Positions 1 through 64,000 of a stretch of 64,000 bases of DNA are shown one piece after another. Made by a program: the position numbers and the translations under genes. The notes below the pieces were generated by a model that had not been told where the DNA came from, did not search any database, and was given only the letters and a program-made list of their open reading frames with translations. Each line of letters starts with the position of its first letter. Positions within the stretch are counted from its first letter, which is position 1. The DNA lies in assembly GCA_025677605.1 (NCBI GenBank), contig GCA_025677605.1_4110.1; one strand, written 5' to 3'. Origin of the DNA: a phage.

Positions 1-40
1 ATATGGTTATAACATCGAACTAGGTAATTATAATTACTAT

Positions 41-3000
41 ATGTACGAAAACTTCCTACAAAGTGTTCGTTATACATATGATCATTTGGGTGTTGAAACT
101 GAAATTTCTGGATTGTACTACTATAACGTAGTTGGTAAAGATAATGAACTACACCTTAAGACCGATTGGGTTCGTTCTAAGGAAGATTCAAAGCAATTCG
201 TTAAACAAACGCCACAAATCGAACACACTGATATGTATCGTGTATTCAATACCGTATTCGAAATGGAAAACTTTAAAAATCCATTAGAAGGTATGTATGC
301 ATATGTTACTGAAGTGGATCGTACCTATCAATATTACAAAGAAGAACGTCAAACCTATATGGATTGGCATGTAATTAGTGGTGAAGGTATTCAAAGTGAA
401 CGTTTCAATCGCACATTTGAATTAGCCCAGAAAATTATTGATGGTAAGAGTACTGAAATCATTGAAATTCAAGTTGATGGTGTGGATGTAACCGATTATA
501 CACGTCATGTATATAATAACAAGGTTCAAAGCATCACTTTAGGTGAAGATGTAGCTCTTAAAGATGAATCAGTGATTCAAATTAGAACATACAGCAGTAC
601 TGAAGTACCAAATAAAGAGTTGGGTGCATATGAAATCCCAATCAACTTACAAAATAACCCATACAACGATAATATTCTTTATATCAACCAAAGTAATTTT
701 ACATTACATTTTAAAGATATCATTCAAAAGAATATCACCAGTGGTTCCGTTGATGATTTCAACGACTACGAAGATCGTTTGTCTAAAGGTTTAGTGGATA
801 ACTCCGTTGGTACTAAGATTATTCAAAACGAAGCATCAATGCTACCGTTAATGGCACATTCTGCAAATGAAGATATTGACCTATTTGAATCTGTATTGTT
901 TATGCAATCCGAATATTTCCGTTTCGTAAACAAGTTCAATACACAAATGATCCGTTTGTACAATGAGAACCCAGCAAACTTCTTAGCTAATAATGCTTCT
1001 AATATTGTTGATGAAATTCTAACAATTATTAATATGGGTCATGATAATACTTTCCCATTCTATTATGATAACGTAGCAAGTACTTCTGGCTTCATTCGTG
1101 CGTTTGTACCACCAACTCCACAGTTTTTGGGTATTTTGAAAGCACACGTTCCAGAAAAAGCAACATTTTTGAATGCTGGTAGTAAGCAAAGCTGTTATAA
1201 CATCAGTCATACAGGTGCAATCACTAAAGCATACCGTGTAATAAACGGTGTTGATAAAATGGATGACGTTATATATGAGTTAGAAAATAGAATTTTCAAT
1301 AGTATTGATGTTATTTTCAAAGATGAAGATTACCAACCTAAGCTAGATGCTTCTGATCTTTTCCCAACTCCGTATTACAGAGATACAGAGTATAATGACG
1401 AAGAGAAAAAGAACTTACTACTACGTGGTTATATTAATTTCATCGCAACCAATGGTATCAGTAACAGTTCACATGATTATGATCCAAATAACTGGATGAC
1501 TTGGAACTATACTGGAACACATTATATGGTTAATGGTCAACAAACACAAATAGCAGCCCGTGGTTCATGGCGAGCAATCTACACTGACCAATTTGGTACA
1601 TATCGCCCAGCAACCCATCCGTGGGAAATGTTTGGTTTCTCCCAACGTCCAGTTTGGTGGAACCAGGAATATGAACCTACCGCAGTTCAAGTTGGCGAAC
1701 GTGATGGTGATGTTGTTTATGTATATGAGGCATTAGTTATCAACGAACAAGGTAACATGGTTCCTAGTGGGTTATGGGACGTTGGTAACGAGAAAGGTGA
1801 TAGCTCAACGGGTACTATCTTGTTTGGTGCACGTAAAGGTCAATATGACAAGTACAAACGTTTTGGTACACAACCATTTAAGATCACTAAAACAGGCAAG
1901 CAGACAGCATCTGGTGTTGATATTTGCGTCATTGAGTACATTGCTCCTGAAGTTTTAGGTCTTGTATATGGTAGTCTAAATCATCGTGCTGAACCGTGGA
2001 CTTATGGTGATATGGGTGATATGGAATTCACTTATATGAACACAGCAATGTTTGCATATGATGAATTATTGATGTTATTCAAAGCTAAACCTGCACAGTT
2101 CACAAACTATTTCTGGGATACCCGAAATAATACATTAAAAACTGTATCTGGTAATGAACCACAGTTTTTATATGGTGATACTCGTTTACGTTTGAACTTT
2201 AATAGTGATACAATCGTACATGGTGAGAATAGTACTCGCGTTATTGGTTATCAAATGATTGTTAGTGATTATTTGATGTATCAAAACAAAAATATTACAA
2301 CTAAGTACGGTGAAATTGTTCGTTCTTCTCATATTAATGTGGGTCATAAACTAGGTGGATTCACTAAAGCTGACCAATTAACATTTACATCAGAAGCAAC
2401 TGGTCTAATTTCACAAGAAAACCAATCTATCGGTTTAGTTCGTTCTAATAATATTAGAAATGAGCAAATGAGTGCAATTAAAATTACTTGGACTGGTAGT
2501 GCTTACCAAATTGATGGTTATGATTTAGTTTCTGCAACATTCAATTATAAATTGCCTGTTAAAAACGGTCATAAAGTATCTTTGAAAGTTGATAATCGTA
2601 ATGTTGTTCATTATAATGAGTGGAAAAATGATGCATCCATTCCTTACGGAACTTTGATGAATACCTTCCAGGAAGTTTACACATTTATTTGTGGTTATGG
2701 TGAGTATCTAAAGCAACATGGTTGGATTTTTGAAGAAGTTGATGAATCTGGTATCCAACAGGACTGGAATACAATTGCAAAAGACTTTTTAATCTGGAGT
2801 CAACAACAATTGAGTACTGGTGAATTCATTTCTTGTACCCCATCAGCAATTAATGCTAAATTTGGTACAGATTTTGGTTCAGTTCAGTCAATTGCACAAA
2901 ATAGTGGTGGTGTTTGGTCATTATTAGATGATTCAAACCAAGGTATACGTCAATTTGAGATTGAAACATCTCGTATTGGTAACATATTCACGGTAAGAAC

Positions 3001-6000
3001 TACTGAAGAATCAAATAAACGCATGGCACTTATTCGTTTAAGTATCAGTTCTTATGAACATGCTGTTATTTTTGATGATCAGACTATTTTCGGTGATTAT
3101 ATCTATGAACCAACCTATGGTGCAGTTCAAGAATTGATTAAATTGTATGGATATATCACTGGTTCATGGTCTGGACGTTTACAAGCTCCTGGATTTATCA
3201 TCCTAGAAGCTGGGACATTACCATCATTTGAAACTTTGGTGTCTAATTTCCAACATTATTATGATAATGAAACCCCAGTTAGTGATGTTCAATTAAATGA
3301 ACTTTCAAACCACTTAATTGGCTATCAGTCTCGTGATTACTTACAACGTATGATCACTAATGAGCCTGGTCGAATTGATTTCTATAAAGGTTTTATTCAT
3401 GATAAAGGCACTAACCAAGTACTAGAAAAAGTATTACGTGTATCTAAATCATATAATACTGATGAGTATAAAGCATTACAAGAATGGGCATTCCGTGTTG
3501 GTTCTTATGGTAACATTGATGGTGTTAAAAATCTTCAATTTAAACTAATTAATAATGAGTTTAAACAACAACCACAAATGATTACGTTCGACCGTTATTC
3601 CGATAAGGTTGAATCTGAGAATGAAATTGTATATTATGGTGAAATTGGTGAAGATTCACGCTGGATTAGTCGTCCAAAAGGTAAATTCTCATTCCCTATG
3701 CGTAATGGGAGAAGTGAGAATATCCAATTACCTAATATTGGACCAGTAACCCTAGATGAAATTGATTATACCACATTAAATTACGAAACTGCAAATCAAG
3801 ACCGCATTAGTTATATGAATAATTCTGGTAAAATCCCAACATCTGTTTGGATGTTCCAAGATATCAATAACGAATGGAATGTGTATGATTTAGTAGATAC
3901 TGGTATTACAATGGTTTCTATTACACCAATTGAAAGTGAAGATCCATATGCTGAGCAATATTGTAAAGTACTATTGTCTGATGATATCCCACTCAATGAT
4001 GGTGATTATTATTATTTTGTTGATGAAACAAACTTTATGCCTGATGCCCTACGTGATGAATGCCAATACTACACTTCTGGACTAGATCCAAAAGTTATGG
4101 TAGTGCCATTTGACACTTCCATTACTATTGACTTTTCAACAGTAGAATCAGCACCACGTTTGTATCGTTATGTTAGTAGATTTAGTACTCAACAAGAACG
4201 CGATGAATATATTGCTAAAAAATATAGTTACAGTGCACCTGAAAGCACTTTGTTTGACCGTCCTACTACGTATGATGAAAGAACAAACATTACTGCATTG
4301 TATTTGAATGTGTTTGACCCAATTAACGGTGTTATTCCTGGGGTTGCAATGCAAGATGTTGATTTCATCTCTCCAGTGGACCCAGCACAGTATAGCAGTA
4401 ACGGTGAACTATTACAAGCATGGGGTGCTGAAAAGGTAGGTAAAGTGTGGTGGAACACTAGCACTGCATTCTATCTGGATTATACCCGTCCAATCTTTGA
4501 TGAGGATGGTAACGTTGATGTAAAAGCAACTAATGAATATAAGCGTTATAATTGGGGTAAATTATTACCACACAGTGTTATTGATGTTCTAGAATGGGTT
4601 AGTTCACCAGTAGAACCATACAACTGGGAAAAATATTGTGCAGAACAAGCCAATAAAAATAAAAACAATACTATGTATCTCCCAAGTGGGATTGCAATGG
4701 ATGAGAACTACAGTTCATCTATGGAATATGATCCAATCACTGATACATATGTAGTTCGTTATTATTTCTGGGTTCGTAATACCATTTATGTTCCACCAAT
4801 GACTACTCGTAGTAAGTCTTGTACTGATATTGCACGTATTATTCAAGATCCAACACAATTGAATGTTCCTTGGTTTGCACCTATTAATGAAAATAGTTTC
4901 ATTCTAAGTAATATGCAATTTGAAGTTAATGATGATACAAGCATTTTGACAATTTCATATAGAAATGACAATATCGAAGTACTGAAGCATGATCAATATC
5001 AACTTTGTAAAGAAGGTGATAGTTATGACTTTAACCCAGATATTTGGAATTCACTATGGAACTCACTAATTGGTCAAGAAACTACTTCAACTGGTGTTGT
5101 AAATGAAATAATTTATCCTAAAGTTGAAACTGGTTTAGGTTCTAATAAAACTTGGTTCCAGAATGTCATTGAAGCTCGTCGTGCGTTTGTTGAAAGTGCA
5201 AATAACTTTTACCGTTCACAGAACATCACAACTAACAGTGTTGTTATGAATGATGTGTTTAATGTGAAAACATTAAAAATGAACCCAAATGATATTACAT
5301 TCCGTGTTCTATCATTTAACAATGAATTGGTAATTGCACCAGAAGATAACCGCTTTAAAGAGAATGATGCAGTATTTGTAAGTTCCATCGGAACTCTACC
5401 AGCACCATTATCTTCTAGTTCAGTATATTTTGTTCACATTGATCCAAATGGATACATTCAATTGATGAACAGCCCAAGTACAGTTGGTAGTACTGTTACA
5501 ATCACTCTAGAAAATAGAGGTGAAGGTCAACACAAGATGATTAAACAAGCTGACTTCATAGAATCACTTGGTACATCTTTGGATATGACCCAGTACTGGA
5601 ATCTGGCTGATTGGTACGATACTGGATACGATAGCAACACTGAATATACACAAGAAGTTAGTTTAGATGACGCAAACACTAAAAATTACCAAATTGGTGA
5701 TATTATCCGTGTAACTGATAGTGATGGTGTTTGGACATTATACATCAAGACTGCATCTCGTAATAATATATACTGGAAAGCTATTGGACGTGAGAATAGT
5801 ACAGTTGAATTGAATTCAATGTTATATTCTGGGTACAATGTTTACAATGATGATGGTTCTTTGAATTCTCATGAGGTTAACGTTCGTAATGCGTTAGCGT
5901 TGTTGAAAAATTCATTCAACTTATATCAAAGTAATATTGTTTTTGATATGGTTAAGTACGTACACACTGAACAAAGTGTTGTTGACTGGGTATTCAAAAC

Positions 6001-8800
6001 CTCATATATCTATATTGTAGGTTTAGAACAATCTCTCGTACAAAACTACTCAAATGACAACTTGATTAATCAAATTGTTGAGTACTTCGAAGAAGTTAAA
6101 CCATACAGAACCAAAATCCGTTCTCAAATAGAACAGAAAACTTCTGATGATGATTTGATTAATGGTATCAGTAATGACCTTGACCCAGATGGCTATATTT
6201 TAGTTGATGGTGTGTGGGTTAAGACTGAAAAAGACATTTGGGATTTAGAATATGCACAATTTAATGACGTAACCCAACGTTGGGAAAAGATTGGTTCACT
6301 ACCAAGTGACTTTATCACACCTAACAGACGATTCCAAGAAATCGACGTTATTATGCATTATGATAATATTCAATGTGACCCGTATGATAGTAATTATACA
6401 ATTGATGAGTTGAAATCAACCAATAGTAAGTATCAATCTAATGCTTCGGATATAGGAAATGATTATGAGTTACAGAGATATGTTTATACATTCCCTGAAT
6501 ATGATAATAATACCTTAATTTCACAGATTGGTATTGAAATGACTACCAAATATTCAGATTTGGATATTAGTAATGGTGTCATTAAAGGAATTGATGCATG
6601 GTATAAAGCCCATTCAACTGATATTGCAATGACTGACCAATTTACTGCTGATTTGGAGCAGGTAACTGCTGATACAAACAACAGTAACATTTTAGAAGAC
6701 GTTAAGAAATATATTCAATACAATACATTGGCAACTCGTGTGAAAATGTTTAAGAATATATCTGATGACATGGTTTCTAATGAGATTGGTTGTCCATTTA
6801 AGGGTACGAACTATAATGATAATCCTAATACTCGCCTACCTTTTGGGTTCAGTGCAAGTAGTGATTACAACTATGGTTATTTTGAGATTAGTATTGAACT
6901 ATATGAAAAATATGTCGATATGATCAAGAAAAATCACCCTGAGTTTACTAATGAAGACCAAGTTCGTAATATACTAGAGATAGAATATGGTGTTTATTGC
7001 TACAAGTATGATACCACATTAAATGACCGTTATTATTCTGATACCGTTCATGTGTTATCTGCAATGCGACAAACATTTAATAAGAATATTCTAGATCATT
7101 ATTATGTTGCTAGAGAAATCTTAAGTAATCGTGCAGTTGATAAGTATGCTTTTGTTATGATGCCAAGGAAATATGTGTATGTTGTGAATGCGGCAGGTGA
7201 ATATCTACCGATTCCTGAAAGTTACAGCATATCTGATTTCATGGAAGACTTATTCATAACAACCGGAGAATCAGTTGTATTGGCTGAAATTGATTTAAAT
7301 GATTTACCACAAGACCAGAATAATCCAATGTATTCTGCATATGTTGAAGTACTGGAAAGTATCAATACTGCAAAATATTTCAATGATATGAATGCATTCG
7401 ATAACTTGGCATTGGAATCACAAACCAAATCCATTAAATGGGAAGTTAAAGATAGTGAGATTGATCCTTATATCATCGACATTTCTGAACTAAACCCATC
7501 AGGAAGAACAATGGCACAATTACGTTTCACTGTTGATGGTTACGGTTTCGATGAAGTTGCTCAAGAGCAATTAAAAGACACAAGTAGATTCCAGATTGAG
7601 GGTATGATCGTACAAAACCCTTACAATATGTCAGAAGCAGTTGTAAGTATTCCATCATATGATATTGTCATTGAGAATATGGGTAAAGATGTGTTCAAAG
7701 AATCTGAAAAATACTTCTTCCCAATTTCAGAAATTAAAACAATTACTGAAATCAAAGTTCACGATGAAGGTTTGAAAGATGGTGATAAGGTTATGATTTT
7801 CACGCCAGATGGTGAAGATTATGTACGATTCCAAGACGGTAACTGGGTAACTATATTAAGTGCTAGTAAAATCCAATCCTCTAAAAAACCAAAACTATAC
7901 ACAGTACGTGTATTGGGTAATGGTAACGTAGAGTTGGTTGATAGTAATGGTGTAGTGTTAATGTTTGATAGTATAACTAAGCGTGAAAGTAATGAGCGTT
8001 TTTATACATTATCAATGAACTTAGTTAGAATCCGCACTTTCCAAGACCCTGAGTTTGATGACAATGGACTTAAACTATATGAAAATAATCGTCATTACAG
8101 TATACATGCATTGAACTATGAAGTATTCTATGACGAAACATTATATGGTGGTAAATTCAATGATGGTATCACACCTGATGAAATTGATTTGTGGTTAGTT
8201 TCCAATGAGATTTTTGAAGTTGATGGTATTACAATTGATAATGGTTACAATCAGCCAATCTCTGGTAAAGGTGTCCTGGGTGAACTAGTACGAGCTAAAA
8301 TGACTGATGGTATTGAAATCACTGTATTTGAATACGATGTTGATGTTATTCAACCAGTACTAAGTTATGATCGCGTGTGGCAGTATGCACAACCTGTGGT
8401 CAATAACACGTTCATCAAAGAAGTAGGATGTAGTGTAATTAACATTACAACCGTTGAAGATGAGGCAATCACTTATGTTGCTAAACCTCGTTCAATAAGC
8501 CCATATATCATTACTGATTCAGTACTGTCAGGTGCTGCGGCACAGAATGATGATATTATTGTGGTTGGATATGAGAAGGTTCAGGTAAGAAACACTGACC
8601 GTCTATTACGTGGTGTCATGTATAGTGCGGAACATAATTTTACTAAAGGAACGTCTTATAGCTTTAATGGATTGAACTTGGGGAGCATTGATAAGTTTAC
8701 TCAATATCAAAACTTCTATCCACCAATTCCATTAGATACATTCAGAAATGGATTGTCAATTACTGGAACTGATATCGAAAATCTATTGAATATTCAATAA
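41..8800 (+). CDS. Giant protein (2919 aa), function unknown; possibly virion-associated
   Basis: Single uninterrupted 8.76-kb ORF; overlapping antisense ORFs are short. No catalytic motif recognised by eye. Followed by a bidirectional terminator. Confidence 0.85.
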   Translation: MYENFLQSVRYTYDHLGVETEISGLYYYNVVGKDNELHLKTDWVRSKEDSKQFVKQTPQIEHTDMYRVFNTVFEMENFKNPLEGMYAYVTEVDRTYQYYKEERQTYMDWHVISGEGIQSERFNRTFELAQKIIDGKSTEIIEIQVDGVDVTDYTRHVYNNKVQSITLGEDVALKDESVIQIRTYSSTEVPNKELGAYEIPINLQNNPYNDNILYINQSNFTLHFKDIIQKNITSGSVDDFNDYEDRLSKGLVDNSVGTKIIQNEASMLPLMAHSANEDIDLFESVLFMQSEYFRFVNKFNTQMIRLYNENPANFLANNASNIVDEILTIINMGHDNTFPFYYDNVASTSGFIRAFVPPTPQFLGILKAHVPEKATFLNAGSKQSCYNISHTGAITKAYRVINGVDKMDDVIYELENRIFNSIDVIFKDEDYQPKLDASDLFPTPYYRDTEYNDEEKKNLLLRGYINFIATNGISNSSHDYDPNNWMTWNYTGTHYMVNGQQTQIAARGSWRAIYTDQFGTYRPATHPWEMFGFSQRPVWWNQEYEPTAVQVGERDGDVVYVYEALVINEQGNMVPSGLWDVGNEKGDSSTGTILFGARKGQYDKYKRFGTQPFKITKTGKQTASGVDICVIEYIAPEVLGLVYGSLNHRAEPWTYGDMGDMEFTYMNTAMFAYDELLMLFKAKPAQFTNYFWDTRNNTLKTVSGNEPQFLYGDTRLRLNFNSDTIVHGENSTRVIGYQMIVSDYLMYQNKNITTKYGEIVRSSHINVGHKLGGFTKADQLTFTSEATGLISQENQSIGLVRSNNIRNEQMSAIKITWTGSAYQIDGYDLVSATFNYKLPVKNGHKVSLKVDNRNVVHYNEWKNDASIPYGTLMNTFQEVYTFICGYGEYLKQHGWIFEEVDESGIQQDWNTIAKDFLIWSQQQLSTGEFISCTPSAINAKFGTDFGSVQSIAQNSGGVWSLLDDSNQGIRQFEIETSRIGNIFTVRTTEESNKRMALIRLSISSYEHAVIFDDQTIFGDYIYEPTYGAVQELIKLYGYITGSWSGRLQAPGFIILEAGTLPSFETLVSNFQHYYDNETPVSDVQLNELSNHLIGYQSRDYLQRMITNEPGRIDFYKGFIHDKGTNQVLEKVLRVSKSYNTDEYKALQEWAFRVGSYGNIDGVKNLQFKLINNEFKQQPQMITFDRYSDKVESENEIVYYGEIGEDSRWISRPKGKFSFPMRNGRSENIQLPNIGPVTLDEIDYTTLNYETANQDRISYMNNSGKIPTSVWMFQDINNEWNVYDLVDTGITMVSITPIESEDPYAEQYCKVLLSDDIPLNDGDYYYFVDETNFMPDALRDECQYYTSGLDPKVMVVPFDTSITIDFSTVESAPRLYRYVSRFSTQQERDEYIAKKYSYSAPESTLFDRPTTYDERTNITALYLNVFDPINGVIPGVAMQDVDFISPVDPAQYSSNGELLQAWGAEKVGKVWWNTSTAFYLDYTRPIFDEDGNVDVKATNEYKRYNWGKLLPHSVIDVLEWVSSPVEPYNWEKYCAEQANKNKNNTMYLPSGIAMDENYSSSMEYDPITDTYVVRYYFWVRNTIYVPPMTTRSKSCTDIARIIQDPTQLNVPWFAPINENSFILSNMQFEVNDDTSILTISYRNDNIEVLKHDQYQLCKEGDSYDFNPDIWNSLWNSLIGQETTSTGVVNEIIYPKVETGLGSNKTWFQNVIEARRAFVESANNFYRSQNITTNSVVMNDVFNVKTLKMNPNDITFRVLSFNNELVIAPEDNRFKENDAVFVSSIGTLPAPLSSSSVYFVHIDPNGYIQLMNSPSTVGSTVTITLENRGEGQHKMIKQADFIESLGTSLDMTQYWNLADWYDTGYDSNTEYTQEVSLDDANTKNYQIGDIIRVTDSDGVWTLYIKTASRNNIYWKAIGRENSTVELNSMLYSGYNVYNDDGSLNSHEVNVRNALALLKNSFNLYQSNIVFDMVKYVHTEQSVVDWVFKTSYIYIVGLEQSLVQNYSNDNLINQIVEYFEEVKPYRTKIRSQIEQKTSDDDLINGISNDLDPDGYILVDGVWVKTEKDIWDLEYAQFNDVTQRWEKIGSLPSDFITPNRRFQEIDVIMHYDNIQCDPYDSNYTIDELKSTNSKYQSNASDIGNDYELQRYVYTFPEYDNNTLISQIGIEMTTKYSDLDISNGVIKGIDAWYKAHSTDIAMTDQFTADLEQVTADTNNSNILEDVKKYIQYNTLATRVKMFKNISDDMVSNEIGCPFKGTNYNDNPNTRLPFGFSASSDYNYGYFEISIELYEKYVDMIKKNHPEFTNEDQVRNILEIEYGVYCYKYDTTLNDRYYSDTVHVLSAMRQTFNKNILDHYYVAREILSNRAVDKYAFVMMPRKYVYVVNAAGEYLPIPESYSISDFMEDLFITTGESVVLAEIDLNDLPQDQNNPMYSAYVEVLESINTAKYFNDMNAFDNLALESQTKSIKWEVKDSEIDPYIIDISELNPSGRTMAQLRFTVDGYGFDEVAQEQLKDTSRFQIEGMIVQNPYNMSEAVVSIPSYDIVIENMGKDVFKESEKYFFPISEIKTITEIKVHDEGLKDGDKVMIFTPDGEDYVRFQDGNWVTILSASKIQSSKKPKLYTVRVLGNGNVELVDSNGVVLMFDSITKRESNERFYTLSMNLVRIRTFQDPEFDDNGLKLYENNRHYSIHALNYEVFYDETLYGGKFNDGITPDEIDLWLVSNEIFEVDGITIDNGYNQPISGKGVLGELVRAKMTDGIEITVFEYDVDVIQPVLSYDRVWQYAQPVVNNTFIKEVGCSVINITTVEDEAITYVAKPRSISPYIITDSVLSGAAAQNDDIIVVGYEKVQVRNTDRLLRGVMYSAEHNFTKGTSYSFNGLNLGSIDKFTQYQNFYPPIPLDTFRNGLSITGTDIENLLNIQ

Positions 8801-8801
8801 C

Positions 8802-8833
8802 AAAAAAGGAGAGCCAATGGCTCTCCTTTTCTT
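8802..8833. terminator. Bidirectional intrinsic terminator between convergent genes
   Basis: A-run, then perfect hairpin GGAGAGCC-AAT-GGCTCTCC (about 8808-8826), then T-run; reads as hairpin plus U-tract on both strands. Confidence 0.8.
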
Positions 8834-8834
8834 T

Positions 8835-11120
8835 TTACACTACAGATGGGGTTTTAACTTGACGTTTTGGTTTGATACCCAACTTTCCGTTAATCACATC
8901 AAATGTTACGTTACCACCATTTACCAGTGAACCGCATAGCATTTCTTTAGCCAGAGGAACACGGATGTTCTGCTCGATTGTACGTTTCATTGGACGTGCA
9001 CCCATTCCAGGCTGAACACCATTTGCTTCTAACCATTCACGAGCCGCTTTAGTCAGTGTTACTTTCACGCCACGCTCTTTGATTTGCTCATTTAGACCAG
9101 CCATGAACTTATCAATAACGCTCTGGATAGCTTCACTGGATAGCTCATTAAACTTCACGATGCTATCGATACGGTTTAGGAATTCAGGTGGTAGGAAAGC
9201 TTTCACTGCCTTCTCCTGTGCTGTTTCACCACCACTCAAACCCAGACTACGTTTATTTGCATCTGCTGCACCCAAGTTGGTTGTCATAATAACTGTTACG
9301 TTGTTAAAGTATACAGTTTTACCCTGTGAACCAGTTAGGTGACCTTCATCCAGAACCTGTAGGAAGGTTAGCAGTACTTTAGGGTGTGCTTTTTCAATTT
9401 CGTCCAGCAGTAGAACTGCATTCGGGAATTGCTCAATTTTGTCGAGTAGCAGACCATTACCAGTATCGTGACCAACATAGCCAGGAGGTGAACCAATTAG
9501 TTTTGCAACGGTATGTTCTTGTGAAAATTCAGACATATCGAAGCGAATCAGTTCAGAACCCATTGCATCGGCTAGTGCTTTAGTGATTTCAGTTTTACCA
9601 GTACCAGACGGACCGACAAACATGAATGCACCCTGAACACTTGCTTTCTCACGAAGTCCTGCACGTGCAACCATTACGTTATCAACCAATTTCTCCACTG
9701 CTTCTTCTTGACCGAATACACGACTACGAAGTGCTGCTGGTAGTGACTTCATACGTTCAGTTTCAGTACAAGCTACTACGTTGATATCCAAGTTTGCAAT
9801 TCCCGCAACAACTTCTTGAATTGTGCGTAGTGAAATCACATTATCAGATTCATCGCGTGAACGTTTCTTAGCTGCTGCTGCATCCATAATGTCGATTGCT
9901 TTGTCTGGGAAGTGTTTGTTCTTCAGGAACTTATCACTCAAAGACACAATCGCATCCATTGCTTCAGTACTGAAAGTTACGTTATGGAATTTCTCATATG
10001 TACCTTGCAGACCATTTACAATCGCACGAGTTTCTTCAATAGTTGGCTCAACTACGTCAATTTTCATGAAACGACGAGTCAATGCACTATCTTTCTCGAT
10101 GTTTTTACGATATTCATCATAAGTAGTTGCACCGATTACACGAATCTCACCACGAGATAGTGCTGGTTTCAACATGTTACTCATATCCATTGAACCGTTG
10201 CTTGCAGAACCTGCACCTACCATGATATGGATTTCGTCAATGAACACGATTGTATTTTCACGTTTCTTCAGTTCTTTGAGAAGATTATCAATACGTTCTT
10301 CGAATTCACCACGATACTTAGTACCAGCGGTTAGTGCACCAACGTTAAGAGATAAAATCTCAATGTTTTGTAGATGTTCTGGTACATTACCATCAACAAT
10401 GGCTTGTGCTAGACCGTCAACAATCTGAGTTTTACCAACACCAGCTTCACCAGTAAGAATAGCATTCTTCTTAGTTTTACGAGCCAGAGTTTCAATTAGT
10501 GCATCCAGTTCTTTTTGACGACCAATCATTGGGTCCAGTTTACCATCTTTAGCCAACTGTGTTAGGTTGGTCGTGTAATCTTCGATTGATTTCTGTTTTG
10601 ATGCAGGTTGTTGTTGAGCCACCTTTTTCTCCCCAGTAGGTTCATCAGCGATGCTTTGTAGGTTAATTTCAGAATCAAGAGATTCTACATATTTCTGAAG
10701 AGTGCGGGCCGCTTCAGTACGAGTTACACCCTCTTCCAACAATGCTGCTTCTAATGCAGTGTTTGGGAATGACAAACATTCAAACAGTACAAAGAATGCA
10801 TCAATTGAGAAATCGTCACGTTTGAGTTGTTCGATGACAGATTTCTTAGATAGTTCTTGCATTACACGATTGACGATTAGTGTAGTGCGATTAACTTCTT
10901 CCCCCATAGTGCTGCGTGGTGCGTGTGGAACATTGGTATTTTTCAGATATTCAATCAAGCGGTCACGCACTTTCGTTGCGTCAACGTTCATTGTACCAAA
11001 TACATCAATAATGCTATCCACTGTCAGTACTGTAGCACTGATGTGATCGATTGTCAAGAAAGTATGACCCATAGAGGTTGCAAGGTCGTCGCTGCTTTTG
11101 AATAGCTGTGTTAAATTCAT
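8835..11120 (-). CDS. ClpA/ClpB-family double-AAA+ unfoldase
   Basis: N-terminal Clp_N-like repeats; D1 Walker A GEAGVGKT and Walker B FIDEIH; D2 Walker A GPSGTGKT with LLLDEIEKAHP; SLGL loop at the position of the ClpA IGL ClpP-docking tripeptide. Confidence 0.9.
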   Translation of the reverse strand: MNLTQLFKSSDDLATSMGHTFLTIDHISATVLTVDSIIDVFGTMNVDATKVRDRLIEYLKNTNVPHAPRSTMGEEVNRTTLIVNRVMQELSKKSVIEQLKRDDFSIDAFFVLFECLSFPNTALEAALLEEGVTRTEAARTLQKYVESLDSEINLQSIADEPTGEKKVAQQQPASKQKSIEDYTTNLTQLAKDGKLDPMIGRQKELDALIETLARKTKKNAILTGEAGVGKTQIVDGLAQAIVDGNVPEHLQNIEILSLNVGALTAGTKYRGEFEERIDNLLKELKKRENTIVFIDEIHIMVGAGSASNGSMDMSNMLKPALSRGEIRVIGATTYDEYRKNIEKDSALTRRFMKIDVVEPTIEETRAIVNGLQGTYEKFHNVTFSTEAMDAIVSLSDKFLKNKHFPDKAIDIMDAAAAKKRSRDESDNVISLRTIQEVVAGIANLDINVVACTETERMKSLPAALRSRVFGQEEAVEKLVDNVMVARAGLREKASVQGAFMFVGPSGTGKTEITKALADAMGSELIRFDMSEFSQEHTVAKLIGSPPGYVGHDTGNGLLLDKIEQFPNAVLLLDEIEKAHPKVLLTFLQVLDEGHLTGSQGKTVYFNNVTVIMTTNLGAADANKRSLGLSGGETAQEKAVKAFLPPEFLNRIDSIVKFNELSSEAIQSVIDKFMAGLNEQIKERGVKVTLTKAAREWLEANGVQPGMGARPMKRTIEQNIRVPLAKEMLCGSLVNGGNVTFDVINGKLGIKPKRQVKTPSVV

Positions 11121-11159
11121 GTTCTCTCCTATGTGATTCTTCTCACTGTCATTAAAATC

Positions 11160-11187
11160 ATTATATCACATTCTTTCAGTTTGTCTA
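11160..11187 (-). promoter_or_regulatory. Sigma70-type promoter (extended -10 TGaTATAAT, -35 TAGACA, 16-nt spacer) upstream of the ClpA-like gene
   Basis: Minus strand reads TAGACA-16nt-TATAAT with TG upstream of the -10; about 35 nt upstream of the start codon at 11120. Confidence 0.6.
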
Positions 11188-11216
11188 CCTAGTAAATACA
11201 GATATACCGATTTATT

Positions 11217-12725
11217 TTGGAGAACAAAATGGCATACAGAATGTGGAAAAAAGGTAGAACCAATGATTATAAATTCATAGATTCTGCCATTGCTGAACAA
11301 TACAATATTGGTGGCGTAGACATGTGGCTTTATGCCTTTGTCGGTGCTAAACCATCAACAACTCCTAACGACTATTCTTACGGTGGTGATTATATCACTG
11401 ATGGTTCCGCTGCGTCAAGTATTGGTGACCTAATTTTTGGTGAAACCTCAAATCGTAGTTACAATCTAGAGGCTATCACACTTAGTTGTGTTTATCAAGT
11501 ACAAGAAGCAACACCTGATTTAAAAATTCCTGGGTTGTTCTTTAACTTCAACACAATGGACATTACAGTTCATTATAACACAATGATGCAGCGATTGGGA
11601 AGAAAAATTATGCCTGGTGATGTAATTGAACTTCCAAACCTTCGTGATTTCGATGTTGTTGGTAAAGATTCAGGTTTAAACCGTTTTTACGTAGTTCAGG
11701 ACGGATTTAGAACATCTGAAGGTTACTCTGCAACATGGCAACATCACATTTACAAAATTCGTGTCAAACCTATTACCGATTCACCTGAGTACGCGGACTT
11801 ACTTACTAATAATGATTATCCAGACAACCCAGATGACCCAAATAATGGTAATGGTAACAGTGGTTCCAATGGTTCTTCACCAAACAGCAGTTATGATAAC
11901 GAAATGGATATCATGAACCGTATTATAATGCAAGCTGATGATGAAGTCCCTTATATCCACTTCACAAATGAACATATATACGATGATAGACTAGATACAA
12001 CCGATTTGTCAAAGTTTGTTCTTAATGGATATGACTTCCCAGAAGAACCAGCTAACAAAATGTACTTCTTGAAGAAAACTTTACCAGTACTGAAAGAGAA
12101 AGTCAACAATTCATGGGAAAATGTTTCAGTACCGTATGGAACAACGTTTCCACGTAAACCATCTGATGGTGATTTCTTCTATAAAGAGAATGATTCAGAT
12201 GTTACTGGATATTCCCTGTATCAATATGACAAATCTCTCAAAAAGTGGCTCAATTGTGACGTTGAATACTCAACTGGTGACGTTCCACCTAATAATGCTG
12301 AGGATTTTTACATTCAATATGAAAAACCAACAATGTACCAGTACTTAGATGGTACATGGCAAGTTCCACCAGATACACATGTTAACTTACCTTTCAGTTC
12401 GAACAGCGTGTATGGTAACATAGACTCACAACAAGATTCAAGACCTAAAATTCCACCCGCTCGTGGTACTGTGCAAGAAGGAAATACTTTCCCATCTGAT
12501 CCAACTGATGGTGAATACTTCTATCGCACTGATTACAACCCTGTAACTCTTTGGGAATACAGTGAAGTTAAAAAGTCTTGGGTAATCTTTGATTATGGTG
12601 GACGTAAACCGTGGGAAGGTGCAGATTTAGCCCTAACCGAGTTCGTTAACAGTCCTAATCGTGTCCCATTACACGACGCGGCAAAACCAAACACTCTATA
12701 CCGTGCAAAAGGGGATAAAGAATGA
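11217..12725 (+). CDS. Hypothetical protein, possibly baseplate/tail
   Basis: 502-aa ORF with GGAG RBS; stop overlaps next start (ATGA), suggesting translational coupling. No motif recognised. Confidence 0.75.
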   Translation: MENKMAYRMWKKGRTNDYKFIDSAIAEQYNIGGVDMWLYAFVGAKPSTTPNDYSYGGDYITDGSAASSIGDLIFGETSNRSYNLEAITLSCVYQVQEATPDLKIPGLFFNFNTMDITVHYNTMMQRLGRKIMPGDVIELPNLRDFDVVGKDSGLNRFYVVQDGFRTSEGYSATWQHHIYKIRVKPITDSPEYADLLTNNDYPDNPDDPNNGNGNSGSNGSSPNSSYDNEMDIMNRIIMQADDEVPYIHFTNEHIYDDRLDTTDLSKFVLNGYDFPEEPANKMYFLKKTLPVLKEKVNNSWENVSVPYGTTFPRKPSDGDFFYKENDSDVTGYSLYQYDKSLKKWLNCDVEYSTGDVPPNNAEDFYIQYEKPTMYQYLDGTWQVPPDTHVNLPFSSNSVYGNIDSQQDSRPKIPPARGTVQEGNTFPSDPTDGEYFYRTDYNPVTLWEYSEVKKSWVIFDYGGRKPWEGADLALTEFVNSPNRVPLHDAAKPNTLYRAKGDKE

Positions 12726-14065
12726 AAGTAGAATACTACTATGATGGTCAATTTCGTCGAGTACTGAAACATCTTATCAGGATTTTTGGTGGGTTTCAAG
12801 TACAAAATGGAGTTGATGACGAAGGTAAACCAAGATACAAGCAAGTTCCATGTAGATATGCAGATATTTCACGTTTGGCTGCTGCTGTTATCAATGGTAA
12901 CAGTGAGAACGTAATGCCTACTGCACCGATCATGACTATTAGTGTGAATCAATTGAAATTGGATCGTAAAAGTATTCGTTCAAATGCGAACGAAACTATT
13001 ATTATGGGGACAAATAAGTCCCCTGCACCAAATGAATTCACTCCTGAGTTGGATAAGCAGTATAAAATAACAAGACATAACCCTGTACCTTGGACATTTA
13101 CATTTGATTTAAACATATGGGTTACACAACTGCAAACAAAAATGGAATTATATGAGCAAATCAGTACATTGTTTGCTCCAAGTGTTCAATTGCAACTATC
13201 TGATAACCCATTAGACTGGACGGCACAAAGTGATGTGGAATTAATTGACTGTCAATTCAGTACTCGTGGATTTCCACAAGGAACTGATACTGAACTTGAT
13301 ATTATGGTTCTTACATTTGAAACAACTATATGGTTATCATTACCTGCTATCGTTGAAAAGCCAAAGCTTATACAACAGATAACAACTAATATAGAAAGTG
13401 GTCGTGATGAATTGGATTTTGAAATAGGAAACTATCAGGATATAATTACTGATGTATTCACTCCTAAAAATTTATGCATCAAAGTTGAAGAAATAACAGA
13501 AGCATCGGATAAAAACGCAGATACTTATGTCCTTACATTGGTAAGTCAAAGTATGAGTGAGAGAACATCCAACGGTGGTATATATTCTTGGGAGAAATAT
13601 ATTCAGTACTTAGAGCCTGAATACAAAGATAAGAAACTCGGTATTAAATTCCAACAAGCAATCGAAGAAAGTAATCCTTTGCGTGGAACTATAATATCAA
13701 TGGGACACGAAGATAAGGCAAACAAGATTGTTGTTCAATTGGATAGTAGTAATTATGTTGTCGATTACTCTATCATAGCGTTGATATCTAAAGATGCAGA
13801 ATTGTATTCAGCTATACCTGAACAATATTATGTAAATAATAGTGCAAGAGATTTAATTTACAAAGACACAGTTATTCCACCAAATTATTTGTTCAAAATA
13901 ACGAATGAAGGTGCTGAACTAATTGAACCGTCTTCAGTACTTAATTATGTTTACAATCGTCAAGATAGTCACTATTATAGATACAATGAAAAATTCAAAT
14001 GGCATAAGAGTATTATGTCGCAATACCGTCAGGGATATTGGAAGATATCATTCACTGACAAATAA
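12722..14065 (+). CDS. Hypothetical protein, possibly baseplate/tail
   Basis: 447-aa ORF overlapping the upstream gene by 4 nt. No motif recognised. Confidence 0.75.
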   Translation: MKVEYYYDGQFRRVLKHLIRIFGGFQVQNGVDDEGKPRYKQVPCRYADISRLAAAVINGNSENVMPTAPIMTISVNQLKLDRKSIRSNANETIIMGTNKSPAPNEFTPELDKQYKITRHNPVPWTFTFDLNIWVTQLQTKMELYEQISTLFAPSVQLQLSDNPLDWTAQSDVELIDCQFSTRGFPQGTDTELDIMVLTFETTIWLSLPAIVEKPKLIQQITTNIESGRDELDFEIGNYQDIITDVFTPKNLCIKVEEITEASDKNADTYVLTLVSQSMSERTSNGGIYSWEKYIQYLEPEYKDKKLGIKFQQAIEESNPLRGTIISMGHEDKANKIVVQLDSSNYVVDYSIIALISKDAELYSAIPEQYYVNNSARDLIYKDTVIPPNYLFKITNEGAELIEPSSVLNYVYNRQDSHYYRYNEKFKWHKSIMSQYRQGYWKISFTDK

Positions 14066-14074
14066 GGAGGATGT

Positions 14075-14539
14075 ATGAATGAGGCAGTAGGAGCAATATT
14101 TTTATCTAAAAGTACTGGTCATATGATGCTCAATCTTAGATCTGAAAGCAGTACCTATTCAAACAACTGGGCTTTTGTTGGTGGAAAACTCGAATACAAC
14201 GAATCCCCTTTGCAAGCTTTGCATCGTGAAATACGAGAAGAATTGGGAGATTCGTTACCTGATATAATTGATATTATACCCTTTGATGTATTTTGTACTA
14301 AGAATGGTAAGTTCAAATATTATTCTTTCGTTGTTGTTGTTGAAAATGAGTTTGTTCCTATTCTCAATAAGGAAAGCTCTGGATATGCTTGGGTTAAAAT
14401 TGGCTCATGGCCTAAACCTCTTCACCCTGGAGCTAAAAATACATTATTAAATGTCAATTTGATGAAAGATTTTTATTCTTTATGGGAAAGTATAAACGCT
14501 GGTACACAATTTGTCAATAGTCTACCATATAGATATTAA
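14075..14539 (+). CDS. Nudix hydrolase
   Basis: Nudix box GGKLEYNESPLQALHREIREELG; AGGA RBS upstream. Confidence 0.8.
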   Translation: MNEAVGAIFLSKSTGHMMLNLRSESSTYSNNWAFVGGKLEYNESPLQALHREIREELGDSLPDIIDIIPFDVFCTKNGKFKYYSFVVVVENEFVPILNKESSGYAWVKIGSWPKPLHPGAKNTLLNVNLMKDFYSLWESINAGTQFVNSLPYRY

Positions 14540-14540
14540 A

Positions 14541-14567
14541 AAAAGGAGCCAATGGCTCCTTTTTCTT
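14541..14567. terminator. Bidirectional intrinsic terminator
   Basis: A-run, GGAGCC-AAT-GGCTCC hairpin, T-run, between convergent genes. Confidence 0.75.
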
Positions 14568-14572
14568 TTGTA

Positions 14573-15670
14573 TTACACACCAATAATAGGAATACCAGTT
14601 ATATTAAGCAGTACTGAAGCCTGAAGCTTAACACTTTGACCAGTTCCTAAACCGGAAATTGAACCATCAACACGGAAACCTAAATGTTTATTAGTATTGA
14701 GTGAGTTGATAACCCATGCTTCATAATCAGTCTTCGTCATTCCACCTGGATTTGGAATTGTTGGGTCCACACCATTAACTACCATATTAACATCCCAAGT
14801 TGGTTGTGAACTGGTAATAACATCTTTAATAACTTCCAGACTTGTAATTCTACGTGGATCTGGAATCTCACTACATGGGATAGAACCAGGAACAAAAGCA
14901 CCTTCATTGTCAATATAGAATTGACCTTTAATGATAAATGTCTTGGAGTTGAATGGTAAAGAAACAACTTCACCAGTACTATCCTGTACTTCACGAATCA
15001 TAATCTTCAAATCATAGAAATAGTTACTTCCGAATTGGAAAACACCATTACCATTACTAAATGATGTCCAGTTGTCTGGATCTACCTTAGAACCACCACC
15101 TAAGTTGAAATATGCAAGTGTCTTAGTACTTTCAGTTTGGGTAAATTCAATATATTTTTTACCTAAATCATAGTTTATATCCAATAGTGATGAATATTCT
15201 TTGTTTTCAGGACGAGATGTTTGAATTTCACGCCATTCTTTGTTTTTCATCAAAACACGGAGTGAATCACCGTTATTTGTCAAAACCATACGACCCATAA
15301 CACTACTTTCGCCATCTGGGATGGTGTTGAAAATTGTGATCATTGGGATTGATGCCCAATCTGCTTCAGAAGCAGTATCTATTGGTTGACGAGCGTTATC
15401 TACTAGAGAAATAAGTAGTTCACCTATGTTACCAGTGTTTTTATACCAAATTTGTCCTTTAACACTACCACGTGGTGCAGATGGACCACTAAAATGCTCA
15501 ACTAAGTGTAGAAAGTTTTCGTTCCATGCTTGACCATAACCAACCTTATTACGCCCAACTAAGTTAATAGGAACTGGGTTAGTACCTGGTTGGTTAGGAC
15601 CAAGGATAACGTTGTTTGGAATGGAAGCATAAACGCTTCCATCACTGCGATATATAGTATAATTATTCAT
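14573..15670 (-). CDS. Putative tail fiber/baseplate protein
   Basis: 365-aa ORF in the fiber module; G/N/T-rich N-terminus typical of fiber proteins. Function inferred from context. Confidence 0.7.
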   Translation of the reverse strand: MNNYTIYRSDGSVYASIPNNVILGPNQPGTNPVPINLVGRNKVGYGQAWNENFLHLVEHFSGPSAPRGSVKGQIWYKNTGNIGELLISLVDNARQPIDTASEADWASIPMITIFNTIPDGESSVMGRMVLTNNGDSLRVLMKNKEWREIQTSRPENKEYSSLLDINYDLGKKYIEFTQTESTKTLAYFNLGGGSKVDPDNWTSFSNGNGVFQFGSNYFYDLKIMIREVQDSTGEVVSLPFNSKTFIIKGQFYIDNEGAFVPGSIPCSEIPDPRRITSLEVIKDVITSSQPTWDVNMVVNGVDPTIPNPGGMTKTDYEAWVINSLNTNKHLGFRVDGSISGLGTGQSVKLQASVLLNITGIPIIGV

Positions 15671-15680
15671 TTACCACTCC

Positions 15681-16295
15681 TTACTGTAGTTGTACACGAA
15701 CAGTATATTTTATTTGTAAAACACGGTTCGCACTTTTCTCTACTGGGTGGAAAATAATATGAGATAACGGCATACCATTATCACCATCAGTATATAAACC
15801 CAATTCATCAAACACGTAAGTACCGTCCATGTTAGTACTTGAACTTGTATTCTGGTCTACTGGTTCACCTAGTCCCAAAGTACAAATACAAACGATATCG
15901 GTGTATGCTTGACCTGGAATATGAACAGTTGTGATGTTATTATATTGTGAATCAATGCTACTTGAGATTCGTGGGTTTATTTTCTTCAAATATGTTTGTG
16001 AATATAGACCACCAAATGAAGTTACACGTGGTTTTTTGTATGTTACACGCCCAGTACTCAATACTACAGTACCACCGTTACCAAAACGCATTTCTGATAT
16101 TGAACCAACTGGGATACCAGAACTATCTTGGTTATATGCTAGTGCGTTAGCGATTGCAGTACTCATGTTTTCTGGGTGAATTGCGTTCGATTTATCGAGC
16201 ACAATTTTTTCATTCGCAGGATCAGTAACGTCAGTAATTAGTACATGACCCTTAACGAACAGTTTTGGTTGTTCTGTTTCTAATTTCATTTCCAA
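15681..16295 (-). CDS. Hypothetical structural protein
   Basis: 204-aa ORF tightly packed with neighbours. Confidence 0.7.
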   Translation of the reverse strand: MEMKLETEQPKLFVKGHVLITDVTDPANEKIVLDKSNAIHPENMSTAIANALAYNQDSSGIPVGSISEMRFGNGGTVVLSTGRVTYKKPRVTSFGGLYSQTYLKKINPRISSSIDSQYNNITTVHIPGQAYTDIVCICTLGLGEPVDQNTSSSTNMDGTYVFDELGLYTDGDNGMPLSHIIFHPVEKSANRVLQIKYTVRVQLQ

Positions 16296-16298
16296 TCC

Positions 16299-16796
16299 TT
16301 AAAAGTTTATTAAAATTTCTTCAATTTTTCCAGCCATACTCTTTTGAATATCAGTTGGATTCTGACTAATGTAATTACGGTCGATGCCAACTTTCAAATA
16401 TGTAAAATTACCAGTTAGTGTTTCTGCAAATGTGCCAGTTGTACCATGCTCAAGCATACTATCGCCATTATTTGGGTTGTAAATTCTGGTATCAGTAAAT
16501 TCCAGATAATAATTACATGATTCGGTAAATTTAATCGGGAACCAATCATCATCAGTTGGGTTACTAGCTAATGTTGCTAACACATAAATTCTTCCAATAA
16601 ATTCACGTAATGTGAAGGAAATTGTATGTAGACCAGTTGTACTACCATAGTAGCCACCGCTTGCCATTGGTAATGTCACTTCGTTCCAGTGATAATCGTC
16701 ATTTGATGGATACCAACTATCAGAATCTGGAAAATCCTGAATAGCTCCATCTTTTCCTTTGCGTTTGAAAAGAAAATTCTTTGATCTTAAAGCCAT
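16299..16796 (-). CDS. Hypothetical structural protein
   Basis: 165-aa ORF; ATAAATA-like late-promoter motif upstream on the minus strand. Confidence 0.65.
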   Translation of the reverse strand: MALRSKNFLFKRKGKDGAIQDFPDSDSWYPSNDDYHWNEVTLPMASGGYYGSTTGLHTISFTLREFIGRIYVLATLASNPTDDDWFPIKFTESCNYYLEFTDTRIYNPNNGDSMLEHGTTGTFAETLTGNFTYLKVGIDRNYISQNPTDIQKSMAGKIEEILINF

Positions 16797-16905
16797 TGTT
16801 AAGCCCTTTTGTGTAGTGAACTTTCATTTATTTATTATTGGTCTTCGTTGCTGCATTGAACAGATAAATATTCCTATATGATAACAATTCATAAAGGGAA
16901 TAATT

Positions 16906-18033
16906 ATGACAATTTCATTCAACAATGGGTCTGGCGGTTCATGTAACAATTCTGGTATTAAGAGTTTAGTAATTAACTCTGCTGGTCATTTGATTGTAAC
17001 ATTCGCTGATAATACAATACAAGATTTGGGTCTAGTCGTTGGACATGACGGTACTAATGGTAAAAATTTCTATCCTGATGATGTTGGTATGGAAATACCA
17101 GACGGTACATTTGCAGTTGATAAACCAGAAGGTTGGTGTTATTTAAGTCTAGCAAATGGAACTGCAAAACTATATTTTAAAACAAATGATGCTGGTGTAG
17201 CACCAAGTACTTGGAACACAGTAGAATTTGGTAAAGGTGATACTGGTGCACCAGGTAAATCATTTAAAATTGATTCTTCTGGTCCTGTTTTCCCAACCAC
17301 TGGTCTATTTGACCAATATACTTTCTATAATACTTCCGATGGTAAAGTGTATTTTTATAATCAAAAAGCTGGTTCATGGAGTAATGGTATTGATTTCCGT
17401 GGTGAACAAGGTCCACGTGGTCGTTTCCATATTGACAGTGATGGTCCTGCTTTCCCAAGTATTGATAACTTACCAGAAGATTATTGCTTCTATAACACGA
17501 CTGATGGAAAACTATATTACGTAGATATTAATAAGCAAACCACCCCTCCAACAAAAGAATGGAGTGAAGGTATTGAGTTCCGTGGTAAAGATGGTGAACC
17601 TGGTCCAGAAGGTAAGCAAGGTGATCCGGGTCAGAATGGTAAAGATTCAATTATCGTTGTAAACACGATTGATCATTCATGGACCAACGCAGTATTGGTG
17701 ATCGGTACATGCCCAGCAGGTTATGTAGTAACTAATATTGAAGTTGATATCACCCAAGCTTATATTGACCCTGTAACTGAAATGCACATTCGTGTAGGTG
17801 GGGAAGCACAAGAAGATATCGGTGGTACTATTATTGCACCAGTTGATTATTTTGATATCAACCGTGCACTACGCTTTATCGTTAATGAAACAAACCATGA
17901 ACCGTCAGCAGAAGATGAAATCATTGCTTGTGTTTTTAATGAATCAGTTAATAACAGTAATTATGGTCAAATGAAAGTAATTTGTACTCTAGCATGGCAA
18001 GCACCAATCCAACCAATTGAAAACAACATCTAA
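16906..18033 (+). CDS. Tail fiber protein with short collagen-like Gly-X-Y runs
   Basis: GKGDTGAPGKSF, GEQGPRGRF, GKDGEPGPEGKQGDPGQNGKD triplet runs; GATAAATA motif about 45 nt upstream. Confidence 0.75.
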   Translation: MTISFNNGSGGSCNNSGIKSLVINSAGHLIVTFADNTIQDLGLVVGHDGTNGKNFYPDDVGMEIPDGTFAVDKPEGWCYLSLANGTAKLYFKTNDAGVAPSTWNTVEFGKGDTGAPGKSFKIDSSGPVFPTTGLFDQYTFYNTSDGKVYFYNQKAGSWSNGIDFRGEQGPRGRFHIDSDGPAFPSIDNLPEDYCFYNTTDGKLYYVDINKQTTPPTKEWSEGIEFRGKDGEPGPEGKQGDPGQNGKDSIIVVNTIDHSWTNAVLVIGTCPAGYVVTNIEVDITQAYIDPVTEMHIRVGGEAQEDIGGTIIAPVDYFDINRALRFIVNETNHEPSAEDEIIACVFNESVNNSNYGQMKVICTLAWQAPIQPIENNI

Positions 18034-18046
18034 GGGGGATTGATTA

Positions 18047-20218
18047 ATGGCAGTTTTTTCTAACTTTGAAGGGACAATGAAAACCAAGTTTATACTTGGT
18101 AAAAATGGGGCATTAATTAATTATGCTAACAATTCCCTGTCTATTACAGATAGTTTCGGAAGCATCTTATTGCCCGTACAAGTTGGTGAACCGATTAATG
18201 ATAATTCAGCGATTACTGCAAAGTATCTCGCTGACCACCCAACTGTATTATTTGGGAATGAAATCCCAGATAATAGTCTTGGTAAGGATAATTATACTTA
18301 TTTGCAATTAGACCAAGAAAGTGGTGGTATCCTAGATATTTTCGCTAAGAAGAATGGTGCATGGATAAAATCAATGTATGTTAATACTAAAGTATTATCC
18401 AGTACTAATGGTTCTGATTATATTGGTTTGGTTTCTGGTGGAACACTACAACAAGCTTTGTATTATATAACACCTGAAGAATTTGGTGCTATCGGTGATG
18501 GTATTGCTGATGATACTGACGCAGTTCAAGCTTGTGCTGATTACGCTAAAGCTCATGATATCCAAATACAAGGTAAAGGTGTTTATCGTTTATCCAAAGC
18601 AATATATTTTGAAAATATTGAATGGTATGGTGGAACATTAACTGGCACTGGTAAAACAATGATATCAGCAACCAACTGTAAAATACAAGGGGCAAACATT
18701 GCTCGTAGTTATATTCAGTTTTCTGGTGGTAATGGTAAGTTCTATTTCAACCGCTTTTATGGTACAACATTCACCTGTGCATTCTTTATGCGTGATTTAA
18801 CTTCAGAAGGTATTCTCGACTTTTGTTTCAATGAAATGTACGATGTTAACTTTGGTGTTCTACAGCAAGGTGGTAGTGGTGAAATAGTAAAATATGCTCG
18901 CTATGCATATAACCATATTCACGATATCTATGGTGATGGTATTGAATTAAACGTAGTTTCAAGACACTTCACTGATGGTCTAATCATTGAAGGAAACCAT
19001 ATTGAAAACGTTGATGGTACTAACGCTCCAATCCCACTATCAAACTGGGGTATCGGTATCGGTGTTGCTGGTAAAGGTCCATATGGAGTTGATATTCCAG
19101 ATAGTCAATATGTTAAAAACTTCACTATTGCTCGAAATAGAGTATATAACTGTCGTCAATGTATACACGTTGAAGTCGGTAAGAATTTTAATATAATAGA
19201 TAATGAGACATTTCCATCAACCACAATATCAACTGGAACTGGCTTAACTGCCGCAGGTATCATCACTTATGGATGTCAAGATTTTGTTGTTGACGGATTA
19301 ACTGGTCGCTATTTGGATGATCCAGCAACTGCACCAACAAACAGAATGATTAAATTTACATGGGGTGTTAACCCTGCTGATGCAACACACCAATATGCAT
19401 GGTATGCAGGTCCACCAAAAGATTTTAAAGTTCAAAACGTTTTCATTCCTGAATCTAGTATAGAAATATACACATCCGGTGCAAACGCATGGACTAACGA
19501 AACTGATATGCACAATATAACTTGTGAAAAATTATATTGGCGTGGATTACCATCATCATCAAAATTCAGTAAAATTTATACAAAAAATTTAGATGTAATT
19601 GGTCAATATCAAGATGGTGAAGGTGGTGGCGTTTATACCAGAACTAATTATACATATACCAGTTGGATTGGTAATATAGTTCAAGATGACGCTAATATAT
19701 CAAATTATTCATTCTCACGAATGTATGTTGATAGAATAGATCAATCTGGTAATAACTTCACGGTAACAACTGAAATAGATGGAACTGGTCACCGTGGCCC
19801 AGTACTGATACCAGTCACGGAGCAATATTATCTACCTTATGATGAATTCCCAGGTGGTAGATATTTCCCCAAAGGAACAATTTTACACAAACAATCTGGG
19901 GGTAAATATGTAGTAACAGTAGCTGGTGCATTCGTAGGAAAATATGAACAGCTTAAAGCAGCAGTAGTTGGTGCTAAAACTATTAGAACACATAACACTG
20001 CATGGGGTACAAACCAATATGCTAAAGCAGCAGGTACAAGAATTGTAATTCCTGGTGCTGGTGAAAATGGAACTGATCTCCACACTCATATAACACGAGC
20101 TACATACGTGGTCAACTCGGTATTTTGCATTGATATAGCAGATGAAATAAAAACTGCTTTCCCTGATGGGACTCCATTGTTAGCCGAATCCCCAATTACA
20201 TACATTACACTTCCATAA
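18047..20218 (+). CDS. Tailspike with pectate-lyase-fold polysaccharide depolymerase domain
   Basis: FGAIGDGIADDTDAVQACADYA motif typical of beta-helix depolymerase tailspikes; N-terminal ~60 aa shared with the next gene. Confidence 0.85.
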   Translation: MAVFSNFEGTMKTKFILGKNGALINYANNSLSITDSFGSILLPVQVGEPINDNSAITAKYLADHPTVLFGNEIPDNSLGKDNYTYLQLDQESGGILDIFAKKNGAWIKSMYVNTKVLSSTNGSDYIGLVSGGTLQQALYYITPEEFGAIGDGIADDTDAVQACADYAKAHDIQIQGKGVYRLSKAIYFENIEWYGGTLTGTGKTMISATNCKIQGANIARSYIQFSGGNGKFYFNRFYGTTFTCAFFMRDLTSEGILDFCFNEMYDVNFGVLQQGGSGEIVKYARYAYNHIHDIYGDGIELNVVSRHFTDGLIIEGNHIENVDGTNAPIPLSNWGIGIGVAGKGPYGVDIPDSQYVKNFTIARNRVYNCRQCIHVEVGKNFNIIDNETFPSTTISTGTGLTAAGIITYGCQDFVVDGLTGRYLDDPATAPTNRMIKFTWGVNPADATHQYAWYAGPPKDFKVQNVFIPESSIEIYTSGANAWTNETDMHNITCEKLYWRGLPSSSKFSKIYTKNLDVIGQYQDGEGGGVYTRTNYTYTSWIGNIVQDDANISNYSFSRMYVDRIDQSGNNFTVTTEIDGTGHRGPVLIPVTEQYYLPYDEFPGGRYFPKGTILHKQSGGKYVVTVAGAFVGKYEQLKAAVVGAKTIRTHNTAWGTNQYAKAAGTRIVIPGAGENGTDLHTHITRATYVVNSVFCIDIADEIKTAFPDGTPLLAESPITYITLP

Positions 20219-20235
20219 TAAGGAGATATTTCAAA

Positions 20236-21138
20236 ATGGCAGTTTTTTCTAATTTAGAAGGAACTTTGAAGAAGAAATTTATTCTAGGTAAAAATGGTGC
20301 ACAATTCACAACAAATGGTGATATTGTGCAAATCCAAGATTATTCTGGAACACGACTTCTTCCGGTTTCTGCTGGTGACCCAACCGCAAACACACACCTA
20401 GTAACCTTAGCATATTTTAATGCTCATGGTGGTAGTGGTGCAAGTGGTATTTTGCGTGGTGATATCGCTCCTGCTGATACACTAGGAACTGATGGTGATG
20501 TTTATTTTATGGTTGATGCAACCAACATCGTTCAAATATATATTAAAGACCTTGGGATTTGGAAACCATTTAATGGTGGTGGTCCAGTAACCGATAGTCC
20601 TTATGTAACTTCATTCTCTGTCCCTGTTGCAGCATTTGTTCTTATTCCTGGAACAGTCGATGAATATACATATACCATTCCTGAATCACAACATGACCGT
20701 GGTCGTGACATTTTAGTTCAAATGGAAGATACACCAACAGACGGTAATCCAAATATTCGTAGTGTGGTTAATTCCGAAATTACAGTGTCTGGATTTGGGG
20801 ATATTACAATTAAAATGCTTGGCCTCCCAGATGGTATTACTGAGGTTAAAGTTAATATTATAGGAGCAACCGCTATGACTACCCCATACGGAAAATTGAT
20901 TAACAAAGCAGACTGGATTGCTGCTGCTGATAAATTCACTTACACTGTCACTGCTGATACACATAAACAAAGTCCTGATTCTTTGTACGTGGCAATCTAT
21001 GGTAATGATGTACCTGGTTCAACAGCATCTGCACCGTTTGATTTGGTATTCGTGGATACACAAATTGATACAGATGGTAATGTTACTTTTGTATCTGATG
21101 AACAATTCAGTGGTAAGATTGTTATCGCTGGGAAATAA
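20236..21138 (+). CDS. Second receptor-binding protein sharing the N-terminal adaptor domain
   Basis: N-terminus MAVFSNLEGTLKKKFILGKNGA nearly identical to the start of 18047-20218; C-terminal part unrelated. Confidence 0.75.
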   Translation: MAVFSNLEGTLKKKFILGKNGAQFTTNGDIVQIQDYSGTRLLPVSAGDPTANTHLVTLAYFNAHGGSGASGILRGDIAPADTLGTDGDVYFMVDATNIVQIYIKDLGIWKPFNGGGPVTDSPYVTSFSVPVAAFVLIPGTVDEYTYTIPESQHDRGRDILVQMEDTPTDGNPNIRSVVNSEITVSGFGDITIKMLGLPDGITEVKVNIIGATAMTTPYGKLINKADWIAAADKFTYTVTADTHKQSPDSLYVAIYGNDVPGSTASAPFDLVFVDTQIDTDGNVTFVSDEQFSGKIVIAGK

Positions 21139-21145
21139 GATATAT

Positions 21146-21177
21146 GCCAGGTATGATGTCTTAGTGCCTGGCTTTTT
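21146..21177 (+). terminator. Putative intrinsic terminator
   Basis: GCCAGG...CCTGGC stem with a long loop, then TTTTT. Confidence 0.45.
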
Positions 21178-21252
21178 CATATATACAAATAAATAATTAC
21201 ATATTAACACAGTTAATAAGTATTTTAATTTTACCCAAATGGAGGGAAATGA

Positions 21253-24200
21253 ATGTACTCGATAAAAACAGATCTAGCAGTAACTGGTAATACTAATGTT
21301 GGTAAAGAATTATCAGTTAAAGGTAATGCGGTCTTCGATAAAAACGTAACCATTAAGGGGACCGTTAGTTTCGCTGATGCTACCTTCACTGCAATTACAG
21401 TAGATCAAGCAACAATCAACACAACACTCGATGTTACAGGCAAAGCGTCACTTAAGGGTGGAATGGATGTACTTGGCAATACAGTTATTGGTAATACTAC
21501 TGCTGGTTCCGATACAGCAACTATTAATTCCAATGCTACTTTTAATGGCACTTCTACTTTTGCCAAAGATATTACACAAACATCAGGAAAAGCAATTTTT
21601 CAAGATACCACCACTTCTGCATTAGAAGTTAATGGTACAACAACATTAAATGGTAACCTCACTGCTGCGGCAGCAACCACTGCAAGCTTTGATAAATTAA
21701 CTGCTAATGAAGCAACCATTGCAACTGTATCAGCAACTGATATTACTGCAACTGGTGCAACCGTTGAGAATCTAACTGTAACTGGTAAATTAGATGGTGA
21801 TTTCACATTAGGGGATGTTAATACCGATAATTTAGTTGTTGAAAAACTATCTACATTAAAAGGTGCTGTAACCCTAGAATCAAACATCATTGGTACTAAT
21901 ACTGTAGCAAACCTAAAAGCTGTATCTTTGGGTTCTAATGCAGCGGATTCGACTGCACGCCTAGGCTTTGCATATACTGCTCCTGGTTTACGCCCAACTG
22001 TAATTCTACAAAACGAAGTACAGTCCGAGCTAATGACACCAGCAAATCTAACAGTACTTAAAACTGCTACATTTGGTGATGTATCAGCAGCAACCAATGG
22101 TATTACCGCAAAAGGTTTGAACCTATTTGATTACCTAACACTTTCTGGTAACTCAATACAAGATCCAACCACACCAATTCTACGTGTAACTAAAGGTAAA
22201 ACACAATTAACTGACCTACAAGTTGATGGAACTACTAATATTACTGGTAAAACTACTGTTGGTGATTTGGATATTACTGGAACACTATCAGGTAACTTTG
22301 TACTAAGTGATATTACTGCGGATAATTTAGTTGTTGAAAAACTAACTACACTAAAAGGTGCATTAAACCTAGAATCTAATATTGTTGGTTCAACTGCGAA
22401 TGCTAATTTAAAATCTGTCACTTTAGGTGGAAACGTAGCAGACACGAATGCTAAAGTTAACTTTACATATACTGCTCCTGGTTTACGTCCAACTGTAATT
22501 CTACAAAACGAAGTACAGTCCGAATTAATGACCCCAGCAAATCTAACAGTGCTGAAAACTGCTACATTTGGTGATGTATCTGCATCTACCTACGGTATTA
22601 CAGCAAAAGGTTTGAACCTATTTGATTATTTGAAAATAACTGGTAATGCGGTACAAGATCCAAATACATTAACTCTAGATGTGGATGGTAAGGCTCAATT
22701 CAAAGACGTTAATTTCACTGGTACAGTTACTGGTTTTGTTCCTGACATTTCTGGTCAAGATATTACACCTAAAGATGTAACTGCTTCTGGTAATATTAGT
22801 GGTGTTAATCTAGATGCTTCTGGTACACTAACAGTTGATGGGGATTCCGTTCTAAAAGGCACAACTATAACTGATTTGACTGTTACTGGAACTACAACTG
22901 GTATTACACTAGCTGGTCAAGACATTACTCCTAAAGATGTAACTGCATCTGGTAATGTTAAAGGTGTTGACGTAACTGCATCTGGAAACCTAACAGTTGA
23001 CGGTACTACCACATTGGTTGGTAACACGGTAGTTGATGGTTTATTTGAAGTTGTTGGTCAAACAACCACTGTTAAAGATTTGAACGTTACTGGTACACTA
23101 TCTGGTGCTGCAATTAAAGCAAACGTTGATGGTCTAGACATTCTACCTAATTCTGTAACCACAACTGAAGAAGTTGCAGTGGGGACTAATCTAAGTGTTG
23201 GTGGAAACGCACTCTTTAGTGGCTTGAAAGTTGAAGTTACTGGTAAAGTTACTGGTGTTGGTTCTGATGCATTAGAAACTGGTTCAATTGAATCTGACGG
23301 TACTATCACTGCCCCAAATATCACAGCAACTACTAAAGTGACCGCAGCTTCCGCACAAATTACCGGAACCGGAACTGGTCTAAGTGTAGATCATAATGCA
23401 TCAGTTGGTGGTGATTTAAATGTTACTGGAACTTTAACGGCTGGTGTTATTGACCTAAGTGCGGCTGATGTAACTGTTAAAACACTTGATGTATCTGAAA
23501 GTGCACATGTAGGTGGAAACCTAACTGTTGATGGTACTGTAGATTTAAGTGCAGCAGATGTAAGTGTTAAATCTTTAACTAGTGCTGGTCCTGTGATTAG
23601 TAATGATGCTACTGGAACTAACATTCTACCAAAATTACAAAGTACTGATATTACTACAACTAACAGTACAACTGGTACAGCAACAGTAACTACAGCAAAC
23701 ATTTCTACATTAAATGTTACTGGTGAAAGTACATTGGCTGCTGTTTCTGCTGTTTCTGTAACTACTCCTTCTATTGTTAATACCGATGGTATTAATTTAG
23801 AAAATGATACAGTTGCACATGGTGACCTAACTGTTAAAGGTACATTTACACCTGAAGGTGGATTAGATTTAAGCCCAGTTGATATCAGTTCTAAATCATT
23901 AACAACAACTGAAGGTGCAACCATTGGTGGAAGCTTAACTGTTGATGGTGCAATTAATGCTGCTGCGGCAGATCTAACTGTTAAATCACTAACTTCTTCT
24001 GGTGTTATTACTGTTACTGAAAATACTGAACCAAGTATTCTACCAAAACTAACAAGTACTGAAGCAACCGCTGGTAAATTGAATGTTACTGGTGATGCAA
24101 CAGTCGGTGGTAAAGCGACCGTTTCTGGTGCACTTGAAGTTACTGGTGCTTCAACATTTGGTAACGCAGTAACTGTAAACGTCGGTGGTATTACTGCTAA

Positions 24201-26796
24201 AGGTGGCTTGACTGTTGCTTCTGGAAACTTGAAAGTTGCTGCTGCGGCAGTGGTTGATGGTTCAGTAAGTGCTGGTTCATACACAAGTGCTGGAGATAAA
24301 ATAACACTAGCTAAACCAACAGATGTTACTGGTGATTTGCACGTTGAAGGTGCTTTCACTGCAACTTCCGTTGATTTTAGTACAACTGATTTAACTGTTA
24401 AATCACTACAAGTTGATAATGACGTTACTATCGATGGTAACTTGACTATCACAAATGCTGATTTGGAAACTAACTCATTAGCAAGTACTACAAGTACTAC
24501 TGTTGGTACTGACCTAATTCTAACTACTGGTACAATTACTGGTGCTCCAACAATTTCTGGTGCAACTACACTAAGTTCAACCCTACATACTGTAGGTGCT
24601 GCAACTTTTGATGGTACTGTTGATGTTGGTGGTAAAATTACTTCTAAATCAATCCAAGTAAGTGCTACTGGTGTTGGTGTAGCTGTTGATAATGATGCAA
24701 CTGTTGGTGGTTATTTGACAATTGGTGAAACATTAGGTGTTACTGGACTAAGTACTCTGTCTGGTGGGGTTGATGCAGGTTCTGCATTAATCAAAACTAC
24801 TGGTGAAGTTCAATCAGCAACTCTACAAACTTCTGGTAAAGCAACACTAGCAAGTGTTGATGTTTCAGGTGATGCAGTTGTTACTGGTGACCTAACTGTT
24901 AAAGGTGCATTTACACCTGAAGGTAGCCTAAACTTAGGTTCTGCTGTTCTAAACGTTGAAGGTGTTGATGCAAGTGCTAACTTAACTGCACTCGGTTCTG
25001 TAACTGCTGGTACTACACTAACTGTTACTGGTGTTTCAACTCTAAATGGTGGTACTAACACTACTACTCTTTCAACAAGTGGTAAAGCTACATTAAGTAG
25101 TGCGGAAGTTACTGGTGCTCTAAGTGCTGGTGGTGCTTTGGCTGTTACTGGTACTACAAATCTAACTGGAAAACTAACCGCTGGTGAAGCTGCTCTCAGT
25201 TCACTAACAGTTTCTGGTGATGTTACCATTAATGGAACACTAAACCCTGGAACATTGGATCTATCTACTACTCCAGTTGATGCGAAAAGCTTGAAATCTA
25301 GAGAAACACTAGAAGTTACTGGTCTAAGCACTCTAACTGGTGGTTTGGCTGTTAGTGCAAATACCGCAATCACTGCTGCTGGTGACATTACTGGTACTAC
25401 AATTACCACAACTGGTAAAGGTACATTTGGTAGTGCAGCGGTAACTACTGGTTTGACTGTTGGTGGTGCTTTGGTTGTTAATGGTGCATCCGTGAACATC
25501 TCTGATGCTTCTACTGTGACTATGCCTAAAGCTGATATTTCTGCGAAAGGTATTATCATCGGTCCTAAAGTTAGTTCAAGACCGGAAACTATCCAATTTG
25601 TTGGTGATACTTATATTGGTAGTAACCTATTTGTTGCTGGTAATATTAACGGTTCAGTAGATTTGGCTGGTCAGGATATTTCCCTGAACTCATTAACTTC
25701 TAATACCACAATTCACGCAGTTGAGGATATTACTACTGATGAAGATATGCACGCACGTGCTGCAACATTCGGTGCACAAGGTTCAACAGCTAACAGCCTA
25801 ACTGTTAATGGTAACGCAGTAACTACTGGCGACTTTACTGTTAGTGGTAAGATTATTGGTACACTGGACCAATCTGCAAGTGCAGTCGAAGTTAAATCTC
25901 TAACTTCTACAACCTTTATCGCTGCTGGTACAACCCTAACAGTTGGTTCAACAATCACTGCTGAAGGTTTGAGTACTTTGAAAGGTGGTATTGCAACTAA
26001 TGGTGCTACAATCAACGCTGGTGATGGTGCAATCACTACAACTGGTGATGTGTCTGGTGCAAACGTTAGTGCGTCTGGTGCAGTAACTACTGCAACTATT
26101 ACAACTTCTGGCCTAGCAACTATGGCAAGTGCTAAGATTAACACTACTCTAGCAGTTACTGGTGCAACTACACTATCTGATGTTGTTACTATCGGTAAGA
26201 AACTAACTGTTAGTACTGGTGGTATCGAAATCACTGCGGGTGGCTTCAATGTAGTTGCGGGTGGTGCAGCAATTACTGGTGCTACTAACCTTAAAGGTGC
26301 TGTAACACTAGGTTCTGCGTCTGCTGATGCAATCACAGTTACTGGTACATCTTCATTTGCTGAAAATGCAACATTTGCTAAAGATGTGACTATTGAAGGC
26401 ACACTACATACAGATATTGCTGATTTAGTAACTGAAAGTGTAACTACTAAAAAGTATGCTGTTACACCTGCTGCTAAAGTACAGGCATCTGTTGCTGCTC
26501 CAAGTGAAGGAACATGGTCACCTGATGGTGAGTCTAATGTGTACTATATTACACTAGACCAAGCATCAACTACACTAGGTCCAATTAACGGATTGATTGG
26601 AAGTGGTAAGGCTGGTTCTTACTATATCTACGTACAACAAGATGCAACTGGTGGACGTGAACTTATCACTGATGGTACTTATGCAGTAGTAGGTGGTGAG
26701 ATTAACAAAACACAAAATACAGTTAGTATCATTCAGTTGATTTATGATGGATACAGCCCAGTAGTAGATATGTTTATTGCACAACGTACTGCTTAA
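21253..26796 (+). CDS. Long tail fiber (1847 aa), highly repetitive T/G/A/V-rich
   Basis: Recurrent LTV(D/T)G and TVKSL motifs, internal tandem duplications; GGAGGG RBS. Antisense ORFs here are compositional artefacts. Confidence 0.85.
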   Translation: MYSIKTDLAVTGNTNVGKELSVKGNAVFDKNVTIKGTVSFADATFTAITVDQATINTTLDVTGKASLKGGMDVLGNTVIGNTTAGSDTATINSNATFNGTSTFAKDITQTSGKAIFQDTTTSALEVNGTTTLNGNLTAAAATTASFDKLTANEATIATVSATDITATGATVENLTVTGKLDGDFTLGDVNTDNLVVEKLSTLKGAVTLESNIIGTNTVANLKAVSLGSNAADSTARLGFAYTAPGLRPTVILQNEVQSELMTPANLTVLKTATFGDVSAATNGITAKGLNLFDYLTLSGNSIQDPTTPILRVTKGKTQLTDLQVDGTTNITGKTTVGDLDITGTLSGNFVLSDITADNLVVEKLTTLKGALNLESNIVGSTANANLKSVTLGGNVADTNAKVNFTYTAPGLRPTVILQNEVQSELMTPANLTVLKTATFGDVSASTYGITAKGLNLFDYLKITGNAVQDPNTLTLDVDGKAQFKDVNFTGTVTGFVPDISGQDITPKDVTASGNISGVNLDASGTLTVDGDSVLKGTTITDLTVTGTTTGITLAGQDITPKDVTASGNVKGVDVTASGNLTVDGTTTLVGNTVVDGLFEVVGQTTTVKDLNVTGTLSGAAIKANVDGLDILPNSVTTTEEVAVGTNLSVGGNALFSGLKVEVTGKVTGVGSDALETGSIESDGTITAPNITATTKVTAASAQITGTGTGLSVDHNASVGGDLNVTGTLTAGVIDLSAADVTVKTLDVSESAHVGGNLTVDGTVDLSAADVSVKSLTSAGPVISNDATGTNILPKLQSTDITTTNSTTGTATVTTANISTLNVTGESTLAAVSAVSVTTPSIVNTDGINLENDTVAHGDLTVKGTFTPEGGLDLSPVDISSKSLTTTEGATIGGSLTVDGAINAAAADLTVKSLTSSGVITVTENTEPSILPKLTSTEATAGKLNVTGDATVGGKATVSGALEVTGASTFGNAVTVNVGGITAKGGLTVASGNLKVAAAAVVDGSVSAGSYTSAGDKITLAKPTDVTGDLHVEGAFTATSVDFSTTDLTVKSLQVDNDVTIDGNLTITNADLETNSLASTTSTTVGTDLILTTGTITGAPTISGATTLSSTLHTVGAATFDGTVDVGGKITSKSIQVSATGVGVAVDNDATVGGYLTIGETLGVTGLSTLSGGVDAGSALIKTTGEVQSATLQTSGKATLASVDVSGDAVVTGDLTVKGAFTPEGSLNLGSAVLNVEGVDASANLTALGSVTAGTTLTVTGVSTLNGGTNTTTLSTSGKATLSSAEVTGALSAGGALAVTGTTNLTGKLTAGEAALSSLTVSGDVTINGTLNPGTLDLSTTPVDAKSLKSRETLEVTGLSTLTGGLAVSANTAITAAGDITGTTITTTGKGTFGSAAVTTGLTVGGALVVNGASVNISDASTVTMPKADISAKGIIIGPKVSSRPETIQFVGDTYIGSNLFVAGNINGSVDLAGQDISLNSLTSNTTIHAVEDITTDEDMHARAATFGAQGSTANSLTVNGNAVTTGDFTVSGKIIGTLDQSASAVEVKSLTSTTFIAAGTTLTVGSTITAEGLSTLKGGIATNGATINAGDGAITTTGDVSGANVSASGAVTTATITTSGLATMASAKINTTLAVTGATTLSDVVTIGKKLTVSTGGIEITAGGFNVVAGGAAITGATNLKGAVTLGSASADAITVTGTSSFAENATFAKDVTIEGTLHTDIADLVTESVTTKKYAVTPAAKVQASVAAPSEGTWSPDGESNVYYITLDQASTTLGPINGLIGSGKAGSYYIYVQQDATGGRELITDGTYAVVGGEINKTQNTVSIIQLIYDGYSPVVDMFIAQRTA
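21784..22700 (+). repeat. In-frame tandem duplication (period 495 bp) inside the fiber gene
   Basis: 21979-22133 and 22474-22628 are near-identical, both encoding APGLRPTVILQNEVQSELMTPANLTVLKTATFGDVS; a further 165-bp repeat encodes GQDITPKDVTASGN at about 22753 and 22918. Confidence 0.85.
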
Positions 26797-26804
26797 TATA
26801 AATG

Positions 26805-26830
26805 GTGCGGGGTTTTCCCCGCACTGTATT
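26805..26830 (+). terminator. Putative terminator or stable 5' hairpin
   Basis: Perfect hairpin GTGCGGGG-TTTT-CCCCGCAC after the fiber stop; only a weak T-tract follows. Confidence 0.5.
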
Positions 26831-26862
26831 GTAAATAATTTAATTTTAAATGAGGAAATATT

Positions 26863-27651
26863 ATGGCTCAATTTACATATGTGAGTGGTAGTTCAGCGGC
26901 AGATTACAAACTAGGTAAAATAATTTCTAATCCTAGAGGTGTTAAAGGTCAATCACGTAGTCCACAACCACCCAATGATCCTAGTGGTGAGTATTTTTAT
27001 ACATACGACGATGTTCGTCCATTCTATGGTATTAAACTAAATCCAAATGCAGAAATACCAAAAGCTGCTGATGAAATTCGCAAGAGAGAAGGCTTCTGGT
27101 GGTTAGAATATGTATCTGTTGGCGATAGAAATTCAAAGGGTGAATACCTTGAATATCGCAAAATTGAAGGTGATGCAGTAGTTACATTTAACGAAACCGA
27201 AGTAGCACCATATGCAGCATTAACCGCAGTAAAAACACAAACCTACATTGATATGGATTTGGCTGATGTTAAAGCTGATTTGAAGCAAAGAACCGCATAT
27301 GAACGAGATAATTTAATTAATAGTGGTTATCATTATAAAAATGCTGACGGAACAGTTGATGTAACATTCCCTAGTGATGTTAATGGTCGTCAGATGTTAA
27401 ACAACTATTATACACAAGCGATTAATGGTTCCCAAACTATTAATATCTATCTAGATAGTGGTGAGATTGTAACAGTTGATGGTGATGAGATGGTTGAAAT
27501 TTTCAATGGTCTATTGGCACAAATCGACGGATACTTTAATGACGCAATTGCACAACAAACTGCAATTGATGCAGCAACTACCATTTTTGATGCACAAAAA
27601 GCAGCAACTTTTGTATATCCAGATCAATCTAAGATCCCAGTACGTAATTAA
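26863..27651 (+). CDS. Hypothetical protein, possibly fiber-associated
   Basis: 262-aa ORF with GAGGA RBS between two fiber genes. Confidence 0.7.
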   Translation: MAQFTYVSGSSAADYKLGKIISNPRGVKGQSRSPQPPNDPSGEYFYTYDDVRPFYGIKLNPNAEIPKAADEIRKREGFWWLEYVSVGDRNSKGEYLEYRKIEGDAVVTFNETEVAPYAALTAVKTQTYIDMDLADVKADLKQRTAYERDNLINSGYHYKNADGTVDVTFPSDVNGRQMLNNYYTQAINGSQTINIYLDSGEIVTVDGDEMVEIFNGLLAQIDGYFNDAIAQQTAIDAATTIFDAQKAATFVYPDQSKIPVRN

Positions 27652-27660
27652 TAAACACTA

Positions 27661-27691
27661 AGGTCAACTATGGTTGGCCTTTTCTTTTTCT
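27661..27691 (+). terminator. Intrinsic terminator
   Basis: AGGTCAAC-TATG-GTTGGCCT stem (one G-U wobble) followed by TTTCTTTTTCTT. Confidence 0.65.
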
Positions 27692-27704
27692 TAAAATAAA
27701 TACT

Positions 27705-27713
27705 TGATATAAT
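27705..27713 (+). promoter_or_regulatory. Extended -10 element TGATATAAT, with AATAAATA just upstream
   Basis: TGaTATAAT about 20 nt upstream of the 27733 start; no clear -35. Confidence 0.4.
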
Positions 27714-27732
27714 TGTATGAGGATAGTCAATA

Positions 27733-29706
27733 ATGTCAATTAATAGAATTCGTGGTGATGGTGGTGTTATCATAGATAGCAAAGCATTCCTTGAACTACC
27801 AAAAGCCCCAACGATAGTAACAGCAGACCAAATGCGTACAGGTATGATTCGATACAACACTGAATGGAAAGCATTCGAAGGTGTTCTTGAATTTGAAGAT
27901 GGTTCAGTTGCGTATAGACGTTTTGCGAACCTAGATGCAAATGGTAAACTATTGTCATCTCAATTACCAGATTCTGTAACAAGTGGATTGCAATTCCTTG
28001 GTACATATGATGCTATTGAAGATGATACTAACCCACCCGCATCCTATGCAGCATTACCTGCACCATCTGTTTCCTTAAATGGTGATTATTATGTAGTTCG
28101 TGGTATTATGGATGCCGCACAAGAGCACTATACACAAAATACCCCTACAACAAGTCCAGTTAAATTCACACCAGTGAACCCAACTGGTCAAGGTGATTGG
28201 ATTGAAATTCTATATTATATAGATCAAAACCCAATTGAACCAACTAAAAAATTGGTAAGTTATGCATTTGCTCGTATTGTAACAACTGCAATCCCAGCAA
28301 GTGGTCATGAAGGTCTTGTGGATTTGGCACAAGATGAATCGATCACTACACCGTTTGATACATCTTTAACACCACAAGGTCAGACTGCATTAGCTGACAG
28401 TGATTGGATTATAATCACAGAAACGAAAAACATTCGCCTACGTCAGTCAAGAGCTAGTATTTCAGCTTCTTCAGTACTGTATGATAACACTATCATGGTT
28501 GGTAGTCAACGTCAATTTAGTACCAACGCAGGTACAGTTCAAACTACCTTAGATAACCTCGTATTAGAGGGCTTACGCCGCACTGGTGACTCTATGGTTG
28601 ATGATGGACTGATAGGCAAAGGAAGACTAGGGGTAACTTATGGTAGTGCTACAGAGCCAGCTATAGGCTTTAATAACGCTCCATATGACCCAAATACTAA
28701 CCCAGGAAACGATCCAAGTAAATGGACTGACACAAAAACTGGTATTTTCCACCCAGCAGATGCCGCTATTGGTTTAACCACAGCAGGTGTTGAACGTGTG
28801 AGAGTAACAAATGGTTCTTTGAATTTATATCAAAGCACTACTACTCCCGCATCTGCACCAACATTACGTTTTGCTAATGCTTCCAACACAAACGTAGGCA
28901 TTAGTGGTGAAAATAATATTTTGTCATTTAGTTCTATGAACAAAGTACAAGTTGAAATACAAAATGGTGTAACCAAATTACATGGAAACTTAGAAGTTGA
29001 TGGTATTAGTACTTTAACGGGTGATGTTACGGCGGTTTCAAATGTTACAACTAATGGTAATTTGAACGTTAAAGGGAATACTATATTAGGAACTGGTATT
29101 TCAACTAATTTATTAACAGTTAACTCGGTGTCCACGTTTAATAAAGAAACTAATTTTAACAATGCTAATAATAATTTTAATGGAATCCTGCTAACCAGTG
29201 GTAATTCATTTAGATTTGCACACGTTACCAACGATATTAATATGAAACTACTAAACGGTGAATTGCGTATGGATGTTCGTGGTTATGCGGATTTATCTGT
29301 ATATGACAGTAATGTGTTGCGTACACGTATTAACCGTTATGGTATCCAATTACCAGTACTAACAACTGTTAATGACAGTGAAGGTGTTGATGGTATGATT
29401 GCGTACTCTGAACAGAATAGAACATCAATGCAGAAAGTTGATGGTAAATGGGTTCCGATTGGTTCTGGTACAGTAAGAACTACATTATTCACTGTTGATA
29501 ATTGGGTACTTGATGGTGCATATTACAGACTGACAGTTCCAGAAACTGATATAGTTAATGCTGAAATTCAAGAACAAGTAGCAACTGATGAATTTGTTAA
29601 AGTTGATGTTGATAGTGTTAAGTTTACATTAACTGGTGTAGTTTATAGTATTCCTTCTTCTCCTGATGTTCGTTTTGCAGGAAGAACATTAGTAACAGTG
29701 AAATAA
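27733..29706 (+). CDS. Tail fiber protein
   Basis: 657-aa ORF rich in T/G/N/S with fiber-like composition. Function inferred from composition and context. Confidence 0.75.
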   Translation: MSINRIRGDGGVIIDSKAFLELPKAPTIVTADQMRTGMIRYNTEWKAFEGVLEFEDGSVAYRRFANLDANGKLLSSQLPDSVTSGLQFLGTYDAIEDDTNPPASYAALPAPSVSLNGDYYVVRGIMDAAQEHYTQNTPTTSPVKFTPVNPTGQGDWIEILYYIDQNPIEPTKKLVSYAFARIVTTAIPASGHEGLVDLAQDESITTPFDTSLTPQGQTALADSDWIIITETKNIRLRQSRASISASSVLYDNTIMVGSQRQFSTNAGTVQTTLDNLVLEGLRRTGDSMVDDGLIGKGRLGVTYGSATEPAIGFNNAPYDPNTNPGNDPSKWTDTKTGIFHPADAAIGLTTAGVERVRVTNGSLNLYQSTTTPASAPTLRFANASNTNVGISGENNILSFSSMNKVQVEIQNGVTKLHGNLEVDGISTLTGDVTAVSNVTTNGNLNVKGNTILGTGISTNLLTVNSVSTFNKETNFNNANNNFNGILLTSGNSFRFAHVTNDINMKLLNGELRMDVRGYADLSVYDSNVLRTRINRYGIQLPVLTTVNDSEGVDGMIAYSEQNRTSMQKVDGKWVPIGSGTVRTTLFTVDNWVLDGAYYRLTVPETDIVNAEIQEQVATDEFVKVDVDSVKFTLTGVVYSIPSSPDVRFAGRTLVTVK

Positions 29707-29709
29707 AAA

Positions 29710-29736
29710 AAAAGGGAGACAAATGTCTCCCTTTTC
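29710..29736. terminator. Bidirectional intrinsic terminator
   Basis: A-run, GGGAGACA-AA-TGTCTCCC hairpin, T-run, between convergent fiber and thyA genes. Confidence 0.8.
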
Positions 29737-29738
29737 TA

Positions 29739-30668
29739 TTATACAGCCATTGGTGCTTTGATTGTTGGCATTGGATTGTAATTCAAAAGTTTGAAAGAAT
29801 CCATTGTAAAATCTTCAATATCGGTAATTGAAGGATCTAGCCATAATTCTGGTAAATCACGCGGTTCACGTTGAAGTTGTTCTTTAACTTGTTCTACGTG
29901 GTTTTTGTAAATGTGACAATCACCACCATTCCAAATAAACTCACCAACCTCAAGTCCAGTGATTTGTGCAATCATATGGGTTAGTAGTGAATAGCTACTA
30001 ATATTAAATGGTACTCCCAAAAATAGATCCGCACTGCGTTGATGTAGAATACAGCTTAGCTTACCCTGTACGACACAAAACTGTACGAAGCTATGGCAGG
30101 GTGGTAAAGTCATATCATCAAGCTCACCAACGTTCCAGGCACTTAGAATGTGACGACGACCGTATGGATCTGCTTTGATACCTTCAATGACTTGTTTTAG
30201 TTGGTCAGTAACACGACGCATAACAACACCATGTGAACCAGTATAATCAATTACTTTATAACCTTTATCTTTTAATTCTTGAATTTCTGCTGTACTGGCA
30301 CTGAATTTATAATCTTCCCATTCACGCCATTGCTTACCATAAACTGGTCCAAGCTCACCATTAGAATATCCAAGAGCTACACCTTGATTAAGGTAGTTGT
30401 CTGTCCAAATTGTTTTCTTTTCCCAATCACGAGTGCCGTGTAGAATTTCACACAAGCGACGCTCATCATGAGAACCTTCAATGAACCATAATAATTCTGA
30501 AGTCATTGCTTTCCAAGCTAAACGTTTGGTTGTCACTGCTGGAAAGCCTTGTTGAAGGTCAAAACGCATTTGTTGACCGATTAGTTTGATAGTACCTACA
30601 CCTGTACGATCAGTACTTTCTACGCCTTCATCCAGAATTTTTTGATATAGTTCTTGTAGTTGTTTCAT
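29739..30668 (-). CDS. thyA: Thymidylate synthase
   Basis: Colinear with E. coli ThyA: DRTGVGT, GPVYGKQWR, SAWNVGELD, catalytic LPPCH, QRSADLFLGVPFNI, IKAPMAV C-terminus. Continuous ORF, no intron. Confidence 0.93.
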   Translation of the reverse strand: MKQLQELYQKILDEGVESTDRTGVGTIKLIGQQMRFDLQQGFPAVTTKRLAWKAMTSELLWFIEGSHDERRLCEILHGTRDWEKKTIWTDNYLNQGVALGYSNGELGPVYGKQWREWEDYKFSASTAEIQELKDKGYKVIDYTGSHGVVMRRVTDQLKQVIEGIKADPYGRRHILSAWNVGELDDMTLPPCHSFVQFCVVQGKLSCILHQRSADLFLGVPFNISSYSLLTHMIAQITGLEVGEFIWNGGDCHIYKNHVEQVKEQLQREPRDLPELWLDPSITDIEDFTMDSFKLLNYNPMPTIKAPMAV

Positions 30669-30671
30669 TGT

Positions 30672-31262
30672 TCATCCTTGAAAAAATGTTGTAAAGTGCA
30701 TCATATGCTTTTCTTGTGCATTTCTTGAGCCTATTCCCGTCCAATTTCCATGCGGCTTAGGTACTGATGCGGTTTCTTCGAATTCTTTTAGTACTGGATT
30801 ATATGAATATACTTTTCTGTCATTAATGTCATAGCAGTATATTTCAGGATTATCAGTACTGTCAATATACATTTGTACAGCCCATGCAGTACCACCACTA
30901 ACTTGAGTAGGTGAAACCAGTGATGCCATACAATAAACTCTCTCTGTGTTTAAAATTTGATATCTATTACGAGCTAATAGATTATAAACATACGAGCCAG
31001 GTTTAGGTACACGGCGTTGTAATGAATAACATGCCATGTTTAGTTGATGTAGAATAGAACTATCATTCAAAATATAAGATGGGATTTCTAATATAGTACT
31101 TTCATCAACACTATGATTATGATTTTTGAATGAAAAGTTAATTACATTAAAACCATTTTCCATAGCATATAAAGTGAAAAAGCGGTCTGCACCTTGTGCA
31201 CCACCGCTATAAAATGTATTAGTTAATCCCTTGATTGCTTCATCAAGTTCATTTATCGTCAT
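30672..31262 (-). CDS. SLOG/DprA-like Rossmann-fold protein
   Basis: SGGAQGADRFF glycine-rich loop and later SGGTAWAV resemble SLOG-superfamily (DprA/LOG/YpsA) motifs. Weak, motif-only call. Confidence 0.55.
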   Translation of the reverse strand: MTINELDEAIKGLTNTFYSGGAQGADRFFTLYAMENGFNVINFSFKNHNHSVDESTILEIPSYILNDSSILHQLNMACYSLQRRVPKPGSYVYNLLARNRYQILNTERVYCMASLVSPTQVSGGTAWAVQMYIDSTDNPEIYCYDINDRKVYSYNPVLKEFEETASVPKPHGNWTGIGSRNAQEKHMMHFTTFFQG

Positions 31263-31575
31263 TCTTATGTTCCAAAGCAGACATTAATTCTTGTAATTTC
31301 TCATCCTCTAATGCGAAACTGGTTTCAAGGGCTGCCAAAATGACAGCACCAGCTTTGATTAAGGACTCTCTAAATTCATCGAATGATACATGCTTATCGG
31401 GGCGAGTTGCCCCTTCGAAGAGATAATAGGCACATAAGGAAGCCCAATCATTCTTTGTTTTAAGTGTATCAGATAATGTATTTGGATTATCTATTTGTTT
31501 CTGTCTTTCTTCAGTTATTTTGAGAATGATATCTTCTCTAGTAACTTTAGCCATTCTTACGCTCTGCAAAAACAA
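31249..31575 (-). CDS. Hypothetical small protein (start uncertain)
   Basis: 108-aa ORF overlapping the upstream gene by 29 nt; an internal Met (MAKVTRED) is a likelier start. Confidence 0.5.
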   Translation of the reverse strand: MFLQSVRMAKVTREDIILKITEERQKQIDNPNTLSDTLKTKNDWASLCAYYLFEGATRPDKHVSFDEFRESLIKAGAVILAALETSFALEDEKLQELMSALEHKNDDK

Positions 31576-32203
31576 GTTTTAGTTTCTCAATTGCTTTGGT
31601 TTGAGAAATACCTTCTGGAAGTTCAATGTAAAAAACTTTCTTATCAGAATCAGTTTTCACATTCGTTTCGTTGGGACGAAGAGAAGGTTCTAGGTTATAA
31701 GCACGCTCATAATGCTCTTTAGCTAGTTGATCATATTTTGCAGCAGTTTTTAGTAGTTCATCAACAATAGTTTCATCTTCGACTTTTGTATCTTGAACTT
31801 GTGGATTGAATGGGTTGTAATCTTTTACTTTACCATCTTCATGTTTTTTACTTTCATTACCGTCGATTGCATCATTCAGTACATCAAGTGAAATCTTGTT
31901 GTTACCGCCAGTGTGCATGTCAATATCACAAGTACGGACTTTACGTAGATATTGTAGATTGTGAAGAACATCTAGCATTTTACGACCATCGAGATAACCT
32001 ACTTGATGCATAACTTCCCAAAGTTCAACAGAAGCTTGTCCACGACCCATAACTAAATCGGTTACAGCAGATACATATGCTTCTGGAAGTGAGTCACGAT
32101 ACACAACAAGACAATGATCATGATCATCTGGAAGTGAACGCCAAACAACGAAAACACGAGAACCAGTATTACGAATTACACCTGTGTGACGAATAGCAGC
32201 CAT
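31547..32203 (-). CDS. Hypothetical protein
   Basis: 218-aa ORF; stop overlaps the upstream start region. Confidence 0.6.
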   Translation of the reverse strand: MAAIRHTGVIRNTGSRVFVVWRSLPDDHDHCLVVYRDSLPEAYVSAVTDLVMGRGQASVELWEVMHQVGYLDGRKMLDVLHNLQYLRKVRTCDIDMHTGGNNKISLDVLNDAIDGNESKKHEDGKVKDYNPFNPQVQDTKVEDETIVDELLKTAAKYDQLAKEHYERAYNLEPSLRPNETNVKTDSDKKVFYIELPEGISQTKAIEKLKLVFAERKNG

Positions 32204-32445
32204 TATTCTTCCCCTTCTGTACCAGCGGTATCTTGTGCTTGAGCAGCAGCTTCTTCACGTTCTTTGATATCAGCAAGTGCTTTATCAGCAAATTTAACGA
32301 ACTTGGAAACAATTGGTGCTACGTTCACTAGTTCATCAACTTGAAACGCATTACGTGCAACCGCAGATTCCATAATACGAGCAGCGTTGATTAGGTCAAC
32401 TAGGTCTAGGATTACTTCGTCTTGTGCATTGTTTTCAGTACTCAT
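32203..32445 (-). CDS. Hypothetical small acidic protein
   Basis: 80-aa ORF packed in the operon. Confidence 0.5.
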   Translation of the reverse strand: MSTENNAQDEVILDLVDLINAARIMESAVARNAFQVDELVNVAPIVSKFVKFADKALADIKEREEAAAQAQDTAGTEGEE

Positions 32446-32552
32446 ATATTACTCTCCATGTATGTTATTACAATTTCCATTATATCATAGTTAATTGGGT
32501 TGTCCCAATTATAAAATAAAAGAGAACGACGAATCGTTCTCTATATTTATTT

Positions 32553-34019
32553 TTACGAACGTTGGCGTTTTTTGTCCGCTTCATATTCGTAGTGAACAGT
32601 TTCACCAAATGGTGCTACTTTGTTCGGGTTACTGTGAATCACAAACAGTGTTTTACAGTAGTTAGGATCACCCCATGACTGCCACGGTTCACCATCGGTA
32701 AACATGATAAGCTGTTTAGGCTTATAATTGTCATGCTTCATGTGAACCCAAACTGCTTCAAAGTCAGTACCGCCACCACCTTTTACTGGATATTCAAGAA
32801 TCTTACGTTCTTCACCAGTTTTATAATCCATCACAGTATAAACTTCAGTATCAAATGTCATGATACGAATTTTAAACTGCTTGAATTGTTTAGTGATGCC
32901 TAGTACTTCACTGATGAAATCACGAAGCATATCTTCACTGATAGAGCCTGATGCATCGAGTGCAATTGCAATATCAATATCGTCATCTGGTTTCATGCCT
33001 GGGAAGATTGGATTCCCGTAGAATGAACCGTTAGAACCAAAACCAGCACCCCACGAACGGCGGCTTGGGCTTTGATAGGTCGCATCGGACTTCAACCAGC
33101 TACGAAGAGTACGTTGAAGTTTAGAACGCCAGTCAATTTTTGGTTCTTTAAAGTTATTGATCATACGAGCGATTTCAGCAGGAGTACCACCTGCACGAGC
33201 AGCATTCATCATTGCTGTTTTGAAATCGTCCATGTATTCACGTTTTTGTGCTTCAGATGCACCACCTTCACCATCTTGTGGTACATCGTGTTGGTCAATG
33301 GTAGTGCCTTTGCCTTTACCATTTTGGATATCACCAAAAGTACCGCGTGATTTACCTTCACCTTCACCACTACCAGATTGTGGTTGTCCTTCACCTTCAC
33401 CTTGTTCTTGTTTATCTTCTTCTTCTAGAAGAATATAAATCTCTTCTGCGGTCATACCATCATACTTCTTATCATACAACCATTGACTTTGAATCTTACC
33501 AATTTTTTCACGAACAATAATTTGGTTGATTGCATAGTCTGCTGCACGGTTGTATCGTTGTGGATCACGCATCCCACGACGAAGGAAGTGATCGTATGCA
33601 CAGTGAAGAATTTCATGACAGATAACTGCAATCAGGTTTTCATCAGTCAAACCTTCGGTCATTTCTTTCAATTGTTCTTCAGTTACTTCAGGATGCTTCT
33701 CACGAATTGCTTCTTCGTATGCTTCTTTCTTGCTTGGGTCTTGAATACCCATGATAAATTCTACGTTATAGAATAAATGTTTACCATCTACTGCTAAGGT
33801 ACGACACCATGTATTGTTTGCAACTGGACGCAGACGTGAAGCCAGTACACCAAAGAATGGAGCAGTTAACATCAGAGAAGTACGAGCAAGAATCAAACGG
33901 TCTTGGCATTCTTTCTGGAGTTGTGGTGTTACGTCGCTAAATTTCTTATCGGACATGATATTTCCTCGTTTAGTTAAGATAAAAGAAGGATACCATGTGG
34001 CATCCTTCTTGTCAAACAT
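32553..34019 (-). CDS. VWA-domain protein with N-terminal HExxH metallopeptidase-like motif
   Basis: HExxH in AVICHEILHCAYDH; Gly/Glu-rich linker; VWA MIDAS motif DASGS in IALDASGSISEDM. Confidence 0.85.
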   Translation of the reverse strand: MFDKKDATWYPSFILTKRGNIMSDKKFSDVTPQLQKECQDRLILARTSLMLTAPFFGVLASRLRPVANNTWCRTLAVDGKHLFYNVEFIMGIQDPSKKEAYEEAIREKHPEVTEEQLKEMTEGLTDENLIAVICHEILHCAYDHFLRRGMRDPQRYNRAADYAINQIIVREKIGKIQSQWLYDKKYDGMTAEEIYILLEEEDKQEQGEGEGQPQSGSGEGEGKSRGTFGDIQNGKGKGTTIDQHDVPQDGEGGASEAQKREYMDDFKTAMMNAARAGGTPAEIARMINNFKEPKIDWRSKLQRTLRSWLKSDATYQSPSRRSWGAGFGSNGSFYGNPIFPGMKPDDDIDIAIALDASGSISEDMLRDFISEVLGITKQFKQFKIRIMTFDTEVYTVMDYKTGEERKILEYPVKGGGGTDFEAVWVHMKHDNYKPKQLIMFTDGEPWQSWGDPNYCKTLFVIHSNPNKVAPFGETVHYEYEADKKRQRS

Positions 34020-34030
34020 TCTTTTAGTTA

Positions 34031-35356
34031 TTAACCAAGAGAACGTGCTTTGCGTACTAGGTCAGAGTACTTCATAACGAAGTCTTTGAACGCTGGAACA
34101 TCTTTGTACGCAATCGCTACCTTATGTTGAGTGATGGTACGAATTGCTAGTACTGCCAGTTCTGCCTGAGTTTCGGAGAAGTTACGGTCCAGGAAGGTGA
34201 TGAAGTTGTTGCACAGCTTGCCCCACTCTTCAACTGGAAGACGTTGTTCTTGCTTCTCATTGTACAGGTCGATAATTTTATAAACCAGATTCAGAGAGAT
34301 GAAGTAGTTCGCAGAAATATCCAGCGTTGCATCAATCTCTTTAATCTCACCCTGTAGGATGGACATAGTATCTGGTAGTTTAGATACGTTTTCTACGTAT
34401 TCGATATATTCAGTTGCTACACCTTCACCAACACGACCAGCGATTAGAGCACGGAACACTTCTTTATCAATGTTGTTGCCTTTCTTCAGGTCTTCGTAGC
34501 GTGCTACTGCTTCCCATGAACGTGGAGAAGTACCACCACTGTGAGAAGGATCTTGTGGGCTAAGGGTGTTGAAGTACTTAGCACCAGTGTTGTTGATGAA
34601 CGCAACAGTACCTGGGTTCAAACGCTTAGCAATCGCGTAATCGTCAATCCAATCTTGATGGTAAGGAACCATTTCGATGTGGGTCATACGGTCACGTAGT
34701 GGCGTTGCCAGAGAGAACGTTACGCCGCCATCAGTTTCACGGTTACCTGCTGCGAGAATCAGTGCAGTCTTAGGTAGCTTCATCTCACCAACACAACGGT
34801 CGAGGATTAGCTGATAAGACGCTGCCTGTACAATCGGCATAGCAGAGTTAATTTCGTCAAACAGGATAACACCTTTCCAATCTGGAGACAGTTTCAGTAC
34901 TTTAGGTGCTGCCCATACAACTGCTGTTTCAGCGATATAATCTTTAGCTGTTTCCAGTTCAGATTCAATCAGTTGTTTGCCATCCATATCCAGGAACACT
35001 TTTTCAGGGACTGGGATACCACGTAGGTCACTTGGTTCAATCTGTGACAAACGGAAGTCGATGAAGTTAGTGTCTTGGTCAATCAGTTTTGCTTCAAACG
35101 CTGCCAGTTCGCGGCGAAGTGCATCAGCATTTTCAGTATCAACTTCAATTTGTTGTTTCATGAACTCGATTTTAGCCAAGTTATCCTTACGAAGAGGATA
35201 GTTCTCGTCAGCGTATTGACGTGCAATCGCAGACTTACCGATACCAGGGCTACCCCAAATCATCAGACTATCCTGAATTTTATCTGCCAGAGCCATAGCC
35301 ATTTTTGCTTTCTTAGGAGTCAGTTTTACGTTCAGGATATCTTGTTGTTCGCTCAT
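34031..35356 (-). CDS. MoxR-like AAA+ ATPase
   Basis: Walker A GSPGIGKS, Walker B ILFDEIN, ~100-aa insertion between them; immediately upstream of the VWA gene; AAGGA RBS. Confidence 0.85.
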   Translation of the reverse strand: MSEQQDILNVKLTPKKAKMAMALADKIQDSLMIWGSPGIGKSAIARQYADENYPLRKDNLAKIEFMKQQIEVDTENADALRRELAAFEAKLIDQDTNFIDFRLSQIEPSDLRGIPVPEKVFLDMDGKQLIESELETAKDYIAETAVVWAAPKVLKLSPDWKGVILFDEINSAMPIVQAASYQLILDRCVGEMKLPKTALILAAGNRETDGGVTFSLATPLRDRMTHIEMVPYHQDWIDDYAIAKRLNPGTVAFINNTGAKYFNTLSPQDPSHSGGTSPRSWEAVARYEDLKKGNNIDKEVFRALIAGRVGEGVATEYIEYVENVSKLPDTMSILQGEIKEIDATLDISANYFISLNLVYKIIDLYNEKQEQRLPVEEWGKLCNNFITFLDRNFSETQAELAVLAIRTITQHKVAIAYKDVPAFKDFVMKYSDLVRKARSLG

Positions 35357-35421
35357 GTGTATTTTCCTTTTGTTGGATAAAAAACTAGGTTTATATTATA
35401 ACCAATCCGTTGGCAAAAGTA

Positions 35422-35461
35422 AAGGAACTGTGTTAAAAGTATTTTAACTTATCAGTTCCTT
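35422..35461 (-). promoter_or_regulatory. Nested inverted repeat in the 5' leader of the MoxR-like gene
   Basis: AAGGAACTG...CAGTTCCTT outer arms (9 bp) enclosing GTTAAAA-GTA-TTTTAAC. Confidence 0.45.
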
Positions 35462-35523
35462 ATCTTCAGTGAATCATCCGTGTGTTTAAAAAGGTCAATC
35501 TTGTTTGCCGTCTTGATGTGGTC

Positions 35524-35551
35524 ATTATATCACATCGTTCAGGCTTGTCAA
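35524..35551 (-). promoter_or_regulatory. Consensus sigma70-type promoter P1 (TTGACA-16nt-TGaTATAAT)
   Basis: Minus strand reads TTGACA, 16-nt spacer, TATAAT preceded by TG; perfect -35 and -10 hexamers. Confidence 0.75.
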
Positions 35552-35616
35552 CAACTTTTTTTCTTTCTTTTTCAATCTCACATCTTGTGATTTTGAAATC
35601 TTGCTTCGTGACGTTC

Positions 35617-35644
35617 ATTATATCACGTTAATCTGTACTGTCAA
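35617..35644 (-). promoter_or_regulatory. Consensus sigma70-type promoter P2, tandem copy of P1
   Basis: Second TTGACA-16nt-TGaTATAAT about 93 bp upstream of P1, same orientation; flanks also similar. Confidence 0.75.
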
Positions 35645-35708
35645 CATCTTTTTCATTTTTATTTTCGAAGCGTTCTACATATGCATCGAAAATAACTGCT
35701 TGAAATCA

Positions 35709-36053
35709 TCACCGACACAATGTTAATTCAGTAACTACCATTGCGTCGGAGAGATATATGTAGTAGCCATCAACATAATAAGGACTTCTACATATTCTAT
35801 CAAGCGATGTAAATATTATAGAGCTTTTGAACTCTCTTAGCAAGGGGATTTTTGTAAATTCATAAAGATTATTTTCTTCACAAATCATAAATCCATACTT
35901 ACTAAGCCTCAAACCACCACCAGTTCTGAAGTTTTCAAAAATAGACATCAGAAGCATTCTGTCAGTGATTTCAGCGTCCGATTCATGTACTTCTTTAACT
36001 TTTATAAGTACTTCATTTTGAAATTCAGTGCTGTTAGTGGGTTGTGGTATCAT
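35709..36053 (-). CDS. Hypothetical protein
   Basis: 114-aa ORF. Confidence 0.55.
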   Translation of the reverse strand: MIPQPTNSTEFQNEVLIKVKEVHESDAEITDRMLLMSIFENFRTGGGLRLSKYGFMICEENNLYEFTKIPLLREFKSSIIFTSLDRICRSPYYVDGYYIYLSDAMVVTELTLCR

Positions 36054-36055
36054 AA

Positions 36056-36457
36056 TTACATCCCCACAAAACCTTGTCTGGCAGCATAAGAAGGAGCATC
36101 TTTAACTTTATAGCTACGATGACCTTCACTGTCAACTTTAGGAGCCATATCTTCAGTACCGAAATCTTCTTCAATTTCTTTAGTACTGTCTTTTGCTTCT
36201 AAGTCATCATTATATTCCACATCTGCCAAAATGTCACATGCTTTTTTAAGTTTTTCTGCGATTTCTTTATGGTCAGAACCTTCTTCTTTTGCTTTATCAA
36301 CTAAAGCAACTAAAGATGTAGTGATTTCCTTTAGTAAATCAACGATAACGTTGTCCGAATCTTCTTGGACAACGATACCATTTTCTTCTTGAGGAACTTC
36401 TTCTTCTGCCATAATCGCATCTAGTGATTCCACTAGTTCACGATAGTTGTATGACAT
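36056..36457 (-). CDS. Acidic hypothetical protein
   Basis: 133-aa ORF, strongly E/D-rich. Confidence 0.6.
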   Translation of the reverse strand: MSYNYRELVESLDAIMAEEEVPQEENGIVVQEDSDNVIVDLLKEITTSLVALVDKAKEEGSDHKEIAEKLKKACDILADVEYNDDLEAKDSTKEIEEDFGTEDMAPKVDSEGHRSYKVKDAPSYAARQGFVGM

Positions 36458-36458
36458 A

Positions 36459-37409
36459 TTACTTATCTCCTAGAAACTTATTGTACTTACTTTGGAGACT
36501 TTCAAAAATGTCTTCTACAGATTCGTCTTCTTCAGACTCTTCTTCTTCAGCTTCGTAAACATTAAGTGGGTTATCACCTAGAGCAGTACCAGGTGCTTTT
36601 GGCTTGAATTCATGTACACGATGTACATTGCCTTCATTATCATATTCTTCTGGATTTGGAACATTGTCAAGTTCTTCTTGAACAACACGTCTCCAGTAGA
36701 ATTGGTTTCCTTTAGGAACTACGATGAAGTTATCACCTTCAACACCATTGGTTTTAGCTTGACCATCTTGAACAGCATCGTATTCAGAACGGAAAGGACC
36801 AAAATCAGTTGTGTCAAGTGCTGGACTCTCTTCTTCTAGACTTAGGTCAGGAAGGATTTGAGATTCAGTAACTTCTTCTTCAATTTCTTCTTCATCTTCA
36901 TCTACTGCTTCAGTAACAGGAAGACCAGCTAGAGACATCATACGACCGAAATCGAATTCTTCTTCAATAACTTCTTCGTCTTCATCTGATAGAGTAGATT
37001 CTAGCTTAGGTTGACCACTCATGTCAAGAGAAAGTTCATCTTCTTCACCAGGAGCTTCAACATCGATAACTGGAATGTCAGCTTCACCTTCTGCATCAGC
37101 ACCGAAATCAGTTACTGAACCAGATAGATCATCAACAGCTTGTGCTAGTGGGTCTTCTTCACCAATTTCTGGAACAGGTGCTACATCAGCACCCATTTCT
37201 GGAGCAACAACTTCTGGTTCTTCCGCTGAACCACCAAAAGAACCGAAGTCAAGTGGAGCGATTGGAGAAACAGTAGGTGCTACGGATGATTGCTTTTCAG
37301 CTTGACCAGCTAGTGCAAGCATACGGGATAGTGCTTCTAGATCATCAGATTCTAGACCAGCAATATCAATTTTAACCTGTGCTTCATTAATTTTTTTTGC
37401 CATTTTCAA
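36459..37409 (-). CDS. Highly acidic low-complexity protein (scaffold or internal-protein-like)
   Basis: 316-aa ORF with long E/D runs; AAGGA RBS. Confidence 0.65.
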   Translation of the reverse strand: MKMAKKINEAQVKIDIAGLESDDLEALSRMLALAGQAEKQSSVAPTVSPIAPLDFGSFGGSAEEPEVVAPEMGADVAPVPEIGEEDPLAQAVDDLSGSVTDFGADAEGEADIPVIDVEAPGEEDELSLDMSGQPKLESTLSDEDEEVIEEEFDFGRMMSLAGLPVTEAVDEDEEEIEEEVTESQILPDLSLEEESPALDTTDFGPFRSEYDAVQDGQAKTNGVEGDNFIVVPKGNQFYWRRVVQEELDNVPNPEEYDNEGNVHRVHEFKPKAPGTALGDNPLNVYEAEEEESEEDESVEDIFESLQSKYNKFLGDK

Positions 37410-37422
37410 TAAATCCTTTTAG

Positions 37423-38895
37423 TTATTCATCATTATTATTTAATGATTTTAAAATCTGCACTACTTCATCTTTATTACCAGCTAATAGAATGTCAGCGGC
37501 TAGTAAAGAAACCTTATCACCACGGGTTAGCAGTACTGTAATCTTTTTCGCATAAGGAGAAGATTTAATTTGTGATGCAAGTGCTTCCATACCATTCCCT
37601 TGCTCAACTTCTGGTTCAGGGGTCGGTTCTGGTTTAGGCTCTTCCTTTGGTTCTTCTTTCGGTTCAGCCTGTGCTTCAGGTTTAGGTTCTTCTTGTGCTT
37701 TTGGTTCTTCTTGTGGTGCGTCATTTGGTTTAGGTTCATTCTCTGATTTAGAAGATTCAAAACGATCCAGAATAGCTTGTGCAGCACTTTTTGGAATCAT
37801 TTTACCATCTGGACCAATGAATCGATCACCACCAACGTATACATATTCTTTACCTTTCTTAGAAGTAACTTTTGTTCCGATTTTCATTGCACCGGATTCG
37901 TTATGTTTAAGAATAGCTTGTTGTGCAGCACGCTCAATACTTTGTGCAGCACCTGAATTTAATTGTTTTTTAGTTTCAACATCAAACCAAGCACCACGTT
38001 GTTTAGCATAAGTTTTGTTTTTACCAGAAGTAAAACGGTATCCATCTGGTACACCAACTGCTGGTTCATCTTCAGCTTCGGTAACTTTTTCTGGCTTCTG
38101 TACAGAACCAAAACGTTGTTCTTCACCAGTACTAGCACCAGTTAAAGAAGGGAAATCTTCAGGATTTGCCTTAACGAACTGTGAATATGCTTGGAAAATA
38201 GCTTTCGAGCCTTGTTCAGATACTACCACATTACCGTCATTATCGCAAAATTCTTTACCGTTCCATTCAGAACGAACATTACCTTGAATCAATACAGATT
38301 TCAATGGGATTAGCTTATTGTTTGTAGATAATTGGCGAGCAATGCGAAGACCTTCTTCACTTAGCTTACGTGTCATTTCTGGGCTTACAGGGCGACCGCT
38401 TTTTAGTTCAACAAAGCGATGACTGTTAGGAATAAACTTATATCCTTGAACTACCATACCTGCTGGGATAGAAATATCTTGTGCATGTGGGGGTAGAATA
38501 TAAAATTTCAAAGTACTCCACTCTTTTTGTAGAGTTTCTTTGGAAACTTGATATACACGTTGTTCATCACCCATTAGTTCTGTAATCACTTCACTTTCAG
38601 AAAGAATAGTACCGTCATCACTATGGAAGCGGCTTTCACCGATGAACGTACACTCTTTTCCATTGTGAAGATAGTTTTCGCCAATTTTAAATGCAGTGTT
38701 TGATTTATTGTTGTGCTCAACAATTTGTTGTCGAGCACAAGCATACATATTTGGATATTTTTGTGGATCAACCATCATCATATTACTATCATTGAACCAC
38801 ATACCTTCTAAGAAGACATATTTTGCTCCAGTATGGGAAGTATAGATATACCCATTAGGAACTACCGTACTTTCAGTACTGAATAATTTAAGCAT
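37423..38895 (-). CDS. Hypothetical protein with Pro/Glu/Lys-rich repeat linker
   Basis: 490-aa ORF; central EPKPEAQAEPKEEPKEEPKPEPTPEPE low-complexity stretch. Confidence 0.7.
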   Translation of the reverse strand: MLKLFSTESTVVPNGYIYTSHTGAKYVFLEGMWFNDSNMMMVDPQKYPNMYACARQQIVEHNNKSNTAFKIGENYLHNGKECTFIGESRFHSDDGTILSESEVITELMGDEQRVYQVSKETLQKEWSTLKFYILPPHAQDISIPAGMVVQGYKFIPNSHRFVELKSGRPVSPEMTRKLSEEGLRIARQLSTNNKLIPLKSVLIQGNVRSEWNGKEFCDNDGNVVVSEQGSKAIFQAYSQFVKANPEDFPSLTGASTGEEQRFGSVQKPEKVTEAEDEPAVGVPDGYRFTSGKNKTYAKQRGAWFDVETKKQLNSGAAQSIERAAQQAILKHNESGAMKIGTKVTSKKGKEYVYVGGDRFIGPDGKMIPKSAAQAILDRFESSKSENEPKPNDAPQEEPKAQEEPKPEAQAEPKEEPKEEPKPEPTPEPEVEQGNGMEALASQIKSSPYAKKITVLLTRGDKVSLLAADILLAGNKDEVVQILKSLNNNDE

Positions 38896-38907
38896 TGTAT
38901 TATCCCC

Positions 38908-39459
38908 TTACGAAATCATTCGAAGTAGTTGCTCACGTTCAGCAGGACTTAGACCTTGTAGAATACCAGCAATACCTTGTGATTGGGTAGATGGATTCGC
39001 CGCTGGTTGTGGTGGTTCATTTGAAGCTTGTGGTGCTGCTGCTGGTTCACTTTGTGGTTTAGCTGGTGCTGGCTCTTCTTGATCACGATATGTGTTCATG
39101 TATTCACGAGCAGCCTGTAATAGAGCGTTACCAACATCTTTTGGTGTAAAAGAACGGCGTTGATTATTACCGAGGAATTTCACATCCAATTGATTACCTT
39201 TGAAGAATTGTGCAACATCAGCATATGGAACAGAGCTTTGTGCTTTGCCATATTTTTTACCAATATATCGTTTAAATTCAGCCCATAGGCGGTTAGCTTC
39301 TGCACCAACTTCCTGTGCACCTTGCTCAATCTGCCCACTACCGAACATACCTTTTACTTTCCCTTTAGCACTATCAATAGCACTTTGAGAACGACTATAA
39401 GGACGAGCTTCATTCAGTTCATTGTCCTCATACTCAAACATTTCATTAAGTATACTCAT
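38908..39459 (-). CDS. Hypothetical protein
   Basis: 183-aa ORF with Pro/Ala/Gln-rich C-terminal region. Confidence 0.65.
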   Translation of the reverse strand: MSILNEMFEYEDNELNEARPYSRSQSAIDSAKGKVKGMFGSGQIEQGAQEVGAEANRLWAEFKRYIGKKYGKAQSSVPYADVAQFFKGNQLDVKFLGNNQRRSFTPKDVGNALLQAAREYMNTYRDQEEPAPAKPQSEPAAAPQASNEPPQPAANPSTQSQGIAGILQGLSPAEREQLLRMIS

Positions 39460-39462
39460 CGT

Positions 39463-39993
39463 TTATTCCTTTTTACCAAAACCAGCACTCATATATTGAG
39501 AGTATTTATTATCACGTTTAATCTCTTCTTTTGCGTCTTCAACTGCTTTATCAGCACGTTCTTGACCAGAAATACCAGTACTATCTACTGCATCACCGAA
39601 ATCTTTTCCGATAACACGAATTTCGTCAAAATCAACGTCATCTTCACTGATTGACATTTCGATTTGACGTGGTTCATCTTTACCGCGAACACGAATAAGT
39701 GCTTCAGTAACAGATAGAAGGTTTCCAATTTCATACATTAGTACATTAGACTGTACACCACGATTACATTTGAAATCAAACATCCAGATTTCACCACAAT
39801 CTAGTTCATAAAAGTCTAGTGGTTTTTCCATGAAAATAGTTTTCTTCAGAGCACCAACTTCGAAAGCATCATAGCGATCTACTAGACGTTGGGTAACTTT
39901 ACTCAATTGTTCAGTACTAGGTTCAAATGCAAATTTGACACGATATTCATATACAGGTTTATTTTCTGTTAGAATTTGTTGTAGTTTGTTCAT
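39463..39993 (-). CDS. Hypothetical protein
   Basis: 176-aa ORF. Confidence 0.65.
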   Translation of the reverse strand: MNKLQQILTENKPVYEYRVKFAFEPSTEQLSKVTQRLVDRYDAFEVGALKKTIFMEKPLDFYELDCGEIWMFDFKCNRGVQSNVLMYEIGNLLSVTEALIRVRGKDEPRQIEMSISEDDVDFDEIRVIGKDFGDAVDSTGISGQERADKAVEDAKEEIKRDNKYSQYMSAGFGKKE

Positions 39994-40021
39994 TTAATAA
40001 CTCCATTAATGGTCGTTTAAG

Positions 40022-42135
<2,114 letters not shown>

Positions 42136-42146
42136 AGTACTTCTCC

Positions 42147-42923
42147 TTAAAATCCTATATTACCGAATACACGGTCAATGATATCTAGTCCTTGATTAAC
42201 TTTTTCTGGTAGTAATGAATTAATGCGAGTACTATACATTTCTTCAATATTATCAAATTGAATACAATTATCAGGCTTAATTGTAATATCCATAGTTACT
42301 GGTGCACTAGAGCTATATTCCAATGTATCGTAACTGATATTGGTGATGATACACCCTGTAAGAACAAAGTATTCCATTACACCAGCACTGTTATAGTTTG
42401 AGCCACCAATGAACTGATCTACTGCATTAACTAACCCACCATTATTTGTCACAGCGGTTGCAGCAGAAACAGCCGTATTTCTTGCCAAATCTTCAATACT
42501 ATCATCTGTGTTACGTCCATTTAGCATTTGAATAACCATACCAAATTTATACGAACCATAGTCTTGTTCACTTCTGGAGGTAATACGTCTTTGAAAATCT
42601 AATTGTTTTTGTAACTGTCTAGACAATGCTTTAGCACTTTCATTGCCAATTGAATCACGAATTGTTAGTGTGATGGGTTCCCAGTTATGATTACCAATAT
42701 ATGTAGTATTGGTAGTAAAATGGTTCAATTTATGAGTACTGAATGTTACTGTTGGTCTATCAACTTTATCAACATCTAATGCGATGTGATCACGCTCATC
42801 AATATCAGTACCGAAATTATAAACAATAACTCTAAATTTGTACTTCGCTTTAGGTTGTAGCATTGTTTTATTTCTTCCTGATGGTAATGGAACGCCATAT
42901 TTACTAATCATGTTTTTTGCCAT
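42147..42923 (-). CDS. Tail tube-like protein, paralog B
   Basis: Shares N-terminal block with 43011-43694 (YGVPL...KAKYKFRVI, SIGNESAKAL); downstream of sheath gene. Tube function inferred from synteny. Confidence 0.7.
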   Translation of the reverse strand: MAKNMISKYGVPLPSGRNKTMLQPKAKYKFRVIVYNFGTDIDERDHIALDVDKVDRPTVTFSTHKLNHFTTNTTYIGNHNWEPITLTIRDSIGNESAKALSRQLQKQLDFQRRITSRSEQDYGSYKFGMVIQMLNGRNTDDSIEDLARNTAVSAATAVTNNGGLVNAVDQFIGGSNYNSAGVMEYFVLTGCIITNISYDTLEYSSSAPVTMDITIKPDNCIQFDNIEEMYSTRINSLLPEKVNQGLDIIDRVFGNIGF

Positions 42924-42964
42924 AGCAACCTCTTTTAATTTAAGGTATTATACTTTATTTAGCA

Positions 42965-42996
42965 TAAAAAAAGCCCCGAAATAGTTTCGAGGCTTT
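42965..42996 (-). terminator. Intrinsic terminator between the two tube paralogs
   Basis: Minus-strand RNA forms AGCCUCGAAA...UUUCGGGGCU hairpin (one G-U) followed by UUUUUUU. Confidence 0.65.
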
Positions 42997-43010
42997 AGAA
43001 GTATCTTTAA

Positions 43011-43694
43011 TTAATCAAAGAAGTTTGTATCAGGTAGTGTAGTACTACTAATGTTGGTTTGTGCACCACTAATAGAAGATGCAGTACTTGGATTACCGAA
43101 ACCAGTAACTTCATCACCGAATGCTTCACCGTTTGGACCCAACTTAGCACAACCATCTGGTTGAACAGTCATAGTAATAACTTGTGCTTCGCTTGAAGAA
43201 TAATCCCAATCACCAAAGTTGCTGGATTCAATAAAGCAACCCTGACAAACCCAAGTACTTAGAGTACCTTCAAAAAGGTTTGTTGCATTTTCGCTATTAG
43301 AACCATCTAGTTCTTGAATCCACATTTCAAATTTAAACTGGGAATCAGTCATACGTGATTCTTGACTATAGTAGTTGAATTCTTTACGCATTTGGTTGTA
43401 AAGTGCTTTTGCTGAAGCATTACCAACTGAATCACGGAAAGCAACTTCAATCGCATCCCAAGTATATTTGCCTTTATAGTGTGCGGAACTGTTATAACTA
43501 TGAACAGTTACGTTTTCATGCGATACAGATACTGCACCAACAGTGTTTGTATCTAGTGTAATCATGTTGCCATCATCATTGGCACCAAAACCAAAGAAAA
43601 TTACACGGAATTTATATTTTGCTTTTGGTTGTTTCATTGAAATACGACCACCACCAGCAAGCGGAACGCCATATCGATCTAGCATAGTAGCCAT
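43011..43694 (-). CDS. Tail tube-like protein, paralog A
   Basis: 227-aa ORF directly downstream of sheath; paralogous to 42147-42923; perfect TATAAATA about 40 nt upstream. Confidence 0.7.
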   Translation of the reverse strand: MATMLDRYGVPLAGGGRISMKQPKAKYKFRVIFFGFGANDDGNMITLDTNTVGAVSVSHENVTVHSYNSSAHYKGKYTWDAIEVAFRDSVGNASAKALYNQMRKEFNYYSQESRMTDSQFKFEMWIQELDGSNSENATNLFEGTLSTWVCQGCFIESSNFGDWDYSSSEAQVITMTVQPDGCAKLGPNGEAFGDEVTGFGNPSTASSISGAQTNISSTTLPDTNFFD

Positions 43695-43731
43695 TAATTA
43701 ATTCTCCTATTAGGAAATGAGATCTTTATAT

Positions 43732-43739
43732 TATTTATA
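43732..43739 (-). promoter_or_regulatory. T4-type late-promoter-like box TATAAATA
   Basis: Perfect TATAAATA on the minus strand about 40 nt upstream of the tube-like start codon. Confidence 0.45.
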
Positions 43740-43840
43740 AAAATTAACATACTTTATGTAGTACTTAATGATATGTTTTATCTATAGGGAACCAATCCAT
43801 ATTAATACAATATGTGTACTGGAATTCACCAGTATATAGC

Positions 43841-44011
43841 TTAAACCTTACACCGAACTGACCATCTGCCATTTGTATAAGCAGAAAAATCACTCACAAT
43901 ACCCACATCTTTTAATACTTCCATTAAGGCTTCTATAAGATTTTGGGCTTCTTCTTGTGATTCTGAATTAAAGGCCAATTCTTGCAGGATACTTTTAATT
44001 ATTTCGTCCAT
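43841..44011 (-). CDS. Small hypothetical ORF (56 aa), not in the supplied track
   Basis: ATG at 44011 with AGGTGAGAGGG RBS; translates MDEIIKSILQELAFNSES...; between sheath terminator and tube promoter. Confidence 0.35.
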   Translation of the reverse strand: MDEIIKSILQELAFNSESQEEAQNLIEALMEVLKDVGIVSDFSAYTNGRWSVRCKV

Positions 44012-44057
44012 ATATCCCTCTCACCTTACTGAATATATGGTATTTAATTTAAACAAT

Positions 44058-44084
44058 AAAAAAGGGAACCATATGGTTCCCTTA
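44058..44084 (-). terminator. Intrinsic terminator downstream of the sheath gene
   Basis: GGGAACC-ATAT-GGTTCCC hairpin followed by U6 on the minus-strand transcript. Confidence 0.75.
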
Positions 44085-44089
44085 GTGTG

Positions 44090-46753
44090 TTATTGAGTCT
44101 TTTCAATACGAATCGGTACGTAAATGAAGTTGATAGACTTAGTAGGTTGGATTGCGATATCCATCCAAAGTTCGTTACGGTCAATACGCTCGGAGGTGTT
44201 GTTACTTTCATCACAAACAACTGCGAAGTTATATAGACCTTGTTGTTGAACGATTTCAGCTAGGAAGCTATTAACTACACCACTGAATTCCTGACGAGTA
44301 CTTGGAGTATTCAAACGGAATAGGAATGGTTCAGAAATAATTTCTAGTTGACGACGAATATAAACAACTAAACGTGCAACGTTAACACGGCTTAATGCGG
44401 AAGTTTGGTTAGGAGATAGTGTTTTATCACCATATACTAGCAAACCACGATTTGGACGCATTGCAATTGGGTTAATGTTGTTGGTGTACATTACATCACG
44501 TTGACCTTGGTTATAAACTACTGGCTGATATTCACCTTCATCATTGATGAAGCCAACAGATGCAGCGTTTGTTACAACACCACGAGTAGTACCAGCAGGT
44601 GGATACCATACATAACTTACGCTGTCGCTGTATGCATAGGTACGCATTGCAATAGTACTGCCAGGAACTGCAACTTCTTCACCATCAACGTTAGTACTTA
44701 AGCACCAGCCCATATATTGAGCAGCATAATCATATGCAGTAGTACGACCAACATCACCATTACTTGGTGCGTTATTTGCGTTAGTTGCCCATTGTTGAAC
44801 AGCATTACCGTTACCAGTTGGGTTCAAACGTGCTGGAACATCAGTTACGATGAAAGCAGTTTCTTTACGGTCGGTGTTTAGGGTCACACACTCATCTAAA
44901 CATTCAACATAACCAGGAACAGAAATTAGGTTAAAGTCAATGAATTCAGAACGGATATCATCGTTTCCAACGATAACTGCATTTAGTGCTTCTACAACCA
45001 ATTGGCGTTGAGCAGCACGACCAAACAAGCCATTCCCATCAAGACCAACACCACTGACAACATGCCAAAATCCATCGATCATTTTCTTAACCACACCTTC
45101 AGTATTTCCAAGGTCGATTGCGAGCATACCGTTTTGGTATAGAGCAGCCGCTGGAACTTGTTCAGGGAAGTTAAAGTCTTTGAAGATCATACCGTTTAGT
45201 GTACTTTGATCAGTACTGTCAAGTTTAACCCACTCACCATTAACATTACGATAGAAATCGTAGCCATCAATACCTTGTGATTTAGGAGAAACCCAGATTG
45301 TACGGTCAGCAGCAGGTTCGTCAACTTGCACATATTTGTTAGCTTCGTCAACTTCAACCCATTTGTCATTAGCAACATCAGCTAGATACATGGTAACATT
45401 TAGATTATCAGAATTACTGAAATCATACCATAGAGTACCTTCTTTAGCGATACTACGTGGAACGTTACTATCAACACGGAAATTGTTAACGTTAATCAAA
45501 GCATAGTTATTACTATCAACAGTTAGTTTTGCAAATTCATCTTCATCAAATAGTACACTACCACTTTGTGCAGTTTTGAAACTATAACCTTTAGAACTAT
45601 TAATTACTAGGCCACCATTACTTTCTCTTTTAAATTTAAAGCCATCATTGATTAGTTCAGATGAAGCATTTAGATTGTCAAGAATAGTTTGGGTGTTGAT
45701 AACACCACCTAGTGCAACTGCTAGTACTTTAACAGTTTTGGTCAAATAAGAGAAAGTCAAGTAAGAATCTTGGTCTGCTTGAACAACTACAGTTTCACCA
45801 ACTGGAATCGCTGGAGCACTTAGTGCTGGTAGTTTTGCACTTTGAATATAGAAAGAGAAACTCTTACTATCCCAGTCAAAACGAGTAGCGATGAAGCTGT
45901 TATTTAGAACACCACTTTTGGATTCAATTTCTTGGAAACTGTTACCAGTGAATGCTTGTACTTGATTCCAAACTTGAGTTAGGGATGCATAACGTTTAAT
46001 AACAAAACGAGTACCGAAGTAATTAGCACCATTTTGAGTGTAACCATCACGAATCCAGATATTACCTTTCTCAACTGTATTACCTACTGGTACTTTGTTG
46101 ATTGGTGAAAGGTAAGTTTCAACTTGAACTAGACCAGATGCTGCACGTTTGTACATTAGCATTTGACCATTGCTTGGCTTATAACGTAGTACTAGATCGT
46201 CAACGTTAATACCAACTAGGCTAACATCACTAACTTCTTCAGCACTAACAATAGTTACTGGTTTTAGTTGCCAGTCATAGAAACTGGTTGGTGAATCCAC
46301 TTTAGAAACATATGCTTCAACTTGTGATTGAGCAACATCTAGCCACAATGTACCGTTTGGTACTGGACCAGTTGGAGCAGTAGCAGAAGGTGATAGTTGT
46401 GCCAAGTCGATATCTGCACGTACAACATAAGCACGGTTAGTAATACCAAGGTAAGAATAAGCAGCATGTAGGCCGTATTCGTTTAGTTCGTCACCTTGAA
46501 CAACTGAACCATTACTTGATTGAAAAATCGGTGTGCCGTAAGTGTCTAGTGAACTTTTCTGAGAAGTTAGAAGTTGCAACTTACCAGCATTTGCTTTTGT
46601 GGTTCCAGCAGCGATTGTGTTGCTACCTGGTACTAATTTATCTTCTGCGGTAGCAATGATGAATAGTGGTACTGTTCCAGGTGCGGAAGCAGTGCTCATA
46701 CTTTCATCAGTAACTGAAATGGAAACGCCAGGCGATAGGAGTTCTCCTGCCAT
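44090..46753 (-). CDS. Tail sheath protein
   Basis: 887-aa ORF; N-terminal LLSPGV and NRAYVVRADID blocks and hydrophobic C-terminal region as in contractile sheath proteins; AATAAATA about 50 nt upstream. Confidence 0.88.
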   Translation of the reverse strand: MAGELLSPGVSISVTDESMSTASAPGTVPLFIIATAEDKLVPGSNTIAAGTTKANAGKLQLLTSQKSSLDTYGTPIFQSSNGSVVQGDELNEYGLHAAYSYLGITNRAYVVRADIDLAQLSPSATAPTGPVPNGTLWLDVAQSQVEAYVSKVDSPTSFYDWQLKPVTIVSAEEVSDVSLVGINVDDLVLRYKPSNGQMLMYKRAASGLVQVETYLSPINKVPVGNTVEKGNIWIRDGYTQNGANYFGTRFVIKRYASLTQVWNQVQAFTGNSFQEIESKSGVLNNSFIATRFDWDSKSFSFYIQSAKLPALSAPAIPVGETVVVQADQDSYLTFSYLTKTVKVLAVALGGVINTQTILDNLNASSELINDGFKFKRESNGGLVINSSKGYSFKTAQSGSVLFDEDEFAKLTVDSNNYALINVNNFRVDSNVPRSIAKEGTLWYDFSNSDNLNVTMYLADVANDKWVEVDEANKYVQVDEPAADRTIWVSPKSQGIDGYDFYRNVNGEWVKLDSTDQSTLNGMIFKDFNFPEQVPAAALYQNGMLAIDLGNTEGVVKKMIDGFWHVVSGVGLDGNGLFGRAAQRQLVVEALNAVIVGNDDIRSEFIDFNLISVPGYVECLDECVTLNTDRKETAFIVTDVPARLNPTGNGNAVQQWATNANNAPSNGDVGRTTAYDYAAQYMGWCLSTNVDGEEVAVPGSTIAMRTYAYSDSVSYVWYPPAGTTRGVVTNAASVGFINDEGEYQPVVYNQGQRDVMYTNNINPIAMRPNRGLLVYGDKTLSPNQTSALSRVNVARLVVYIRRQLEIISEPFLFRLNTPSTRQEFSGVVNSFLAEIVQQQGLYNFAVVCDESNNTSERIDRNELWMDIAIQPTKSINFIYVPIRIEKTQ

Positions 46754-46847
46754 ATTAAATCCTCCAAAAATAATTGGTTATTCGAATATATTTCGTATAG
46801 TCTTATTTATTGGTGGATTTAATTGACTTGAGCTAATTGATTTTTTA

Positions 46848-47474
46848 TCAGTTTTTCGTATAAATAATATCCAGTGCTTTGTTTTCTAGGTCTTTTATAG
46901 TTCCATTATTCTTGATAATATAATGTGGGTTGTTAATACCAATCCATGCCCATTCAGATTCATGTACTGATTCCAGTTCAACTGGTTTCATTTGGATATC
47001 ACCTTTATTGTATGATGCTGCTAGACCATACCAGAATGGTAAATTGCGTTGAACTTCAATGATGATACCGTTATTTTCACGAATCATTTTCAATTCATTT
47101 GGAAAACGACAATCAGTAATGATAATGTTACCTTCTATGTCCATCATAGAACGTTCTAAACTGAATACCCAAATGTCATTATGCAAATAACGACGAACTA
47201 CATTAGTACCGTAATTTTGCAGTACCCAACGTGGTGAAACATCATCACGTCCTAATTTATTACACCAGTACTGATCCGGTTGTTCACGAATAGCACGACC
47301 TTCTTTAGTAGTTCCTTCTAGCATTTCCCTGTCCCAGCCAAAAATAGCTGCAACTGAATCTTTCAGGTTCTTTGCAAACGACATACGGGTATATCCATTA
47401 TCGATGAATGTTTTAGCGTATGTATCTTTACCACTTCCTATTGAGCCATTGATGGCTACGATTTTTCTTTCCAT
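46848..47474 (-). CDS. Deoxynucleoside monophosphate kinase-like protein
   Basis: P-loop INGSIGSGKDT resembling the T4 gp1 N-terminus; ~200 aa. Confidence 0.7.
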   Translation of the reverse strand: MERKIVAINGSIGSGKDTYAKTFIDNGYTRMSFAKNLKDSVAAIFGWDREMLEGTTKEGRAIREQPDQYWCNKLGRDDVSPRWVLQNYGTNVVRRYLHNDIWVFSLERSMMDIEGNIIITDCRFPNELKMIRENNGIIIEVQRNLPFWYGLAASYNKGDIQMKPVELESVHESEWAWIGINNPHYIIKNNGTIKDLENKALDIIYTKN

Positions 47475-47476
47475 AG

Positions 47477-47791
47477 TTACACTTCCTTCATATATTCATC
47501 ACCAACTAAGCTTCTAACTATATCAATAATAGTTTCATTACCGTTGTATACTGACACATATACAACATAAAATGTTTTTCCATTATCATCCCTGCATATA
47601 CTTGCCCATGCGTTAATTACATCCCTGGTGAATACATCAACTAATGCATTTTTGATAAATCGCCAGTACTGTTCTGATTCGAAATAATTGTCGCTTAATT
47701 TTCCACATCTGAATTTTGCATATTCAATTGTCATTATATCACCGTATATGAAAAAAGACCCCAACATGGAGTCTTTTTTTATTTTAACCAA
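47477..47791 (-). CDS. Hypothetical protein, start uncertain
   Basis: The annotated 5' end contains a terminator-like hairpin (about 47755-47776) and a GTGATATAATGA element overlapping an internal Met codon (47734-47732); true start probably internal. Confidence 0.45.
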   Translation of the reverse strand: MVKIKKDSMLGSFFIYGDIMTIEYAKFRCGKLSDNYFESEQYWRFIKNALVDVFTRDVINAWASICRDDNGKTFYVVYVSVYNGNETIIDIVRSLVGDEYMKEV

Positions 47792-48575
47792 TAATCATAC
47801 CAAGTGGTTCACCACCATCTTTGTATCTCTTCAACTGTTCTTTAAGTTGTTCCTGGAGTTGCATACCTTCATTACGAAGTGTATCACCATCCATTGAAAA
47901 TGTTCCTTGTGGTCCTGGTAAAGAAGCAAACTTAGCACGGTTGCGACCTAACATAATCATCGCTTCCGATAAAGCCCAATCACGAAGCCACGGATAACTC
48001 ATTTGACGTTGGAATAGTAGTGGTTCTGGGATGTTATGATACACATGAACCAGTACTTCTTCTGTGCCGCGAATATCACGGTCAATAACCAGTTTCTTAG
48101 TCATAGGGTTAAACTGGAAAATAATCTCACGTCCAAACATACGTCCTACTAATTCCTGAAACTGGAAACTGAAGTCATAGGTTGTTAAATCATAACCACC
48201 AGCGTTGCGAGCAGACGTTAGTAGATATGTGTTTGTAAATGCAATTGAAAATGGATCAACTGAGTTACCACTACCAGAACTCAAATAACCATTACCATAA
48301 CGATAAATTTTCTTAACAATTTCCACTTCAGTTGGTAACATGTAAACTGATTGAGAATCATAGAATTTCATGCTTAAAAAAGCTTCTTCTTTTGATGCAG
48401 AACTCCATGCTCTGTAGTTTGATACCGCATTATCGATTGCGATTTCTAATTGTCCATCAGTAATTTCAACTTCAACAGCACCAGCACCCAACATTTGTGT
48501 AATCACATCTTTTAATTTTTCACGGTGATCGTAATTTGGGGCATCTGGATTTCCACCCATATAGTCATATGACAT
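47784..48575 (-). CDS. Hypothetical protein
   Basis: 263-aa ORF. Confidence 0.7.
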   Translation of the reverse strand: MSYDYMGGNPDAPNYDHREKLKDVITQMLGAGAVEVEITDGQLEIAIDNAVSNYRAWSSASKEEAFLSMKFYDSQSVYMLPTEVEIVKKIYRYGNGYLSSGSGNSVDPFSIAFTNTYLLTSARNAGGYDLTTYDFSFQFQELVGRMFGREIIFQFNPMTKKLVIDRDIRGTEEVLVHVYHNIPEPLLFQRQMSYPWLRDWALSEAMIMLGRNRAKFASLPGPQGTFSMDGDTLRNEGMQLQEQLKEQLKRYKDGGEPLGMIIG

Positions 48576-48626
48576 AAAAAAGCACCTCTTTAATGTTTAT
48601 ATACATTATTTAGAGGTGCTATTGAT

Positions 48627-48839
48627 TTAGCTTAGTCTATCGTACCAACAACGCAAATAAACTAAGTTAACAAAGTGTTCAGTATCTATCATATCAAGGA
48701 AACCAAATATACTAACTGAATATATATGTTTCCCATCATGATAGTATATTATATAGTCTTGATTTGGCTCAATCCAGTAATGAGTATTTCCGACTATTAA
48801 TTTATGATTATAAACACCTGTTAAAAGATGATCGCTCAT
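48627..48839 (-). CDS. Hypothetical small protein
   Basis: 70-aa ORF. Confidence 0.45.
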   Translation of the reverse strand: MSDHLLTGVYNHKLIVGNTHYWIEPNQDYIIYYHDGKHIYSVSIFGFLDMIDTEHFVNLVYLRCWYDRLS

Positions 48840-49216
48840 TAACTTATCTTTGTACAGTTAGTGACAATGTGTTCAATATCTTTTTTAGTGAAGGGGCCGA
48901 GTACTAGAACCTCTTCCCCATTACCAAACATACTTAGTGGTACTGACTGCTGATTCGCAAGATATTCAATCTGCATCATTTCATCCATGTCATCTGCTTC
49001 ATAGACAACTTGTTCCAGTTCATTGTCTTTAATCCATGAATCCCAATGAGCTTTAAACTGTTTGGCTTCATATTCTTGAACATAGTTAGGGGATGCTGGG
49101 TTGTACTGATGTAGCATAGTCATGCCAGCCATAACCAATTCTTTTGGTGATGGGGTTTTACCTTTCAGTACTACGATAGCTTGAATAGTTTTTGCTTTCA
49201 CTTCATTAGCAGCCAT
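48839..49216 (-). CDS. Hypothetical protein, weak PTH2-like peptidyl-tRNA hydrolase resemblance
   Basis: IQAIVVLKGK N-terminus and VLVLGPFTKKDIEHIV C-terminus loosely resemble PTH2; weak. Confidence 0.55.
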   Translation of the reverse strand: MAANEVKAKTIQAIVVLKGKTPSPKELVMAGMTMLHQYNPASPNYVQEYEAKQFKAHWDSWIKDNELEQVVYEADDMDEMMQIEYLANQQSVPLSMFGNGEEVLVLGPFTKKDIEHIVTNCTKIS

Positions 49217-49228
49217 TTTATACCTCTA

Positions 49229-49537
49229 TTATAGGATGATTTTGTTGTCAGGGACAATCAACGCTGGCTTATCTTCTAGAGTCTTAATTGCTTCAACATA
49301 AGCATCAACCAGTGCAGGGTTTGCATCACTGATACTGATGATGTTAGATTTGAAGAAAATAACACCTTTTTCTGAACTAATAAATTCTAGATAATCACGT
49401 AGAATGATTTCACCTTTTTCGTCAGTACCTAGCTGTGCTGGGTAGTTAACTACTACTGCTTCTGGAGCATCGGTTTGTAGAACTGCTAGTACTGGGCCAA
49501 CGTTGTTGATGTTTAGTAGTTTAACGGTAATAGTCAT
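49229..49537 (-). CDS. Hypothetical protein (start trimmed to internal ATG)
   Basis: Track ORF 49229-49687 overlaps the upstream gene by 130 nt; ATG at 49537 (MTITVKLL) has an AAGGA RBS just after the upstream stop. Confidence 0.5.
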   Translation of the reverse strand: MTITVKLLNINNVGPVLAVLQTDAPEAVVVNYPAQLGTDEKGEIILRDYLEFISSEKGVIFFKSNIISISDANPALVDAYVEAIKTLEDKPALIVPDNKIIL

Positions 49538-49556
49538 TTTTGTCAAGTCCTTTTGT

Positions 49557-50069
49557 TTATTTGAGAATATATAAATGTTTTTCAGCATTAACCAGCCTGT
49601 GGTCAATGATTTCTTTGATAACGTTCCAGTTACCACCGCCCAAATCGGCTCCAATTTTCGGAAAGTGTACATGAACATTTCGTTCAATTTTACAGAAAAA
49701 ATTCAAATGCATGAAAACGTCATCAATGGCATCATAGCTTACGTATTTTGCACCATCAGTTCCGTACCATTTTTGAGTAATGCAGTTTGCGATAATCAAA
49801 TCATCATTAATTGCTGAATATGCAATTTGTCCGGTTCTTAGAAAACCCATTCTCTTTTCATATTCTTTATAATCATCATATGCCTTTGGGTACTGCATTC
49901 TGAGTTCTTTTGCAAAACCAGAACCCATTTTACCTTGAGCATTACAACCATGAGCTATAATATGTAATGCAGTATGATCATCAGTTACAGTACTGAATAA
50001 TTCAAACAGATTACCGTGATGTTCATGTATCATGTGTTCTCCGAAAAGAAAAGGACTCGAATATATCAA
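49557..50069 (-). CDS. Putative macro-domain (ADP-ribose binding/processing) protein
   Basis: HIIAHGCNAQGKMGSGFAKEL and FPKIGADLGGGNW resemble the two glycine-rich macro-domain loops; motif-only call. Confidence 0.5.
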   Translation of the reverse strand: MIYSSPFLFGEHMIHEHHGNLFELFSTVTDDHTALHIIAHGCNAQGKMGSGFAKELRMQYPKAYDDYKEYEKRMGFLRTGQIAYSAINDDLIIANCITQKWYGTDGAKYVSYDAIDDVFMHLNFFCKIERNVHVHFPKIGADLGGGNWNVIKEIIDHRLVNAEKHLYILK

Positions 50070-50087
50070 GTCCTTTATATTATTAGG

Positions 50088-50345
50088 TTATTCTTCTTCA
50101 CCGAAACGAATTTTCTTCAATTCTTTTCGATGCTTTCTTGCTATTGTACTTTTGTGAAGTCTATTACTACGTTTTGTGTCTTTTTCAATATACCAGCTAT
50201 CTTCTGGTGGATTGAAGTCACAATAACCATCTTCCGTAATTGTTCCTAAGAATGCAGATTTTTTAGGAATATTTGTTTGAGCTTTAGTCTGAAATTGACC
50301 TTTTGCTAATTGTTCACGAAAACTGAGCATAATAGTATCTCCCAA
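50088..50345 (-). CDS. Hypothetical small basic protein
   Basis: 85-aa ORF. Confidence 0.45.
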   Translation of the reverse strand: MGDTIMLSFREQLAKGQFQTKAQTNIPKKSAFLGTITEDGYCDFNPPEDSWYIEKDTKRSNRLHKSTIARKHRKELKKIRFGEEE

Positions 50346-50380
50346 ATTGTTAAGAAGAACTTGTTGTTCTTCAATATTAT

Positions 50381-50620
50381 TTAGGGGTTTTTTACAACCT
50401 CATGTGAAGCAATAAATGCTAAAATATCATCTTTACTAAACACTTCAATAATGTGAGAAATAGCAGCATCGTATTCTTCACGTCTTGATGTGTATTCTTT
50501 CATTTCATGAATTTTCTTTTGAGCTTTTTGTTTTGATTGGTTGATATCTGGAGTTTCAAATTTAACTCCCAAACTGTCAGCCAATGCACGTGCTCGTGAT
50601 GATACCTTATCGATATTCAT
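50381..50620 (-). CDS. Hypothetical small protein
   Basis: 79-aa ORF. Confidence 0.45.
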   Translation of the reverse strand: MNIDKVSSRARALADSLGVKFETPDINQSKQKAQKKIHEMKEYTSRREEYDAAISHIIEVFSKDDILAFIASHEVVKNP

Positions 50621-50868
50621 TAGTTCCAGCGACCTTCTTTTAGCCCGTTAACAAAACCAGTACATCCACCAGGAACATACTCATCATTTACGAAAATTTG
50701 TGGAACTTGACGAACTGGCTCACCGCAAATTTCTGATAGTTTAGCACCATCAATACCTTCAGAAACCACATCGATAAAATCCATTTCAAATGAATTGTTC
50801 TCACAAATTGCTTTTGCTGTATCACAGAAATTACAACCAGTCGTGCGACCATAAATTTTCACTTTCAT
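50620..50868 (-). CDS. Glutaredoxin/NrdH-like redoxin
   Basis: 82 aa with CxxC (CNFC) near the N-terminus and thioredoxin-fold pattern. Confidence 0.75.
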   Translation of the reverse strand: MKVKIYGRTTGCNFCDTAKAICENNSFEMDFIDVVSEGIDGAKLSEICGEPVRQVPQIFVNDEYVPGGCTGFVNGLKEGRWN

Positions 50869-50872
50869 ATAA

Positions 50873-51289
50873 CTATCCTTTATTTTTTTGAAACAATTTA
50901 ACAGCTTTAATTATACTGTTACACATTCGTTCGGTCAAATACTTTTGACAATCTTGAACATCAATGTACATGAATTTATCCAATTCTGGATGGCTTTTAC
51001 CATATCGATTGGTATAAGTACTGTTACACTTCAGTTCATCCGGTTCGGGTTTGTATTTAGCTGTATAGAAAAATAAAACTAATCTTTTCCCTTTCCTGTA
51101 TGATACATCACCTAATAAGAGAAGATCCTTTTCATCAATCTCAAATCCTGTTTCTTCATAGCACTCACGAACAGCAGCTTCAGCAAATGTTTCATTGCCC
51201 TCGGTTTTACCTTTTGGTAAATCCCAATGCTTCTGTCCGTGTTGTGTGTCCAACAAGTATCTGACCATCACGATAAAATATAATGCCAC
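50873..51289 (-). CDS. Nudix hydrolase
   Basis: Nudix box GKTEGNETFAEAAVRECYEETGFEI. Confidence 0.8.
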   Translation of the reverse strand: MALYFIVMVRYLLDTQHGQKHWDLPKGKTEGNETFAEAAVRECYEETGFEIDEKDLLLLGDVSYRKGKRLVLFFYTAKYKPEPDELKCNSTYTNRYGKSHPELDKFMYIDVQDCQKYLTERMCNSIIKAVKLFQKNKG

Positions 51290-51375
51290 AACTATAACGC
51301 ATAATCTTATCTCTTAATAGCAATGATGCCCAGATACAATTATTATATCAGAAGTCGTTCTCTTTTCCCAGAGTT

Positions 51376-52509
51376 TTAAAACATTTGTTGAATTGCTTCA
51401 CAACGTAAAACTGAAACAAAATCACGGATTTCAGATGCTTCTAACTCACCGTCTTTTACCAGTTGTTGAATATCTGGAAGTACTACATCAGTGTAACGAT
51501 CATATACCTTAATGATTAAATCTTCAAGGTCTAAATCAATCTCTTTACGTAGAATAAAATATTCCAGTACTTTGTAAAGGAATTCTTCACCGCCGTTATT
51601 CTTGATATTCATATCCAGTAATAATTGTCCCATTTCATTTGGGGTCTTTTTACGGAATGCCTTGATATCATCACGGAAACGTTTGATGTAATTACTGAAT
51701 TTAACGTACTTAACGGGCATTTTAATAGCACCATTCAGTACTGAATCCTCACCAATTTCTTCTTTCTCAAGAAGCACAGACCATAAGAAATATGGCTTAT
51801 ATGCTTCAGTACAATTATCAGAGATATGATCAATGAGTTCCAATGACTTTTTGGTTAATGTAGCATTAAATGCTTTTTCATAGTAACCAAACTTACTTAG
51901 TGTTTTAAGGAACTTAGCTGGCTTTTCTTCTGACAGTGCTTTTTCAAATTCAACATAAACACGGTCTGGAACAAGGTGATTTAGCTCACCAGACGCTACC
52001 ATATCGATTGCAAGTGCTTCAGTAGTCTCGTGTATAGAGAAATCAGAATAACGCGTAGCAAAGCGAGCTAGACGTAATACACGCAATGGATCTTCTTTGA
52101 AGTGTTCGGATACATGACGTAGTACTTTATTCTTGATATCAGCTTTACCACCGTATGGGTCGATGTGAATTTGCAGTACTGGATCATACGCGATTGCATT
52201 AATTGTAAGATCACGACGATACAAATCTTGTTCCAGTGTTACACCTTTTGTATCCACTTCGAAGCCACCGTATCCAGTACCAGTTTTTCGTTCAGTACGG
52301 GCTAATGCGTGTTCGTTACCTTCTGGGCTTAGATAAACTGGAAAATCTTTACCAACCTGTTTATATCCAATACTTTCTAAGTATTTGATATCAGATTCAG
52401 TTGCACCAACAATGACATAATCTTTGTCCTTTGCACGAATGCCCATTAGACGGTCGCGGCAGTATCCACCAACAAGGTATTTTTTCATTCTTATTCTCCC
52501 ATCAACCAA
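51376..52509 (-). CDS. tRNA nucleotidyltransferase (CCA-adding enzyme family)
   Basis: Head-domain motifs GGYCRDRLMG...DKDYV, RRDLTINA, EDPLRVLRLARFA; likely true start MKKYLVGG. Confidence 0.85.
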   Translation of the reverse strand: MVDGRIRMKKYLVGGYCRDRLMGIRAKDKDYVIVGATESDIKYLESIGYKQVGKDFPVYLSPEGNEHALARTERKTGTGYGGFEVDTKGVTLEQDLYRRDLTINAIAYDPVLQIHIDPYGGKADIKNKVLRHVSEHFKEDPLRVLRLARFATRYSDFSIHETTEALAIDMVASGELNHLVPDRVYVEFEKALSEEKPAKFLKTLSKFGYYEKAFNATLTKKSLELIDHISDNCTEAYKPYFLWSVLLEKEEIGEDSVLNGAIKMPVKYVKFSNYIKRFRDDIKAFRKKTPNEMGQLLLDMNIKNNGGEEFLYKVLEYFILRKEIDLDLEDLIIKVYDRYTDVVLPDIQQLVKDGELEASEIRDFVSVLRCEAIQQMF

Positions 52510-52624
52510 TCACGCAGACTTTCCCAGAAGCCTTTTGGCTTGTATTCTGGAACTTGATATTCGTCGGTTCCTTGTTCAGAAACACCCCAATCTTCTTCTA
52601 ACATTGCAATCATAAAGCCTCCAA

Positions 52625-53047
52625 TTAAATTAATCTGTCACGCAAGCGGGATTCATATTGTTTATGTATAGATAGTATATACTGAAATGAAGAATAGTCA
52701 ATACCAAATGTGTCATCAATGAACATATACTGGGCCAGTACTTCAGGTCCATCATCAACTACAGGCAATGAACCTGCTTTTTTTTCTAACACATTCCATG
52801 CAAACTCATCGGAAGTATCAAATCTATGGTATTGTAGTTCTATCTTACTTTTTCTTAGTATAATTAATAATTCATCACCATCATCATATGCATTACGGAT
52901 TTTAATACGTACTGTTCCTTGTAACTGGTTAGTATACATTACGCGATATTGGTTGTATGTGACTAAACCACGTCTTTCAGTACTGAACTCTTGTTCAGAA
53001 AAGTACTTTAACGTTTCGTTGAATTTGGGTATTTTAGTAACGTCCAA
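52625..53047 (-). CDS. Hypothetical protein, tandem paralog 1
   Basis: C-terminus AQYMFIDDTFGIDYSSFQYILSIHKQYE matches paralog 2. Confidence 0.6.
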   Translation of the reverse strand: MDVTKIPKFNETLKYFSEQEFSTERRGLVTYNQYRVMYTNQLQGTVRIKIRNAYDDGDELLIILRKSKIELQYHRFDTSDEFAWNVLEKKAGSLPVVDDGPEVLAQYMFIDDTFGIDYSSFQYILSIHKQYESRLRDRLI

Positions 53048-53450
53048 TTACGTAATCCTCATACTGTTCGTATACACGCATTATACTCTGATATGTCACA
53101 AAGTCAATACCAAAGGTATCATCAATGAACTGATATTGCATAAACTCTTCCTCGGTAGCACCAATAGGAAGTGTGCCGTTTCGTTGATCGTTTGATTGAA
53201 CATCTTCAATGTACATCAAACCTATACTTTCATCTAAAGTGATATCTATCATAAAAACATCTTCACTATAAAACATGTTATATGAACGGATGAAAAGATT
53301 ACCAGTTCTATCAAAACTTGATACATGTGTTTCAACGTAGGTTCTATCTAAACTAAAGAATAAACCAGTACCATCGGGTTTTCGTTGGTCTTTCAATTTA
53401 ATTTCGATAGCATCAAATATCGGTTTAATATTAAACTTTTTCATAAGCAA
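53034..53450 (-). CDS. Hypothetical protein, tandem paralog 2
   Basis: C-terminus MQYQFIDDTFGIDFVTYQSIMRVYEQYE matches paralog 1. Confidence 0.6.
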   Translation of the reverse strand: MLMKKFNIKPIFDAIEIKLKDQRKPDGTGLFFSLDRTYVETHVSSFDRTGNLFIRSYNMFYSEDVFMIDITLDESIGLMYIEDVQSNDQRNGTLPIGATEEEFMQYQFIDDTFGIDFVTYQSIMRVYEQYEDYVIGRY

Positions 53451-53629
53451 ATCACATACTTATTACTATGTGGATCGTAACAGTAAGAGTCGTTCACCTT
53501 AATGCCAGGTTTGAGTTCCAGGGTTGTACCCATTTCAGTACTGGGTTCTGCATCAAAGTAAATCATCACACCAATGCCACCGAGTAAGGCTATGATACAT
53601 ATAACTGCACCTATTGTATATTCCATCAC
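53441..53629 (-). CDS. Small predicted membrane protein
   Basis: 62 aa with hydrophobic span GAVICIIALLGGIGVMIYF. Confidence 0.5.
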   Translation of the reverse strand: MMEYTIGAVICIIALLGGIGVMIYFDAEPSTEMGTTLELKPGIKVNDSYCYDPHSNKYVICL

Positions 53630-53642
53630 TATACCTCTGTTA

Positions 53643-53729
53643 TAAAAAGTAATTATACATTTTATTGTACAATATAAAAAGGTCTTAAAAAGTAATTATA
53701 CATTTTATTGTACAATATAAAAAGGTCTT
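53643..53729. repeat. Perfect 43-bp tandem direct repeat (2 copies), each with palindrome TATTGTACAATA
   Basis: 53644-53686 and 53687-53729 are identical; overlaps the stop of gene 53662-54075 and the intergenic space before 53441-53629. Confidence 0.9.
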
Positions 53730-54075
53730 TCACATTATCATAAGTAATGTTAGATAGATCATAAATCAATGATAACTGAAAAAATGAAGCTTCGTCTATA
53801 TCTACTGGGATTATAACATCATCATCTTCTGCCATTTTATTATCGTAGTATTTTATGTGGTCTTCATTAAACTCAATAGAGATTGATACTGCGTTGGATT
53901 TCATATCTTCAATTAATCCAATCAAATTAGATTTATCATTAATAAAAAATCCAATTCCAACCCTACGGTCCTCTGGATATGGATAGTACCATCTATTAAA
54001 TACTAGACTATCTGGTAAATCAACATCATGTGTTGATACGAGAGATTTTACAATTTCCATCCAAGCATAATTCAT
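53662..54075 (-). CDS. Hypothetical protein
   Basis: 137-aa ORF whose last ~20 codons are encoded by the 43-bp repeat. Confidence 0.6.
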   Translation of the reverse strand: MNYAWMEIVKSLVSTHDVDLPDSLVFNRWYYPYPEDRRVGIGFFINDKSNLIGLIEDMKSNAVSISIEFNEDHIKYYDNKMAEDDDVIIPVDIDEASFFQLSLIYDLSNITYDNVKDLFILYNKMYNYFLRPFYIVQ

Positions 54076-54094
54076 AATTAAAACTCCATAAGAA

Positions 54095-54122
54095 AAGGGA
54101 CAGAATTAATCTGTCCCTTTAT
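54095..54122 (-). terminator. Intrinsic terminator
   Basis: GGGACAG-AATTAAT-CTGTCCC hairpin followed by a U-tract on the minus-strand transcript. Confidence 0.65.
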
Positions 54123-54126
54123 TATA

Positions 54127-54459
54127 TTACTCTTCTTCGTCAGTTACATCAACTACAACTGGACGGTCTGGATGGTTTCGGCGGTGCAATTTAATGCTTT
54201 TGTCTTTACTGAATACAGTTTCCATTTTTTCGAATGAATCGACAATCGCCTTGTATAAATCTGCATCATCGGCAGTAACAGACTTACCACCTGATGTTAA
54301 AGTTACTGCGTACTGTGTCTTATGCTCTTTTTTCACATGAACACCAATATTCAGTACTGAAGAATCACTAAATTTATTTAGAGTGTTTGCTTCTTGATGA
54401 ATTGCGTCATGGATTGCTGGAGTAATATCAACATTACCTTGAATAACTAGATTTAGCAT
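54127..54459 (-). CDS. Ribosome hibernation promoting factor-like protein (HPF/YfiA/RaiA family)
   Basis: 110 aa colinear with bacterial HPF: MLNLVIQGNVDITPAIHDAI vs MQLNITGNNVEITEALREFV, then VHVKKEH...TLTSGGKSV...DLYKAIVDSFEKME. Confidence 0.8.
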   Translation of the reverse strand: MLNLVIQGNVDITPAIHDAIHQEANTLNKFSDSSVLNIGVHVKKEHKTQYAVTLTSGGKSVTADDADLYKAIVDSFEKMETVFSKDKSIKLHRRNHPDRPVVVDVTDEEE

Positions 54460-54473
54460 ACTTCACCTTCCTT

Positions 54474-55400
54474 TTAGATTGAGCTTAACAAAGTATCCGC
54501 TCTGTTTGTTACTTGCCTATACCATAAGGAATTTTTGATTTCTCTTTTAAACTTCTTATGATTTTCAGCTTCAGCACTTCTCCATAGTTTATTAAATGAG
54601 GCCAACTTATCAACACCCATCGTGTAAGCCATGTCAAAGAGAATACGTTGTTGGTCTTTTGTAAGATTTACTGCATTTTTTTTCTTCATTAGAGTTGTAA
54701 AGTCATTATATGTCCTTTTCAAATCTTGAAGTAATAGTTTATGTGCTTGTGCGTTGGTAATACCGTTTCTGTACTTAATTGCATCAGATTCTTTCTTACC
54801 TAAGTAATGTCCATAACCTATTGTATAATTACCTTTCATATCCTTATAAGGATGAAATTTTGAATTGTAGAAAGGAACTCCAACTTTTCCCCCAAGTAAA
54901 CGTCTTTTGTTCTTGGACTGAAATTCAATTGAACCTTCAGCTTCTTTGATGTGTGCTACTATTTCAGGATCATTATAATCGAAAAGTACTACCACATCAG
55001 GTAACAGTACGTCTTTCAAATCCTCTTTTGTTGGGATAAAGATACCCTGCGATGTATGAAGTTTAGCATTAAGATTGATATTCTTCAATACTGTAACGTA
55101 ATCTTCAAACAACACATTATGCGGTTTAAACTTCTTAGCTATCGAATGATAACTATCACCGTATTCAACAGTATAATGTTTCTCGCTGCCTGGAACTACT
55201 TTAGGTGTATACCCTTTAGGTAATTCCTGCTTTTGAATTTGTGTAACTTGCGGTTTTAAATTGTGCACCTGACTTTCGCCCGATGATGATGCACGATCAT
55301 GTTGAGAAAAACCATAAAATCCAAACGCAGCGATGATAACAAGTGAAACTAATAAGCCTATAGCTGTCTTAGTTTTAGGTGTTTGTATCGCTATTGTCAA
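54474..55400 (-). CDS. Endolysin: N-terminal signal-anchor, LysM, T4-lysozyme-like (GH24) domain
   Basis: Hydrophobic anchor GLLVSLVIIAAFGFYGF; LysM-like HYTVEYGDSYHSIAKKF; GNYTIGYGH and LWYRQVTNRADTLL match T4 lysozyme YYTIGIGH and RWYNQTPNRAKRVI. Confidence 0.85.
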   Translation of the reverse strand: MTIAIQTPKTKTAIGLLVSLVIIAAFGFYGFSQHDRASSSGESQVHNLKPQVTQIQKQELPKGYTPKVVPGSEKHYTVEYGDSYHSIAKKFKPHNVLFEDYVTVLKNINLNAKLHTSQGIFIPTKEDLKDVLLPDVVVLFDYNDPEIVAHIKEAEGSIEFQSKNKRRLLGGKVGVPFYNSKFHPYKDMKGNYTIGYGHYLGKKESDAIKYRNGITNAQAHKLLLQDLKRTYNDFTTLMKKKNAVNLTKDQQRILFDMAYTMGVDKLASFNKLWRSAEAENHKKFKREIKNSLWYRQVTNRADTLLSSI

Positions 55401-55533
55401 AAACGCCTCCTTTGTTTGCGTGTTATGATGAGCAATTACAAAGAGGGCTTATGAGGCCATTTGCAAAAGCCTCATCGGACTTTCTACAATACTTTCAGTA
55501 CTGAAAAGGTAACTTTCATTCTGTACATGTAAG

Positions 55534-55562
55534 TAGTATAGCATCTTTCAATTTCATATCAA
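55534..55562 (-). promoter_or_regulatory. Putative sigma70-type promoter (TTGATA-16nt-TATACT)
   Basis: Minus strand reads TTGATA, 16-nt spacer, TATACT; the 14-bp palindrome TTTCAGTACTGAAA (55493-55506) lies in the predicted leader. Confidence 0.4.
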
Positions 55563-55647
55563 GTAAAATCTTGATATTTCTTTTGGTTATAATTATGGGT
55601 ATATTAATACCCATTTTATTTAGCCAATTGTATGACAAACCTATAGG

Positions 55648-56058
55648 TTAGTCGTAGTACGTTCTCCCTACTGTGAGGTGATAACGTAAGTACTTTGATT
55701 GTAATCCTAGTTCATTGCGAATGTGTCCAATGAATTCATCATCGAACTCTATGATAAAGAACGAGCCTGGTTTCTTTTTATCTTTCACTTGAACAATATC
55801 AGGATTGAATTTTATTTTAATTTTTTGACCATCGTACTTTTTCCAGTACTCTGGATTTGGTGGCACTTCACCTCGAACAATACTGACGTGTGCTCCCCAT
55901 TGTGGGTCTTTAACATCAATGTGTAGATCAGTTCTGATGAAGTACTGGTAGTATCTAACCAACTGTAATGGAAGTTGCAGTACTAACCAGAAGTCCTTCT
56001 TCTTTTTCATAGTGCCACGGTCTGGATCATACACCAGAGTTCCTTCCATTTCAATCAT
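55648..56058 (-). CDS. Hypothetical protein
   Basis: 136-aa ORF. Confidence 0.6.
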   Translation of the reverse strand: MIEMEGTLVYDPDRGTMKKKKDFWLVLQLPLQLVRYYQYFIRTDLHIDVKDPQWGAHVSIVRGEVPPNPEYWKKYDGQKIKIKFNPDIVQVKDKKKPGSFFIIEFDDEFIGHIRNELGLQSKYLRYHLTVGRTYYD

Positions 56059-56065
56059 ATTTTAC

Positions 56066-56269
56066 CTATAAATGTACATATATGTTTTTATTTTCAATAC
56101 GAACATATGTTTCCAAAACATCTTTTGGAATTTTATTACTTGTTTTGTACCATGTAGTATTATCTACTAAAACAAAAGTTTCACCGTCAGTTTCACCAAA
56201 TGTACTCAATGCATAAATGAAGTAATTTGGTGCTGCACTACAATAGATATCAGCATTAATTTCAATCAT
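56066..56269 (-). CDS. Hypothetical small protein
   Basis: 67-aa ORF. Confidence 0.5.
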   Translation of the reverse strand: MIEINADIYCSAAPNYFIYALSTFGETDGETFVLVDNTTWYKTSNKIPKDVLETYVRIENKNIYVHL

Positions 56270-56272
56270 ATT

Positions 56273-56407
56273 TTACACCACTACAAAGCTTAACACAACT
56301 AATGTAATAAACACACCGACAATGGCGGTCATTTCTGGATTTGCATCATAAGTGTAGCGAATACACTTAACAAAATCCGATCCAAATTTCTTTAATCCTT
56401 TCATCAT
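56273..56407 (-). CDS. Small hydrophobic ORF (44 aa), not in the supplied track
   Basis: ATG at 56407 after AAGGAAAAAA; encodes MMKGLKKFGSDFVKCIRYTYDANPEMTAIVGVFITLVVLSFVVV; stop 3 nt before the next start. Confidence 0.3.
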   Translation of the reverse strand: MMKGLKKFGSDFVKCIRYTYDANPEMTAIVGVFITLVVLSFVVV

Positions 56408-56456
56408 TTTTTTCCTTTTTTAACATCAAACATAAAGACTTCTACGTATACCACGG

Positions 56457-56843
56457 TCAATTCCCCAAATCTGATAAGATATCTAAGATTATATCATGAA
56501 TTTCGAAATCTGTGTAAGAAAAGTTTCGTGTGAGCTTATCATTAACTTCATCAATGGACAACATTTGATATCCGACTAGTACACCCTGAACACGACTGCG
56601 TTTAACTCTTGAGTACAGGTAAGAAGGTACTGAAATACGAGTCCCAAGAAATGTAGTACCTTCCCCATATAACTCTACTGTATATCGGTTCTTACTTTTG
56701 TTTCTTACATTAACATAGCATTGTGGATAACGTCTAGGTGTAATACTTTCATACAACATAGATGCAAAACTATCTTTAGAATTATAATACTTTTTGACGA
56801 TCTCAGTAAATCGTTTAGTATGTCTTTTTTTCCATCTCATCAT
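56457..56843 (-). CDS. Hypothetical protein
   Basis: 128-aa ORF. Confidence 0.55.
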   Translation of the reverse strand: MMRWKKRHTKRFTEIVKKYYNSKDSFASMLYESITPRRYPQCYVNVRNKSKNRYTVELYGEGTTFLGTRISVPSYLYSRVKRSRVQGVLVGYQMLSIDEVNDKLTRNFSYTDFEIHDIILDILSDLGN

Positions 56844-57301
56844 TTAGATCCTATAAAAACTAATGGAAAATATATCTCATCATAAGTTGAGAGTGATTTA
56901 CATTTCTGAATCATCTCATAATGGATAATTTCAGATTCAATATTAGGATATGGAACAGGTGTAGGTGTGGATGGTTGTAATGCATAAAATGTATCTAATC
57001 TATTATATTCACCCATTGGTGTATTACTCCCATCTGGATATCTAACTTCGATCATAACCTGACAATTCGTTGTGTCATCCCACACATAAAATAACTCTTG
57101 TGCTACGCATTGGACTGAATAATTACCATCAAATGCACTAAACATCGCACCGTCATAGTATCGGAATTGAGGATTTGTATATCCAAGAATTTCAGCTAAT
57201 ATATTAGCTTTGTGTTCATAAAAATCCATTTTCAATAGATTAGTATCTTTACAAACATCAACCAAACGATACAAGCATTGCAATATTTCACGATTAATCA
57301 T
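56840..57301 (-). CDS. Hypothetical protein
   Basis: 153-aa ORF overlapping the downstream gene by 4 nt. Confidence 0.6.
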   Translation of the reverse strand: MINREILQCLYRLVDVCKDTNLLKMDFYEHKANILAEILGYTNPQFRYYDGAMFSAFDGNYSVQCVAQELFYVWDDTTNCQVMIEVRYPDGSNTPMGEYNRLDTFYALQPSTPTPVPYPNIESEIIHYEMIQKCKSLSTYDEIYFPLVFIGSK

Positions 57302-57347
57302 AATATTACCTTAAAAATATTCCCCACATAGTGAGGAATATAAAGTT

Positions 57348-57581
57348 TTAGTCATCTTTATCAAGCAACTCTTGCAATTCTTCACGATATGTGAAATACG
57401 AGATGATGATAAGTAGAACGACAATTGCAGTAATTACAATCCATACTGGTACAAAATGTAATACTAATGCGAACATCAATATTACTAAAATGCTCATTGC
57501 AGTACTGAATAGTAGTTTCACTGTATCAACAAAACCATCCAACAAGCGTACTGCAATATTTTTAAGTAGTTTATCAACCAT
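57348..57581 (-). CDS. Small predicted membrane protein
   Basis: 77 aa with two hydrophobic spans. Confidence 0.5.
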   Translation of the reverse strand: MVDKLLKNIAVRLLDGFVDTVKLLFSTAMSILVILMFALVLHFVPVWIVITAIVVLLIIISYFTYREELQELLDKDD

Positions 57582-58164
57582 TTTTATTCCTCATATAGTT
57601 TTTATAACATTTTCTACACAGGCTCTTATATGATTCATCACCACCAATAAACACTTTATCAGTACTATCTACGATGCGAGCATTCATTATGGCATTTCTT
57701 CCGCACTTTTGATTTTCACATACGTTCTTTAATTCATGGATCTCATCTGCTATTTCAAATAACCTTTGAGAACCTTCAAATGTATTTGATTCAAAATCGG
57801 TTTTAATACCATAACAATATACATCAACCATATGCTCATCAGCAATATCGGCTAATAAATCAATTTGTTTTCGATTTAAAAACTGACATTCATCAACGTA
57901 GATACTATTATAATCATTGTCAACCTGTAATAGTTTTATTACGTCATGAATAACGCTTAGGTCATCTTTTGGAATAACTTGAGCTTCAGATTCTATACCG
58001 ATTCTCGATGTTATTTTACCAGTACCATAACGATCATCTAATGCACTCGTTAAGTAGATGACTTTCATCCCGTTCTTCTTGTGGTTATATGCGTTCTGTA
58101 AAAGATGTGTACTCTTTCCTGATGACATACTCCCACTAAAGAAAATAAGTTTACCCATAACCAA
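57574..58164 (-). CDS. tdk: Thymidine kinase
   Basis: P-loop FFSGSMSSGKST, YVDECQF Walker B-like, C-terminal zinc ribbon CENQKCGRNA...CRKCY. Confidence 0.9.
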   Translation of the reverse strand: MVMGKLIFFSGSMSSGKSTHLLQNAYNHKKNGMKVIYLTSALDDRYGTGKITSRIGIESEAQVIPKDDLSVIHDVIKLLQVDNDYNSIYVDECQFLNRKQIDLLADIADEHMVDVYCYGIKTDFESNTFEGSQRLFEIADEIHELKNVCENQKCGRNAIMNARIVDSTDKVFIGGDESYKSLCRKCYKNYMRNKNG

Positions 58165-58172
58165 TCCTTAGT

Positions 58173-58343
58173 TTATAAACTTGTTTCTGTTGTACTAATT
58201 ACACTACCTCCGTATAGTAATTTTACAGTAATGCGTTTATGTGGTGAAGTACTACCATCACTATTCCACAGTTCTACATCTTCTGATTCTATTTCTACAC
58301 TAAGATTATTTCGAATTAGTAATTCTATATCTGTTTCATCCAT
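58173..58343 (-). CDS. Small hypothetical ORF (56 aa), not in the supplied track
   Basis: ATG at 58343 just after the upstream stop; encodes MDETDIELLIRNNLSVEIESEDVELWNSDG...; stop 8 nt before the tdk start. Confidence 0.3.
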   Translation of the reverse strand: MDETDIELLIRNNLSVEIESEDVELWNSDGSTSPHKRITVKLLYGGSVISTTETSL

Positions 58344-58671
58344 TTTTAATTCTCAAAAAAGTATGTTTACATTTTACTCTTTGTCCGTAATAAGAAACAC
58401 CTTCATTGAACATTTCAATCTTACCTTCTTTAAGAAGACGTAAGATATCAGGGTCATTCTTCGTTTGAACACAATGTTTTCCATTAACCTGTAATTCTGC
58501 ACCGCTTTTCAGAATTTCATAAATCAATTTGCGGCGTTTCCCGCCATAAGGTGCATCACGCACTGTATCAAGTAATACCTTACATTCAGGCTTTAAATCT
58601 CGGTGTAGTTTTCCATCTTTCGAAACGTATGTTTCAAAAGCATTATAGTTCTTACTACCTCTAAGTGCCAT
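58336..58671 (-). CDS. Hypothetical basic protein
   Basis: 111-aa ORF. Confidence 0.55.
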   Translation of the reverse strand: MALRGSKNYNAFETYVSKDGKLHRDLKPECKVLLDTVRDAPYGGKRRKLIYEILKSGAELQVNGKHCVQTKNDPDILRLLKEGKIEMFNEGVSYYGQRVKCKHTFLRIKNG

Positions 58672-59158
58672 AATTTTTCACCATATCAGGATACTTTTCC
58701 ATTAGTTCAGTAAGACGTTTACGTTCTTGTTCTTCAAGTAAGCTATTAGAATATAGTGTTTTTAACTTTATACCTAATACATTTTCTTCGTTTTTAATTC
58801 GCTCACAGAAAACATAATTTTTTGAGAATTTCTTACTTTCTGATAACATTATATCACCAACATCGAAAATGTACTTTTCTTCTTCAGTACTGAATTCTGG
58901 TGCTTCAGCAACTATATAGATATCTTCAGAATATTGTGGGTACGTACTAAAAACTTTACCATTATACAAGGCAGTGATTGCAATATCAGCAAATACATTC
59001 GTTGGTTCAGAACGTACACGGTAATGTTCAGTTCGTACAATCTCTTTAATGGTATCAATCGCATCTGATGTACTATGTGCGTAATCAAAACTCATTATAC
59101 CATCAGTTGCACAATCAGATTCACCATATGAACTACGCAATAATATAATTGTATACAT
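58661..59158 (-). CDS. Hypothetical protein
   Basis: 165-aa ORF. Confidence 0.6.
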   Translation of the reverse strand: MYTIILLRSSYGESDCATDGIMSFDYAHSTSDAIDTIKEIVRTEHYRVRSEPTNVFADIAITALYNGKVFSTYPQYSEDIYIVAEAPEFSTEEEKYIFDVGDIMLSESKKFSKNYVFCERIKNEENVLGIKLKTLYSNSLLEEQERKRLTELMEKYPDMVKNYGT

Positions 59159-59165
59159 AAAACCT

Positions 59166-59447
59166 CTACATTGCTGGTACTGTACTCAACATTAGAAGTA
59201 CTGCATTTTCATCAAGGGACTCTGCTGAATCCATAATTACAGAGTTAAACAAATCAGAATCATACTCAAATGCTTCGTAGTCTGTGTCATTAGGGATAAG
59301 CTGGTACGTATAGACGATATCGAATGTATCATCGTCAGTGGTTTTCTTGAAATGCTTTAAATCATTTACATTTTCAAGGATTGCATATTCTTCAAAGCCT
59401 TTAGTACCATCATTCATCAACATCCATGCTACGCCAACAATTTTCAT
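59166..59447 (-). CDS. Hypothetical small acidic protein
   Basis: 93-aa ORF. Confidence 0.5.
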   Translation of the reverse strand: MKIVGVAWMLMNDGTKGFEEYAILENVNDLKHFKKTTDDDTFDIVYTYQLIPNDTDYEAFEYDSDLFNSVIMDSAESLDENAVLLMLSTVPAM

Positions 59448-59462
59448 ATATTTGAATCCTTA

Positions 59463-60032
59463 TTATTTGTTTACAAAGAAATTACGTGCTTCTTCAAAGG
59501 TCATTGAAGTATATACTGGATTCCACGCATCGTCAACAGAAGTCAGTACTTTAACTTCCATTACATCTTGTGGTGTATAGAATTGCCATGTATTGTGATC
59601 TGGCTCATAGTTAGGGTCCAGAACAAAAACTGTTCCATCCTGACCATAAACTTGACCATCCTCGAATAGCTCACGGAAGAAGTCTTCCCCAGTAGTTGGG
59701 TCTTCGTATGCATTATAAAAACGAAAAACAACATTCTCAACATCAGTTCTGGTAGTACCATCGTCTTCATCATATTCTACCAAACGGTCCTGATGAAATA
59801 CGAGGTCAATAGCACCAATGCGAGGTTTATTATGTGGAGTTTTGATTTCTTGCTGGGAATTGAAATCAACACGTTCAGTACTGATGAATACACCACTTGG
59901 AGTAATTTCAATACCAGTGACATTTTCAGCAGAATAGTAAACCTCACACATATCATCAATGTGCATGTGCTCATGATACACTTCCATTTCAGGATTCTGC
60001 ATCAACAGTGCTGCTAAGTCTTTTGCTTTCAA
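59463..60032 (-). CDS. Hypothetical protein
   Basis: 189-aa ORF. Confidence 0.6.
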   Translation of the reverse strand: MKAKDLAALLMQNPEMEVYHEHMHIDDMCEVYYSAENVTGIEITPSGVFISTERVDFNSQQEIKTPHNKPRIGAIDLVFHQDRLVEYDEDDGTTRTDVENVVFRFYNAYEDPTTGEDFFRELFEDGQVYGQDGTVFVLDPNYEPDHNTWQFYTPQDVMEVKVLTSVDDAWNPVYTSMTFEEARNFFVNK

Positions 60033-60421
60033 TCTTCAATCTCCATAGAATTATCATCATCATAATCGTCACTTGTGTACTTAGTTTTTACCTCAATACC
60101 ATTCTCGTGAAGGTATGTGATAAAACCATTACCATAAACGAATTGATTATAGTAAATGTTTTCTTCCACATGAGTGTCATATTCATCTTCATAATATGTG
60201 GGCATTGTAACATCATGCCCTGCACTTTGCAAGTACTGGAACAACTCTTTCAGTACTACTTCAATATCACCTTCTTCTGTACCATAACAATACGCAGGTT
60301 CACCATGTGTGAATTTGAATCCTTTACAGGAAACTGTAAAAATATCACTCATACACATACCACAGTCATCACATTCATGAATTGAGCAATGCTGATGGAA
60401 TTTAATTTTTTTGATTTGCAT
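60029..60421 (-). CDS. Hypothetical Cys-rich protein (possible zinc-binding N-terminus)
   Basis: N-terminal HQHCSIHECDDCGMC cluster; acidic C-terminus. Confidence 0.55.
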   Translation of the reverse strand: MQIKKIKFHQHCSIHECDDCGMCMSDIFTVSCKGFKFTHGEPAYCYGTEEGDIEVVLKELFQYLQSAGHDVTMPTYYEDEYDTHVEENIYYNQFVYGNGFITYLHENGIEVKTKYTSDDYDDDNSMEIED

Positions 60422-60761
60422 TCAGGAAATCACCGATTTCAGTAGTTGACATTGGACTATCAGCACCATCATACCATAAAGATACATAAGGCTTAATAGA
60501 AGAAGTATCAATGCAAAGACCTTCTCGTTCACATTTAGTACTGAATTCTGTACTGTCACTTGGTTCTCCAATGAGAATATCAAACTCGTACATTGTAACA
60601 TCTTTATCAGTACTGTACACTAGCATACCATCATAAGAAATATGAAGGTTTACATCTGCTTGAAACAGACGGTCAGTGATAGATTCCCAATCTTCTCGTG
60701 GTACTGGATCTACTAAACGTGCAATAAGACCTGCTGTTATGCGATAATCACTCATAGTCAA
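60402..60761 (-). CDS. Hypothetical protein
   Basis: 119-aa ORF. Confidence 0.55.
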   Translation of the reverse strand: MTMSDYRITAGLIARLVDPVPREDWESITDRLFQADVNLHISYDGMLVYSTDKDVTMYEFDILIGEPSDSTEFSTKCEREGLCIDTSSIKPYVSLWYDGADSPMSTTEIGDFLNANQKN

Positions 60762-60784
60762 CCTCTTTTTTATAGTAAAAGAAA

Positions 60785-60812
60785 AGGAGAGTCAAAATGA
60801 CTCTCCATGTTT
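60785..60812 (-). terminator. Intrinsic terminator
   Basis: GGAGAGTCA-AAA-TGACTCTCC hairpin followed by UUUUCUUUU on the minus-strand transcript. Confidence 0.7.
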
Positions 60813-60815
60813 ATA

Positions 60816-61277
60816 TTATTCAAGATACTTAAGTTTATATAAAGTACCCTCAATGAAACTCATTATATCTTCAAGGGTATTAGTACTGCCATAGTCTTCA
60901 GCTTCTTCAAGCATAGCATGAACGTACTTACATTGTTCACAGTATTCTTCAAGAATCGGAATACACTGTTCAATTGGTGTGAACTTATAACTGTGTCCAG
61001 TACCAATTTGTAAAGCACCACGAGTGTTCATAATTCCTTCAATGAACGCATCGACATATTCTGGTAACTCTTTATACAACTCATCTAATTGTAGATGTTT
61101 TGTGTAGTGTTTACTTTGTAAATGCCAGCTATGTGCAATTGCTGGTAGTATAATGCTGTTTTCAATAAATGTCAATAGTACTTCATCATAAGCACTGTCT
61201 TCTTCAGTACAGCCAATGAAGTCCATAACATGTCGCAAGTCGTTAATATTTTCCATAAAATCTCTCCAGGGAGTCAT
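60816..61277 (-). CDS. Hypothetical protein
   Basis: 153-aa ORF. Confidence 0.6.
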   Translation of the reverse strand: MTPWRDFMENINDLRHVMDFIGCTEEDSAYDEVLLTFIENSIILPAIAHSWHLQSKHYTKHLQLDELYKELPEYVDAFIEGIMNTRGALQIGTGHSYKFTPIEQCIPILEEYCEQCKYVHAMLEEAEDYGSTNTLEDIMSFIEGTLYKLKYLE

Positions 61278-61288
61278 TCTATGTCTAT

Positions 61289-61705
61289 TTATTTGATCAG
61301 AAATGTAAATTCGGGATTCATATCTCTTATTACTGAATTACGTCTTCTATCCCATACAACTTTACTAAAATACTCGGAGTCATCACATACTATCAGTATA
61401 CAATTCCTAAGAGAACTCGTTGTGTAAGTACTTAAATCATTTTCTGTAATGAAATGAACATTCCTGTTGACTTGTACTGGATAATCTCGTTTAAAAAACA
61501 AAACTACTATAGGTCTTTCAGTACTCAATGCATTAATAAATTCAATTACACTATCATAGATTTCAGTACGGATATTATTAGTTTTTATTGTACTTATGTA
61601 ATTCTGTTTAATTCCGTACTCTTCATTGATTTGATACTCAAAAAACTTTTTAAACAATTCTTTGGTTAAATCAGATGAATTTTTAATATTCGTTGCGTTA
61701 CTCAT
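61289..61705 (-). CDS. Hypothetical protein
   Basis: 138-aa ORF directly downstream of the non-coding island. Confidence 0.6.
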   Translation of the reverse strand: MSNATNIKNSSDLTKELFKKFFEYQINEEYGIKQNYISTIKTNNIRTEIYDSVIEFINALSTERPIVVLFFKRDYPVQVNRNVHFITENDLSTYTTSSLRNCILIVCDDSEYFSKVVWDRRRNSVIRDMNPEFTFLIK

Positions 61706-62425
61706 TCACTTCGTTCTCTCGTAACTCAAGAATTCGTTTCGTTATCTACGATAACTCACTCATTCATATTAATTAATATTGTATTGTACTTTTAAAGATT
61801 GACGGGATTTGTTGAGGACATTTTCATCCCCCCGCAGGGGAATGATATTAAAAAAGAACCAATGAAGGTTCTTGATTTTGACGCTGATGGCATCGGAATT
61901 TATCGAATTGCGAATTTCTCCATATTTTGGACGGATCAAGGGTGTCCAATTTTTGGAGAACGAAAGCGGGTTGCTCTGTTTCTCTCTATCGCAGTCATAT
62001 GCAACGGTCGCAGGTATTTTCATCCCCTGCACTAAAGTACTGGAACTATTCGATCAATTCAGTACTCGTTTTACTCAAATTTTGGGTGCAACTTTCCCGT
62101 AGAAAAATTGACCGCTTGTTTTAAGTAAAACTCCCTTAGCAAATCTGGTAAGGTGCGATCCTTATACATCTATCGAGGAACTCTCTGTATGCTTATCGGA
62201 GTTCTTTATTGAGCCGTGTCGCCGTGTGATCCGTGTCTTATTTCGCGTTTGTATGAATGCACTTGGATGGTACTAACGGGTTTCTTTTGCTCATCGCCTC
62301 AGTGGGAAGGCTCATCTATCCTTTACATTTTCAAGAGAAGTAGGTTCTTCTTGTCCGTTGTTAAAACGTCCACTGACATTTTCCATTACAATATAATTAT
62401 AGCACAATATAAAGTATTGTCCCAA
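61706..62425. other. GC-richer non-coding island (~720 bp), candidate structured RNA or origin-like element
   Basis: No convincing ORF (track ORFs overlap each other, lack RBS); about 45-48% GC in sampled 60-nt stretches; three CCGTGT iterons at 62213-62240; duplicated TTTTCATCCCC..GCAGGGG motif at ~61822 and ~62013. Confidence 0.5.
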
Positions 62426-62839
62426 TTACATATAAACTTTTTTCAATTCTTTGCTGCTTCGTTCAAATACTGTTTCAATGAACTCAATATCCTGAAGAAG
62501 CTGAAGAGTACTGGCATCTGTCTCATTGCGTGACACATTTCTGTACTTTTGTTCAGGGTGATTGAATACCACCTTGACTACACTATTTAGGTCTACAAAA
62601 TTTGACGTTTTTTTCGTATAGGAAGCCTGAAGCTTAATATACTTCCCATTATCTTGTAGATTAGTTTTATGAATTAGTTCTTCAATACCTGTAAGATGTA
62701 AATAACTATCTTCTTCTTTGACAAATGTAATAGTTAACAGTACTGTCTTTTCGTCTCCCATGTCAGAGATATTTTTCACAGCACTAACAATTTCTAAGTT
62801 TGAAAAATCTAAATCTTTAAGCATTACACATATTTCCAC
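62426..62839 (-). CDS. Hypothetical protein
   Basis: 137-aa ORF. Confidence 0.55.
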   Translation of the reverse strand: MEICVMLKDLDFSNLEIVSAVKNISDMGDEKTVLLTITFVKEEDSYLHLTGIEELIHKTNLQDNGKYIKLQASYTKKTSNFVDLNSVVKVVFNHPEQKYRNVSRNETDASTLQLLQDIEFIETVFERSSKELKKVYM

Positions 62840-63180
62840 AAAGTTCTATAAGTGATAATTTCTTCTCTGGTAACAGAAACTTCATTGCACTTAACACCAT
62901 CCGTTTCATACTCGAATGGTCGTTGTGGTCGATATTCTGTTAAACCTCGTTCATACGTACAATGATAATACTTGTTCTCGTTCATGTCAAGAAAAACAAG
63001 ATCAAATTCTTCAGTAAATCGTCTATGCCCTTTACTTTCATTGCAAATGATTTTGTACTGCACATCTGGACCAAAGGTTTCAGTACTGTCATCCCATGTA
63101 CCATAGTCAGTATACACATCATCTTCATCTAACTCTGCAAGATGCCACATTAACTGTGGTAAAAAGATTTTTGATTTCAT
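62824..63180 (-). CDS. Hypothetical protein
   Basis: 118-aa ORF. Confidence 0.55.
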   Translation of the reverse strand: MKSKIFLPQLMWHLAELDEDDVYTDYGTWDDSTETFGPDVQYKIICNESKGHRRFTEEFDLVFLDMNENKYYHCTYERGLTEYRPQRPFEYETDGVKCNEVSVTREEIITYRTLWKYV

Positions 63181-63200
63181 TTATTTTCTCCATTAAAAAA

Positions 63201-63228
63201 GGACTTGATTTCTCAAGTCCCTATTATA
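63201..63228 (-). terminator. Intrinsic terminator downstream of the HNH gene
   Basis: GGACTTGA-TTTC-TCAAGTCC hairpin followed by U6 on the minus-strand transcript. Confidence 0.7.
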
Positions 63229-63233
63229 ACATA

Positions 63234-63845
63234 TTACTCATGTTTATCCAACAGCTTTTGTGCCTTTTTTAATGCTTTCATGTGTCGCCCGTACTCACGA
63301 ACATGCCACAGATGATCGTTATCCCATAGCTCTTGACGCAATCTACGTTCTTCGAGCATTTCTGGTGTAGGACGTTTACTTTCCTTCTCAATCTTATTGA
63401 AATAACGATTCATATGTTCTTCAAGAAGATTACGTCCCTTCACTTTATCAAGAAATTCATCAACTGTTTCAGTTTTATTTGAACGCAACTGATTACATCT
63501 CGCACACATAGTATTGAAGTTTGACTCCAAATCAGCACCACCTTTAGATGCAAGATGATTATGATCTACAGTCATCATAACTTCATAAAGACCACATACT
63601 GCATACACATTTAAATGCGGTTTACCATATACCGGATCACTACAGTTAGAACGTTCGATTCGAACTTCTGTAGCCTCGATGCCACAAGCAACGCACTTAC
63701 AATTCTTAACGAATGTTAGTACTTTTTGTGGAAAGTATCTGAAAGTAATACCATTATAAGTATAACGTTTCATTTTGGTACTAGTATGATTGAGTTCATC
63801 TAGTAAACTCAATTTGGTTACATAATAAACATGATATTTAGACAT
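63234..63845 (-). CDS. HNH family endonuclease
   Basis: Cys-rich CKCVACG, DHNH (MMTVDHNHLASKGG) and downstream CARCNQLRSN as in HNH homing endonucleases. Confidence 0.8.
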   Translation of the reverse strand: MSKYHVYYVTKLSLLDELNHTSTKMKRYTYNGITFRYFPQKVLTFVKNCKCVACGIEATEVRIERSNCSDPVYGKPHLNVYAVCGLYEVMMTVDHNHLASKGGADLESNFNTMCARCNQLRSNKTETVDEFLDKVKGRNLLEEHMNRYFNKIEKESKRPTPEMLEERRLRQELWDNDHLWHVREYGRHMKALKKAQKLLDKHE

Positions 63846-63846
63846 A

Positions 63847-64000
63847 CTATTCCTTAACTTTTATGTTAACACGAATATTTTGGTCTTGGAGTTTGCGAAT
63901 TGTATCAATTAGTGCATCATATCTCAGTGCACATTCATTGTACATGGAATCCCAACGCGTCAGAACGTTAAGAATTTCATCACCAGCATATCCTCTATTA
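63847..64000 (-). CDS. Partial CDS (C-terminal ~50 codons; continues beyond window)
   Basis: Open minus-strand frame from the window edge to TAG at 63849-63847, just upstream of the HNH start. Confidence 0.4.
   Translation of the reverse strand, partial: NRGYAGDEILNVLTRWDSMYNECALRYDALIDTIRKLQDQNIRVNIKVKE

What the first reader, a model, noticed from the sequence alone, without database searches (positions are those of the whole stretch)
30672..31262. SLOG-like Rossmann protein immediately upstream of thymidylate synthase
The SGGAQGADRFF loop resembles SLOG-superfamily nucleotide-processing or DNA-binding proteins. Its co-transcription with thyA hints at a role in nucleotide salvage or DNA base modification, which could connect to the CAGTACTG signal if the genome is modified.
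Basis: inference. Interest (0 to 1): 0.45.

Follow-up and report, generated by a model that had tools for sequence, protein, structure and literature searches.

The report
Permuted SLOG nucleotide-binding protein beside thyA
A small jumbo-phage gene just upstream of thymidylate synthase really does encode a SLOG-type (DprA/LOG/YpsA-like) Rossmann protein, one of a large uncharacterised phage family. Its gene neighbours point to deoxynucleotide metabolism, and nothing ties it to DNA base modification.

Summary
Window 30672..31262 (-) is a 196-aa ORF ending 3 nt before thyA (29739..30668, -), inside a five-gene unit bounded by a sigma-70-like promoter and a strong terminator. The window is an Asteriusvirus jumbo coliphage, 98.8% identical to phage A4.

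The family is large: 2,787 clusters at 50% identity. The thyA adjacency is synteny of the Rak2-like clade only (21/21 loci against 0/54 distant loci). In other huge phages the recurrent neighbour is a T4 gp1-like dNMP kinase (36/54 loci).

Best guess: a phosphate/nucleotide-binding module working with dNMP enzymes. ssDNA binding remains a serious rival.

The proposed link to DNA modification or CAGTACTG is not supported. A close relative's DNA cuts normally with ten restriction enzymes, and the motif does not track the family.

The parts
30672..31262 (-). 196-aa SLOG-fold protein (A4_565 homologue; PHROG 768)
31176..31208 (-). Glycine-rich loop SGGAQGADRFF (residues 19-29), containing the GxD motif (G24-A25-D26)
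   Evidence: Translation check. S19, G20, G21, A22, G24 and D26 are >=90% conserved. The loop follows strand 16-19 and starts helix 25-35.
30957..30971 (-). RNRYQ: invariant R98, N99 and Q102 at the end of the family-specific helical insert
   Evidence: Invariant columns in A1; helix 91-103.
30870..30896 (-). Second glycine loop GGTAWAVQM (residues 123-131). It is the equivalent of LOG PGGxGTxxE and DprA GG(S/T), but without a Glu.
   Evidence: G124, T125, W127 and A128 are invariant; G123, Q130 and M131 are >=90% conserved. It precedes helix 125-135.
30723..30737 (-). GIGSR (residues 176-180): a DprA-type G-S/T-R strand-loop placed at the C-terminus, which is the circular permutation point
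   Evidence: G176, I177, G178 and R180 are invariant. Strand 174-178 plus helix 184-191 are the last elements. After moving this segment to the N-terminus, DprA Pfam hits rise from 4/56 to 10/25, and DprA 3uqz aligns across GSR-helix-SGxAxGxD, though at a non-significant E=0.23.
29739..30668 (-). Thymidylate synthase ThyA, the last gene of the unit
   Evidence: PF00303 E=6.5e-103; phrog_160.
31249..31575 (-). Upstream ORF of about 101-108 aa, unknown function, overlapping the SLOG start by 14 nt
   Evidence: ORF. phrog_2831. Homologues occur only in Rak2-like phages and carry no Pfam domain. No PDB match with a profile.
31547..32203 (-). 218-aa ORF of unknown function in the same unit
   Evidence: phrog_15894 E=2.5e-111; syntenic across the Rak2-like clade.
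32203..32445 (-). 80-aa ORF, first gene of the unit
   Evidence: phrog_13789; preceded by GGAGAG and the promoter-like site.
32479..32508 (-). Sigma-70-like promoter with extended -10 (TTGGGA-18-TATAAT, TG upstream)
   Evidence: Consensus scan and direct reading. Prediction only.
29708..29737 (-). Intrinsic terminator directly after thyA (13-bp stem, T-run)
46848..47474 (-). The phage's own T4 gp1-like dNMP kinase, 16 kb away and directly upstream of the tail sheath gene. In other huge phages this is the position where the SLOG gene sits.
   Evidence: hmmsearch with the DNMK profile built from SLOG neighbours: E=3.7e-76. ORFs and A4 annotation.

Best explanation
The gene encodes a single-domain SLOG-superfamily Rossmannoid protein closest to the cpYpsA/YAcAr branch. 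It is circularly permuted, so the strand-loop that opens DprA, LOG and YpsA (G-S/T-R) closes the chain here (GIGSR). Three glycine-rich loops (SGGAxGAD, GGTAW, GIGSR) lie at the C-terminal ends of the strands. Together with invariant R98, N99 and Q102 and conserved R83, Q130 and D134 from a family-specific helical insert, they should form one pocket that grips a phosphate-bearing nucleotide. I infer that the ligand is a (deoxy)nucleoside monophosphate or a closely related small nucleotide. I also infer that the protein works in the phage's deoxynucleotide supply line, next to ThyA here and next to the T4 gp1-like dNMP kinase in other huge phages. It would act as a binding, hand-off or regulatory subunit, or as a processing enzyme whose chemistry differs from LOG, because the LOG catalytic Glu is missing. 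Shown here: the fold, the motifs, the permutation, the operon layout and the gene associations. Inferred: the ligand and the role.

For: Motifs: the invariant and near-invariant residues all map to strand ends and helix starts.

Permutation. Two family members also give sub-threshold hits to Pfam cpYpsA.

Context: ThyA lies downstream in 21/21 Rak2-like loci. A dNMP kinase (PF21448, phrog_139) lies within 4 kb in 36/54 distant loci. After dereplication that is 19 of 32 SLOG clusters at 70% identity and 7 of 16 at 50% identity. The kinase is usually directly upstream and co-directional, often overlapping the SLOG gene. It persists through inversions of the flanks and through an order swap (L025, L040). 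A single-copy gene in a genome of 150-580 kb would by chance fall within 4 kb of another gene only a few percent of the time (my estimate). In the window the kinase sits directly against the sheath gene, without the SLOG gene between them. The SLOG gene therefore appears beside two different dNMP enzymes in different lineages.

Other hints of small-molecule nucleotide chemistry: one fusion to a histidine phosphatase, and a dCMP deaminase about 3 kb away in one locus, L004.
Against: No ligand or activity was tested. The dNMP-kinase linkage is strong but phylogenetically correlated, because these are related huge phages with the kinase embedded in the neck-sheath module. It could partly reflect an insertion hot spot. 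It is absent from 9 of 16 deep SLOG clusters. ShosTA shows that a DprA-like SLOG protein can be paired with a nucleotide-metabolic enzyme and still act by binding DNA (PMC11961720). Structural relatives of this domain are fused to helicases. The cellular homologues pair with a WYL regulator and topA, which points towards DNA. The only near-invariant acidic residues are D26 and D134, so an enzymatic role has no obvious catalytic residue.
Confidence: 0.4

Rival explanations
1. It is a DprA-like single-stranded-DNA-binding protein, as current database annotation says. The Rossmannoid pocket with the G-S-R arginine and the other conserved arginines would bind the ssDNA backbone. The protein would then help recombination, replication restart or protection of phage ssDNA.
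Confidence: 0.3
2. It binds or processes an NAD+/ADP-ribose-derived nucleotide, as predicted for the YpsA clade and shown for the ThsA and TRPM2 SLOG domains. It could act in phage NAD metabolism, or as a counter-defence binder or degrader of host immune nucleotide signals.
For: The GxD motif that defines the YpsA-clade ligand site is conserved (G24-A25-D26; PMC6459960). One giant multidomain phage protein that contains the domain also carries a NADAR domain (P0216). Scattered neighbours include Tpt1/KptA twice, NAMPT plus NMNAT-Nudix, PRTase_3 plus HAD, a PARP-like gene, NAD synthase, Tad3 and Acb1. The domain occurs inside 2.4-4 kaa multidomain phage proteins.
Against: Each of these associations is seen only once or twice, and jumbo-phage genomes are full of such auxiliary genes. 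None recurs like the dNMP kinase. There is no PADLOC match. No known phage sponge has this fold (my knowledge). The window operon contains no NAD- or ADPR-related gene.
Confidence: 0.15
3. It is an enzyme of a DNA base-modification pathway, working on dNMPs or on DNA, and is connected to the enriched CAGTACTG motif.
For: It is co-transcribed with thyA. CAGTACTG is strongly enriched, 29 copies against about 1 expected. One copy lies inside the ORF at 30854..30861.
Against: fEgEco12 DNA was digested by ten enzymes with the predicted patterns. The motif enrichment is restricted to Rak2-like phages, whereas the SLOG family is far wider: 2 motif copies in 560 kb of distant SLOG-bearing loci. The LOG and NDT-type catalytic Glu is absent. 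No modification enzyme recurs as a neighbour; DNA methylases were seen in only 2-3 of 129 neighbour families.
Confidence: 0.04

Closest known systems
cpYpsA-type SLOG protein, PDB 3imk ('putative molybdenum carrier protein', Syntrophus aciditrophicus). That 3imk belongs to Pfam PF12694 cpYpsA is from my memory and was not verified here.
   Different: Only 14-18% identity. HMMER cannot connect the two, even with a family profile. The window protein has no PF12694 hit. The phage family has its own helical insert (about residues 45-103) with invariant R98, N99 and Q102. 3imk has no known function either.
YAcAr / DUF2493 (Pfam PF10686), a phage- and plasmid-borne SLOG family
   Same: It is the only Pfam family hit by the window protein (E=7.5e-4, residues 6-44), and 22/56 relatives hit it. 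The two share the GGAxGAD loop. From memory, they also share an 'RN' motif. One relative, fEgEco12, is annotated 'DUF2493 domain-containing protein'.
   Different: All hits are below the gathering score (19.7 against 28.2 bits) and cover only the N-terminal 40 residues. As I recall, DUF2493 proteins start with the G-x-R strand, so they are not permuted.
DprA/Smf and ShosA (DNA-processing protein A family, PF02481)
   Different: The order of elements is permuted. There are no SAM or C-terminal DNA-binding domains. PF02481 is never reached at threshold. The genomic partners are dNMP enzymes, not competence or recombination genes.
LOG / PpnN nucleotide 5'-monophosphate phosphoribohydrolases
   Different: The PGGxGTxxE catalytic Glu is replaced (GGTAWAVQM). 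By my manual register the Glu position is Q130, which is conserved but is E in a few members such as P0065. No LOG Pfam hit.
YpsA (B. subtilis, PDB 2nx2) and the nucleotide-sensing SLOG domain of ThsA
   Different: No sequence-level match. The NAD/ADPR links are sporadic. No effector domain is attached in the window protein.

Membership tests
SLOG superfamily (SMF/DprA-LOG) | Rossmannoid alpha/beta fold whose nearest structural neighbours are SLOG members | tested here: met
SLOG superfamily (SMF/DprA-LOG) | Glycine-rich loop after a core strand (GGGxxGxMG in LOG, SGxAxGxD in DprA), plus a second GG(T/S) loop before a helix | tested here: met
   SGGAxGAD (S19, G20, G21, A22, G24, D26 >=90% conserved) and GGTAWA (G124, T125, W127, A128 invariant).
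SLOG superfamily (SMF/DprA-LOG) | Match to a curated SLOG Pfam model at its gathering score | tested here: not met
   YAcAr 19.7 bits against a cut-off of 28.2. DprA and cpYpsA hits are sub-threshold and occur in relatives only. No NCBIfam hit.
cpYpsA (circularly permuted YpsA-like SLOG, PF12694) | Circular permutation: the first strand-helix of the canonical SLOG core lies at the C-terminus | tested here: met
   GIGSR strand 174-178 plus helix 184-191 are the last elements. Artificially un-permuted sequences hit DprA more often, 10/25 against 4/56, and align to DprA 3uqz across GSR-helix-SGxAxGxD at a non-significant E=0.23. The top structural hit is 3imk. No coordinate superposition was inspected.
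cpYpsA (circularly permuted YpsA-like SLOG, PF12694) | Sequence match to PF12694 at gathering score | tested here: not met
   No hit for the window protein. Only P0207 and P0220 hit, at E=8.5e-4 and 3.7e-3, 19.5 and 17.4 bits against 26.2.
YpsA clade of SLOG | GxD/E ligand-binding signature (G53/E55 in B. subtilis YpsA; PMC6459960) | tested here: met
   G24-A25-D26, with G24 and D26 >=90% conserved.
DprA / Smf | PF02481 match and multi-domain architecture (SAM domain, Rossmann domain, C-terminal DML1/winged helix) | tested here: not met
   No PF02481 hit for the window protein, and 4/56 relatives hit sub-threshold. The 196-aa chain is a single domain.
DprA / Smf | ssDNA binding and RecA loading | not testable with these tools
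   Needs EMSA and genetics. Only the precedent from ShosA is available.
LOG phosphoribohydrolases | PGGxGTxxE motif with catalytic Glu | tested here: not met
   The equivalent segment is (S)GGTAWAVQM. No invariant Glu is present. The position is Q130 by my manual register.
Phage DNA hypermodification pathway enzyme | Virion DNA carries non-canonical bases, and the gene co-occurs with modification genes or a target motif | tested here: not met
   DNA of the relative fEgEco12 was cut as predicted by 10 enzymes (PMC13070987). CAGTACTG enrichment does not follow the gene family. DNA methylases were seen in only 2-3 of 129 neighbour families. Direct LC-MS on this phage is not available.

The most novel reading that the evidence does not exclude
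The family could be an undescribed component of phage deoxynucleotide metabolism. It would be a circularly permuted SLOG protein that acts on or channels dNMPs together with the T4 gp1-type dNMP kinase, and with ThyA in Rak2-like phages. One possibility is a new, non-LOG type of dNMP-processing or gate-keeping activity that shapes which nucleotides enter phage DNA. It is conserved in thousands of huge-phage lineages and is reused inside giant multidomain phage proteins.
Probability: 0.2. Interest if true: 0.65.

Novelty: new member of a known kind. Interest (0 to 1): 0.35.

Why it matters
Jumbo phages carry hundreds of genes of unknown function. This one belongs to a large, well-conserved family: 2,787 clusters at 50% identity, with eleven invariant residues. 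It folds with very high confidence and has two independent genomic links to enzymes that handle deoxynucleoside monophosphates. If it proves to be a nucleotide-handling factor, it would add a step or a regulator to the classic T4-type dNTP supply pathway, and it would give the first biochemical function to the cpYpsA/YAcAr branch of the SLOG superfamily. If instead it binds ssDNA, the current 'DprA-like' label would be validated for a permuted minimal domain. Either answer needs only simple binding assays. The analysis also removes a tempting but unsupported link to DNA hypermodification.

Tried and rejected
1. Direct and profile HMMER searches against PDB sequences found nothing significant. 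Only structure comparison connected the family to SLOG proteins.

2. The NCBIfam and PADLOC scans of the window protein found no hits.

BFVD was used instead.

4. Burroughs et al. 2015 (PMC4678834), which defines the SLOG families, is not held. Statements about how cpYpsA and YAcAr are defined therefore rest on Pfam names, on PMC6459960 and on my memory.

5. I tested whether thyA linkage is a family-wide functional signal. It is not: it is clade-specific synteny.

6. I looked for function in the translationally coupled upstream ORF of 101-108 aa. Its homologues occur only in Rak2-like phages, have no Pfam domain, and give no PDB match even with a profile. The 218-aa ORF was likewise uninformative.

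7. A Pfam survey of 129 non-recurrent neighbour families in distant loci found no second recurrent partner besides the dNMP kinase.

8. Net charge and pI gave no discrimination between DNA binding and small-ligand binding (family median pI 6.95).

9. A weak phmmer alignment of a relative to nucleoside 2-deoxyribosyltransferase (2a0k, E=1) is not significant. It was used only to note that the NDT catalytic Glu position is Ala in this family.

10. Literature searches for cpYpsA, YAcAr, DUF2493, 'DprA-like' plus phage plus SLOG, and 'SLOG domain' with phage-encoded sponges found no characterisation of this family.

Full report
**What is there.** The window is a segment of an Asteriusvirus (Rak2-like) jumbo coliphage. 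The stretch 29700-32500 is 98.8% identical to Escherichia phage A4 (ON286972) and about 82% identical to 121Q, PBECO4, phAPEC6, fEgEco12 and others. The finding's coordinates, 30672..31262, are exactly a minus-strand ORF of 196 aa. It equals A4_565, annotated 'hypothetical protein'. Other records name the homologue 'DprA-like DNA recombination-mediator protein' or 'DUF2493 domain-containing protein'. SGGAQGADRFF is residues 19-29.

The ORF stops 3 nt before the ATG of a canonical ThyA (29739..30668, PF00303 E=6.5e-103). Its own start is overlapped by 14 nt by the upstream ORF.

Reading the minus strand, the layout is as follows:
- the VWA gene stop;
- a hairpin (32542..32521);
- a sigma-70-like promoter with an extended -10 (32508..32479);
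- GGAGAG;
- an 80-aa ORF, a 218-aa ORF, a 101-108-aa ORF, the SLOG ORF and thyA;
- a 13-bp-stem terminator (29737..29708).

The 'immediately upstream of and co-transcribed with thyA' part is therefore confirmed at the level of sequence organisation. No transcript data were examined.

**Is it SLOG?** Sequence evidence alone is weak but consistent.
- Pfam YAcAr (PF10686, 'YspA, cpYpsA-related SLOG family') matches at E=7.5e-4, 19.7 bits, below the 28.2-bit cut-off.
- 22 of 56 relatives hit YAcAr and 4 hit DprA, all below threshold.
- PHROG 768 'DprA-like' matches at E=4.2e-25.
- NCBIfam, PADLOC and PDB-sequence searches find nothing.

**Anatomy.** Across relatives 29-75% identical to the window protein, the invariant residues are R98, N99, Q102, G124, T125, W127, A128, G176, I177, G178 and R180. 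S19, G20, G21, A22, G24, D26, R83, P86, G123, Q130 and M131 are >=90% conserved. In the model these lie at strand ends and helix starts:
- strand 16-19, then SGGAxGAD, then helix 25-35;
- strand 108-112 (plus a short hairpin), then GGTAW, then helix 125-135;
- strand 174-178 (GIGSR), then helix 184-191;
- R83, R98, N99 and Q102 come from a helical insert at about residues 45-103.

I infer a single ligand pocket from these positions. I could not inspect the model's coordinates, so the pocket itself is not shown.

The G-S/T-R strand opens the Rossmann domain in DprA, but here it is the last strand. That makes the domain a circular permutant. As a test I moved residues 166-196 to the N-terminus in 25 family members. 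DprA Pfam hits rose from 4/56 (best E 6e-3) to 10/25 (best E 2.6e-4). S. pneumoniae DprA (3uqz) then appeared with an alignment running GSR, helix, SGxAxGxD, although at a non-significant E=0.23. Two family members also give sub-threshold hits to Pfam cpYpsA.

The LOG catalytic motif PGGxGTxxE is not conserved. The segment reads GGTAWAVQM. By my manual alignment the Glu position is Q130, which is E in a few members. The YpsA-clade 'GxD/E' ligand motif (PMC6459960) is present as G24-A25-D26.

**Family size and architectures.** An exhaustive profile search finds 2,787 representatives (50%-identity clusters) at E<=1e-3, and 772 at E<=1e-30. Most are stand-alone proteins of 175-210 aa. Other architectures are:
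- a subset with an unassigned C-terminal extension of about 100 aa;
- one fusion to a histidine phosphatase (P0150);
- several copies embedded in 2.4-4 kaa phage proteins, one of which carries a NADAR domain.

The nearest structures in BFVD are from Agrobacterium phage Atu_ph07, from giant proteins of crAss-like phages, and from a helicase fusion.

**Context.** I fetched 79 viral loci, called ORFs and compared them, together with loci already fetched.

The block ATPase, VWA, 80 aa, 218 aa, SLOG, [optional small gene], thyA is conserved in all 21 loci whose SLOG protein is >=50% identical: 19 viral loci plus the two Serratia phage BF-type records L005 and L006. These are Asteriusvirus, Eneladusvirus and relatives. 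The 101-108-aa ORF was detected in 15 of these 21 loci. No ThyA lies within 5 kb in any of the 54 analysable distant loci. The thyA adjacency is therefore synteny of one clade.

In the distant loci the one strongly recurrent non-structural neighbour is a T4 gp1-like deoxynucleoside monophosphate kinase (PF21448 E=7.7e-10; phrog_139 E=6e-47).
- It lies within 4 kb in 36/54 loci.
- It is usually directly upstream, co-directional and often overlapping.
- In some loci the pair forms an isolated two-gene plus-strand cassette between minus-strand structural genes.
- The order is swapped in L025 and L040.
- The same arrangement appears in independent metagenomic contigs.

After dereplication, 19 of 32 SLOG clusters at 70% identity and 7 of 16 at 50% identity keep the kinase nearby. 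The window phage has the orthologous kinase at 46848..47474 (-), directly against the tail-sheath gene. That is the slot where other huge phages carry kinase, SLOG, sheath. The gene is thus found beside two different dNMP-handling enzymes in different lineages.

A Pfam survey of 129 other neighbour families found nothing else recurrent. Single occurrences included Nudix, NAD synthase, NAMPT, Tad3, Acb1, a dATP/dGTP pyrophosphohydrolase and UvsY. Tpt1, PRTase_3 plus HAD and a PARP-like gene were each seen once or twice.

A cellular branch exists in Flavobacterium, Myroides and Paenimyroides chromosomes. There the gene is immediately followed by an HTH-WYL-WCX regulator in most of the 25 loci, with topA next in the core arrangement.

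**Interpretation.** The protein is a small, permuted SLOG module built to grip a phosphate-bearing nucleotide or nucleic acid. I favour a mononucleotide ligand and a role in deoxynucleotide supply, at confidence 0.4. The reasons are the two independent links to dNMP enzymes, the very specific and deeply conserved polar pocket, and the closer structural kinship to the cpYpsA, LOG and YpsA side than to DprA. Because the LOG glutamate is missing, I expect binding, regulation, hand-off or a different chemistry, rather than LOG-type N-glycosidase activity.

The main rival, at 0.3, is DprA-like ssDNA binding. It is supported by:
- the shared motifs;
- the helicase fusions of related domains;
- the WYL and topA context of the cellular branch;
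- the ShosTA precedent, where a DprA-like SLOG protein paired with a nucleotide-metabolic enzyme binds DNA.

A third reading, at 0.15, is binding of NAD- or ADP-ribose-derived nucleotides, possibly in counter-defence. It rests on the GxD motif, the NADAR fusion and scattered NAD-related neighbours.

**The DNA-modification idea.** CAGTACTG really is enriched: 29 copies against about 1 expected. AGTACT occurs 127 times in the window, and TTCAGTAC, TCAGTACT and CAGTACTG are the three commonest 8-mers. The enrichment is shared by Rak2-like relatives. However, only 2 copies occur in 560 kb of distant SLOG-bearing phage loci, so it does not follow the gene family. The flanks of the 29 sites share little beyond a preceding T/TT. 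[quoted passage not shown] That argues against bulk base replacement. Site-specific modification of AGTACT has not been tested. I rate the modification link at about 0.04.

**Novelty and verdict.** The gene is a member of a known superfamily. Some databases already label it 'DprA-like' or 'DUF2493', so it is not categorically new. What this analysis adds:
- firm structural support for the SLOG fold;
- the circular permutation;
- the size of the family;
- the finding that the thyA link is clade-specific, while a dNMP-kinase link is the broader signal.

I found no paper that characterises the family. The SLOG classification paper could not be read. Interest is moderate: this is a tractable uncharacterised family with a testable hypothesis, not a surprise.

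Noticed in passing
window, 29 sites (e.g. 595, 5591, 30854, 63081); also L001, L005-L023, L030: The palindrome CAGTACTG occurs 29 times against about 1 expected. AGTACT (the ScaI site) occurs 127 times in 64 kb, and TTCAGTAC, TCAGTACT and CAGTACTG are the three commonest 8-mers of the window. The enrichment is shared by Rak2-like relatives, but only 2 copies occur in 560 kb of distant huge-phage loci. Flanks are not conserved beyond a preceding T/TT. The cause is unexplained.
   Followed up: partly
window 46848..47474 (-) and 44090..46753 (-): The phage's T4 gp1-like dNMP kinase sits directly upstream of the tail-sheath gene. In many other huge phages the SLOG gene lies between these two genes, so the SLOG gene seems to have changed place in one lineage or the other.
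   Followed up: partly
window 32553..34019 (-) and 34031..35356 (-): An AAA ATPase (441 aa) and a VWA/DUF2201-type protein (488 aa) lie upstream of the thyA unit. The pair is syntenic with it throughout the Rak2-like clade.
   Followed up: no
L086-L106 (e.g. L090 4974..5534, 5541..6470, 6577..9117): Flavobacterium, Myroides and Paenimyroides chromosomes carry a homologue about 30% identical. It is immediately followed by an HTH-WYL-WCX regulator and, in the core arrangement, by topoisomerase I. The SLOG-WYL pair also persists in other local contexts.
   Followed up: partly
L081 and L085 (ORF 21..9743); proteins P0183, P0216, P0223, P0238, P0246, P0249, P0252: The same domain is embedded in giant phage proteins of 2.4-4 kaa. 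P0216 also carries a NADAR domain near its C-terminus.
   Followed up: partly
P0088, P0101, P0111, P0115, P0116, P0125 (C-terminal ~100 aa); L026, L042: A subset of homologues has a conserved C-terminal extension (hPIxxPKxGDIIYVPD...GGWAxVxRV...) with no Pfam match.
   Followed up: no
L112 1408..2909; L114 3456..3959; L002 7052..7597; L113 2545..2841; L004 7413..10703: NAD- or ADP-ribose-related genes occur near some distant homologues, each only once or twice: PRTase_3 plus a HAD hydrolase, Tpt1/KptA twice, a PARP-like gene, and NAMPT plus NMNAT-Nudix. Tad3, Acb1 and NAD synthase appeared once each in the neighbour survey.
   Followed up: no
window about 47500..50100 (-) (A4 annotation under hit H26): The A4 record annotates a macro-domain protein close to the dNMP kinase. 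The fEgEco12 record annotates a phosphatase and an aminoacyl-tRNA hydrolase in the same stretch.
   Followed up: no
window 30836..30865 (-): A promoter-like site (TTGACA-18-TATACT, 11/12 matches) lies inside the SLOG ORF and overlaps the CAGTACTG copy at 30854..30861. It could be an internal promoter for thyA or a chance match.
   Followed up: no

Follow-up and report, generated by a model that had tools for sequence, protein, structure and literature searches.

An ATPase and VWA protein gene pair of Escherichia phage A4 with operon wiring conserved across RaK2-like jumbo phages

The window, by which we mean the whole stretch of 64,000 nucleotides that was analysed, belongs to Escherichia phage A4, a RaK2-like jumbo phage of the genus Asteriusvirus (99.6% identity). 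It carries a co-oriented pair of genes on the minus strand, for a MoxR-class ATPase and a VWA protein (hereafter the adaptor), with the VWA gene starting 74 nt past the ATPase stop. In the direction of transcription, the locus contains:

35617..35644, minus strand: promoter P1, TTGACA-16 nt-TATAAT; its -10 is extended by TG, and an A-rich, UP-like tract lies on the 5' side of the promoter
35524..35551, minus strand: promoter P2, TTGACA-16 nt-TATAAT; its -10 is extended by TG, and an A-rich tract lies on the 5' side of the promoter
35471..35483, minus strand: GGA motif, conserved and single-stranded, on the 5' side of the leader hairpin, ACACGGAUGAUUC
35413..35461, minus strand: leader hairpin HP1 with T-rich tail, terminator- or attenuator-like
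35402..35413, minus strand: leader hairpin HP2, a covarying stem of 4-5 bp with a (C/U)GGA loop, CCAA-CGGA-UUGG
35395..35423, minus strand: weak promoter-like site P3, TTTACT-17-TATAAT, overlapping HP2
34031..35356, minus strand: MoxR-class AAA+ ATPase A4_560, 441 aa, N4 gp24 family, phrog_1297
35254-35231, minus strand: ATPase Walker A, GSPGIGKS, aa 35-42
about 35200-35089, minus strand: ATPase helical-hairpin insertion, from comparison with homologues
34867-34847, minus strand: ATPase Walker B, ILFDEIN, aa 164-170
33973..34010, minus strand: intercistronic, terminator-like hairpin of 12 bp with T-rich tail, past the ATPase stop and before the VWA start
32553..33956, minus strand: zincin-like (HExxHxxxxH) and VWA/MIDAS protein A4_561, 467 aa, N4 gp25 family
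33617-33588, minus strand: HEILHCAYDH, with HEILH at aa 114-118 (467-aa numbering)
32957-32943, minus strand: MIDAS motif DASGS, aa 334-338 (467-aa numbering)
32521..32542, minus strand: predicted intrinsic terminator closing the two-gene unit, AGAGAACGATTCGTCGTTCTCT plus TTTTATTTTAT, called by the terminator scan

The initial annotation had called a MoxR-type ATPase from its Walker motifs, and both motifs are present. An AF2 model of the protein (pLDDT 82.8) has NorQ and CbbQ2 as its best structural matches: in a Foldseek search of the PDB, NorQ chains of the hexamer and of the NorQD complex rank at the top (E ~1e-6, TM 0.55-0.6 on the target) together with CbbQ2 (6l1q), and McrB and clamp loaders come next. 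Residues G38, K41, S42, D167, E168, N205, R223, and R279 are invariant, the first five of them across 25 homologues. At curated Pfam cut-offs there was no match to AAA_3 (PF07726, 17.7 bits against 27) or AAA_5 (PF07728, 15.1 against 22), and the generic AAA model fell just short (21.0 against 21.2). Because the Pfam MoxR models score below cut-off, membership of the MoxR class is by transitive homology and predicted fold only, with relatives at ~32% identity matching AAA_3 (9/25), AAA_5 (10/25), and bpMoxR (4/25) at E<=1e-3. Measured against the homologues in N4 and Bas54, the stretch inserted between the Walker motifs, which had been put at ~100 aa, amounts to ~58 aa and is split into a helical hairpin of 38 aa (aa ~56-90) and a ~20-aa extension of a beta-hairpin.

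The second protein has the MIDAS and N-terminal HExxH motifs previously noted. Two Pfam models match above their gathering scores in N-to-C order, DUF2201_N (PF13203, E 2.6e-36, 126.1 bits against 23.2) and DUF2201/VWA (PF09967, E 1.6e-20, 73.9 bits against 26.4). Residues H114, E115, H118, H123, D334, S336, S338, T397, and D421 are invariant, the first four of them in 21 homologues, and the MIDAS (DxSxS...T...D) is complete on a VWA fold. In structure searches, the C-terminal domain matches VWA domains that include those of NorD and the midasin MIDAS. The same searches for a metallopeptidase (zincin) fold in the N-terminal domain returned VWA matches only, and its motif makes this domain putatively zinc-metallopeptidase-like. 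The combination of DUF2201_N and DUF2201 corresponds to COG3864, 'predicted metal-dependent peptidase'. The protein's PHROG family, phrog_1314, is misnamed 'HNH endonuclease'. The longest open reading frame would start at 34019, but 33956 is most likely the true start because a conserved hairpin occupies 34010-33983, a GAGGA Shine-Dalgarno sequence precedes 33956, and homologues align from that point; the A4 annotation begins there as well.

The gene pair itself is already known and is neither novel nor rare. It is the gp24/gp25 family of phage N4 (BLASTP: gp24, E 1e-27, 28% identity; gp25, E 5e-30, 26% identity), in agreement with the annotations of phages RaK2 and K64-1, and gp24/gp25 belong as a pair to the core genes of N4-like phages, where they are expressed as middle genes (PMC4193335). 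Relatives of the ATPase occur in 823 phage records, and at E<=1e-10 the adaptor family numbers 8,001 cluster representatives. Few phage gene sets that lack a mechanism are as widespread as this pair, which is core in N4-like phages and also occurs in RaK2-like, rV5-like, and many other phages. The pair of N4 (Schitoviridae) resembles that of A4 in homology over most of the length, two-gene order, adjacency, and non-late expression, and gp25 shares the HExxH, the MIDAS, and the DUF2201_N and DUF2201 architecture, which is also found in Bas54_0055 and Thermus phiFa_30. In contrast, gp24 has 352 aa and lacks the ~58 extra residues of the A4 ATPase (helical hairpin and longer beta-hairpin), gp25 lacks the acidic Gly/Glu-rich linker and extra helices of the A4 adaptor, and the N4 promoters depend on RNAPII whereas those of A4 are of the host sigma-70 type. 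Adjacency of the two genes is kept in RaK2-like, N4, and POP15 phages. All sampled RaK2-like genomes contain the pair at 54-93% identity, and gene order is identical across RaK2, CBB, Erwinia, and GAP32 phages and 18 IMG/VR loci. What is new here is the operon wiring, which is conserved in all RaK2-like clades.

The two copies of TTGACA-16nt-TGaTATAAT had been described as the strongest promoter signal, and a scan of the 64 kb bears this out: they are its sole perfect matches and sole 12/12 sites, two being found where 0.30 are expected, with 3 of 100 shuffles reaching two. Their 16-nt spacer is one below the 17-nt optimum, and both agree with the sigma-70 consensus as predicted promoters. P2 is a tandem duplicate of P1, and both lie inside a tandem duplication with a 93-nt period. 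Other Asteriusvirus lineages have P1 counterparts (TTGACA-16-TACAAT in G17/121Q and TTGACA-16-TATAAT in WPEC3), and the core of P2 is near-identical in G17 and WPEC3. RaK2 has a single promoter of the P2 type, and in other clades GGGACA or TGAAAC(G/A) replaces TTGACA while TGnTATAAT is retained. The CBB-clade promoter belongs to the TGAAACG class, the class linked to DNA-synthesis genes. P3 has no counterpart outside Asteriusvirus among the clades compared and is therefore possibly a chance match. Sigma-70-type promoters are the presumed early class of RaK2-like phages (PMC5259590). The pair had been proposed to be expressed early; the promoters and the middle expression of the N4 homologues (PMC4193335) make non-late timing plausible.

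Phage Bas54 is MaxBurger, a Vequintavirus. Its homologues, bas54_0063 (MoxR ATPase, 25% identity to the A4 ATPase, E 3e-35) and bas54_0055 (putative metallopeptidase, 28% identity to the A4 adaptor, E 7e-50), are the only family members with a genetic phenotype. According to a 2025 preprint, both are non-essential on E. coli K-12, where insertions hit 60 of 64 TA sites in 0063 and 81 of 86 in 0055 and head and tail genes tolerated no transposon insertions (bioRxiv 10.1101/2025.11.20.689424). On the clinical isolate CFE311, insertion mutants of 0063 vanish (log2 fold change -7.23, adj. p 0) and those of 0055 are down ~4.6-fold (log2 -2.20, adj. p 0.009), and a knockout described in the same preprint reportedly indicates that 0063 is required against cloned DS-28, a predicted system (bioRxiv 10.1101/2025.11.20.689424). 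Depletion is far weaker for the adaptor than for the ATPase, so the two proteins may not act strictly together. The Bas54 genes differ from those of A4 in lying ~3.6 kb apart on opposite strands (divergent), with no operon, and the Bas54 ATPase is without the A4-type insertions, domain content being otherwise alike. The suggestion in the initial annotation of an anti-defence machine thus draws partial, indirect support from the Bas54 phenotype, a support that passes to A4 through homology at 25-28% identity and from a preprint, and it has a rival in virion assembly.

Counter-defence genes are typically accessory and patchily distributed. The A4 pair has the opposite distribution, being core in N4-like phages and conserved across RaK2-like genera, which is unusual for anti-defence genes, and neither protein has a match in PADLOC-DB. 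If the counter-defence link were firm, much of the 'dark matter' of phages would be accounted for, and it would add energy-dependent remodelling or proteolysis to the mostly stoichiometric inhibitors known.

For group 2.2 jumbo phages, a role in virion assembly was predicted for a MoxR protein and a vWA protein with an N-terminal metallopeptidase, by description very probably the A4 pair; the analogy drawn was with the MoxR-VWA pair found in the Acidianus two-tailed virus (Iyer, Anantharaman, Krishnan, Burroughs, Aravind 2021; PMC7824862). The pair would fold or assemble structural proteins and the peptidase would trim them. In every RaK2-like genome a block of virion structural genes does lie directly upstream on the same strand, and mass spectrometry detected the phAPEC6 ATPase gp265c in purified virion preparations (6 peptides, 19% coverage; PMC7247149). 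However, the adaptor is absent from the phAPEC6 virion list and thymidylate synthase is present, which suggests carry-over of abundant soluble proteins. The pair also has its own sigma-70/middle-type promoters, with no T4-like late motif seen by eye in the leader sequences, and its N4 homologues are middle genes amid replication and nucleotide-metabolism genes. In Bas54, the homologues are hit at > 93% of TA sites on K-12 and head and tail genes at none. Promoter class and Bas54 data thus point away from an essential assembly role, PHROG puts neither family in a structural category, and we regard this role as improbable. Profile searches assigned neither protein a known virion-assembly role, so they do not overturn the anti-defence suggestion. 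Were the pair an assembly factor after all, the 2021 prediction would be settled.

The A4 proteins resemble NorQ-NorD, CbbQ-CbbO, and RavA-ViaA in gene pairing, in ATPase fold (NorQ and CbbQ2), and in the VWA domain (NorD). Maturing or activating a metalloenzyme is the task of every MoxR-VWA pair that has been well studied (PMC13036017, PMC9976466), and the phage pair could do the same job of ATP-driven metal or cofactor insertion or enzyme activation, as in NorQD, CbbQO, and CobST, with a client that is maybe a nucleotide-metabolism enzyme of phage or host. Thymidylate synthase is encoded next to the pair in A4 and dCTP deaminase next to it in N4, and early or middle timing fits nucleotide-metabolism genes. 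We nevertheless consider this function quite improbable. No client enzyme is consistently linked to the pair across phage families and no metalloenzyme client is evident in A4. The invariant HExxHxxxxH domain is foreign to known metal-insertion systems, NorD, CbbO, and ViaA being without it, and the Bas54 phenotype is host-specific with no general growth defect.

A nested inverted repeat had been reported in the leader and lies exactly at 35461-35422. It has, in addition, a terminator-like form, with TTTACTTTT on its 3' side, and is followed by a second conserved hairpin, HP2. Across 16 sequences, HP1 has nine stem pairs, three of them with double-sided changes, a covariation that supports the stem, and 95% of cells are paired; for HP1 and HP2 together, 93.5% of cells pair against 81.2% in shuffled controls (0/500), double-sided changes occur at six pairs, and slid controls pair at 18-52%. 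The HP2 stem varies (CCAA/TTGG, TCAAA/TTTGA, GCTTA/TAAGC, CTCAA/TTGAG, and TCAGA/TCTGA) around an invariant GGA; RNAalifold gave no independent prediction of HP2. The order of promoter, terminator-like hairpin, and covarying GGA-loop hairpin is kept in the RaK2-like clades, with one copy of the HP1 and HP2 element per locus. The RaK2-type leader is absent from Bas54. The claim that the genes are driven by two promoters is too simple, since this conserved terminator-like hairpin sits before the ATPase gene: the promoters stand, and expression of the pair looks gated rather than simply promoter-driven.

The GC-containing stem and T-tract predicted for HP1 resemble promoter-proximal intrinsic terminators and attenuators. 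HP1 is shaped like other terminators within the window, and in phage G17 it carries a terminator annotation from ARNOLD; the window terminator scan misses it because its nested loop exceeds 8 nt. P1 and P2 might therefore mainly yield short RNAs, ~100 and ~195 nt long, with their 3' ends at HP1, as a small RNA or by pure attenuation, with ATPase-VWA mRNA arising only through read-through or from the weak P3, an arrangement compatible with any protein function. A TGnTATAAT promoter ~20-110 nt 5' of HP1 in all clades fits this reading, as does a leader that folds better than shuffled sequence (z -2.47). Against it, the HP1 T-tract is interrupted, the stretch from transcription start to HP1 is poorly conserved except for short motifs, and no Rfam 15 family matches within 32300-36000 (the best score, 22.7 bits where the gathering score is 40, is to an unrelated snoRNA). 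Moreover, because P3 is confined to Asteriusvirus, full termination at HP1 would leave the genes promoterless elsewhere. On balance we think it possible but somewhat doubtful that short RNAs are the main product.

The A(N)GGA that HP2 displays in its short loop, with a second GGA 45-65 nt on its 5' side, bears a resemblance to CsrA/RsmA-type sites that stops short of membership. Such an arrangement of loop motif and second GGA is the geometry of a CsrA dimer site. GGA occurs at the place equivalent to 35471..35483 in 15 of 16 relatives, and this motif may be functional. Unlike such sites, the CBB-clade Shine-Dalgarno sequence is without GGA and the leader has no Rfam match; no CsrA homologue is detectable in RaK2-like phages.

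The explanation we favour, with about an even chance of being right as a whole, is that the two genes form a transcription unit complete in itself, early/middle in timing, and encode an N4 gp24/gp25-type machine that acts on a host protein, with neutralised defence as the pay-off and RNA-tuned expression. By analogy with NorQ-NorD, CbbQ-CbbO, and RavA-ViaA, an ATPase hexamer would dock the VWA protein, whose MIDAS would grip an acidic residue on the target, and ATP hydrolysis would remodel the target, following the NorQD mechanism (PMC13036017); the fused HExxH domain may cut the target or the adaptor itself. Going by the Bas54 transposon and knockout data, the machine most likely acts on a host protein and would neutralise a host defence system; the module would then be conditionally, not universally, required. 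A bolder version, which we think unlikely, is an ATP-powered, MIDAS-targeted protease that dismantles host immune proteins, with its dose set by a leader that senses a host factor (for example CsrA) or a phage factor and the ATPase:adaptor ratio fixed by the intercistronic terminator. If true, it would represent a new class of counter-defence, with unfoldase, adaptor, and zincin in one machine, and a RaK2-like leader (promoter-proximal terminator and GGA-loop hairpin) previously undescribed. The A4 locus lends itself to testing, with its compact operon, clear catalytic residues, consensus promoters, and conserved RNA elements, from which attenuation that can be measured and a fixed stoichiometry are predicted.

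RNA started at P1 or P2 would run through HP1 and then HP2 ahead of the ATPase gene, and the conserved RNA suggests tuning after initiation. Between the genes, the terminator scan called the hairpin stem at 34010-33983, and an equivalent GC-rich hairpin with a T-run occupies the same place in 15 of 15 loci, for example GGGGCATTATGCCCC-TTTTGTTTT in CBB. This terminator-like hairpin would give less adaptor than ATPase, consistent with a 6:1 complex. The predicted terminator that closes the unit at 32521..32542 is annotated in G17, and its position is kept in all clades.

The 3.35-kb region that carries the two genes matches Escherichia phage A4 (ON286972.1), a 355-kb Asteriusvirus of the RaK2-like group of jumbo myoviruses, at 99.6%, and 35 further RaK2-like genomes match it at 80-90%. 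The A4 annotation lists the two genes as A4_560 ('ATPase') and A4_561 ('VWA domain-containing protein', here called the adaptor). A long run of virion structural genes precedes them, and A4_561 is followed by four small unknown genes and thymidylate synthase. The upstream 'structural proteins' at 36459-38895 (minus strand) are extremely acidic or of low complexity, with a 316-aa D/E-rich protein and a 490-aa protein bearing EPKPE-type repeats. Adjoining thymidylate synthase, a 196-aa protein (30672-31262, minus strand) has weak SLOG/YspA similarity (Pfam E 7.5e-4, below threshold) and DprA-like similarity (phrog_768, E 4e-25).

Features of the A4 locus
35644-35617, minus strand: promoter P1
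35551-35524, minus strand: promoter P2
35461-35422, minus strand: leader hairpin HP1, followed by a T-rich tail
35413-35402, minus strand: leader hairpin HP2, with a GGA loop
35356-34031, minus strand: ATPase gene A4_560, 441 aa
34010-33983, minus strand: intercistronic hairpin
33956-32553, minus strand: adaptor gene A4_561, 467 aa

The protein pair is a member of the N4 gp24/gp25 family: its counterparts in RaK2 and K64-1 are annotated as N4 gp24-like and gp25-like, and direct BLASTP against N4 matches the ATPase to gp24 (E 1e-27) and the adaptor to gp25 (E 5e-30). The ATPase carries the motifs that the initial annotation had reported, GSPGIGKS at aa 35-42 and ILFDEIN at aa 164-170, but the insertion between Walker A and Walker B, put there at ~100 aa, is instead ~58 aa long and in two pieces. 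Pfam matches the protein to generic AAA models only, slightly under threshold, while PHROG 1297 'ATPase' matches it with E 6.5e-106 and its relatives with ~32% identity give matches to AAA_3, AAA_5 and bpMoxR, Pfam models of the MoxR type. All of 25 homologues keep Walker A, Walker B and the candidate sensor and arginine residues unchanged. Sequence searches of the PDB with single sequences and profiles gave matches for the ATPase at the Walker A level only and nothing for the adaptor, and PADLOC and NCBIfam scans gave no matches or noise. An AlphaFold model of the ATPase (pLDDT 82.8) most closely resembles two MoxR ATPases: CbbQ2 and NorQ, the latter both as chains on their own and within the NorQ-NorD complex.

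The adaptor likewise has HEILH (aa 114-118) and DASGS (aa 334-338) where they had been placed, and its start is likely at 33956, not 34019. Pfam assigns it clearly to DUF2201_N ('putative metallopeptidase', E 2.6e-36) and also to the VWA-like DUF2201 (E 1.6e-20). Both HExxHxxxxH and the full MIDAS set of D334, S336, S338, T397 and D421 are unchanged in 21 homologues with identity down to ~42%. In fold searches the C-terminal domain matches the VWA domains of integrin I, NorD and midasin; both result lists were taken up by VWA matches, and the metallopeptidase assignment of the N-terminal domain is putative. The label 'HNH endonuclease', which this family bears in PHROG 1314, RaK2, CBB, N4 gp25 and many Asteriusvirus GenBank records, is an inherited error, apparently traceable to an old annotation in a Roseovarius phage; no HNH domain was detected. 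The 'homing endonuclease' nearby in Pseudomonas phage Cassandra is a real nuclease and not the VWA partner.

A search for relatives of the ATPase turned up 823 phage records, among them N4-like, rV5-like, Certrevirus and Thermus phages; for the adaptor, cluster representatives number 14,711 at E<=1e-3 and, at the stricter E<=1e-10, 8,001. The spacing of the two genes differs: in N4 and POP15 they are neighbours, in Thermus phiFa ~1 kb separates them, and in Vequintavirus ~3.6 kb. In N4-like phages gp24 and gp25 count among the 14 core genes and belong to middle transcripts (PMC4193335). In N4 (L033) and in the Vequintavirus phages Bas54 (L032) and Murica (L025), rIIA/rIIB genes lie within a few kb of the MoxR ATPase. 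The RaK2 paper does not mention the two genes, and neither the CRISPRi-ART nor the transposon-mutagenesis papers treat the family. The pair is already known as a pair, and the family, which is large, is not discovered here.

Functional evidence comes from saturated transposon libraries of Bas54 (phage MaxBurger, MZ501093, as identified from its locus tags and the run of taxids), described in the HIDEN-SEQ preprint (bioRxiv 10.1101/2025.11.20.689424). Its 'MoxR ATPase' bas54_0063 shares 25% identity with the A4 ATPase (E 3e-35), and its 'putative metallopeptidase' bas54_0055 shares 28% with the adaptor (E 7e-50) and has the same two Pfam domains. On E. coli K-12 both genes were classed as non-essential, with 60/64 and 81/86 TA sites disrupted, while head and tail genes had zero disrupted sites. 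On the clinical isolate CFE311, mean insertions in bas54_0063 fell from 148.7 to 0.0 (log2FC -7.23) and those in bas54_0055 from 219.7 to 47.2 (log2FC -2.20, adjusted p 0.009). The text and Fig. 4e legend of the preprint state that, in plaque assays with a knockout, bas54_0063 was required against DS-28, a cloned two-gene predicted defence system, on which we found no literature beyond the preprint. The MoxR insertion phenotype rests on the CFE311 comparison: in the copy used of supplementary file 9 (Data S6, S7), the sheet 'K-12_vs_CFE303' duplicates 'K-12_vs_CFE311', with the same command line and numbers.

These data argue against an essential assembly role in the Bas54 lineage and favour one there that is host-specific and probably counter-defence. 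However, identity to the Bas54 proteins is low, the effect of the adaptor homologue is weaker than that of the ATPase homologue, the evidence is a preprint, and the pair is conserved like core genes, which is atypical of counter-defence genes. What the initial annotation observed is confirmed, and its interpretation is supported in part: its domain calls were correct, its non-late timing is plausible, and the anti-defence function it proposed is backed through a distant homologue only. Iyer et al. describe a MoxR-vWA pair that, judged by their description, is very probably this one, and they proposed that it acts in assembling the virion and in proteolytic processing. Mass spectrometry of phAPEC6 virions listed the ATPase (gp265c, 49.5 kDa, 6 peptides, 19% coverage) and not the adaptor; thymidylate synthase is also in the list (PMC7247149), which suggests carry-over of abundant soluble protein. 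We consider a virion assembly role for the pair unlikely. A role in metalloenzyme maturation appears improbable as well.

The locus does have the two consensus promoters that had been claimed as the strongest promoter signal in the window. P1 and P2 are the only perfect TTGACA-16-TATAAT sequences with the TG extension in the 64 kb, where 0.30 such matches are expected and 3/100 shuffles give two, and they are also the only 12/12 sites in the consensus scan. TGnTATAAT occurs 18 times in the window (6.5 +/- 2.6 expected), 16 of these on the minus strand and 13 as TGATATAAT, so the extended -10 is the general promoter core of this phage; a perfect -35 and A-rich UP-like tracts are joined to it at P1 and P2 only. 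The two promoters form a 93-nt tandem duplication, both copies of which are kept in three Asteriusvirus lineages, while RaK2 has one such promoter. A -35-like element, TTGGGACAA, recurs at 32487 and 62404. A 50-aa ORF (35466-35618, minus strand) spans the interval from P1 to P2, with its ATG inside the P1 -10/+1 region; it is unconserved in phage G17 and is probably not a gene. A literature search found no published RNA-seq for Asteriusvirus.

The inverted repeat claimed at 35461-35422 is present as HP1 and, with its T-rich tail, looks like a terminator; ARNOLD calls it one in phage G17. We compared the leader across 16 non-redundant loci from Asteriusvirus, Alcyoneusvirus (RaK2), Mimasvirus (CBB), Eneladusvirus (Erwinia), GAP32 and metagenomic relatives, all of which share one order of elements: a TGnTATAAT promoter whose -35 is TTGACA, GGGACA or TGAAAC(G/A) by clade, the last linked by the CBB authors to DNA-synthesis genes; a short 5' region bearing a conserved GGA; HP1 and its T-rich tail; HP2, with a variable 4-5 bp stem and an invariant (C/U)GGA loop; and, after ~40 nt, the Shine-Dalgarno sequence and ATG. 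Pairing in HP1 and HP2 holds in 93.5% of cells compared with 81.2% after shuffling (0/500 shuffles reach 93.5%) and 18-52% in slid controls, with double-sided changes at six pairs, and model-based realignment left this picture unchanged. RNAalifold independently predicted HP1 but not the short HP2. With a covariance model, each RaK2-like locus gave exactly one match and the N4, Murica and Bas54 loci gave none; a search of Rfam gave nothing credible. The next-best matches in the window, at 54120-54080 and 50076-50035 (minus strand), are ordinary terminators without HP2, which makes HP1 part of the terminator repertoire of the phage; they carry the HP1 sequence pattern AAAGGnnnnGAU...UCnnnnCCUUUUCUU, which suggests a common terminator type in this genome. 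In two Erwinia phages with near-identical leaders (L005 and L011), the HP1 loop is exactly inverted (GAAA and TTTC) over the same stem.

Two other explanations of the leader were rejected. A leader peptide could start at an ATG that in several phages overlaps the 5' GGA motif, but the candidate ORF ranges from 2 to 34 codons and is missing in one locus (L009). HP2 as a protein operator on DNA is disfavored because its stem sequence varies while complementarity is kept. No phage-encoded CsrA was found by tblastn in Escherichia or Klebsiella RaK2-like phages, so any CsrA link would have to involve the host protein, and host CsrA acting on the leader is speculation.

In every clade a GC-rich hairpin with a T-run (GGGGCATTATGCCCC-TTTTGTTTT in CBB) separates the ATPase stop from the adaptor start, and a terminator lies 3' of the adaptor gene. 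What is new here, though modest, is the conserved leader together with the terminator-like intercistronic hairpin. In the arrangement we propose, the strong promoters P1 and P2 would be throttled by an attenuator in the leader, the GGA hairpin could be the site for an RNA-binding regulator or nuclease, and partial termination between the genes would leave the ATPase in excess over the adaptor, as expected for a hexamer that binds one VWA protein, the arrangement in NorQD (PMC13036017). Alternatively, and compatibly with the same cis-elements, P1 and P2 may mainly make short RNAs that end at HP1, a possibility suggested by its terminator-like form that we hold doubtful. For the locus as a whole, our best explanation, to which we give an even chance, is a host-directed machine of the N4 gp24/gp25 family for remodelling or proteolysis, important under some conditions and made early or in the middle of infection from attenuated strong promoters.

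The next gene (32445-32203, minus strand, 80 aa) has its own promoter, TTGGGACAA...TGATATAAT (window 32440-32510), and its GGAG Shine-Dalgarno lies in the loop of a small hairpin, UACAUGGAGAGUA. This hairpin is kept as ATACATGGAGTGTATA in all other clades, where the promoters are of the TGAAACG...TGGTATAAT type, and is a second case of GGA(G) in a hairpin loop.

Follow-up and report, generated by a model that had tools for sequence, protein, structure and literature searches.

A cluster of three tube-fold genes with conserved terminator-like hairpins and late-promoter-like motifs in a Rak2-like jumbo phage

Three paralogous genes for proteins with the tail-tube fold, here called tube1, tube2 and tube3, lie in tandem downstream of the tail sheath gene in the 64-kb stretch of phage DNA that was analysed (the window). 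Orthologs of their products are present in virions, and a hairpin with a T-tract and a late-promoter-like motif, both conserved among relatives, separate tube1 from tube2. The reading that we favour, and hold to be reasonably probable, is a T4-like late tail-tube module in which tube1 would encode the major tube protein and end in a terminator, followed by a unit of tube2, tube3 and a gp4-like gene that would provide rings on the baseplate side. The locus is the Rak2-like tail-tube gene cluster, which is ordinary, largely known and has been annotated before.

Results

Gene order at the locus

The window belongs to a Rak2-like jumbo myophage and shares 99.3% identity with Escherichia phage A4. 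The genes lie on the minus strand in the order sheath, tube1, tube2 and tube3 (Table 1); this order was kept in all relatives examined, and a tube gene located 3' of the sheath gene was also found in PA5oct and in a marine contig. The sheath gene is labelled tail sheath in A4, 121Q and other phages and the gp4-like gene is labelled head completion in A4 and others. The cluster is flanked by genes for dNMP kinase (gp1-like) and head completion (gp4-like), with a gp13-like neck gene just upstream. Tube3 begins 11 nt past the tube2 stop codon, and the start of the gp4-like gene overlaps the stop of tube3. The spacer between sheath and tube1 was variable, with lengths of 105 to 1806 nt among the relatives; it measured 387-395 nt and contained a small ORF in the Asteriusvirus phages examined and was typically 105-135 nt elsewhere. 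The 56-aa ORF in this spacer was poorly conserved, with no more than weak similarity in EcMJ and 121Q.

Table 1. Positions in the window of genes and predicted signals of the sheath-tube region, listed from the sheath gene towards the gp4-like gene.
Feature	Position	Strand	Basis or remark
ATAAATA, late-promoter-like motif of the sheath gene	46804..46810	-	57 nt upstream of sheath ATG; Porf_204 in CBB
Tail sheath gene, 887 aa	44090..46753	-	Pfam Phage_sheath_1C 1.6e-14; PHROG 10581 tail sheath E=0
Predicted intrinsic terminator after the sheath gene, 9-bp stem and T6	44056..44083	-	terminator scan; -13.9 kcal/mol
Small ORF in the sheath-tube1 spacer, 56 aa	43841..44011	-	A4_548, hypothetical
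TATAAATA, exact T4 late-promoter consensus, tube1	43732..43739	-	38 nt upstream of tube1 ATG; Porf_205 in CBB
tube1, 227 aa, 24.9 kDa, probable major tail-tube subunit	43011..43694	-	PHROG 4542 1.3e-84
Predicted intrinsic terminator after tube1, 12-bp stem, 3-nt loop, T7	42966..42996	-	terminator scan, folding, conservation
TGCTAAATA, variant late-promoter-like motif, tube2	42956..42964	-	33 nt upstream of tube2 ATG; Porf_206 in CBB
tube2, 258 aa, diverged paralog, probable low-copy ring protein	42147..42923	-	PHROG 4542 3e-78
tube3, 364 aa, remote tube-fold paralog with N- and C-terminal extensions	41041..42135	-	
gp4-like head completion gene, TnsA-like nuclease fold	40586..41041	-	Pfam PF08722 5e-16; PHROG 218 head closure

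Three paralogs with a tube fold

A preliminary description of this DNA had proposed two tandem paralogous tube-like genes, and both ORFs were recovered with exactly the limits given there. Tube1 and tube2 were aligned by BLASTP with 68/233 identities (29%, E=3e-37) and both matched PHROG 4542 'tail tube protein', tube1 over its full length (profile positions 1-214 of 214), which together with the tube folds and the virion data below bears out that proposal. The likeness had been described as a shared N-terminal block followed by divergence; the homology stands but is not confined to the N-terminus, given that it extends through the whole core as far as residues ~199 (tube1) and ~237 (tube2). 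What sets tube2 apart from tube1 is an insertion of ~32 aa, conserved throughout the tube2 family, and a C-terminal tail unrelated to that of tube1. The cluster is also larger than the two genes described, since a third tube-fold paralog, tube3, had been overlooked; it matched PHROG 4542 at only 4e-7 and its own family, PHROG 13438, at 1e-221.

With 1529 representative clusters (E<=1e-3) the tube family is of considerable size, but Pfam does not cover it. Neither tube1, tube2 nor tube3 had a Pfam-A match at E<=1, so that no gp19-type tube domain was assigned by Pfam, and no precomputed Pfam domain was present on any homolog of the tube proteins. Searches against all PDB sequences, by phmmer with the three proteins and by hmmsearch with a profile of the tube1 and tube2 family, gave nothing meaningful. 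When the three family profiles were compared by hhalign with the single sequences of T4 gp19, gp3, gp48, gp54 and gp2 the probabilities were <=1.5%, and T4-type roles can therefore not be assigned by sequence. An HMM scan for a fourth tube-fold paralog in the window and the next 50 kb of phage A4 (114 kb together) found none; the added 50 kb comprise the baseplate, portal and capsid region.

Structure models were made for tube1 and tube3, and tube2 was placed by its sequence homology. All significant structural neighbours of the two AlphaFold models were tube or Hcp proteins (T4 gp19, gp3 and gp54, Pvc1/5), and both models contain the tube-type beta-sandwich with a long beta-hairpin of the Hcp-fold superfamily. 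For the AF2 core of tube1 the Foldseek values were 1e-9 for T4 gp3, 2.9e-9 for the KP1 tube and 2.5e-8 for T4 gp19. The tube-like character suggested in the preliminary description is thus upheld by structure comparison for tube1 and tube3.

RaK2 gp106w and gp107w had been proposed as tube proteins in 2013. These proteins belong to PHROG 9326 ('virion structural protein, head and packaging'), resemble none of the tube families at the profile level and have no homolog in the window; the proposal was rejected on the basis of this family evidence.

Orthologs in virions

Published mass spectrometry (MS) detected RaK2 gp042/gp043, phAPEC6 gp275c/274c/273c and CBB_205/207 in virions. The tube2 ortholog was found in virions of RaK2, GAP32 and phAPEC6 and was undetected in the CBB analysis, so that orthologs of both tube1 and tube2 are known virion proteins in RaK2 and phAPEC6. 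The phAPEC6 data contained 2 peptides of tube1, 3 of tube2 and 7 of tube3, and the low count of tube1 is partly explained by the fact that this protein is poor in K and R and yields only 7 tryptic peptides of usable size. As they stand, the peptide counts give no sign of an abundance of tube1 and count against tube1 as the major subunit.

Placement of tube2 and tube3

The probable role of tube2 and tube3 is that of low-copy rings at one end of the tube. By analogy with T4 gp54/gp48, phiKZ gp88/gp182 and Pvc5/Pvc7 they would most likely be adaptor or initiator rings on the baseplate side that seed the polymerisation of tube1.

The synteny of the locus, with its gp1-like and gp4-like flanks and gp13-like neighbour, points towards the neck and against an initiator placement.

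A neck-side position is the essence of the alternative that tube2 (or tube3) is a tube terminator, an analog of T4 gp3 that caps the finished tube, which we regard as possible but doubtful. In T4 the genes run 1 (dNMP kinase), 3 (tube terminator), 2 and 4 (head completion), and the paralogs in the window lie in the corresponding place between gp1-like and gp4-like genes, next to a gp13-like neck gene; judging from the sequence they may be co-transcribed or translationally coupled with the gp4-like gene. T4 gp3, itself of the tube fold, was the best Foldseek match of both the tube1 and the tube3 model, but the scores of gp3, gp54 and gp19 were practically tied. If no fourth tube-fold paralog is encoded in the 114-kb structural region, one of the three may serve as terminator; against this, a tube terminator without sequence similarity would escape HMM searches, and many myophages have a tube terminator without a tube fold. 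Tube2 was, moreover, not found in the two outgroups examined, PA5oct and a marine relative, which need a terminator too. The same absence indicates that tube2 is no universally required ring.

Hairpins and late-promoter motifs

The hairpin and U-tract that had been reported between tube1 and tube2 were confirmed. The stem-loop (42996..42970) starts 14 nt beyond the tube1 stop codon, contains 5 G-C pairs and is followed by seven T at 42972..42966; the hairpin alone had a folding energy of -14.5 kcal/mol, and the whole spacer had z=-4.06 compared with shuffled sequences. Hairpin and T-tract were present after the tube gene in 12/12 relatives examined, which include enterobacterial, Vibrio, Pseudomonas and marine phages, with differing stem sequences and double compensatory changes in 4/7 consensus pairs, and the hairpin was followed by 5-7 T in 10/12 relatives, the exceptions being Vibrio (T5) and PA5oct (interrupted tract). 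Its counterpart was predicted as terminator Torf205 in the CBB paper, and another is annotated in phage Munch. A permissive Rfam search of positions 40500-47500 for a known RNA family at the hairpin gave only sub-threshold matches (Phe_leader 34.9 bits, gathering threshold 55), and those centred on the hairpin are terminator look-alikes.

A predicted terminator of the same type, which was absent from the preliminary description, follows the sheath gene (44083..44062). It corresponds to Torf204 in CBB and to a terminator that is annotated in Munch.

Late-promoter-like motifs precede the sheath, tube1 and tube2 genes and their types were consistent across relatives, with ATAAATA at sheath and tube1 and GCTAAATA at tube2. 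ATAAATA was found upstream of the sheath gene in 6/6 relatives whose fetched locus covers that region and at the tube1 promoter position in 11/11. The tube1 element TATAAATA occurred twice in 64 kb compared with 8.5 expected occurrences, and the tube2 element TGCTAAATA occurred once in the window. At the tube2 position (G)CTAAATA was invariant in the 9 enterobacterial Rak2-like relatives, where the GCTAAATA motif is separated from the preceding T-tract by <=3 nt and from the tube2 ATG downstream by about 33-40 nt, and CTAAATA was also present in the marine relative. TAAATA had fewer copies in the window (32) than any of the other 14 hexamers of composition A4T2 (69-108), and 47% of its copies were located 30-65 nt upstream of a start on the same strand, compared with 2-14% for the other hexamers. 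An element that is placed at the promoter position and avoided elsewhere is what characterises T4-type late promoters. In the CBB paper ATAAATA is the late motif, with CTAAATA variants within the late-promoter set, and CBB_244 is described as a gp55-like sigma factor, gp33 and gp45 homologs being reported absent; a 'sigma factor for late transcription' (A4_588) is annotated in A4 outside the window. A scan for sigma-70 promoters (20 matches versus 33 in shuffled sequences) was uninformative for the late region.

The preliminary description held that the terminator attenuates transcription and thereby sets the ratio of the two proteins. The conserved hairpin agrees with this but accounts for part of the layout only, since a conserved GCTAAATA motif follows the T-tract; a late promoter of its own is therefore probable for tube2, and read-through would not be needed. 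As read from the sequence, tube2, tube3 and the gp4-like gene probably form a separate transcription unit that is not fed by read-through alone. Pure attenuation, in which a single late transcript starting at the promoter of tube1 or of the sheath gene passes a leaky hairpin, the read-through fraction sets the ratio and GCTAAATA is no promoter, appears unlikely. The hairpin and T-tract are strong and conserved, GCTAAATA mismatches TATAAATA at the first two consensus positions, and the PA5oct gene behind the tube terminator lacks TAAATA, which suggests read-through or another signal in that phage. However, GCTAAATA is kept at a fixed place in the 9 enterobacterial relatives despite diverged flanks, CTAAATA recurs in the marine relative, TAAATA clusters at the promoter position and is strongly avoided outside it, and Porf_206 and CTAAATA variants belong to the published late-promoter set of CBB.

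In a different scheme, to which we give little credence, tube2 would be neither an initiator nor a terminator of the classical kind but a neofunctionalised paralog of the tube gene, whose conserved 32-aa insertion and novel C-terminus form an additional, specialised ring and whose output is set by a purposely weakened late promoter behind the tube1 terminator. Such a ring could possibly be a second adaptor layer for the very large Rak2-type baseplate or an anchoring ring for the annular 'hairy' fibres that occur at fixed heights on the tails of phAPEC6 and CBB.

That the hairpin mainly stabilises the mRNA 3' end or blocks processing, and so prolongs the half-life of tube1 mRNA, is very unlikely. 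The T4 hairpins after genes 18 and 19 lack clear U-tracts and a stabiliser would have the same outward effect on the protein ratio, but the T-tract that follows the hairpin in 10/12 relatives is the canonical signature of an intrinsic terminator, and the roles of terminator and stabiliser are not exclusive.

The main tube subunit

It is tube1 that most likely forms the bulk of the tube, as suggested by its conservation, the PA5oct match and the predicted monocistronic layout with an exact TATAAATA and a terminator of its own. It was the most conserved paralog in 9/9 phage comparisons and tube2 the least conserved of the three; the identities of tube1, tube2 and tube3 were 95, 84 and 89% to 121Q and 74, 59 and 67% to GAP32. 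PA5oct has one short tube protein only, which was closer to tube1 (36.6%, E=6e-44) than to tube2 (26%, E=3e-25). In an unrooted neighbour-joining (NJ) tree of tube1, tube2 and the PA5oct and marine tubes, tube1 had short branches and tube2 a long stem; the three-way split in this tree could not be resolved and the duplication can therefore not be dated. The suggestion that one protein forms the tube and the other initiates or terminates it is thus plausible, with tube1 proposed as the tube protein and tube2 at one or the other end of the tube. It is highly improbable that tube1 and tube2 are both bulk subunits of a mixed or alternating tube, or that tube2 is the major one: the two are homologous over the whole core and both were detected in virions with similar, low peptide counts, but tube2 is the fastest evolving, has an insertion and a different C-terminus, a non-consensus promoter motif and a predicted operon shared with low-copy genes, and was missing from the CBB MS data, while relatives with the same sheath family make their tails from a single short tube protein.

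Discussion

The proposed module would separate products that are needed in very different amounts. Roughly 150 copies of tube1 would be required, corresponding to about 25 rings of 6, and these would be made from a short monocistronic late transcript, with the TATAAATA promoter and the ribosome-binding site AGGAG ahead of the tube1 gene and a strong intrinsic terminator behind it; the sheath gene would be packaged in the same way with a promoter and a terminator of its own. The terminator would keep the heavy transcription of sheath and tube1 out of the downstream genes, and the non-consensus late promoter GCTAAATA, 3 nt past the T-tract, would start the unit of tube2, tube3, the gp4-like gene and onward. 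Tube2 and tube3 would be present in about 6 copies each as special rings at the tube end. In this reading tube3 is ancient in the phage clade, and tube2 is a fast-evolving paralog of the tube gene.

The closest systems are those of published Rak2-like phages, in which the same three genes occur in the same order between the sheath gene and the gp4-like gene with 59-95% amino acid identity (RaK2 ORF042-044, GAP32_199-201, CBB_205-207, 121Q gp552-554, Munch gp231-233 and phAPEC6 gp275c-273c). No essential difference was seen between these relatives and the window; the same terminators were already predicted or annotated in CBB and Munch and late-promoter motifs were predicted in CBB (Torf205, Porf_206). 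RefSeq and a number of GenBank records list the trio as 'tail tube protein (x3)', whereas in phage A4 the three genes are merely called 'structural protein'.

The resemblance to T4 lies in a sheath gene followed by a tube gene, in gp1-like and gp4-like flanks as at T4 gene 3, and in the 18/19 and 19/20 spacers, where a hairpin is directly followed by a TATAAATA late promoter. T4 also has a set of tube-fold paralogs in which one is the bulk subunit and others form 6-copy rings, a copy number that for the window would follow by analogy: gp19 (tube), gp54 and gp48 (baseplate-tube junction rings) and gp3 (tube terminator). In contrast to the window, where three paralogs were detected in tandem, the four of T4 are dispersed over three loci, and the T4 hairpins lack a long T-tract; no sequence similarity was detectable between the tube proteins of the window and the tube-fold proteins of T4. 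The extracellular contractile injection systems PVC and AFP likewise combine a tube protein (Pvc1/Afp1) with tube-like baseplate rings (Pvc5/Afp5 and Pvc7/Afp7), but their sequence families differ from those of the window, neither tube2 nor tube3 showed a LysM-type domain, and the window genes lie in a phage late operon with gp55-type promoter motifs. In phiKZ, gp30 is the tube, gp88 the tube initiator and gp182 a spacer ring (PMC13250141). This phage is also a jumbo myophage in which two 6-copy rings link hub and tube and the initiator resembles the tube core; phiKZ and phiKp24 differ from the window in a larger tube family (290 aa), weaker structural matches (TM 0.3-0.4) and genes that are not in tandem.

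Nothing in the locus would surprise a specialist, and the gain is mainly one of annotation. In A4-like genomes the label tube-fold protein is safe for all three genes, and tube1 may be put forward as the major tube subunit, which corrects the earlier suggestion of RaK2 gp106w/gp107w as the tube. With more than 1500 representative clusters lacking a Pfam model, a curated model would improve the annotation of jumbo phages. The layout of a terminator followed by a promoter illustrates, in a clean and conserved form, the way in which structural genes of high and low copy number are kept apart in late regions of the T4 type, and the tube1/tube2 pair may be a convenient test case for strength variants of gp55-type promoters (TATAAATA versus GCTAAATA).

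Gene order and composition of the tube region

All genes in the tube part of the window lie on the minus strand. Over 5.8 kb the window is 99.3% identical in DNA sequence to Escherichia phage A4 (Asteriusvirus), the identity of the region to 121Q, PBECO4 and phAPEC6 is about 83%, and the region is common to sixty phage records. The three genes that follow the sheath gene, here called tube1, tube2 and tube3, are all labelled 'structural protein' in A4 and 'tail tube protein (x3)' in RefSeq 121Q, PBECO4 and GAP32 and several recent records. A sequence identical to tube2 also has an NCBI entry, named 'hypothetical protein ABV23_RS01985 [Escherichia coli]' and located on a contig of 357,761 bp; this E. 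coli assembly appears to include a whole jumbo-phage genome.

Features of the tube region and further open reading frames in the window
Feature	Position	Strand	Basis
Tail sheath gene, 887 aa	46753..44090	-	Pfam Phage_sheath_1C, PHROG 10581
Intrinsic terminator 3' of sheath gene	44083..44062 plus T6	-	terminator scan
Small ORF, 56 aa, between sheath terminator and tube1	43841-44011	-	
tube1, 227 aa	43694..43011	-	PHROG 4542
Hairpin plus T7 between tube1 and tube2	42996..42966	-	
TGCTAAATA, 3 nt past T-run, 33 nt before tube2 ATG	42964..42956	-	
tube2, 258 aa	42923..42147	-	PHROG 4542
tube3, 364 aa, 11 nt past tube2	42135..41041	-	PHROG 13438
gp4-like head-completion gene, overlaps tube3 stop	41041..40586	-	Pfam TnsA-like N, PHROG 218
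HNH endonuclease, 488 aa	32553-34019	-	PHROG 1314
Very large ORF, >2900 aa, off window start	41-8800	+	
Very large ORF, 1847 aa	21253-26796	+	

The sheath-tube1 spacer (43695-44089) is an insertion hot spot. Most genera have 105-135 nt here; the Asteriusvirus phages examined have 387-395 nt, including the poorly conserved 56-aa ORF, Yen9-04 has 537 nt with a 134-aa ORF, and PA5oct has 1806 nt that carry a Hef-like homing endonuclease. RaK2 (ORF039) and PA5oct both encode homing endonucleases close to the sheath gene, and the HNH endonuclease of the window, located amid a run of virion structural genes, is possibly a homing endonuclease as well. The gp4-like protein matches the Pfam Tn7 TnsA-like endonuclease N-terminal domain (5e-16), and PA5oct and a marine contig likewise have its gene beside the tube3-like one. 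The ORF running off the window start matches A4_580 'structural protein', the neighbour of a baseplate wedge gene, and is probably the counterpart of RaK2 gp070w (382 kDa).

Three tandem paralogs with a tube fold

The preliminary description regarded tube1 and tube2 as tandem paralogs, and this was borne out by 29% identity over 233 columns (E=3e-37) and by end-to-end matches of both to PHROG 4542 'tail tube protein' (1e-84 and 3e-78, respectively). The sharing is not limited to an N-terminal block followed by divergence, as had been proposed, since conserved columns extend across the whole core in a 49-sequence alignment, in which tube2 is distinguished by a family-wide insertion of about 32 aa (T-A-x-T-N-N-x-G-L-V-N-A-x-D...) and a different C-terminal tail. 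The third paralog, tube3, had been overlooked; it matches PHROG 13438 'tail tube' (1e-221) and, weakly, PHROG 4542, and profile-profile comparison links its family over about 175 columns to those of tube1 (94% probability, E=1.3e-7) and tube2 (95%, E=1.9e-8). It carries about 50 additional N-terminal residues and a Gly/Ala/Val/Ser-rich C-terminal extension of about 90 residues that is predicted to be disordered, and its orthologs in PA5oct and the marine jumbo phage are 406-492 aa long.

Searches of Pfam and of PDB sequences gave no match for tube1, tube2 or tube3, not even when a profile of the family was used. An AlphaFold2 model of tube1, built from a 49-sequence alignment (mean pLDDT 70.8; 80-90 in the core blocks, with disordered termini), was compared with known structures, and its PDB matches were exclusively tube-fold proteins. 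The best were T4 gp3 (1e-9), the Klebsiella phage KP1 tube (2.9e-9, TM 0.78), T4 gp19 (2.5e-8) and T4 gp54, followed at lower rank by the cyanophage A-1(L), PVC and AFP tubes. Modelling thus establishes a tube fold for tube1 and tube3, and homology extends it to tube2; the match scores do not discriminate between bulk subunit, initiator and terminator.

Orthologs are present in virions

The tube1 and tube2 orthologs of RaK2, encoded directly after sheath gp041, are gp042 and gp043, and both were detected by MS/MS (24.95 kDa, 5 peptides and 28.72 kDa, 3 peptides; PMC3622015 Table S3). In phAPEC6, MS detected gp275c (25.07 kDa, 2 peptides), gp274c (28.76 kDa, 3) and gp273c (40.42 kDa, 7), which adjoin sheath gp277c (PMC7247149) and were assigned to tube1, tube2 and tube3, respectively, by mass and gene order, not alignment. 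CBB_205 and CBB_207 were detected in CBB virions, and GAP32_199 and GAP32_200 are recorded as detected in the supplementary table of the same paper (PMC5259590). Given that orthologs occur in virions and the models have a tube fold, the suggestion that these genes are tube-like withstands both checks set for it. The RaK2 authors had in 2013 not been able to identify the tube and put forward gp106w/gp107w. These abundant, mutually related virion proteins have no homolog in the window and fall in PHROG 9326 'virion structural protein' (head and packaging), an unrelated family without profile similarity to the tube families.

Predicted terminator and late-promoter motifs between tube1 and tube2

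The hairpin noted between tube1 and tube2 was confirmed: a stem of 12 bp closes a 3-nt loop, and seven T follow. Alone it folds at -14.5 kcal/mol, and the whole spacer has z=-4.06 relative to shuffles. An equivalent hairpin plus T-tract lies 3' of the tube gene in all 12 relatives compared (EcMJ, 121Q, RaK2, Munch, GAP32, CBB, XbC2, Hallingskeid, Yen9-04, Vibrio 2.275.O, PA5oct and the marine contig); the stem sequences differ, and 4 of the 7 consensus pairs show double compensatory changes. A terminator after tube1 was already predicted before this analysis: the CBB paper gives Torf204 and Torf205 (GCCCTGGACTTGTCTAGGGCTTTTTTATTGCT, -14.7 kcal/mol) (PMC5259590), and the Munch GenBank record has terminators annotated 3' of the sheath gene and the tube1 ortholog. 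Rfam matches at 42964-43041 (-), on the terminator, were sub-threshold only (Phe_leader, 34.9 bits with a gathering threshold of 55, and the Bacillus sRNA ncr1575) and are best read as generic terminator resemblance.

The hairpin had been proposed as an attenuator setting the tube1:tube2 ratio. While the hairpin itself stands, this account is incomplete, as it omits the TGCTAAATA motif just past the T-run. (G)CTAAATA is invariant at this position in nine enterobacterial relatives despite diverged flanks, and CTAAATA follows the terminator in the marine contig too. In the CBB paper an ATAAATA motif, similar to the T4 late promoter TATAAATA, was reported upstream of 35 structural genes, and Porf_204, Porf_205 (ATAAATACATTAAA) and Porf_206 (CTAAATATAATATA) were listed as promoters together with a gp55-like sigma factor (PMC5259590); the A4 annotation likewise includes a late sigma factor. 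ATAAATA precedes the sheath gene and tube1 in all relatives for which the upstream region is available, often as the full TATAAATA at tube1, and the tube2 motif in these relatives is always the C variant. The same arrangement, a hairpin directly followed by TATAAATA, is found in the T4 gene 18/19 and 19/20 spacers.

In the window TATAAATA occurs twice (8.5 expected), one copy being 38 nt upstream of tube1, and TAAATA is the rarest of the 15 A4T2 hexamers (32 copies versus 69-108). Among TAAATA copies 47% precede a start codon on the same strand by 30-65 nt, compared with 2-14% for the other A4T2 hexamers. General avoidance with concentration at one position is the pattern that a functional promoter element predicts, and these counts suggest that spurious late promoters are avoided throughout the genome. 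PA5oct has the hairpin and no TAAATA before its tube3-like gene, which may be fed by read-through.

The likely bulk tube paralog

Four sequence-based observations point to tube1 as the bulk tube protein. Firstly, tube1 was the most conserved paralog in 9 of 9 phage comparisons, identities for tube1, tube2 and tube3 being 95, 84 and 89% to 121Q and 74, 59 and 67% to GAP32. Secondly, PA5oct has only one short tube protein detectable by tblastn, which lacks the tube2 insertion and resembles tube1 (36.6%, E=6e-44) more than tube2 (26.2%, E=3e-25); the next gene is the 492-aa tube3 ortholog (E=9e-19; hhalign 99.7%). Thirdly, the order in the 327-kb marine contig is gp15, gp13, dNMP kinase, sheath, a 209-aa tube gene, an unrelated 147-aa gene, a 406-aa tube3 ortholog, a 124-aa gene and gp4. 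Since both outgroups examined thus have one tube and one tube3-like gene, tube2 would be an addition. Finally, branches within the tube1 clade of a neighbour-joining tree are short and tube2 sits on a long stem; no root can be placed in the three-way split that these two form with PA5oct plus the marine contig.

The phAPEC6 tail has 25 sheath rings (PMC7247149), from which we infer about 150 tube subunits versus about 6 copies of a ring protein. The low MS peptide counts of tube1 are partly explained by its sequence, which has 16 K/R residues and yields only 7 tryptic peptides of usable size.

Discussion

Public records and papers already contain the phage and the three genes with their 'tail tube' label, as well as the terminator, the motifs of late-promoter type and the detection in virions. 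The tube family, with 1529 representative clusters at E<=1e-3, mostly of 195-225 aa, has no Pfam model, which is an annotation gap and not a discovery. No structure of a Rak2-like tail that would assign roles to the three paralogs was found in the PDB or the searched literature.

One possibility is that tube2 or tube3 is the tube terminator on the neck side. Gene order speaks for this reading: T4 has gene 1 (dNMP kinase), then gene 3 (a tube terminator with a tube fold), gene 2 and gene 4, and the paralogs in the window sit between a gp1-like and a gp4-like gene, a gp13-like neck gene being located close upstream. Furthermore, HMM searches of 114 kb of structural region detect only three tube-fold paralogs, compared with four in T4, so tube2 or tube3 could be the terminator. 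We consider this less likely and favour the baseplate side, on the model of T4 and phiKZ, in which two rings (gp48 and gp54; gp88 and gp182) lie between hub and tube, and likewise of Pvc5/Pvc7.

The tube2 C-terminus (42147-42170) reads ...VFGNIGF and was compared with that of tube3 (41041-41070); the 492-aa PA5oct ortholog has GLGNVLGDI internally, and tube1 has nothing alike. The motif common to tube2 and tube3 may be a docking motif of the minor paralogs, the match being short enough to arise by chance.

Paralogy, tube fold, conserved hairpin and motifs, and orthologs in virions are observations; the activity of promoter and terminator, the copy numbers and the places of the proteins in the particle belong to the proposal that follows. 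In this arrangement, the sheath gene and tube1 would each be expressed as a short late transcript running from a consensus-type late promoter to an intrinsic terminator, a layout suited to proteins of which about 150 copies are required. Past tube1, the terminator would insulate the next unit, tube2-tube3-gp4-like and onward, which would depend on a variant promoter of its own, probably a weaker one, together with any read-through. Within this unit tube2 and tube3 are separated by an 11-nt spacer with AAGGAG and the tube3 stop overlaps the gp4-like start, a close coupling that suits a similar low stoichiometry of tube2 and tube3. Most likely, these two proteins form special rings at one end of the tube and, given a placement on the baseplate side, the tube-derived paralog tube2 would be the ring layer touching tube1.
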